A stretch of DNA of 26,955 nt from Candidatus Bathyarchaeia archaeon (GCA_049512075.1 JBEKXL010000027.1:1-26955), one strand, 5' to 3'; positions 1-26,955 are shown, counted from the stretch's first letter. Numbers and translations: made by a program. Notes: generated by a model from the sequence alone, not told the origin.

Positions 1-120
1 CATCCGAGCGACTTCTGGGTGAGGCGTGGTCTTCCTTGGCTGCGTCGAATCTAGGTCTCGTAAGGAGGGAAAAGTCGTAACAAGGTGGCCGTAGGGGAAC
101 CTGCGGCCGGATCACCTCCT
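1..120 (+). rRNA. rrs: 16S rRNA, 3' end (partial)
   Basis: Contains AAGTCGTAACAAGGT, helix 45 (GGCCGTAGGGGAACCTGCGGCC) and the anti-SD end GGATCACCTCCT finishing at 120; archaeal type. Confidence 0.97.
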
Positions 121-274
121 ATGTAAACAGCCTTGCAAATCGACTGGAGGAGAAAGCAGGGTGAACCACAAAAAAAGCCAAAGCCCAAATCGCAGTCACC
201 TTGTCAACAGAATGCCACGCTCTCCCAGATTGTAGGTTCTCCTTTAAATGAATCAGCATCGTCGACAGCCATGG

Positions 275-2332
275 CTAATCGTGGGAGATTCCGCCTTTGT
301 TGAAAGGAATGTACTCCCTCAGCTCCTCAATCGAAGCCTTAACTATTTTTTCTTGTAGCTTCCTGGGAATCTTGCTAGCCAAGACTTTCAGGACAAGTTT
401 CAGCAGTTCTTTGCCGGGCAGGTCTCCGGGCACGATTTTGACGTATGCCTCTGTTTTAGCCTTTACGGCGCCAATTGGTCCGCCGACAAACTGAAGCGCA
501 TCATTCGCATCAACCAGAATGCCGACAGCCAGTTCAAGCTTGACCCCTCGCATCCAGTTCCGCTGCCCGCGAACGACGAATGCGCCGTGTCCCACCGACT
601 CGCCAGAGGGCCCACCCTTGCTGAGCTGTTCAGGCTTGACCCAGTAGACGTCAACGCTTCCAAAACCTTCACGCCATGCTCTGGAAAATGCGGCTGCAAA
701 TTCAGCTGCTTCGCTCAAGCATTGCTGGTTAGGTTCCTTCGTTTCTGTCTTAACGACAACGAACGGTGCACCGACGATGTCGGCGTGAAAAACAACGTCA
801 CCGTCGCTGCTGTGGTTCTTGACGAGAACCTCGTTTGTAACCGCGTCTTTTCCAGCAACCACTAGGAATCCATCAGAGGAGACAAACCATCGGAACTTTT
901 CAAACCACTTCTTAGGCTTAATCTTGCGTCTTGTAAGTTCCTCCAACGCTTCAGCGGGTTTACCATGCTCCAATGCTTCTGCGTCTCGTATCTTTGCTTC
1001 AACACTTGCCAGTTGTTTGCAAGAATCTTCTAACGCGTTTCTCGCTCCTTTCATCTTCTGCTTGGTCTGTTTCGCCCGCTCATAAAACTCGCTTGCGTTC
1101 TCAAACAAGGTTTTGTGCGGATGCAATTCGAATCTCAAACCGTCAACGCTGACGGTGACAGTCAAACCCCTGTTGTCGATGGATTCGAAAATCGCGCTTG
1201 GCATCAGACCCTTCTGTTTTTCGGCGCAGACCCGTGCGACGACCGCCTTCAAATCTTCACCACTCTGTCTGCCGGTCAGTAACTCGTCGAATAAAGCTTG
1301 CAGTTCCCGGATGTGGGCGTAGACTGTGTCGCCGGTTCGTTTGTCCAGCTCAGTCTTTGCCTCACCCTCAGTCAAGAGTTTTTCCTGTTCAGCAATCATG
1401 CGTTTGAGCCTTTCAGCTTCGTTCTTCAGCTTGTCAACCTCTATTCCCGCCGTGGCCTCCTCGACAGCTGAGACTCGGGTGTAAAACTCGTCTAGAGCTT
1501 CATTGAAACTTTTATAACTCTGAAGTTGAACGTCTTCGCGTTCATATAGCCTGAGCTTGAACGGGACCACGTCAACCAACCCGCCATCCTCGCCCAAAAC
1601 AACACAGGGCTCTAATGTGCCGGTTGTGACCTGTTGGAGCAAACCCTGCAAGCTGCCGTAAATGGCTGCAACCTCGTCCAAGCTCAGCCCGTCACAACTC
1701 CTGGTCTTTTCTATGCTGGCTCTGACTAAGGCCTCTTCTGAGTATTCGCCGCCTATGCCCAGAAGACGTGCCAGCGCCCTGATTACCTCAACATTGCCGG
1801 AAGCCTTAAGCCCGCCAGACAATTCTTCAAGACTGATCCTTAACGGGTTTTTTCCACCTGAGGGCGCAAATTGAAAAGCTTCTCCGCGCAGTATGTTTCG
1901 ATCTCGCATGCGTTTGTAGGTTAGAGCCTGCAGTATCTTGTTGTCCTCGCCTACGAGGATAACGTTGCCATTGCCGAAGAACTCAAGAACCATTCTCAAA
2001 ACGCCTCCACTTGTCTTCAACGACAAGATGACTACTCTTTCAAACTCGTACTGCTCGACGCTCACCAAGCGAGCGTTCCGCAGGTACCCTCTCAAAGCCA
2101 TGCAAAATGCTGTTGGCCTAGGCGGCTTCTCCAGTGAATAAGCAGTCAAATGGAGGCGTCTGCCAGCTTTCAAAACCAACTGAAACGGTGGATGGTCAAC
2201 CTTATGCAACTTAAGCGTCAGAGTCTTCGGGTCTAGCTGGTAAACATTGTTGACGTGTGAACCTAAGATATGCTCTCTCAACTCGCGTACGGTTGCAGCA
2301 ACGTCAAAGCTCGTAAACTCCTTCTTGAGCAA
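275..2332 (-). CDS. rqcH: Ribosome quality-control protein Rqc2/RqcH (NFACT family)
   Basis: 685 aa, TTG start. NFACT-N (FTSFDV...VNNVYQ, P-F-M-LR, EFFGNGNVIL), coiled coils, NFACT-R (KWFEKFRWFVSSDGFLVVAGKDAVTNE, FHADIVGAP). Confidence 0.93.
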   Translation of the reverse strand: MLKKEFTSFDVAATVRELREHILGSHVNNVYQLDPKTLTLKLHKVDHPPFQLVLKAGRRLHLTAYSLEKPPRPTAFCMALRGYLRNARLVSVEQYEFERVVILSLKTSGGVLRMVLEFFGNGNVILVGEDNKILQALTYKRMRDRNILRGEAFQFAPSGGKNPLRISLEELSGGLKASGNVEVIRALARLLGIGGEYSEEALVRASIEKTRSCDGLSLDEVAAIYGSLQGLLQQVTTGTLEPCVVLGEDGGLVDVVPFKLRLYEREDVQLQSYKSFNEALDEFYTRVSAVEEATAGIEVDKLKNEAERLKRMIAEQEKLLTEGEAKTELDKRTGDTVYAHIRELQALFDELLTGRQSGEDLKAVVARVCAEKQKGLMPSAIFESIDNRGLTVTVSVDGLRFELHPHKTLFENASEFYERAKQTKQKMKGARNALEDSCKQLASVEAKIRDAEALEHGKPAEALEELTRRKIKPKKWFEKFRWFVSSDGFLVVAGKDAVTNEVLVKNHSSDGDVVFHADIVGAPFVVVKTETKEPNQQCLSEAAEFAAAFSRAWREGFGSVDVYWVKPEQLSKGGPSGESVGHGAFVVRGQRNWMRGVKLELAVGILVDANDALQFVGGPIGAVKAKTEAYVKIVPGDLPGKELLKLVLKVLASKIPRKLQEKIVKASIEELREYIPFNKGGISHD

Positions 2333-2368
2333 TTTGAATCACAGCAAGACTCTAATGGTCTTGAATTG

Positions 2369-2378
2369 TATAAATATA
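2369..2378 (-). promoter_or_regulatory. Putative TATA box of rqcH
   Basis: TATATTTATA on the minus strand, about 37 bp upstream of the start. Confidence 0.4.
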
Positions 2379-2618
2379 CAACTTTGACGGGCGCTAACAA
2401 GATTCTCTGACAGTGGCTTTTTTTCCAGAGCAAAAGTTGCGAGGAAAGGAAAGGTTTAAAGTTCACCTGTTTAAACTCTAATAACGACATCCAAAGAGGA
2501 ACCTAGACAAAGCAAACCAACCCATGAGTATCTCGAATGTAAAAGTTGACACCTAAACGCAACATGCAAGCCAAAAAAGTCCCATTCATAATGCAAGTTT
2601 AAGAGACGTGAAAAAACC

Positions 2619-3356
2619 ATGAAACCATTAGAAACCGTCTACTGGCTTAGACTTGCCTTTGGCATTCTAGCAGCCTTCTTGGCTGTGGGCTTCTTGGTAA
2701 TAGCAGGGACGGTTAACACAAACTTGGTGCTCAACCCATCAGTCGAAGTAGCAAACGCTGGAGCAACAGCACCACAAAATTGGTCCTCTTCGGGGAATGT
2801 AACGGAGTGGAGCACGACTTATGCCAGAACAGGGTCCAGAAGCCTAAGAATTGACGTTACTAACGCTACCGCGAGTTGGACAGGGCAGGTTGGGCAAATA
2901 TACGGTGGAAACGTGTACCACATAGATGGGTTCTTTTACGGGCAAGTTGTTAAGGGCCAATTCCTCTTAACAATCAGTTGGTTTTCAGACTCAGCAGAAA
3001 TTGATGACAATGTTGCCTTACCTGTGGCCAACTATGCAGGATGGCAACTGGAGGGAGGTACCTTCACTGCCCCGAGCGGTGCAAAGAGCTGCAAAATTGT
3101 TTTCAAAGCTGTAAATGGGTCTGGAGATCTGTATGGAGATGACTTTGAGGTTAGGCAAACAGAACCCGTACAATCGTTCTTCAACAGTGCGTCGATTGCG
3201 ATTATAGTCTACATCGCCTCATACTACGTTTTAAAGTCCAAGTTTGGCACCAAGGTGTCGAAGCCCCAGAAAATCCTTACAGCCGGAATAGGCATCTATA
3301 TTCTCGCATGGCTAGTCATCTGGGCCTTTTTGTACACGCTAGTGGCCGCGGCTTAA
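2619..3356 (+). CDS. Three-TM EMC6-like membrane protein with an inserted CBM4/9/16-like carbohydrate-binding module
   Basis: N-terminal TM (YWLRLAFGILAAFL) and two C-terminal TMs (SIAIIVYIASYYVLK...TAGIGIYILAWLVIWAFLYTL) resemble EMC6/Rab5ip. The central NLVLNPSVE...ARTGSRSLRI...GWQ...FTAPSGA...LYGDDFEV is a galactose-binding-like CBM pattern. Confidence 0.7.
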   Translation: MKPLETVYWLRLAFGILAAFLAVGFLVIAGTVNTNLVLNPSVEVANAGATAPQNWSSSGNVTEWSTTYARTGSRSLRIDVTNATASWTGQVGQIYGGNVYHIDGFFYGQVVKGQFLLTISWFSDSAEIDDNVALPVANYAGWQLEGGTFTAPSGAKSCKIVFKAVNGSGDLYGDDFEVRQTEPVQSFFNSASIAIIVYIASYYVLKSKFGTKVSKPQKILTAGIGIYILAWLVIWAFLYTLVAAA

Positions 3357-3829
3357 TCTTCTCCCTGTTCGAGGAAGTTCTCTATTGTTGCCTGACCCTT
3401 GTCAGTCGTGACAGTGTCAAGCTCTTCTCCTTCAGCAGTCCCCGCGTTCACCCCGTTTGCTTCAGGCACGCTAGCAACGTGTGGAATAGTGATTCTGCTG
3501 AGCACGCGCATACAGTCAGCCCACGCTGAGAAGAAACCTCGGTCGAAGTCTCCGTGAAGCCTGTTTCTCACGTGGTCCAAAAACTCGCGCCTATAACTGT
3601 GCAACGCCGCCTTATCGTCCAGGTCTACTTTTGAGAAGAAAGCGTACGAGTCTCCGTTCGCCTTGCGAGAGAGAAACATTCCGTACAAGGCTCTGAAGTA
3701 GCCGCGGTTCCACTCCGTCTTCTGCATTTTCTGTTTCAACCTTTCCAGCTCCCGCTCTGCCTCAGTGAACTGCCGGTTAACCAGCAGTTGAAAGAACCTG
3801 GTAACTAGAGCTGATTGAATAGGCATCAA
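3353..3829 (-). CDS. Hypothetical helical protein coupled to radA
   Basis: 158 aa; its start overlaps the radA stop (ATGA); helical N-terminal part and acidic tail. Confidence 0.8.
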   Translation of the reverse strand: MMPIQSALVTRFFQLLVNRQFTEAERELERLKQKMQKTEWNRGYFRALYGMFLSRKANGDSYAFFSKVDLDDKAALHSYRREFLDHVRNRLHGDFDRGFFSAWADCMRVLSRITIPHVASVPEANGVNAGTAEGEELDTVTTDKGQATIENFLEQGED

Positions 3830-4848
3830 TGACCACGAGACTTCTTTAACTCCTCTTCGGAAGTATCCTCTATCCCATTTTCCGTTACTTTAAATATTTC
3901 CTCTCCTTCAGGCAAATACGGACTTGAGACCAAACGTGCTATGCGAATAGGTCCGTGCGAAGCTCTCCTCAAGTAAACACGCGTGTGACTGGTGTGTCCA
4001 ACAATGTGGCCGCCGATAGGATACACCGCGTCTCCGAAGAACACGTCGGGCTTGGCCATAACCTGGTTCGTCACTACCGCCACGGCGTTAAACGCCCTGG
4101 CCAGACCGATGAGCTTGTGCATGTGTTTATTCAGGTTCTGCTGCCTAGGTGCCAGCATCTCACGCCCTATGTACTCGCTTCTGAAATGCGCCGTCAAAGA
4201 GTCGACAATTATGAGCCTCACGTTGTTGGCCTTAATAACCTCGTCAGCATTGTCGAGCAAGAACATTTGATGGTCAGACGTGTAGGCCTCAGCGTAAATA
4301 ATGTTCTTGGCAACCTGCTGGGGATCAAGTCCCAAATGCTTTGACATGGAAACTATCCTTTCAGTCCTGAACGTGTTCTCAGTGTCCACGTACAAAGCGG
4401 AACCACCCAGTCCGCCTCGTTCAGGGGGCAGCTGAACATTCACGCATAACTGATGGCAAATCTGACTTTTTCCAGTGCCATACTCTCCATAAAATTCTGT
4501 TATAGTCTGTGTCTCCAGTCCGCCATCGACAAGCCTGTCCACAACCTTACTTCCAGTCGTCAAACGCAGAACACTCTGCCGCATCTTAAGCAACTCGTCC
4601 GCTCGAATGAAAGAGACGCCGATGGACGAACGGGCAGTTTCAATTATGGCAAAAGCCTTTTTCTCGCTTATACCTGCAGGTTCGAGCTCCCGAGCCGTCG
4701 CCATAGCCAAGGACTCAATCGTGTGATAACCCATCTCCCGGAGTTTCTGCGCAGTAGCCGGGCCGACGCCGGGCAAATCCTCCAGAAACTCATACTTCTT
4801 CTTGGCCCCGTCCTCACTGCTCTTTTCCTCTTCTATTTCCTCCGCCAT
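3826..4848 (-). CDS. radA: DNA repair and recombination protein RadA
   Basis: N-terminal HhH (LEDLPGVGPATAQKL), Walker A GEYGTGKS, YVDTENTFR, Walker B LIIVDS, GGHIVGH. Confidence 0.98.
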   Translation of the reverse strand: MAEEIEEEKSSEDGAKKKYEFLEDLPGVGPATAQKLREMGYHTIESLAMATARELEPAGISEKKAFAIIETARSSIGVSFIRADELLKMRQSVLRLTTGSKVVDRLVDGGLETQTITEFYGEYGTGKSQICHQLCVNVQLPPERGGLGGSALYVDTENTFRTERIVSMSKHLGLDPQQVAKNIIYAEAYTSDHQMFLLDNADEVIKANNVRLIIVDSLTAHFRSEYIGREMLAPRQQNLNKHMHKLIGLARAFNAVAVVTNQVMAKPDVFFGDAVYPIGGHIVGHTSHTRVYLRRASHGPIRIARLVSSPYLPEGEEIFKVTENGIEDTSEEELKKSRGH

Positions 4849-5068
4849 GAATCTCTTGCCTTCTCACAGTTGATAGAACAGATGAACAAGCAATATTTAA
4901 AACAAGCGAACTGGAGCAAGGGCTATTCCGTGGAGAGATCGGTTAAAGTGAACTGCTGGAAGGGTTAGCTTTGTCAAGATTTCCCGTGGACTTTGATGAC
5001 TGTTCGAGATAAGATATAAGTACACGGATTTTTCATAGAAGCAAACTGAAGAGGGAAAAACTTTGGAG

Positions 5069-5947
5069 ATGGCAAAAATCGTGGAAGATGTTGCGTTTAA
5101 CATTCTGAAACAAGCCGTCATCTACCTGCCGGACGATGTTAAACAAGCGTTGAAGAAGGCCTATGCTGAAGAAACAAGCGAAACTGGCAAAACGCAGTTG
5201 AAAGCAATATTGGACAACATCGAACTCGCTGAAAAGTATCAAGCCCCAGTATGCCAAGACACGGGCACAATAATCTTCTATATCAAGGCAGGCGCAAAAG
5301 CGAAAGACATGGACAAGGTTGAAGCAGCACTGATAAACGCAACACGCAAGGCCACGAAAGAAATTCCGCTACGGCCAAACGCGGTAGACCCGTTCACAGG
5401 AAAGAACAGCGGAGACAACACTGGAAGATACATACCAGCTCTGAACTGGGAAATCGCACCAGGCGACGCCATAGAAATGACCGTGATGACGAAGGGCGGA
5501 GGCTCTGAAAACGTTTGCCTCGGAGGAATGATCGTTCCCGGTGAAGGAATAAAGGGACTGAAAAAATTCGTAGTCGATGCCGTAGTAAAGGCTGGAGCTC
5601 AGCCATGTCCGCCGAACATACTGGGCATCGCGATGGGAGGAGGAGCAGACATATCAATGAAACTGGCAAAGAAAACACTGTTACTGCCGCTGAATGAGCA
5701 TAATCAGGACCCGGAAATTGCAAAGCTTGAACAGGAAATCTTCGAAGCGGCAAACATGACGGGAATCGGGCCGATGGGACTTGGCGGGAAAACCACGGTT
5801 CTGGGAGTACACATCGACTACGCCTACAGACACCCAGCGTCTTTCCCTGCGGCCGTTGCCTTCAACTGTTGGGCTGCCAGACGAGCTTCTGCAAGAATCA
5901 AGGCCGATGGAACCGTCGAGTACTTAACACACAAGTTGAAGAAGTGA
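5069..5947 (+). CDS. Fe-S hydro-lyase (fumarate hydratase/tartrate dehydratase) alpha subunit
   Basis: PVCQDTG, KGGGSEN, GAQPCPP, GIGPMGLGG, CWAARR. ATG at 5069 preferred over TTG at 5063. Confidence 0.93.
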   Translation: MAKIVEDVAFNILKQAVIYLPDDVKQALKKAYAEETSETGKTQLKAILDNIELAEKYQAPVCQDTGTIIFYIKAGAKAKDMDKVEAALINATRKATKEIPLRPNAVDPFTGKNSGDNTGRYIPALNWEIAPGDAIEMTVMTKGGGSENVCLGGMIVPGEGIKGLKKFVVDAVVKAGAQPCPPNILGIAMGGGADISMKLAKKTLLLPLNEHNQDPEIAKLEQEIFEAANMTGIGPMGLGGKTTVLGVHIDYAYRHPASFPAAVAFNCWAARRASARIKADGTVEYLTHKLKK

Positions 5948-5958
5948 GGTGAAGAAAA

Positions 5959-6564
5959 ATGGCCGTATACAAATTTAAAACTCCAATCTCAGATGAGCAG
6001 ATAAGAAAGCTGAAGGTCAACGACGTACTCTACGTGACCGGGACCATAGTGACTGCAAGAGATCAAGCCCACAAGAGAGCTCTGGAATACTTCAAGGAAG
6101 GAAAACATATGCCAGTGAACCTTGAGGGATTAGCTGTTTTCCACTGCGGACCAGTAGTAGCGAAGCAGGGGGACAAATGGGTGGCAGTCGCAGCTGGACC
6201 GACGACAAGCACGCGTATGGACATCTTCGAAGATGAGTTCATAAAGGACTTCAAGGTTCGGGTTGTCATCGGCAAAGGCGGAATGGGAAAACGGACGACA
6301 GATGCCATGGCGAAATACGGTGCCGTCTACGGTGCCTTTACGGGCGGAGCGGCCGTGTTAGCCGCCAGAGCCATAAAGAACGTCAAGAGCGTGGAATGGT
6401 TCGACCTAGGGATGCCCGAGGCAATGTGGATCTTTGAAGTGGAAGAATTCGGTCCGCTCGCTGTGGCCATAGACTCCCATGGAAACAACCTGTTCACGGA
6501 CATTCAGAAGAGCGTTGAAGAAAACAAACAGAGGATCTATCAGAAACTTGGCATAACGCCATAG
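5959..6564 (+). CDS. Fe-S hydro-lyase (fumarate hydratase/tartrate dehydratase) beta subunit
   Basis: TARDQAHKR, HCGPVV, GPTTSTRM, IGKGGM, LGMPEA, IDSHGN; GAGGTGA RBS just upstream. Confidence 0.93.
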   Translation: MAVYKFKTPISDEQIRKLKVNDVLYVTGTIVTARDQAHKRALEYFKEGKHMPVNLEGLAVFHCGPVVAKQGDKWVAVAAGPTTSTRMDIFEDEFIKDFKVRVVIGKGGMGKRTTDAMAKYGAVYGAFTGGAAVLAARAIKNVKSVEWFDLGMPEAMWIFEVEEFGPLAVAIDSHGNNLFTDIQKSVEENKQRIYQKLGITP

Positions 6565-6688
6565 TTTCAACCCTGTTTTTCTGCTCAATGTTTGCGTTTC
6601 ATTTTTTTGATACCGAATCTGGATTCTGTTTCGCGTGTCGGAAGGTTTAATATTTCATTTTCGGTTCATTAAACATGAGAAATGAAAC

Positions 6689-7168
6689 ATGTTCAAACAA
6701 TTCAGAGACAAAGTAGCCCTTTCAGGAATCACCGTCCTACTCGTAGGAGTCGCCTTGTTGATATTCACATTCGTGAGCGCCTACGGATTCTTGGCGCAGA
6801 GCCTGTCAATAATATCTTCACAGGACCTGGTGCAAACGTTCGGCGCAGCTCTAGCCCCCCTCATAGCAACGTGCATACGCATAATGTACTTGGGGATAAT
6901 GGGTTGGATAGGCTCGCTCCTGACCATAAGGGGCATTACGATAATCGCACATCTTCCAGAAACGTCCGTGGCGACCGCTCAAAAGCAAGAGGCTAAGCAG
7001 GAACTGCAACCTCAGAAGACGAAAACCGAAAAACCACGGAAAGAATCAAGCCAACCAGAAGCCAAGCCCTCTGAACCAGAGTTTATGGTCATACCCCCAC
7101 AAGAAGTTTCACAAACGCCATCGCAGTCAGATCAACCAGAAAAGAATGAGTCACAATCGGCTGCTTAG
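6689..7168 (+). CDS. Hypothetical membrane protein (2 TM plus Q/E/K/P-rich tail)
   Basis: Two hydrophobic segments and a disordered C-terminus; TTTAATA-like box near 6646. Confidence 0.75.
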   Translation: MFKQFRDKVALSGITVLLVGVALLIFTFVSAYGFLAQSLSIISSQDLVQTFGAALAPLIATCIRIMYLGIMGWIGSLLTIRGITIIAHLPETSVATAQKQEAKQELQPQKTKTEKPRKESSQPEAKPSEPEFMVIPPQEVSQTPSQSDQPEKNESQSAA

Positions 7169-7200
7169 AACTGCAAGGCAAACGTCAACAAGGAGTCACC

Positions 7201-7995
7201 ATGAAAGTACCTATCCGCATGATAACTGTAGCCACATCATTCTTCTGGATTATCCTAATCATCTTCTCGGTATCCGCCATCTACTCCATGAAGGACATTC
7301 GCCTAGATCTGGGCAGACCGCAAATCACGATAACACCGGACAATGAACTCGTGCTTAGCTTTCCCATCGGAATTGTGAACAATGGCTACTACAACTTGGA
7401 CGATTTAAACATTTCAACCGAAATCCAAGACGTACAAAACTCGACAATGGCCCAAGGGTTCACGTTCATACCGGTCATAGAAAAAGCCGAAACCTTAAAC
7501 ACTACGCATCAGATGAGAATCAACCTCACAGACACGCTGCAGACCCACCAATACCTCATATTCAACGACACAGAACTACAAGTTCCTGCAACGGTTACGA
7601 TGAAAGCCGCAGAGCTGATTTCACTCCAGGTCTCTTCGAATCTAACGATTCCCTGGGGTGCACCCCTGTACAATCTCACGTTTGGAACACCAAAATTCAC
7701 ATTGCAAATCAGCCCAAACTCCACGAGATTCTACAGAGTAACTATTCCAACGGCGTTTGAGAACCACGCTTCCTTCGACCTAAACGGAACAATCCAGCTA
7801 GGCACTTACAACAACAGAAACATCCTGACCTGGACAGCAAAAATTGTCCTCAATGCCCCACGGCAGTCAACCTATCAGGCAGACTTAAACCTTGATGTTC
7901 CTGTAGCGGACGTTTCCACAAACGGACGTTTTGAAGCTTTTTTTGAAACGTCTTTTCTCAATTATGGACCGTTGGTGATTCCCTATGGCAGCTGA
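7201..7995 (+). CDS. Hypothetical membrane-anchored extracellular beta-rich protein
   Basis: AGGAG RBS; N-terminal TM anchor; many N-x-S/T sequons; beta-sandwich-like composition. Confidence 0.8.
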   Translation: MKVPIRMITVATSFFWIILIIFSVSAIYSMKDIRLDLGRPQITITPDNELVLSFPIGIVNNGYYNLDDLNISTEIQDVQNSTMAQGFTFIPVIEKAETLNTTHQMRINLTDTLQTHQYLIFNDTELQVPATVTMKAAELISLQVSSNLTIPWGAPLYNLTFGTPKFTLQISPNSTRFYRVTIPTAFENHASFDLNGTIQLGTYNNRNILTWTAKIVLNAPRQSTYQADLNLDVPVADVSTNGRFEAFFETSFLNYGPLVIPYGS

Positions 7996-8434
7996 TACAC
8001 GCACGACCCTGAAAAAGAGACGCATGATTCTGCGCAGAGCCTTGAAAGCAACAGTGGAGGGAGTGGTCCTCTATGTCGTCTACTTTCTTCTGTCTCAGTT
8101 CTTGGCTCCGCTTTCCGAGTTTGTTCCTGGCTTTCAACAGATGGTTGAAACGTTCGTCATGGTCTACATTGTCCTAATAATCATAGCTGAGCTCACTGCG
8201 GGCTCAATCTTTCAGCACTTCTTCAACGCTGCCAAGGCCTTGTTCATAATCGCCTACCTGATGGTTGCGTTGGGGACCGGAATATTCAGCATGACCATTC
8301 AGGGTATGAACTTCGTAGTTGACATCCACTTGTTTCTACTCATTGCAATGCTGTTAGCCCTGCTGGGGTTAGCAAAATCCGTCATTCAAACTATAGATTA
8401 CATCAACGAAAAAACAGAACTCGCACTCACCTAA
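7985..8434 (+). CDS. Hypothetical 4-TM membrane protein
   Basis: Overlaps the previous gene; GGTGA RBS; four hydrophobic helices. Confidence 0.8.
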   Translation: MAADTRTTLKKRRMILRRALKATVEGVVLYVVYFLLSQFLAPLSEFVPGFQQMVETFVMVYIVLIIIAELTAGSIFQHFFNAAKALFIIAYLMVALGTGIFSMTIQGMNFVVDIHLFLLIAMLLALLGLAKSVIQTIDYINEKTELALT

Positions 8435-8472
8435 TGCACGTTCCACGAAAACAAGCTCACGGAAGATTTGTG

Positions 8473-8949
8473 TCACAGTTTCTTGCTCACCATGTAGGCG
8501 TCTTCTCCGTCAGCATAGTAGCCTCGAATGGAGCGGGAAACTTCCAACCCTAGTTTCTTGTATAGACTAACCGCTTCCTCGTTTGTCACCCTGACTTCTA
8601 AGTAGCATTGTTTCGCTCCGTACATCCGCATGCCTTCCATGGCTTTTGTGACCAATGCTCCTCCTATGCCCTTGTGTCTGTATTCGGGCATGACCGCAAC
8701 CGAAACAACGTGTCCTTTCTTGACTAAACCTGGCAGTCCGATATTTGACAACCCGACCTCGATACGACACATAATATAGCCAACAATGTTCCCGTTTTCC
8801 TCGGCGACGATGAAAGTCTCAGGAAATCTGCGATACAAATCTACAAAGAAGAAGTCCGTGTAGTTTTCTGGAAGACAGATCTGATTGATGTGTGTAACAC
8901 CTGCCAGGTCGTTCATCGTGAATTTGCGCAGTTCGAAGACGTCTTGCAC
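8473..8949 (-). CDS. rimI: N-terminal acetyltransferase, Ard1/RimI GNAT family
   Basis: CLPENY, GHVVSVAV, acetyl-CoA motif YRHKGIGG, YLEVRVTN, YYADGEDAY; GTG start with AGGAG RBS. Confidence 0.92.
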   Translation of the reverse strand: MQDVFELRKFTMNDLAGVTHINQICLPENYTDFFFVDLYRRFPETFIVAEENGNIVGYIMCRIEVGLSNIGLPGLVKKGHVVSVAVMPEYRHKGIGGALVTKAMEGMRMYGAKQCYLEVRVTNEEAVSLYKKLGLEVSRSIRGYYADGEDAYMVSKKL

Positions 8950-9008
8950 GTTGTCAGGCTCCTTTTATCTTGAGGCAAGTTTCACAGTGCCTTAAACACT
9001 TTTCCTTT

Positions 9009-10304
9009 TCAACTAGTCGTTACGACGCCCTGATCCTCGACTGCTTTGACTCCTGGCAACGTGAAGCCTCCGTAGGGCAAGGTCCAGACTTTAGCGTTCT
9101 TGCCAACTATGTTCATGGCTTCGTTCAAGGCATCGTTTACCGCTCTTGAGGTTTTCAGCTTGAAAACGTTTGCAGCGTAGTAGTCGGGCATCGACGAGAC
9201 CAGGATTATGCGAGCTTTTTGCAGAGCTTTCATGTAGTAATAGACCGTAGATCCTCCCACGACGAAATTGCGTTTTATCTCCCTTTCGACTGCTTTCAAG
9301 TCTGGGAACTTGGTCATCCATTCGTAGAAATCTTGGTTTCCATGGCCTTCTGCCAGTTCAGCTACTAGGATTATCACGCCTCCCCTCTTCACAACTTCTA
9401 ACGCATTATCGACACTCTGGTATGCTTGGAAAAGATTGACATCCGTTGGGTCTCCGCCCGGACTGACTACGACAATGTCCGCCCGTCGATCTACCTGCAC
9501 CCGGTACATCTCATCAACAAGTTTGACCCCTTCGGAAAAAACTCGCTCCAAGTCTCCTGCAAATGCTCTCACGAGTTCCCTCTTGCTGTTCATCACAACG
9601 TTGAGGACAAAGTCTACCCTTGCCATCGCTGCTGCTTCAACCATATCTTGATGAACAGGATTCTCCGAGAGAATCCCGGTTCTCGCATTCGGATCCAGCA
9701 GCAGGGCATAATTGTGTTTTGCCGTTTCTTCACCTGATATTCCAGGCAGCACGCTTTTTCTTCCACCTCCATAGCCAGCAAAATAGTGAAGGCCAATGCC
9801 GCCTGTCAAGATTCTGACGTCTGCTTCAGTGAATGAGCGGTTCAAGAGGACTTCTGTCCCATGCTTCTGCGTCGTGCCCACGTGAACCAGGTCCTGAGCC
9901 CTGCTGTCATGACTCACGGCTCTAATGCGAGTGCAGACGTGTTCGCCCAGCAGCTTAACCGCTTCTTCAGGTTTGACCGCTCTGTGGAGCCCACACGCAA
10001 AGATGACCGTCACGTTTTCATACTTGACTCCTTCATCGTTCAGCGTGTCGAGCAACGGTGGGACCATCAATTCACTTGGCGCAGTTCCAGTGGCATCATC
10101 CACGACTATCGCCACTCTGCTTTCCGGTTTGACAATCTCGTTGAGCTTCTTAGAACCCAAGGGTTCTTTTAAGGCCCTTTCGATTTCTGCTATCGGATCC
10201 GGCACGCCCGGCTTCTCTTTCGGCTCTATTGAACCCAGAAAATTTCTAGTTGGAATTCTTACGCAGACTTGTGACTTTCCGTATGGAAGCCAAGCATCAA
10301 CCAT
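9009..10304 (-). CDS. larA: LarA-family (nickel-pincer lactate racemase superfamily) protein with degenerate active site
   Basis: LPYG, ACGLHR, HYFAGYGGGRKSVLPG, NPVHQDM, D-NLFQA, EGHG. Several catalytic positions are substituted (see findings). Confidence 0.88.
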   Translation of the reverse strand: MVDAWLPYGKSQVCVRIPTRNFLGSIEPKEKPGVPDPIAEIERALKEPLGSKKLNEIVKPESRVAIVVDDATGTAPSELMVPPLLDTLNDEGVKYENVTVIFACGLHRAVKPEEAVKLLGEHVCTRIRAVSHDSRAQDLVHVGTTQKHGTEVLLNRSFTEADVRILTGGIGLHYFAGYGGGRKSVLPGISGEETAKHNYALLLDPNARTGILSENPVHQDMVEAAAMARVDFVLNVVMNSKRELVRAFAGDLERVFSEGVKLVDEMYRVQVDRRADIVVVSPGGDPTDVNLFQAYQSVDNALEVVKRGGVIILVAELAEGHGNQDFYEWMTKFPDLKAVEREIKRNFVVGGSTVYYYMKALQKARIILVSSMPDYYAANVFKLKTSRAVNDALNEAMNIVGKNAKVWTLPYGGFTLPGVKAVEDQGVVTTS

Positions 10305-10444
10305 GGGACATCACTTGAGTATTGAAACACGCTGGCAGAAACTATTAAGTTTTGCCAGAGTAAAAAATAGAAGCAACCAGTAACACCTGTCCCGCCCTCA
10401 GGCAACTCTCTCAGCATAAGCCTCTTTAGAGGCTACGTACAATA

Positions 10445-11161
10445 ATGAAGAACTGTGAGGGATTGAAAGTGTCGATTGGAAAGACTCCTTCAAAGAACGA
10501 AGTGTTTTTCGTGTGGTTTAATCACTATGCTGGAGTGACCCTTAAGACTCCTTCAAAAACATTGGTGATTGATCCTGTTGACGTTAAACCTCGAGACTTC
10601 AAGAATGTTGATGCGGTCCTGATCACCCATGAACATTATGACCACATGGACCCATCCCTGATTTCGGAGCTTCAAAAATCAACGCAGTGCGCTGTCGTTG
10701 CCGACCCGACTTCCGTGAAAAAACTGCGGCACTTGATTTCTCCAGAAAAACTGGTCGAGGCCAGACCCGGTTCAGAAGTCAAGTTTGACTCGGTCTCGGT
10801 GAAAGTCGAAAGCTGCAATCATCCCCCTGCAACTACGCCAGTCACCTTCATAATCGCAAGCGAGGACGATATCAAAGTCTTTCACACGGCGGACAGTCTG
10901 CCCTTTCGTGAAATGGCCATGATGGGTGAAAAGGAAAAACTGGACCTTGTCTTCTGCACCGTGGGGATCGCGCCTGGGACTTCACCGGAAACTGGCTTTG
11001 AGATTGCAAGATTGACCAAACCGAAGGTTGCCGTACCCTATCACACAGGCTCAGCGGCGGACCAGAGGAAATTTGCCGAGCTTCTAAAGAAGGAGATGCC
11101 GAAGATGACCTGCTTGATTCCTGAAACGGGAAAGATATATCAAGTTTCGAAAAGGAAGTGA
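10445..11161 (+). CDS. MBL-fold metallo-hydrolase (UlaG-like)
   Basis: IDP, THEHYDH, NH, FHTADS, VPYH. True start may be TTG 10463 or GTG 10469. Confidence 0.88.
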   Translation: MKNCEGLKVSIGKTPSKNEVFFVWFNHYAGVTLKTPSKTLVIDPVDVKPRDFKNVDAVLITHEHYDHMDPSLISELQKSTQCAVVADPTSVKKLRHLISPEKLVEARPGSEVKFDSVSVKVESCNHPPATTPVTFIIASEDDIKVFHTADSLPFREMAMMGEKEKLDLVFCTVGIAPGTSPETGFEIARLTKPKVAVPYHTGSAADQRKFAELLKKEMPKMTCLIPETGKIYQVSKRK

Positions 11162-11165
11162 AATA

Positions 11166-11804
11166 TTGCCGAACCAAAAAGCCAGTGAATCCGTAAAGAT
11201 TGAAATCTGCAAGATTCTTGACCGAATAGGAGCGTTCAAGTTCGGAGCCTTCAGGCTTACGAGCGGAAAGATGAGTCCATACTACATAGATCTTCGGATA
11301 GTCCCGAGTTTTCCTGACGCTTTTCGGGAGATATGCAGCGTCTATGCGGACTTCATAAAAAACAGGGTCGGAACAAAGAACTTTGAAAGAGTGGCGGGAA
11401 TTCCGGTTGCAGGCATACCGTTCGCCGCCTTGATTGCATATGGCCTGAACAAGCCGTTCCTGTACATACGCAAGGGCGTGCGTCGTCATGGAAGGGAGAG
11501 AAGAATAGAAGGAGTCATCGCGCCCGGAGACCACATACTCTTGGTTGATGACCTTGTTACGACTGGCTTGTCATTGCAGAAAGCGGCGAAAACCATCGTT
11601 GCGGAAGGCGGGTTGGTGACGGACGCGGTTGTGCTGCTAGATCGTCAAGAAGGCGGAAAAGAGAGACTCGCGAAAAGCGGAATGAGAGTTCACGCTTTGC
11701 TCAACATCACTGAAATAGCTAACACACTGCACGAACTAGGGACGATAGACGAAGAACAGCTCAGAACCATTCTGAGACAGATTAAGACAGGACAAAAAAA
11801 GTGA
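11166..11804 (+). CDS. pyrE: Orotate phosphoribosyltransferase
   Basis: FGAFRLTSGKMSPYYIDLR, YIRK...HG, PRPP motif LLVDDLVTTGLS, DRQEGG. Confidence 0.93.
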   Translation: MPNQKASESVKIEICKILDRIGAFKFGAFRLTSGKMSPYYIDLRIVPSFPDAFREICSVYADFIKNRVGTKNFERVAGIPVAGIPFAALIAYGLNKPFLYIRKGVRRHGRERRIEGVIAPGDHILLVDDLVTTGLSLQKAAKTIVAEGGLVTDAVVLLDRQEGGKERLAKSGMRVHALLNITEIANTLHELGTIDEEQLRTILRQIKTGQKK

Positions 11805-11812
11805 GTTCGGGT

Positions 11813-12382
11813 TTAGAGAGGTTGTTCGTAGAATATTAGGTCTTGATCCTCGAGTATCTTGTGAAGCTTGCGCACTGCGTCATAGACATCCTGTTCTTTC
11901 TTAGCTCCCGTGCAAACAAGTTTCCCGCTTGCAAACAAGAGTATAACGACCTTAGGCTCGTCCATCCTGTAAATCAGACCGGGAAACTGTTCAGGTTCAT
12001 ACATCGTCTTTCCAAGTGTATACGGGGCCTTTTCCAAGTCTATCATTCCCCCCAAGCTGGCTGAGGCGACTATGTTCTGAATCTTCAACTCTGGTTTGCT
12101 GATGATTATTATTCCGCCCTTCTTCAACTCCTTGACCACTTTCATGACCGCTCTGCGTGCTTCCTTCTCCGACTTCGCCCCCGTACAAACCATCTTTCCA
12201 GAGTTGAAAATCAGCGTCGCCGTCTTCGGTCTCTTGAGCCTGAACACTAAGCCTGGAAACTGTTCAGGGCGATATTCAACTCCCGGATAACTCTTCACAA
12301 CAGCGTTCAAGTCAACCTTCTGGTTTAAAGTGGCAGAGGCAACAACGTTCACGATGTTTATTATAGCTTTGCTCTTCGGCAT
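11813..12382 (-). CDS. tbp: TATA-box binding protein
   Basis: Two repeats of NVVASA...YxPEQFPGL...LF-SGK-VCTGAK. Confidence 0.98.
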   Translation of the reverse strand: MPKSKAIINIVNVVASATLNQKVDLNAVVKSYPGVEYRPEQFPGLVFRLKRPKTATLIFNSGKMVCTGAKSEKEARRAVMKVVKELKKGGIIIISKPELKIQNIVASASLGGMIDLEKAPYTLGKTMYEPEQFPGLIYRMDEPKVVILLFASGKLVCTGAKKEQDVYDAVRKLHKILEDQDLIFYEQPL

Positions 12383-12420
12383 AGAAGCCCACTTCTTACT
12401 ACTGAATTGCTTAAATACCC

Positions 12421-12428
12421 TTTATAAA
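12421..12428 (-). promoter_or_regulatory. Putative TATA box of tbp
   Basis: TTTATAAA about 40 bp upstream of the tbp ATG. Confidence 0.45.
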
Positions 12429-12589
12429 GCCTCAGGTAGGTGCATTTTCAGTTTAGGCAGGGTGTTTTCGCTTCCTGAGCTACGTGAGAGAAAGAGTTTT
12501 GTTTCTTTCTTTTTGGAAAGGGTGTTTTAAGCTTCTTTTCAGTGGCACGCCTTGGGTCATGGTTCGTCCACGGCTGGGATTGACGCGGG

Positions 12590-12623
12590 AAGGCGTGAAT
12601 CGTACTGGAAAGGTGTGAATCGT
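12590..12623 (+). repeat. Tandem 14-bp direct repeat AAGGYGTGAATCGT, 20-bp period
   Basis: aaggcgtgaatcgt at 12590-12603 and aaggtgtgaatcgt at 12610-12623, immediately before the AbrB-like start. Confidence 0.7.
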
Positions 12624-12934
12624 TGCCCCTGACTGAGTCTGTAAGCTTCAAAGCCGTGTTGCAGAAGAGAAGCCGCGTTCAGATTCCCAGGTTGTTTTGT
12701 TGGCAGTACAGGATGGAGGCGAATCAGGTGTTGAAAGTCAACGTCAGGATTGCGGGTTCTTTCGTTGACGAGAGGTTTCTTGCGAGGATGACGAGAGACG
12801 GCCGCCTGACGATTCCAAAATTGACTTTGAAGCTTCTGCAGGAGGGCAAAGAAGAAAGCCTAGAAGGCTGCGTCCTCGAAGTCACCGTTGAGCCGGCAGA
12901 CGAACAGGGTGAAAAGCCGGAGCTGAACCCTTAA
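12623..12934 (+). CDS. AbrB/MazE/SpoVT-like DNA-binding protein with duplicated swapped-hairpin
   Basis: Two related halves: FKAVLQKRSRVQIPR...LKVNV and FLARMTRDGRLTIPK...LEVTV. Confidence 0.7.
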   Translation: MPLTESVSFKAVLQKRSRVQIPRLFCWQYRMEANQVLKVNVRIAGSFVDERFLARMTRDGRLTIPKLTLKLLQEGKEESLEGCVLEVTVEPADEQGEKPELNP

Positions 12935-12940
12935 GGCCCC

Positions 12941-13135
12941 GTGTCAACACAAACCGGGAAAGCGCGCGCCATTGAAGGCATACGCAAAGAGTTCAGTGAC
13001 AGCATAGCCAACCTTGTGCTGGAGGACAAAACACTCAGGGAGCGGCTTGTGAAAGTAGAAGAAGACCTGAAGTGGGCAATTGACGAAATTGAAAATCTGG
13101 AGACTGATGGCAAGGGCTACAACAAAGAGGGCTAG
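12941..13135 (+). CDS. Small coiled-coil protein or gene fragment
   Basis: 64 aa, heptad-like (LRERLVKVEEDLKWAIDEIENLE); bracketed by two GCGCGCGC sites. Confidence 0.45.
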   Translation: MSTQTGKARAIEGIRKEFSDSIANLVLEDKTLRERLVKVEEDLKWAIDEIENLETDGKGYNKEG

Positions 13136-13143
13136 CGCGCGCT
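13132..13143. repeat. CTAGCGCGCGC motif copy
   Basis: ctagcgcgcgct; includes the TAG stop of the 64-aa ORF. Confidence 0.75.
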
Positions 13144-13166
13144 TATTGGTCCAAGAGTGACACGTG

Positions 13167-14648
13167 TCAACCGTAGTATTTTGCGAGCATGGCAAGGTCC
13201 GCCGAGTCAACAACTCCGTCGCCGTTGATATCCGCATTGCGGTTCCACTTAGCGTCTCCTGGTTTTGAGCCGTAGGAGTCTGCTAGCAGAACGAGGTCTT
13301 GAAGGTTGACTTTGAAGTCTCCGTTTATGTCTCCTGGAATAGTGATGTGCGCGCCTGCAGGCGGGTCTGCGTCGATTTGCAAGGTGCCTTGAACGACAGA
13401 AACAGGTATTTCCTGTGCATTGTTGTCATTCAGTTCGCTATAAGTTATCCGCAATTGGCTGTAGAAGTCTGATTGATTCAGGACTTGTGAGGGTTGTCCA
13501 GTTACCTGGAAAGTTATCTTTGCCACGAGTCCGTCATCGTTATTCCATCCCACCTTAGCGGTGCTGGCGGCACACACAGCGTATTGGGTTGCTTGATCAT
13601 AACTTGCAGTGTCAATAATCTGGTTCCCCTTGACATCGAAGAATCCGTCGAAAACATAAAGCAAGGACCCAGTAAGTACACCTCCTGATTGGCCGAGCAT
13701 CGTCGTGAATCCGATGGGCTTGCAATAGTTCAGAATGTTTCCGAAGTCAAAGTACACTTCAACACCGCAAACACCAGCCGGAACATTCGCTTCAGTTGCG
13801 TTTCTAAAGTGTATCTCCACAGTGAAGGTTTGTCCCACCGCAGACGGAGAAGAAGGTATCTCCAAACCGTTAATGCTCGCGTTCACGTCAATTAGAGGAT
13901 CAACCGCGACTGGCTCTACGCTAAAATACACCTGCGCTTGCTGTTTGTAAGTAAGAGGATTCGGGATGGGAGGAAGGAGAGAGGTAGCGCCCGCGCTATA
14001 CTTGCTTGACAGGTCATTGATTTGATTTTGCAGGGAATTGGCTTGATTTTGTAGGGTTGTGATTTGTCTTTGCAGATTTGCAATCGTACTGTTGTCGGCT
14101 GCGACTATGGAATTGTTTGATGCAAGCTGGTTTTCAAGTTCAGCTGTTTGAGAATTCAAAGAATTGATCGTTGAGTCGGCCGATAGGATTTGGTTTTGAA
14201 GAGCTGTGACTTGAGAGTTCAACAAGGAAATCGTACTATTCTTGTCGTTCACTGCTGACATGTGATATGCGAATGCTCCGACTAGGCCAACACCGAGAAT
14301 GATACAGATTATTCCTAGTGCGAGGACGCGCGCTCGTTCACGTCTCCAAAATCTGGGCCAAAATTGAGTGCGTAGAGGAGTGCTTGATGGTTCTTCCACC
14401 TGTTTCATAGTGGAAACGGCGATTCTTCCAAGAGACGACAAAGCGTATTCTCCGTGTTCAGTTTTTGCCAGAAGACTTGTTAAACCTTCCAAATGATAGG
14501 TCAAATGAGAGCTTTCTATGCCTAGGGTTCTCTGCAAGTCTGAAAAACTCTGCGGCCCTGCCGAAAGGGTTCTCAGTATCTTCCTGCGAATAGGGTGTCT
14601 CAAAGATGTGAAAACCGTCGAATAGGTTTCTTCTTCGAAGCCGCCCAT
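13167..14648 (-). CDS. Membrane-tethered wHTH protein with coiled coil, cohesin-like domain and type I dockerin
   Basis: ATG 14648 with GGTGA RBS. ArsR-like wHTH (LRHPIRRKIL...SFSDL...HLTYHL); TM VLALGIICIILGVGLVGAF; N/Q/S heptad coil; cohesin-like (VGQTFTVEI...GVEVYFDF...GLVAKITFQV); dockerin (GDINGDFKVNLQDL...ADINGDGVVDSADL). Confidence 0.85.
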   Translation of the reverse strand: MGGFEEETYSTVFTSLRHPIRRKILRTLSAGPQSFSDLQRTLGIESSHLTYHLEGLTSLLAKTEHGEYALSSLGRIAVSTMKQVEEPSSTPLRTQFWPRFWRRERARVLALGIICIILGVGLVGAFAYHMSAVNDKNSTISLLNSQVTALQNQILSADSTINSLNSQTAELENQLASNNSIVAADNSTIANLQRQITTLQNQANSLQNQINDLSSKYSAGATSLLPPIPNPLTYKQQAQVYFSVEPVAVDPLIDVNASINGLEIPSSPSAVGQTFTVEIHFRNATEANVPAGVCGVEVYFDFGNILNYCKPIGFTTMLGQSGGVLTGSLLYVFDGFFDVKGNQIIDTASYDQATQYAVCAASTAKVGWNNDDGLVAKITFQVTGQPSQVLNQSDFYSQLRITYSELNDNNAQEIPVSVVQGTLQIDADPPAGAHITIPGDINGDFKVNLQDLVLLADSYGSKPGDAKWNRNADINGDGVVDSADLAMLAKYYG

Positions 14649-14888
14649 GGTCTCACCAACAAATATAGGGTTCTCAGCACGAGTTAAGCGTTTTCGTAAA
14701 GAAACCTTTACGAATGTTTGAGTTTTAGGCATCGAGTCTCTGTCAAAATCTTTGTCAACTACGCATTATGGGGTCAAACTTCCTTGACGGTTTTGCGAAG
14801 GGGCGCTACGTTTGGTTCGGACTTTTATAGTTTGTCTTCCTAGCCCGCACGCGCGGGACACTGTTGCTGTAACCGCATATTCAAATCC

Positions 14889-14900
14889 AGCGCGCGCTAA
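14889..14900. repeat. TAGCGCGCGC motif copy (reverse orientation)
   Basis: agcgcgcgctaa; variants nearby at 14840-14857 and 14929-14939. Confidence 0.7.
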
Positions 14901-14976
14901 TAGGGAAGTGCCCCAATAGTTCAGCCTACTAGGCGCGCCAACCTACAAAGCGAGGAACAATAGACTGTAATGCGCC

Positions 14977-15324
14977 CAATAGCCTTACCCGCCTCTTTTG
15001 TTTGGAGGAAGAGGTATTAAGATGCTTAGACTTGCAGGAAAATACGCCGACATCTGTTTTATCCCAGAAGAAAACCCAAAAGAGTTCTCCAGAGCCAAGG
15101 ATGAAGTTGTAAGAGCTGCCAAAGAGGAGAATAGAACAGGCATTCCGCCCTTCGCTTGTTTAGTTGGCATTAGAACAATGGAAGGAAAGGACGATTTCCG
15201 TTTGAAACTTGAGAAAGCTACCAATTTTGGAGCATCCTACGTTGTTGCTGGCGTTGAGCGAAAACGAGATTACATGCAGTTTATTGAGCTTCTTGCCAAA
15301 GATATAATGCCGTCTTTCGGATAG
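14977..15324 (+). pseudogene. 5'-truncated luciferase-like (LLM) oxidoreductase fragment
   Basis: Frame reads Q*PYPPLLFGGRGIKMLRLAGKYAD, matching the LLM motif PxQxPxPPxxxGG...AxxxAD. In-frame TAG at 14980; N-terminal part absent. Confidence 0.75.
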
Positions 15325-15397
15325 TCTTCAGCCGTTTTTAGATAACGTGTTTTTTGAATTAAAAGCACGAAAATAATCGGTCGGGTTTTCAAGACGC

Positions 15398-16315
15398 CTA
15401 GCTTACATATGCCAAATACAGACGCGCACATGTAGCCACGGTTGCTCCATCACCCACGCAGGCGGGTATTAGGTCCTTAACCGTTGAAGCGCACCCCCCA
15501 CTTGCGAAAACCCCTTCGACGTTCGTTCTTCCAAGATGATCGACAATAACACAACCTTGTCTGTGAGTTTTTAATCCAGCATTCCGCAAGACTGAGACAA
15601 ACGGCTTAACGCCTCCAACCACAAAGATGATGTCTGCCCTCAATGTCTTGTTTGCAGAACTGCTCACATGACGTAACACGAGCTGTTTTGACGGTGGTTT
15701 GCCTTTGATCTCTTTTCCTATAAAATCCTCTATTAGGCTGACCTTCCTCTTTTCCAGTTGCTCCTTCATCTGTTCGTCAATGTCAATCATGTTAGCATGG
15801 TTGACCAATCTTACACTCCTAGCTGTTGTAGTCAATCGCAAAGCTTCATCAACGGCTTCCTTGACATTGCCAACGACGATTATGTCCTTCCCCTTAAGGA
15901 AAGGCGCGCTGCATTCTGCACAGTAGGCAACACCGGCACCGAGCCAGGTCTCCCACTTCATACCTATGCCTTTCATTCCATCCCCGGTTGCCAGAATCAA
16001 AGCTTTACACTCATATTTTTCCCGTTTAGTTTCTACAACCTTCTCTTTTCTCTTTAGAGAAAGGTTGACAACCTCCTTCGAAGTGTGAAGCTCTGCACCG
16101 TCCTTCTCTGCTTGATACACCATTTTCTCCATGAGTTTCAGCCCAGAAATCTTGTTCCGAAAGCCCGGATAATTGGTTACTCCACGCGCTCTAGTTGCAA
16201 TTCCACCCGCTGTCTTGTCTTCCTCTAAAAGCAACGTATGCAAGCCAAAAACCGAGGAATGGATGGCTGCGGCTAAACCTGCGGGTCCACCGCCAACAAT
16301 AATTATGTCATACAC
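15398..16315 (-). CDS. trxB: Thioredoxin reductase-like FAD disulfide oxidoreductase
   Basis: GGGPAGLAAA, NYPGF, ATG, redox CAEC, TNVEGVFASG; the NAD(P)H-binding motif is atypical. Confidence 0.85.
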   Translation of the reverse strand: MYDIIIVGGGPAGLAAAIHSSVFGLHTLLLEEDKTAGGIATRARGVTNYPGFRNKISGLKLMEKMVYQAEKDGAELHTSKEVVNLSLKRKEKVVETKREKYECKALILATGDGMKGIGMKWETWLGAGVAYCAECSAPFLKGKDIIVVGNVKEAVDEALRLTTTARSVRLVNHANMIDIDEQMKEQLEKRKVSLIEDFIGKEIKGKPPSKQLVLRHVSSSANKTLRADIIFVVGGVKPFVSVLRNAGLKTHRQGCVIVDHLGRTNVEGVFASGGCASTVKDLIPACVGDGATVATCARLYLAYVS

Positions 16316-16614
16316 GTTATTCGCCCCCTTCCATCATTAAATTACTTGCGATCTCTTAAAGAATTAACTGAAACAGACCACGCTTGAGGGTTTGTCTTCG
16401 AACTGTTGTATAGAGGTTGGGTTCTAACCAGGCGCGGGTAAGATGGCGCCGTGGAAGGGGTTTTGTCACGAGCTTTAGCAAAAGGGAACAAGCGCGTGCA
16501 AAAAAATCAAAAATGACAGCCTGAGGTTTAAAGAAAGATACTTGGAGGCAGATCGTTCACCGAACAAGCAAGCTGCTGTCTCAATTTCGAGCCTTGATGG
16601 TTGAATGTACTGTC

Positions 16615-16974
16615 TTATCTTTTTTTGGTGTATTCGTAAAGTCCAAATAGGTTTCCGTCAGGGTCGGCAAACGTGGCCATGGCAGTTCCATCTTCCTCTG
16701 ACTTTGGAACAGTTACCTTACCTCCGAGTTTTACAACTTTCTCCAGCGTTTCGTCAATGTCATCCACCAAAATGTAAACAAGAACACAGGTAGGTTTCTC
16801 TTTAGGCATTCGCCACATCCCACCGCCTGGTTTTTCACCTGTATTGACCATCCAATAGGCGAAGTCCTCATTCTTGTCGCCTGTGATCTTCCAGTCAAAA
16901 ATGCTTCCATAGAAACTCTTTGCCATTTCCAGATCTCTCACTCGTATTTCAACCCAGTTAAACCTATTCGGCAA
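16615..16974 (-). CDS. VOC/glyoxalase family protein
   Basis: WVEIRVRDLEMAKSFYGSIFDW, VDDIDETL-KV--LGG, FADPDGNLFGL. TTG 16974 after a GGGGTGG RBS preferred. Confidence 0.88.
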   Translation of the reverse strand: MPNRFNWVEIRVRDLEMAKSFYGSIFDWKITGDKNEDFAYWMVNTGEKPGGGMWRMPKEKPTCVLVYILVDDIDETLEKVVKLGGKVTVPKSEEDGTAMATFADPDGNLFGLYEYTKKR

Positions 16975-17156
16975 CCATCCACCCCCTGCGAACTGACAAG
17001 ATTCCACTATTCAATAGGAGAGCCTTTGGATTTAGCTTTTATCCGTGACGAGCCCTCATTCTTCTGCGTGTTTGTTATAAGCAATTAGCCATAGCAACAG
17101 CTGGCAACAGCTTAGCAAGGAGTACACCGAATTGGTTAAAAGAACTACATCAGGAA

Positions 17157-18137
17157 ATGAATGTTATGGATCATTGGGAAACACGCCTAAACAAAGACCT
17201 CGTAGATTGGTTGCTAAGTGGCGAACCATGGATCACCTACCGCACTTTGACTGATCTTCTGGATACACAGGAAGGCGACAGGAGAGCTTTAGTTGCGCGA
17301 AAAGGTGTTCTTGAACACAAACTCATCAGGAAAATTCTAGATAAGCGAAATCTCAGGGGTTACTGGGGTGTTCAGAAGGATATTCACACTTGGTGGCCCA
17401 AGAAGGACACGACTTTTTGGGTCTTAGGGATTCTGGGAGACTTCGGGTTGAGAGTCGAGGACGAAGAACTGGCTAGAGCGACTGAGTATGTTTTCAGTAT
17501 CCAACAGGAGCGCGGTGCGTTCCTGGGGTTTGATCCTAGACTTCCTTACGATTGCCACACAGCGATTCTCACAGAGTCTATGGCAAAGCTCGAGCTTCTC
17601 TCAGATCGGAGAGTGCAGAGAGCCTATGACTGGCTTCTAGGAAGGCAAAGACATGACGGTGGATGGTGGTGTAAGAACACAGGTCAGGTTGGTGGACCAC
17701 GCGAAAAGGAGCCGAGCTGTGCAATGGCCACGATGTTTGTGCTTGGAGCATTGGCTCAAAATCCCAGACTTCGAAACAGTGAAGTTGCACGGAGGGGAGT
17801 TGATTTTCTTTTCGGATGCTGGGAAAACAGGGGGAAGATAAAATACGCTGGCCATGATAGCCAAGTTGGAACTGATTGGGAGAAGTTGAAATACCCTTTC
17901 ACAGACTACAAGATATTGAAGTTTCTGGATGTTCTGTCTCAGTTTGAATGCGCCAAACAAAGGGTCCAGGAATCAGAAATGGTAGACCTGCTTCTCTCAA
18001 AACAAGACTGCAAGGGAAGGTTTACCCCTGAATCAATCGTTAAAGTCTGGTCTGATTTTGACTTTGGACAGAAAGATAAACCTTCAAGGTGGATCACCCT
18101 TCTAGCTCTGCGCACAGCCAAGAGAATCTGCAGCTAG
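17157..18137 (+). CDS. Prenyltransferase/squalene-cyclase-like alpha/alpha-barrel repeat protein
   Basis: QW-like repeats (QQERGAF, QRHDGGW, QDCKGRF), WLL...PW, PSRWIT C-terminus. Confidence 0.75.
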   Translation: MNVMDHWETRLNKDLVDWLLSGEPWITYRTLTDLLDTQEGDRRALVARKGVLEHKLIRKILDKRNLRGYWGVQKDIHTWWPKKDTTFWVLGILGDFGLRVEDEELARATEYVFSIQQERGAFLGFDPRLPYDCHTAILTESMAKLELLSDRRVQRAYDWLLGRQRHDGGWWCKNTGQVGGPREKEPSCAMATMFVLGALAQNPRLRNSEVARRGVDFLFGCWENRGKIKYAGHDSQVGTDWEKLKYPFTDYKILKFLDVLSQFECAKQRVQESEMVDLLLSKQDCKGRFTPESIVKVWSDFDFGQKDKPSRWITLLALRTAKRICS

Positions 18138-18237
18138 ACCTTGATGCACGCGCGAAACCAGCTAGAGACGTCAAAGGCTTACTCTTGATGTAGAGAACTC
18201 GAAGGAAAACAAGGGAAATCGGTTAGTGAGGTGCAAT

Positions 18238-19380
18238 CTAGAGCGACAATGCACCATTCTTGACTAGCGTTTTCTCATCAATCTTGACAGTTGCTTCTGT
18301 CATTGAAGCCCACCAATGACGATTTCCAGACGTTCGGTTTTCTCCTCCCTTATCTTCGTTACCGCCGATCCCGATTGTAACTCCTCCCAAAACCTTATCA
18401 TCTTGGGTGAAGCCATGTTTCAAGCCAGGATTCAGTCCCAGCCCGAAGAATGCAAACTTCGCGGCGTCGCCCTCACATGACTTCAGATAGTTTTCAAACT
18501 CAGAAATCCCAGATTGTGCCTCGTATCTAACGACTTCTCCCTGCTTGAAATGCAGGGCTAAATCCTTAATCTTTTTACCTCCCCTAACCGAAATCACAGC
18601 ATCATAGACCACAGTTCCCTCTGCGCTGGTTTCATCTGCTGCCACTTCAACAAACCCTGAAGGCAAGAACTTCACAGTTCCTTTGGCTCCATCTTCCTTG
18701 TTCACCACGCTGTCTCCTGAAATAGGTTCACGCCCACTCAACTTGAGCTTGAGTTTTGTGCCAAAGGACGTCACAACACTAACATCTCGACCCTTCTTAA
18801 CGACCTTAGCCACCCTAGAGGCTGTTCGGGCGATTTCCTTCTGGTCGACCATGCACCCGGCTAGCATGACCTCCTTCCATTTTTCATAATCTAACCCCAG
18901 AGCTTGCGCCCAATGTTTTGTCGCCATGCAGTATTCGACGCCTAACACGCGGATAGAGTGTTCACTGGCGATCTTTCGCCACGCGTCCATGTACTTGTTT
19001 GACTCTAGAAACCAAAGGTTAGCAAGCTCTTGTTTCTCCGAAGGAATTTTGCCCCAATCCACGGGGTTCTTCGGACCCATCAGAAAAATGAACGCATCAG
19101 TCCGCTCCAAGGCAGCAGCTTGATGTGCAGGCAAAATCTCCAACAGTCTTTTCGGGATTTCTAGTAGTGAACGCATCCAGTAGTCCTCCGTGGTGAGAGT
19201 AATGAATGGTTGGGCTCCTTTTTCCCGACAAGCAAAGGCTATTTCGGAAGCAATTTCAATTGTATGATCCCAACCATGAATCCAAACGTTTTCGCCCTCT
19301 CTAATGTTCAAGCATCCAGAAACTACTTGATGTGCAAGCTGCCTGTAATCTTCCATTTGCTCTGTCTCCATGGTTTTCAT
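18238..19380 (-). CDS. M29 (aminopeptidase T-like) homolog, metal ligands degenerate
   Basis: LA--VV--CLNIREGENVWI, GTKL, LPSG, GLGLNP, DDKVLGG, GGN...GG; start may be 19371. Confidence 0.8.
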   Translation of the reverse strand: MKTMETEQMEDYRQLAHQVVSGCLNIREGENVWIHGWDHTIEIASEIAFACREKGAQPFITLTTEDYWMRSLLEIPKRLLEILPAHQAAALERTDAFIFLMGPKNPVDWGKIPSEKQELANLWFLESNKYMDAWRKIASEHSIRVLGVEYCMATKHWAQALGLDYEKWKEVMLAGCMVDQKEIARTASRVAKVVKKGRDVSVVTSFGTKLKLKLSGREPISGDSVVNKEDGAKGTVKFLPSGFVEVAADETSAEGTVVYDAVISVRGGKKIKDLALHFKQGEVVRYEAQSGISEFENYLKSCEGDAAKFAFFGLGLNPGLKHGFTQDDKVLGGVTIGIGGNEDKGGENRTSGNRHWWASMTEATVKIDEKTLVKNGALSL

Positions 19381-19478
19381 ACGTTTTATTAGCAGTTAAA
19401 TTTTCTCTCCAATCGCATGCGCAGAGGAGCCGCCGACTCTGCTCACGTTTAAAAACTCAGGCTTTTACATAACCAACT

Positions 19479-20171
19479 ATGGAAGAGAAATATCGCCAAT
19501 TGAGGACGATTGTTGAGAAGGAAATGGACGGAGCAAGTCCCGCACATGACATCAATCATGTGATGAGAGTCTACAACTTATGCCTAGAATTGGCAAGCTA
19601 TGAACTAGATGTTGATATGGATGCCCTGAAAACCGCAACCTTGCTTCATGACATCGCCAGGACTAAAGAAGACAAACACGGACACACCCACTTGCTGAGT
19701 GTAGACCATGCTGCTCTCGGGGCTGAGATGAGCGGCAAAATCCTGAAAGAGCTGGGTTATCCAGAAGAAAAGATAGAGCATATCAAACATTGCATCGCAG
19801 CCCACAGATTTAGAGGAGGAAACACGGCAAAAACAATAGAAGCAAAGATTCTGTCTGACGCTGACAAACTGGACGTTTTGGGAGCAACAGGAATTGCAAG
19901 ATCATACACGATTGGAGGAGAATGTGGCCAGAAAATCTATTCGGACACTCCAGTAGACAAGTACATCAAAGAAAACCTTGCTGGCAGCAAGCCTGACGGC
20001 AGAATCATCGATCCATCAAAGCACGCCTCAAACCTCGAGTTCGAAACAAAATTCAAACATGTCCCGGACAGACTGCATACTCAAAAAGCAAGAGAAATTG
20101 CAAGAGAAAGATTGGAGCATATGGCCCAGTTCTTTGAAAGACTGAAAAGAGAAATTGACGGTCAATTATAG
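19479..20171 (+). CDS. HD-domain phosphohydrolase (YedJ-like)
   Basis: AHDINHVMRV, LLHDI, DHA, AHRFR, DADKLDVLGATGIAR. Confidence 0.9.
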   Translation: MEEKYRQLRTIVEKEMDGASPAHDINHVMRVYNLCLELASYELDVDMDALKTATLLHDIARTKEDKHGHTHLLSVDHAALGAEMSGKILKELGYPEEKIEHIKHCIAAHRFRGGNTAKTIEAKILSDADKLDVLGATGIARSYTIGGECGQKIYSDTPVDKYIKENLAGSKPDGRIIDPSKHASNLEFETKFKHVPDRLHTQKAREIARERLEHMAQFFERLKREIDGQL

Positions 20172-20188
20172 ATTCAAGCAGTGAAGAC

Positions 20189-20199
20189 CTAGCGCGCGC
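20189..20199. repeat. CTAGCGCGCGC motif copy
   Basis: ctagcgcgcgc starting 18 bp after the HD gene stop. Confidence 0.75.
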
Positions 20200-20336
20200 C
20201 ACGATCGTTGTACTTTTCTTTGTTATGCATGTGCAAAATGCTTGACAGACTCGACAAGATTGGCAATGTTGAAACGCACAAAACCTTAAGTGCGCGCATT
20301 GGCACAGATTATTCAATCGCTTAGCGAAGGTCAAGC

Positions 20337-20732
20337 ATGAGCCAAGAGAGGAAGCTCCAGAGAATTGACAGGGAGAAGCTGCCATTATTCTATAGGTTTA
20401 TCTTGAAGATTCCAATTCCTGCAATCATCTCGTCTATAGATATCCCGAGCGGCATCTTCTATGCGATAATTCTTCCGATTTTTATGTTGTTGGACTTTTT
20501 TCTGAACATCTATTTTCTGATTGGTTTTGGTTTCCCGATTAACATCTTATTGGTTTGTGTTGTTCCCGTTGTCTTCCTGGCGATTTTTGTAAGAGCCACC
20601 GCAGACAGGTTCATAAATTGGTGGAACTCTGGCGTGGTCGGCGGCTATGTTCAACGGGACGTCAAAGAGGTAATGAAAGAATATCTTGCTCTGAAAGAGA
20701 ACAAAGCCAAAGAGGAAACAACAAGCGGATAG
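20337..20732 (+). CDS. Hypothetical 2-TM membrane protein
   Basis: 131 aa, two central hydrophobic helices, charged termini. Confidence 0.7.
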   Translation: MSQERKLQRIDREKLPLFYRFILKIPIPAIISSIDIPSGIFYAIILPIFMLLDFFLNIYFLIGFGFPINILLVCVVPVVFLAIFVRATADRFINWWNSGVVGGYVQRDVKEVMKEYLALKENKAKEETTSG

Positions 20733-20993
20733 GTCTGCCCTCCGATGCATTCACCTACTGAAACCCACTGCACCGACAAGATGGGTTTTGTTTTGAACTA
20801 CTAAGGCGAAGAAACCCATCGAAGAATTGGGCAAAGACCATTCCTACAGTCAATATCTTTGGTCATCAAGGATCCACGCCCTAGAATTCATCAACTCGCT
20901 CGCTATATCACACCGCTCGCTACTGGAAGAATTCAATAGTTGATTTTTCCATAACTCATAAGAAGGGGCAAGGGAGTTAATGCATGATGCGCT

Positions 20994-22619
20994 ATGGATA
21001 AGGGAGCTTCACTTCTAGCCATTTTTGCCGCTTTACTGCTGATATCCTTATTCTCTTTGACCATGAGGTCTGCCTTGGCTTTTGATTATACAAACGTCTC
21101 AGTTCAGCAAGCTAAAGCGATGATTGACTCTAACCCTTCCTTGGTGATATTGGACGTGAGGAACCAGAGCGAATATGATTCGGGTCACATCAGAAACGCA
21201 AAGCTGATTCCAGTCTGGAATCTAACACAGAGGCTAGATGAACTGAACAGTTCCGACACTATCTTGGTATACTGCGGGTCAGGCGTCAGAAGCACAAGTG
21301 CAAGTGAAACACTCGTCAACAACAGCTTCCTTCACATCTACAACATGATCGGCGGAATAACCGCGTGGGGTTTGGCTGGATACCCAGAGTACGTCAACTA
21401 CACTTCAATACAAGGAGCCATCGATAACGCAACTGAAGGTAGTACAATCTTGATATCCACTGGATTCTACAGCGAGCACCTAATGATTAATAAATCGATA
21501 ACTCTGGTCGGGGAAAACAGATACACGACAATTATCGATGGCAGCAATAGCGGTACGATTCTCGACATAGCGTCCGACAACGTGTCAATCAGCGACCTCA
21601 CGATAGAACGTCCTGGATGTACATGTGAAGGAAACTATGGAACTCTAATAGAAGACCACCATTCAGGAATAAGCTTAGTAGACAATGAGATAGTAACCGA
21701 CAGCGTTGGCATCAACGCCACATCGGCACATGATGTGCTCATAGCCTACAACAACTTTTCACAAGACTATGTTACAAGCATGTCTATCTTGAACTCCTCA
21801 AACATCATGATAACTGGCAACAACATGACGGGTTTTATGCAGGGGGTAGAGATCACAGACTCCAGCAACGTCACATTTTCCAAGAACATTCTCTTGGGCA
21901 GTGGCGAAGGAGTGGTCATTCAAAACTCCAATGGAAGCACCTTTTGTGGAAACCAGTTCCTGCAGGACTCTTTCGGAATTAGCCTCCGTCAATCCAACGA
22001 CAATCTCATATACGACAACGACTTCAAAGAAGACTTCCGCGACGTTTCGAGCCAGGAATCAATGAACCGTTGGGACAACGGCGTGGAAGGGAACTTCTGG
22101 GGGAACTACACTGGAGTCGATGCAAACATGGACGGAATAGGAGACACACCCTACAGCATAGACGTGAACAACACAGACAATTATCCGTTGATGGGCATTT
22201 TTGCCAGTTACGAGACGAACGATCAGGAAGTTGATTTCATAAGCAATTCCTCCGTAACCGGCTTCAGCTTCAGCGTCGCCAACTCTTCCGGGACTTTAGG
22301 CTTTGCAGTCGCTGGAGAGAACGGAACACAGGGCTTCTGCAGACTGAACATTCCAAAAGCGTTGATCAATGGTTCCTACATCGTCATGTTTGATGGACAA
22401 GTGATTACGGAGCCTCAATTCCGCGTACTGCCAGCCTCAAACGAGAACTACACCTACATTTACATGAACTACACTCACAGCGAACACACAATAGAGGTCA
22501 GCGGAGAGACAATGGTTCAGGAGTTTCCGTCAATCGCGTTCCTGACAATTCTCATGTTGGGAACACTGTCGGCTGGCATAGTCTACAGAAGAAAAGACGC
22601 CGGTCCTTCCAAGAGATGA
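20994..22619 (+). CDS. Secreted rhodanese / NosD-type beta-helix surface protein with PEF-CTERM-like tail
   Basis: Signal peptide; rhodanese (LDVR--EYDSGHIRNA, YCGSGVRS, GGITAW); SIQGAID, parallel beta-helix repeats, GNFWGNY-G-D-N-DGIGDTPY; VQEFP-TM-YRRK. Confidence 0.88.
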   Translation: MDKGASLLAIFAALLLISLFSLTMRSALAFDYTNVSVQQAKAMIDSNPSLVILDVRNQSEYDSGHIRNAKLIPVWNLTQRLDELNSSDTILVYCGSGVRSTSASETLVNNSFLHIYNMIGGITAWGLAGYPEYVNYTSIQGAIDNATEGSTILISTGFYSEHLMINKSITLVGENRYTTIIDGSNSGTILDIASDNVSISDLTIERPGCTCEGNYGTLIEDHHSGISLVDNEIVTDSVGINATSAHDVLIAYNNFSQDYVTSMSILNSSNIMITGNNMTGFMQGVEITDSSNVTFSKNILLGSGEGVVIQNSNGSTFCGNQFLQDSFGISLRQSNDNLIYDNDFKEDFRDVSSQESMNRWDNGVEGNFWGNYTGVDANMDGIGDTPYSIDVNNTDNYPLMGIFASYETNDQEVDFISNSSVTGFSFSVANSSGTLGFAVAGENGTQGFCRLNIPKALINGSYIVMFDGQVITEPQFRVLPASNENYTYIYMNYTHSEHTIEVSGETMVQEFPSIAFLTILMLGTLSAGIVYRRKDAGPSKR

Positions 22620-22791
22620 AAAAGGAGTTTGCGGGAGAAATCGCCATTTCCAGCTGATTAAAGCAATTAGGACACGTTGATAACAACTAGGCAGGGGCGC
22701 TCTCCACCGTTCTAACTTCTGGAACGGAACTGTACTAACGCTTAGCATAATATGGCATGATGTCTTCAATAGTTAAGATGTGGTTAACTCG

Positions 22792-24690
22792 ATGGAAAAA
22801 CAAATCAAGAAAAAAGCCATTCTCTATGGAATTGCAGCGATCCTTCTTGCCTCGACCTTTGGCGTAGTACTCTACAACTACGGAGTTTTTCAGACGCTGC
22901 TGAATCCCGCTGCTCCCCAAATCCCGGTTGCACATTCTTCTTTTCTGGCCACTTTTCCCTCAGCCGAAGCACTGAAGAGCTTCTTGAAAACCAACTCACA
23001 AACACAAGGGCCGTTTTCACTTTATGGACCTGCGGACACCAAGGCGTTCGGCTCGCCCAGCGGACCAGTTTTGCCCGCATTGATCAATGCTTTTTCCATA
23101 ACTTCGGATACCATGGGTGAAAGCTACCAACATTCTGCCACGAACATTCAAATCGCAGGAGTTGACGAAGCAGACACAGTGAAAACAGATGACAACGGCT
23201 ACATGTATGTTCTATCAAACGACACTGTCTATATACTAACCGCCTATCCACCAACACAAGCCGTAGTGCTCGCCAAAATCAAGTTCGCCGACATGTATCC
23301 CATTGGAATCTTCGTCAGCGGCGATAGATTGGCTGTACTGGGATCACAATACAGTTTCCCTGTACTCACGTTTCCTCTCTATGACAGATTCTACGTCGCC
23401 GACATCAAAACTTTCGTGAGAGTGTACAACATTCATGACAGAAGCGATCCCGTCCTCATCAAAGACCTTGCCTTGGACGGTAGCTACTTCAGCTCAAGAA
23501 TGATCGGTGACTACATCTACTTTGTCGCGAGCAAACCAGCTTACACGGTTGACGACACAATCTTTCTGCCAGAAATCCTCATGAACGGAAGAGCCACGAA
23601 GATAGCTCCGACAGAAATCCGATACTTCAACGGAACGGAAGAATACTATCAATACACGACGTTTGTCGCAATGAACATCCAGAACACGACAGAAGCACCG
23701 ACGTACCTGACAACTTTGCTCGGAGGGACAAGCAACATGTACGTTTCGCAAGAAAACATGTACGTGACATTCCAAGAATGGTACTGGGGCGGAAACACAA
23801 CGATATGCCGCATACACTTGCAAGCCAACAACATGACCGTCGAAGCCAGCGGCAAAATCCCAGGACAAGAACGCAACCAGTATTCAATGGATGAATACGG
23901 CAACTACTTCCGAATGCAAACCTCAACATTTTCTGATGGAGTCAGCCAGACGAACGTGTACGTGCTCGACATGAACCTCACCGTAGTAGGAAGACTGGAA
24001 AACCTAGCGCCAGGAGAGAACTTCCACTCCGCCCGCTTCATGGGCAACAGATGCTACCTAGTGACCTTCAAGAAAACTGATCCCCTGTTCGTCATAGACT
24101 TGAGCAACGCAACAAACCCGCGGGTTTTGGGCGAACTGAAAATCCCAGGATACTCAGACTACCTTCACCCATACGACGAGACTCACCTGATCGGTGTGGG
24201 CAAGAATACTGTCGAGGCGGAAGAGGGAGACTTCGCCTGGTATCAGGGAATAAAAATATCCCTCTTCGACGTAAGCAACGTAACTAACCCCATACAAGAC
24301 GCAACCTACGTAATCGGCGACAGAGGCTCAGACACACCAGTTCTAACGGATCCTAAGGCGTTCCTATTCGACAAGTCCAGGAATCTTCTCTCAATCCCAG
24401 TATTGGTAGCAAAGATAGACGAAAGCAAATACCCCAGCCCTGTTCCTCCCAGCGCTTACGGAGACGCAGTGTGGCAGGGCGCCTACGTGTTTGACATATC
24501 ATTGTACCACAACCTAGTGCTTGAAGGACGCATCACCCACCTGGACAATAACACGAACATCTACGAGCAAGGACACTGGATCAAGAGATCAATATACATC
24601 GAAGACGTCTTCTACACAGTATCAGACCGAATGATAAAGATGAACAGACTAGAAGACATGAGCCAGATAGACCAAGTCCCGCTCTCCTAA
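22792..24690 (+). CDS. Secreted/membrane-anchored beta-propeller domain protein (Beta_propel family)
   Basis: N-terminal TM; TNIQIAGVDEADTVKTD, NQYSMDEY, YLVTFKKTDPLFVIDL, LGELKIPGYSDYLHP. Alternative GTG start at 22780. Confidence 0.9.
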   Translation: MEKQIKKKAILYGIAAILLASTFGVVLYNYGVFQTLLNPAAPQIPVAHSSFLATFPSAEALKSFLKTNSQTQGPFSLYGPADTKAFGSPSGPVLPALINAFSITSDTMGESYQHSATNIQIAGVDEADTVKTDDNGYMYVLSNDTVYILTAYPPTQAVVLAKIKFADMYPIGIFVSGDRLAVLGSQYSFPVLTFPLYDRFYVADIKTFVRVYNIHDRSDPVLIKDLALDGSYFSSRMIGDYIYFVASKPAYTVDDTIFLPEILMNGRATKIAPTEIRYFNGTEEYYQYTTFVAMNIQNTTEAPTYLTTLLGGTSNMYVSQENMYVTFQEWYWGGNTTICRIHLQANNMTVEASGKIPGQERNQYSMDEYGNYFRMQTSTFSDGVSQTNVYVLDMNLTVVGRLENLAPGENFHSARFMGNRCYLVTFKKTDPLFVIDLSNATNPRVLGELKIPGYSDYLHPYDETHLIGVGKNTVEAEEGDFAWYQGIKISLFDVSNVTNPIQDATYVIGDRGSDTPVLTDPKAFLFDKSRNLLSIPVLVAKIDESKYPSPVPPSAYGDAVWQGAYVFDISLYHNLVLEGRITHLDNNTNIYEQGHWIKRSIYIEDVFYTVSDRMIKMNRLEDMSQIDQVPLS

Positions 24691-24728
24691 ACCCCCTATC
24701 TTTTTCTCCATTCGTCAATGAAAACGAG

Positions 24729-24763
24729 CGCGCAACCACAAATGAAAAAATTGGGGTTGTGCG
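24729..24763. terminator. Imperfect 13-bp hairpin between convergent genes, beginning in a GCGCGC site
   Basis: cgcgcaaccacaa-9 nt-ttggggttgtgcg, with one G-T pair and one mismatch. Confidence 0.4.
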
Positions 24764-24936
24764 GGAGAACTCCACTATCGTTAATGTGATTTCTCAGCAA
24801 TACCAATAAAAGACCAAGCAAAAGCCAGCTTAAAAAGAATATGCCGAAAGCGTAGAACATGAAAACGCTAAAATCAAATGGTCGGAAATGCTTTTATGCA
24901 AATCAGTTTCTCAGGAGTGATAAGGAATCAAAACAG

Positions 24937-25434
24937 TCAGGTTTTGAGCCCATTCATTATCTCGTTTGCGAAGGTTCTCGCTCGCTCCAATCGTGTCGCA
25001 TCGGGTTGACCTTTACTACTATCAAGTCGCGCCCATTTACGCTCTTTCGACCTCGGACTAAGTCGCATGAAGGTTTTAATTAGTCGAGAGACTTGTCCTT
25101 GGCAGTCGAAAATGCCAATAATATTAGCCCCCACGGCAGCATCTCTAAATTTCTGAATCCATTCCTGCAAAAGCGGTGCCCCCTCGGGAGCCATGTGAGT
25201 GACAAAGAGCGCTATTGCTCTATCCTTGACGCGAGTTTCCAAGAAAGCCCTAGCCTTCTTATCTGGACCATATCCATGTATTGGAAACCCTAGAAATGAG
25301 AGGTCGTAGCCTTCAAGTGATGTTACATCTTCGACCCGTTTAATCTCTTTTGGTTGAGGAATCGCATCATAAATGGCTTCAGCAACTTTCTTTGTATTTC
25401 CAGTCCGAGACATGTAAGCAACCAAAACTTTCAT
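24937..25434 (-). CDS. Flavodoxin family protein
   Basis: FMN loop YMSRTGNTKKVAEAI, YDL-FLGFP, ALFVTH, FDCQG. Confidence 0.9.
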   Translation of the reverse strand: MKVLVAYMSRTGNTKKVAEAIYDAIPQPKEIKRVEDVTSLEGYDLSFLGFPIHGYGPDKKARAFLETRVKDRAIALFVTHMAPEGAPLLQEWIQKFRDAAVGANIIGIFDCQGQVSRLIKTFMRLSPRSKERKWARLDSSKGQPDATRLERARTFANEIMNGLKT

Positions 25435-25594
25435 GAATAACCACCGATAAACTACTATACATTGGGCAGTCTTTATAGATTATGCAGACTTTTCTGATGC
25501 GTCCTGTATCAAGAATTAGCCTTTCCGCAAAACCAAAAACTGTCTTAAAAGATTGATAGAAATGTCTTCTAGTCACAGGTTAAAGTCGAATTGG

Positions 25595-25608
25595 CTAGCG
25601 CGCGCGCT
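25595..25608. repeat. CTAGCGCGCGCGC motif copy
   Basis: ctagcgcgcgcgct; the 13-mer ggctagcgcgcgc is identical to 13130-13142. Confidence 0.75.
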
Positions 25609-25698
25609 TTCAAAGACTTCGCAGGTGAGTAAGTAATAGTCAAAAAGCATAAAAGCGCGGGGATAAGAAACTCAATTTGATAAAAGAAGGCTTTTATT

Positions 25699-26577
25699 AT
25701 GAGCGTAGAGGAAGTCAAAGATTATTTTAAAATGTCTGATGGCTTCAACCTATTTTTTAGGCACTGGAAAGCCGTTGGGAAAGCAGAGAAATCCATAGTG
25801 TGTGTCCATGGGCTGGGATGTCACTCCGAATTCTTCAAACCCATCGGAGAGAATTTAGCTGCAAATGGGGTAGAGGTTTATTCTCTAGACCTGAGAGGTT
25901 TCGGAAACTCGAAAGAAGAGGGCATCCCCAGAGGGGATACGAGAGACTTCAAGAGACATATGCAAGACTTGGACGAAGCAGTTGATTTTGTGCGGAAGGG
26001 TTATCAAAACCAAAAGGTCTACATGTTTGGTCACAGTCTGGGCGGATGCTACACTCTATGGTATGCAGCAAACCATCCAGACTCGTTGGACGGAGTAATG
26101 CTCGCAGCCCCAAACATAGAAAGCGGATTAAGACCACCGCGAAGATTTCTCATTGAACTTCCTTTTGTATTTCTTTTTGCACCCAAGAAAACCTTTGATA
26201 TGTACGAAGCATGGCCCCAAAGTCTCAAAGAAAGCGAAGAGGGCAAAGTGTGGCGTCAAGACCCATTAAGCACAACAAAGTTCAGTTGTCGCTGGCTAGT
26301 TGGCACGAAAACTCTGAGGGATAAAGCACTTCAGAATGCATCGCAGATAAAGAAGCCAACACTGATAATTCAAGGAGAAGCAGATAATCTTGACTTTCCC
26401 AGTGGAGCCAAACGGCTTTTAGAAAACCTTGCGGCTAAAGACAAGTCGCTCCGAACCTTTCCAGATGCAGACCATTGGTTTTACGACGCCATTTTCCCTA
26501 AAGTAACTGCCAAACACGACCCTGAAAAAAGAGAGCAAGTGTTCTCAATAGTCAATGATTGGTTAAAGACGAAATAG
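25699..26577 (+). CDS. Alpha/beta hydrolase, lysophospholipase/monoglyceride lipase family
   Basis: VHGLGCHS, DLRGFGNS, nucleophile GHSLGG, QGEAD, H in DADH. Confidence 0.92.
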   Translation: MSVEEVKDYFKMSDGFNLFFRHWKAVGKAEKSIVCVHGLGCHSEFFKPIGENLAANGVEVYSLDLRGFGNSKEEGIPRGDTRDFKRHMQDLDEAVDFVRKGYQNQKVYMFGHSLGGCYTLWYAANHPDSLDGVMLAAPNIESGLRPPRRFLIELPFVFLFAPKKTFDMYEAWPQSLKESEEGKVWRQDPLSTTKFSCRWLVGTKTLRDKALQNASQIKKPTLIIQGEADNLDFPSGAKRLLENLAAKDKSLRTFPDADHWFYDAIFPKVTAKHDPEKREQVFSIVNDWLKTK

Positions 26578-26829
26578 GCAAGAGCAAAATGCTGAGATTC
26601 TACATTAAGAACAATAGGTTTGTTTCGAAATCCAAATAGCACCGAAAGAGCGCGCTACAGTAGATGACGAACCCTTTCTGTATCTTCGTCAGACAGTAAC
26701 GACATATTGTTTTTAAGCGTCTTGTTGCTCATGGTATATCGGAGATACCAAAAATGTCGAGTCAAAAGCGAGTTTTCGGGAGAAAAACCGAACAACGTTG
26801 ATATCCACTCTGAACTTGAAAGTCGTAAA

Positions 26830-26955
26830 GTAGTTTCCCCCGGAGCAAGCTCCGGGGCTCTATGGTGTTGCTTCTTCTTGTTCTTCTCGTATGTATTTTC
26901 TGACGGCGTCGAGGTTTAGTCCGCCTACTGTGTTAACGCAGTATCCGCCTGCCCA
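26830..26955 (-). mobile_element. IS200/IS605-family element, right end (truncated by window)
   Basis: tnpA C-terminus followed by the perfect hairpin CCCCGGAGC-TT-GCTCCGGGG (26838-26857), a 4-nt spacer and a tetranucleotide end. Confidence 0.85.
26860..26955 (-). CDS. tnpA: IS200/IS605 Y1 (HUH) transposase, C-terminal 31 aa (partial; not in ORF track)
   Basis: Hand translation WAGGYCVNTVGGLNLDAVRKYIREEQEEATP* matches the W-GY---TVG...V--YI--Q motif containing the catalytic Tyr. Confidence 0.88.
   Translation of the reverse strand, partial: WAGGYCVNTVGGLNLDAVRKYIREEQEEATP

Follow-up and report, generated by a model that had tools for sequence, protein, structure and literature searches.

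What places short alternating-GC palindromes between the functionally unrelated single genes of an archaeal genome, and whether they form a dedicated recombination system, is the question raised by the 26,955-nt stretch of DNA analyzed here (the window), which belongs to G000, a 2.73 Mb MAG of peat or wetland Bathyarchaeia. A previous interpretation of the window, made from the sequence alone, had proposed that these palindromes are recombination or insertion sites, or scars, through which gene cassettes are acquired and shuffled. Overall, the analysis partly supports that proposal.

GCGCGC runs coincide with the accessory part of the window

A recount confirmed that GCGCGC occurs at precisely 12 loci, all of them past 12.9 kb (12962, 13135, 13349, 14328, 14890, 14933, 15904, 20192, 20292, 24728, 25598 and 26650), and an exact-match count returned no instance in positions 1-12,900. 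The 18 overlapping GCGCGC matches in the window compare with 4.27 ± 2.06 expected from 100 dinucleotide shuffles, none of which reached 18. Five loci (12962, 13135, 14890, 20192 and 25598) consist of (GC)4 or longer; CTAG stands before the run at 13132, 20189 and 25595, with the reversed arrangement (GCGCGCGCTAA) at 14890. The degenerate forms reported earlier were also recovered, with GCACGCGC at 14847 and 18146, GCGCGTGC at 16492, CGCATGCGC near 19412 and two instances of CGCTCGCTA near 20896 and 20913. On our rough ORF map, a greedy longest-ORF heuristic that stands in for a gene caller and on which all counts inside and between ORFs rest, nine of the 12 loci are intergenic rather than the eight previously counted, and three (13349, 14328 and 15904) are coding.

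The window as a whole matches the genome average in run density (12 in 27 kb against 1,227 in 2.73 Mb), and the contrast inside it is that between core and accessory DNA, since positions 32-12695 are collinear with the congener G002 (C18:1-12696, 93.9% identity) and the remainder is not. This GCGCGC-free core block encodes NFACT, RadA, fumarase, LarA and others, and is entered from an archaeal 16S rRNA 3' end (1..120, plus strand; Rfam RF01959, 93.3 bits, E = 1.4e-23), given here as context. At the 0.21 runs/kb of core-type aligned DNA, about 2.7 runs would be expected in 12.9 kb, so that their absence is unremarkable by itself. The main core/accessory boundary (12695), where G002 synteny stops, is 267 nt from the nearest run and falls within a multicopy 103-aa ORF with no Pfam match (12623..12934, plus strand). 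None of the 12 window loci is adjoined by an inverted repeat of IS or MITE type.

Runs are abundant across the genome and the genus

Alternating-GC runs were identified 1,227 times in the genome, at 1.72/kb between ORFs and 0.22/kb inside them, an eightfold difference, and the commonest intergenic 8-mer is GCGCGCGC (862 instances against 40 expected). This abundance is specific to the genus: TAGCGCGCGC is present 23-121 times per strand in all five genus genomes and 0-6 times in 25 of the 26 others, the single outlier (G018, 29/27) also showing a high control count (12/15). The notion of a local cassette-array system thus gives way to a motif that is genome-wide and genus-wide. The proposed integron-like, site-specific system fares no better, because conservation around the runs extends to about two flanking bases at most, with (T)A preferred, which leaves no attC-like structure, and cassette orientation is mixed.

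Run lengths in G000 (6 nt, 669; 7 nt, 195; 8 nt, 284; 9 nt, 186; 10 nt, 105; 11 nt, 3; 12 nt, 2; 13 nt, 1) break sharply past 10 nt, as they do in G002, whereas other alternating dinucleotides decay smoothly with length. The excess over geometric decay is made up of runs of 8-10 nt, plain hexamers being partly background. A TA dinucleotide adjoins the run on one side in 34% of cases and on both sides in 4%. Genome-wide, runs lie 20-300 nt apart two to four times more often than random placement predicts, and they occupy all four spacer types, convergent spacers included. They are enriched 0-20 nt past stop codons (123 runs), in part because the TAG of TAGCGCGC doubles as a stop codon, a use seen in 21 of 1,012 TAG-ending ORFs. 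Multicopy units bounded by runs were also detected, one of 437 nt with at least four copies in G001 and edges at the runs, and others of ~279 nt with 6-9 copies in G000.

Lone runs concentrate at the joints of rearranged DNA

Comparison of 1.2 Mb of G002 with G000 (94.1% identity) revealed that lone runs favour junctions at which DNA has been lost, inserted or rearranged between close relatives. A run lies within 5 nt of 143 of the 411 internal homology-block ends in either genome, compared, per genome, with 3.8% of random spacer positions and 1.3% of ORF ends. Run density likewise rises from 0.21/kb in conserved DNA to 0.71/kb in accessory DNA and 5.75/kb at block ends, so that the expected association of the motif with accessory DNA and with synteny breakpoints was borne out on both counts. 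Many rearrangements nonetheless proceed without the motif: 268 block ends have no run within 5 nt, the short allele is run-free in 47 of 68 indels, and 37 have no run anywhere.

The remaining indels speak to the direction of change. In 14 of the 68, a run in the short allele replaces 0.2-11 kb of DNA and the long allele is run-free at its ends, for which reason the motif fits a scar better than a site; seven have a run in both alleles, and two have runs at both ends of the long allele and one in the short. Ten bare run indels of 8-12 nt were found within otherwise aligned DNA. Two events could be polarised, a G002 deletion by which a gene intact in G000 has lost its rhodanese and NosD domains, and the long allele of G002 C18 47085-48197, which is common to G004. 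At several deletion scars the long allele lacks the TA that adjoins the run, indicating that this TA arrived with the filler. At orthologous sites 119 runs are conserved and 104 are substituted, and at one locus (G002 C16 / G000 C1:211,4xx) the run is kept in both genomes and the DNA to its left is wholly different.

The same associations can be followed along the window. A 165-nt gene fragment is bordered on its left by a solitary (GC)4 run (12962..12969); it is a 54-aa ORF (12971..13135, plus strand; no Pfam match) lying between two (GC)4 runs, and its stop codon is the TAG of the solitary run CTAGCGCGCGC (13132..13142), which no inverted repeat adjoins; a contig in sequencing runs X1 and X6 matches positions 12968-13128 only, both of its flanks then being unlike the window. 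A gene for an HTH, coiled-coil and dockerin protein follows (13167..14732, minus strand), and two coding hexamers (13349 and 14328) fall within it. Three runs spaced ~43 nt apart (GCACGCGCG, GCGCGCGC-TAA and GGCGCGCC; 14847..14938) lie upstream of a probably truncated luciferase-like monooxygenase fragment (14998..15324, plus strand), identified through a weak match below the Pfam cut-off (PF00296, residues 2-47 to profile positions 170-216 of 314; E = 0.0043, 16.9 bits against 27.9).

Farther along, the degenerate run AAGCGCGTGC (16490..16499) is a homology boundary with ACGCGCGC as its G002 counterpart, and the 1,685 nt of 16492-18176 are missing from G002. The degenerate run GCACGCGCG (18146..18154) marks the right end of a block shared with G002 (17023-18156), an end at which G002 has a run too. 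At CTAGCGCGCGC (20189..20199), G002 homology stops at 20190 and G002 carries no run, and the hexamer at 20292..20297 is 46 nt from a block start (20246) at which G002 has one. The interior of the rhodanese-NosD gene (21045..22259, plus strand; whole ORF, 20994-22619) is deleted in G002 and replaced by GCGCGCACGCT, which makes that G002 run a deletion scar. The hexamer at 24728..24733 adjoins a G004 block end (24725), the start (24745) of a near-identical G004 block and a boundary (24767) of strain X5, which is 99% identical to the window over 14686-24767. Beyond this boundary a flavodoxin segment (24768..25607) is inverted in X5, where its identity drops to ~84% and ~2.7 kb of additional DNA comes with it; X5 collinearity restarts at 25608, the first base past CTAGCGCGCGCGC (25595..25607), so that one inversion boundary is flush with the run at 25598-25607 and the other is 34 nt from a run. 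The last hexamer (26650..26655) is 67 nt past the end (26583) of a G004-shared block. The window closes with an IS200/IS605-type element end (26828..26955, minus strand), comprising a TnpA C-terminus (PF01797, E = 2.8e-4, 21.5 bits, slightly under the cut-off of 23) and a hairpin with a 9-bp stem. It recurs at 11 other places in G000, nine of them contig ends, shows insertion polymorphism in X5, and is outside the GC-run family.

GCGCGC is the terminal hexamer of an insertion sequence and its MITEs

An IS5/IS1182-like insertion sequence of ~1.1 kb and its MITEs of 130-305 nt have inverted repeats whose outermost hexamer is GCGCGC. G000 contains 50 such inverted-repeat pairs, mostly of 131-304 nt, two of which (1,109 and 1,122 nt) bear a transposase with DDE_Tnp_1 and DUF772 domains; transposase copies flanked by these repeats are present in all five genus genomes. 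In a set of 40 IS copies drawn from numerous separate depositions of Bathyarchaeia MAGs, GCGCGC is found at 60 of 80 ends; a flanking TA is on the left in 14 of the 40 copies and on the right in seven. By hand count, 12 of about 40 MITEs have TA on both sides. Near-identical MITE copies and IS ends vary between (GC)3 and (GC)4. In G023, a genome of another genus that shows no motif expansion, a relative of the insertion sequence ends in the inverted hexamers GCGTGC/CCGTGC, which indicates that the terminal hexamer belongs to the element.

Only about 12% of the 1,227 runs adjoin an IS or MITE repeat; the other ~88%, among them all 12 window loci, are solitary, and for each element there are about eight lone copies of the terminal 6-10 nt. 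Of 73 elements, 10 had flanks that were collinear in the second genome; four of these 10 G002-G000 comparisons set an element against a lone or degenerate run, in an order that is unpolarised, and excision itself was not directly observed. Target duplication was not seen at lone runs, nor was inverted-repeat sequence outside the GC stretch in excess there, so that they could be footprints only of a cut that leaves behind nothing but the GC part. The earlier statement that no recombinase is visible holds for the 20 window ORFs scanned; elsewhere the genome has these DDE transposases with GCGCGC-ended repeats, and a Ku-LigD operon is present, consisting in G002 of genes for a LigD Prim-Pol, Ku and a ligase-phosphoesterase. 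Ku is also present in G000 and G004. It went undetected in G003, a genome that is 93% complete and carries the motif 64/65 times, and it was found in G010, with a motif count of 0/2.

Origin of the lone runs

The reading that we favour, and to which we give an even chance of being right, is that (T)A-(GC)3-5 is the outermost terminal inverted repeat sequence of the IS5/IS1182-like element and its MITEs, and that lone runs are scars of joins. Cutting at an element end would leave a short self-complementary GC tail on the flanking DNA, and two tails, or a tail and a resected end, might then be annealed and sealed by end-joining machinery such as Ku-LigD. Clean excision would yield a run of 8-12 nt, excision with one-sided resection a run replacing up to 11 kb, and fragments joined through GC tails would be run-bounded. 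Palindromic tails would permit joins in either orientation, old scars could be reused as microhomology, and a minimum overlap of 2 nt between two 6-nt tails would account for the ceiling of 10 nt. We know of no IS4/IS5-type transposase that cuts ~6 nt inside its element, and Tn5 and Tn10 excision leaves clean flanks. Further observations sit uneasily with scars: TA on both sides of runs is no more frequent than chance, against 12 of about 40 MITEs, the TA beside the run at several deletion scars came with the filler, many rearrangements lack the motif, and Ku does not follow it (G003, G010).

Generic end joining could produce similar joints if any double-strand break were sealed via short alternating-GC tails made or lengthened by a repair polymerase, such as the LigD Prim-Pol, the GC ends of the IS being unrelated in origin or gained by the same route. 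Runs that arise where the ancestral allele had none, both in replacement indels (14) and as bare insertions (10), the lack of target duplications or inverted-repeat remnants at lone runs, the (GC)3-(GC)4 variation among near-identical elements and the complete Ku-LigD operon would all suit such filler. It is an unlikely source, however, for it would make the match to a transposon terminus a coincidence when G023 points to the hexamer as the element's own, it does not predict the (T)A preference or the sharp ceiling, and it shares the mismatch between Ku and motif; moreover, no GC-specific tailing by LigD is known to us. We also regard it as improbable that the runs came first, as targets at which IS, MITEs and other DNA insert with duplication of GC units, or as break-prone Z-DNA or cruciforms beside which variation builds up. 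Elements flanked on both sides by variable-length GC runs and no other duplication, the seven indels with a run in both alleles, the run kept beside different DNA at G002 C16, and the four element-versus-run sites are consistent with this, and IS elements that target REP palindromes, as described in PMC1525189, offer a precedent. Yet the origin of more than 1,000 runs would be left unexplained, as would runs replacing deleted DNA whose ancestral allele had none; of the 143 block ends with a run nearby, just 18 have it in both genomes, and the end hexamers of the G023 relative match as inverted, not direct, repeats. GC6 and GC8 patterns are, in addition, generally suppressed in prokaryotes according to PMC4060949.

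It appears quite improbable that the runs serve as a functional DNA or RNA signal, whether by binding a chromatin protein or dimeric regulator, by assisting termination, or as a highly abundant palindrome linked to methylation in the manner of HIP1. In favour of a signal, the runs are palindromic, strongly intergenic and enriched past stop codons, 119 are conserved at orthologous sites where 104 others are substituted, and HIP1 is itself an octamer palindrome of unknown function (PMC5861425). The post-stop enrichment, however, partly reflects the TAGCGCGC stop codon, and retention of 119 of 183 aligned G000 runs is close to a rough neutral estimate at ~6-10% divergence. Occupancy of all spacer types, genus specificity, presence/absence and rearrangement polymorphism, and an eightfold rarity inside ORFs that sets the motif apart from HIP1 argue against a signal, as does a search for C5 cytosine methyltransferases (PF00145) that found none above cut-off in the five genus genomes. 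A dedicated cassette system, in which a specialised recombinase would act at (GC)n as its crossover site, would explain the run-bounded multicopy units, the X5 inversion, whose two boundaries lie directly at a run and 34 nt from one, and the placement of 16492-18176 between degenerate runs where G002 has a single one. We consider it very improbable nonetheless, given the lack of conserved structure past the run, the absence of a recognizable recombinase gene among the 20 window ORFs scanned, the prevalence of events replacing site-free DNA (14 versus two two-site events) and the spread of the motif over the whole genome rather than in integrase-adjacent arrays. That assembly or sequencing placed GC runs at joins is scarcely credible, even if the genus genomes are all MAGs and the runs sit at junctions. 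Independent Logan contigs of run X1 match 12535-23688 and 24324-26583, with no differences in the four listed pieces, and include 11 of the 12 loci (26650 is outside those pieces); X5, from a different study, spans these loci at ~99% identity. The conserved and point-substituted runs at orthologous sites, and the recurrence of these inverted-repeat ends in separately deposited MAGs, point the same way.

Relation to known systems

The element resembles IS5/IS1182 insertion sequences in its size (1.07-1.12 kb), its single ~290-aa DDE_Tnp_1 and DUF772 transposase, its 25-45-nt terminal inverted repeats, its many short non-autonomous derivatives and the passenger genes of some copies. It differs in falling below every NCBIfam IS-family cut-off (best IS1182, 143 bits against 270) and in ends that form a perfect GC palindrome of variable length with an often one-sided TA. 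Eukaryotic cut-and-paste transposons (Tc1/mariner, the P element and hAT) leave excision footprints and imprecise-excision deletions, and the likeness to lone runs extends to the few terminal bases left at the donor site, the flanking deletions with a footprint at the joint and the need for end joining; here, in contrast, the host would be an archaeon with ~1,000 scars in 2.7 Mb, no duplicated target flanks the run, and the cut position is inferred. As in integron attC arrays, a palindromic element recurs between unrelated single genes whose content differs between relatives, but attC-sized structure, a common orientation and an adjacent integrase are lacking, and the GC motif is genome-wide and arises at deletions.

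HIP1 of cyanobacteria (GCGATCGC) is likewise a lineage-specific octamer palindrome, described as more than 15-fold over-represented and of unknown or debated function (PMC5861425; PMC4390886); it is abundant within genes and tied to cognate methyltransferases, whereas the GC motif is depleted in ORFs, has no detected C5 methylase and is associated with rearrangement joints. REP/BIME sequences also comprise hundreds of short extragenic palindromes, at which IS elements occur (PMC1525189; PMC3333891). They are, however, imperfect hairpins of 20-40 nt with a GTAG or CGTC tag, compared with just 6-10 conserved nt here, and in place of RAYTs the Y1 transposases of this genome are ordinary IS200/IS605 copies at contig ends.

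Taken together, the apparent array of single genes in the window is best read as ordinary accessory DNA strewn with scars, and not as a dedicated cassette platform. If, as we infer, lone runs are scars of joins, their positions are those of past cuts, losses and rejoinings of DNA, and the motif would mark the reshuffling of the genome.

Distribution of the GCGCGC motif in the window, its genome and its genus

The sequence-only reading had placed GCGCGC at 12 loci of the window, all from position 12,962 onwards, and interpreted the motif as a candidate site or scar of a cassette-shuffling system, integron-like in outcome. The 12 loci were recovered exactly (18 overlapping matches vs 4.3 ± 2.1 in shuffled sequences), as were the degenerate forms, with one-mismatch octamers at 14847, 16492 and 18146 and looser forms near 19412 and 20896/20913. 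Runs, that is, alternating-GC stretches of (GC)3 or longer, reach (GC)4 or more at 5 of the 12 loci and are preceded by CTAG at three, with the mirror form at one. Their density over the whole window equals the genome mean. The window occurs in sequencing runs of peat, wetland and freshwater metagenomes, and relatives reached via one window gene are labelled Bathyarchaeia or Bathyarchaeota MAGs. It opens with the final 120 nt of an archaeal 16S rRNA, the sole match of an Rfam search of the window, followed within 1-2332 by an opposite-strand NFACT gene and no 23S rRNA gene, so that the rRNA genes appear unlinked here.

The genome that contains the window as contig C27 (G000; 2.73 Mb, 86 contigs, 47.5% G+C) holds 1,227 runs. 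On an ORF map obtained with a greedy longest-ORF heuristic rather than a gene caller (2,992 ORFs, 84.7% of the DNA), 717 of these fall in the 15.3% of DNA between ORFs, at 1.72/kb vs 0.22/kb within ORFs. The top intergenic 8-mer is GCGCGCGC, with 862 occurrences on both strands vs 40 expected under an order-2 model (21x), and no other dinucleotide repeat is as over-represented in G000 intergenic DNA. The words GCACGCGC and GCGCGTGC are also over-represented, 4-5x, and a second over-represented intergenic word family (TGTAATGT, GATGTAAT) derives from a ~279-nt unit edged by (GC)4 runs (C26:22422-22700, C3:152456-152730, C13:8732-9011 and 3-6 further places in G000), which contains the tail of a dockerin-like gene along with TTGTAATGTCAGATGTAAT twice in direct orientation. 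Runs are present in all four spacer types, divergent spacers being the poorest, and are commoner right after stop codons than right before starts, in part because the TAG of TAGCGCGC acts as a stop, as it does in 21 of the 1,012 TAG-ending ORFs. Neighbouring runs cluster, gaps of 20-300 nt being 2-4x commoner than under random placement.

This abundance is genus-specific. Each of the five genus genomes has 23-121 copies of TAGCGCGCGC per strand (backwards control, 1-12). Elsewhere in the family and order, 25 of the 26 genomes searched have 0-6 copies, the exception (G018, 29/27) having a high control count as well (12/15). According to a published survey (PMC4060949), GC6 and GC8 patterns are generally suppressed across prokaryotes, and this avoidance of alternating-GC runs makes a genus with (GC)4 as its top intergenic 8-mer an outlier. 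The article texts searched, PMC13343696 among them, yielded no description of GCGCGC hyper-abundance in archaea or of the transposon family described below.

The motif is the terminus of an IS/MITE family

All-against-all comparison of run flanks assigned 181 of 2,448 flanks to any sequence family, the largest of which (83 flanks) corresponds to the inverted repeat GCGCGC-N5-TGTYSCTAAAT. This repeat has 163 matches in G000, forming 50 pairs, most of them 131-304 nt long (MITEs), and two copies of 1,109 and 1,122 nt contain a transposase ORF of 289-295 aa. The encoded proteins carry DDE_Tnp_1 and DUF772 domains (PF01609, E 4.3e-24, and PF05598, E 8.9e-14, at L040:271-1158; E 5.9e-17 and 6.6e-6 in the second copy), indicating a DDE transposase of the IS4/IS5 superfamily, and score under all NCBIfam IS cut-offs (IS1182 best, 143.4 bits for a cut-off of 270; IS5_4, 104.4 for a cut-off of 140). 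Judged by these matches, the transposase is a divergent IS5/IS1182-like member. Homologues were identified in all five genus genomes, each between the same repeats ~1.1 kb apart. Among 40 IS copies drawn from Bathyarchaeia MAGs of many separate depositions, GCGCGC forms 60 of the 80 ends; a relative from another genus (G023), 54% identical, has the ends CCGTGC/GCGTGC. The motif is both genus-wide and tied to an IS/MITE family, and is not the local cassette system proposed earlier.

As a possible target-site duplication, TA flanks MITEs on both sides in 12 of ~40 cases and on one side in ~19, and 'ta' precedes IS copies at the left end in 14 of 40 and follows them at the right end in 7 of 40. 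Copies with passenger genes in place of the transposase were observed at C2:331-1242, C2:161410-161891 and C35:464-944 of G000, encoding a 234-aa membrane protein and a ~140-aa Lrs14-like HTH protein with a Cys-rich tail, and at C26:23355-23563 a 131-nt MITE lies right after the CCA end of a putative tRNA gene, identified by eye.

A recognisable repeat lies next to 131-151 of the 1,227 runs. None of these runs lies in the window, where no inverted repeat scored beside any of the 12 runs and no repeat family was detected; a long repeat or MITE around the window runs was therefore rejected. Extant elements number ~75 vs ~1,000 lone runs, those without an adjoining IS/MITE inverted repeat. When elements of G000 and of the main comparison genome of the genus (G002) were compared with candidate empty sites, 200-nt flanks could be aligned on both sides for 1 of 73, an element that the two genomes share. 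With 700-nt flanks, 10 of the 73 allowed a collinear comparison, and at 4 of these 10 sites an element in one genome is matched by a lone or degenerate run in the other; outgroup polarisation of element sites returned distant or split matches only.

Lone runs have a restricted length and minimal flanks

Run lengths in G000 have a hump between 8 and 10 nt and end abruptly after it (105 runs of 10 nt, 3 of 11 nt), with a similar break in G002 (41 and 2), whereas other alternating dinucleotides show a smooth length decay and no hump. Aligned DNA of the two genomes contains 119 shared runs and 104 differing by substitution (60 in G000, 44 in G002), many of the latter via CG to TG or CA (GCGCGC vs GCGTGC, GCACGC or GTGCGC). 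It also contains 10 bare run indels of 8-12 nt, such as AGCGCGCGCG, in which the run is absent from the corresponding site of the relative. These seedless insertions and the hump-free decay of the other dinucleotides speak against simple dinucleotide slippage. The lone runs, at (GC)3-5, agree in sequence with the ends of the inverted repeats, at (GC)3-4.

Flank bias is limited to positions -1 (A, 50%) and -2 (T, 38%), with no base preference beyond them in 1,366 run flanks. TA stands beside lone runs on one side in 34% and on both in 4%, the latter matching chance, and a two-sided TA-(GC)n-TA footprint was accordingly rejected as the main form. Decayed inverted-repeat stubs of varying length were likewise rejected, since repeat-prefix matches are as frequent beside isolated GCGC as at lone runs. 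Direct-repeat flanks are no commoner at lone runs than in the control (k = 3-6), and no longer palindromes flank them.

Lone runs concentrate at rearrangement joints

Positions 32-12695 of the window are collinear with G002:C18:1-12696 at 93.9% identity; beyond, matches occur only as shuffled blocks among unrelated accessory functions. The genes encode a dockerin protein, a pyridine-nucleotide disulphide oxidoreductase, a glyoxalase, a prenyltransferase-like protein, an M29 peptidase, an HD-domain protein, a rhodanese-NosD protein, a beta-propeller protein, a flavodoxin and an alpha/beta hydrolase, with a putative truncated luciferase-like fragment (weak match, below the Pfam cut-off). Blocks matching G002 are, in G002 order, 15751-16491, 18177-20190 and 17023-18156, then 20246-21044 and 22260-22655, and G004, a further genome of the genus, matches 22697-24725 at one place and 24745-26583 at another. 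Window runs touch the block ends at 16491, 18156, 20190 and 24725, and G002 has runs of its own at the partners of ends 17023, 20246 and 21044/22260. The main boundary at 12695 has no touching run and lies within a 103-aa ORF without Pfam hit, which together with ~160 nt upstream (12463-12934) occurs in multiple copies in G000, G001 and G002 (71-89% identity); this breakpoint may reflect recombination between paralogues, unrelated to the motif.

Within 24745-26583, the segment with the flavodoxin and hydrolase genes shares 97.6-100% identity with G004:C1:499060-500686, vs 84-90% for neighbouring blocks; this high identity and its different context in G004 suggest a recent exchange between species. 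In the G004 copy, the hydrolase gene has lost two internal stretches (75 and 136 nt), and the joints lack a GC run. The window closes at 26828-26955 (minus strand) with the C-terminus of a Y1 transposase of IS200/IS605 type and, after it, a hairpin with a perfect 9-bp stem; 127 nt of this end recur at 11 other places in G000, 9 of them at contig ends, which probably accounts for the contig breaks.

Strains were compared through Logan contigs, which cannot show rare alleles. Contigs of sequencing run X1, possibly the source sample, cover 12535-23688 and 24324-26583 with 0 differences, including 11 of the 12 run loci. A contig from another study (X5) is 99.0% identical over 14686-24767, continues into ~2.7 kb of other DNA and an inverted flavodoxin segment (~84% identity), and regains collinearity at 25608, the base after run 25598-25607; its other boundary, 24767, lies 34 nt beyond the run at 24728. 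A contig shared by X1 and a third sequencing run, X6, matches the window only over 12968-13128, the fragment enclosed by two (GC)4 runs, and is unlike it on either side. An X5 joint from 13351 to 14682, beginning within the coding hexamer at 13349, was set aside because its short side spans only 30 nt. X5 also differs at the IS200/IS605-type end, with loose ends at 26783 and 26827/26828.

At genome scale, alignment of 1.22 of the ~2.3 Mb of G002 to G000 gave 218 best blocks (812 kb, mean identity 94.1%) with 411 internal ends. A run lies within 5 nt of the end on the G002 side at 83, on the G000 side at 78, in either genome at 143 and in both at 18, vs 3.8% of trials for random positions in random G000 spacers and 1.3% for ORF boundaries; the remaining 268 ends have no run within 5 nt. 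The initial 448-kb sample agrees (65 of 191), and run density in G002 rises from 0.21/kb within aligned blocks to 0.71/kb in unaligned DNA and to 5.75/kb at up to 20 nt from block ends. That the motif marks breakpoints, as first surmised from the window, thus holds genome-wide.

Some lone copies are derived deletion scars. The 119 pairs of collinear neighbouring blocks comprise 51 replacements and 68 indels. The short allele carries a run in 14 indels whose long-allele ends have none, in 5 with a run at one long-allele end and in 2 with runs at both; where the short allele has no run, the long allele has one at one end in 9 cases, at both in 1 and at neither in 37, several of the last being ordinary IS or integrative-element insertions with 8-24-nt duplications. 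The 14 run-for-segment indels concern segments from 229 nt up to 10.9 kb long, with G000 carrying the short allele in 7 and G002 in the other 7. Deletion between two pre-existing restriction-type sites does not fit these events, in which the long alleles lack such sites. Two events could be polarised. The run GCGCGCACGCT in G002 replaces codons 18-422 of a secreted rhodanese-NosD protein that is intact in G000, and CGGCGCGCGCTA in G000 replaces 1,111 nt of G002, G004 having the same left junction and the first 215 nt. The run-bearing allele is the derived deletion in both.

Origin of the lone runs

We consider it an evenly balanced proposition that lone runs arise by cutting at transposon ends and re-joining of the cohesive GC tails. 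Two 6-nt self-complementary tails overlapping by at least 2 nt would yield 6, 8 or 10 nt and never more, and the bias of 'ta' to one IS end would leave TA on one side of lone runs. The lone runs also have the sequence of the element terminus, and the 4 of 10 collinear sites with an element opposite a lone or degenerate run are compatible with this origin. The cut ends might be sealed by Ku-LigD: G002 has a complete LigD operon (C3:46204-49168, L098) with Prim-Pol (PF21686), Ku (PF02735) and ligase-phosphoesterase (PF01068 and PF13298) domains. Among 31 related genomes searched, Ku is present in four, G000 (C16:6054-6590), G002, G004 and G010, a relative outside the genus, while none was detected in G001 or G003, which are 77% and 93% complete. 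The mismatch between Ku and motif, with G003 rich in runs but without a found Ku and G010 having Ku and almost no runs, counts against the join-scar reading. Generic repair filler is in our view improbable; the bare 8-12-nt insertions speak for it, and the match of the runs with the transposon terminus, which would then be a coincidence, against it. We are similarly doubtful that runs are a target or fragile site, a reading against which count the 14 indels whose long alleles have no run at their ends and the small share of run-associated block ends with a run in both genomes (18 of 143).

A functional signal would be compatible with the intergenic and post-stop excess, and we hold it to be very unlikely. 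The motif resembles HIP1 in being a many-fold over-represented octamer palindrome, here in intergenic DNA, but a HIP1-type methylation link is rejected for C5 methylation, as no PF00145 methyltransferase scored above cut-off in any of the five genus genomes. It differs from REP/RAYT systems in that their 20-40-nt tagged hairpin is absent and just 6-10 nt are conserved. A true site-specific system appears very improbable as well: no attC-type imperfect palindrome (55-140 nt with core sites) was found, nothing being conserved past positions -1/-2, none of the 20 window ORFs scanned has a recombinase domain, and the window genes are in mixed orientation, without the common cassette orientation of integrons.

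Re-joining of cut transposon ends could extend to a natural cut-and-ligate shuffler, in which the transposase or a partner nuclease would leave self-complementary GC tails that Ku-LigD joins, and which would have built much of the accessory genome of this genus. This we regard as unlikely, if conceivable. Self-complementary tails would make any two cut ends genome-wide cohesive, so that any stretch of DNA might be lost, inverted, relocated or captured, each joint then carrying a (GC)4-5 linker, a sequence-independent process akin to restriction-ligation cloning.

Were the runs instead repair filler or a recombination site, the responsible enzyme would be new. In these MAGs the run can serve in practice to flag the junctions of accessory DNA as well as pseudogenes and truncated genes. 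If lone runs are join scars, they would constitute an unusually large archaeal record of cut-and-paste excision and end joining, a eukaryote-like transposon dynamic, and would provide a sequence tag by which earlier deletions and the turnover of gene content could be read in the uncultured Bathyarchaeia of peat.
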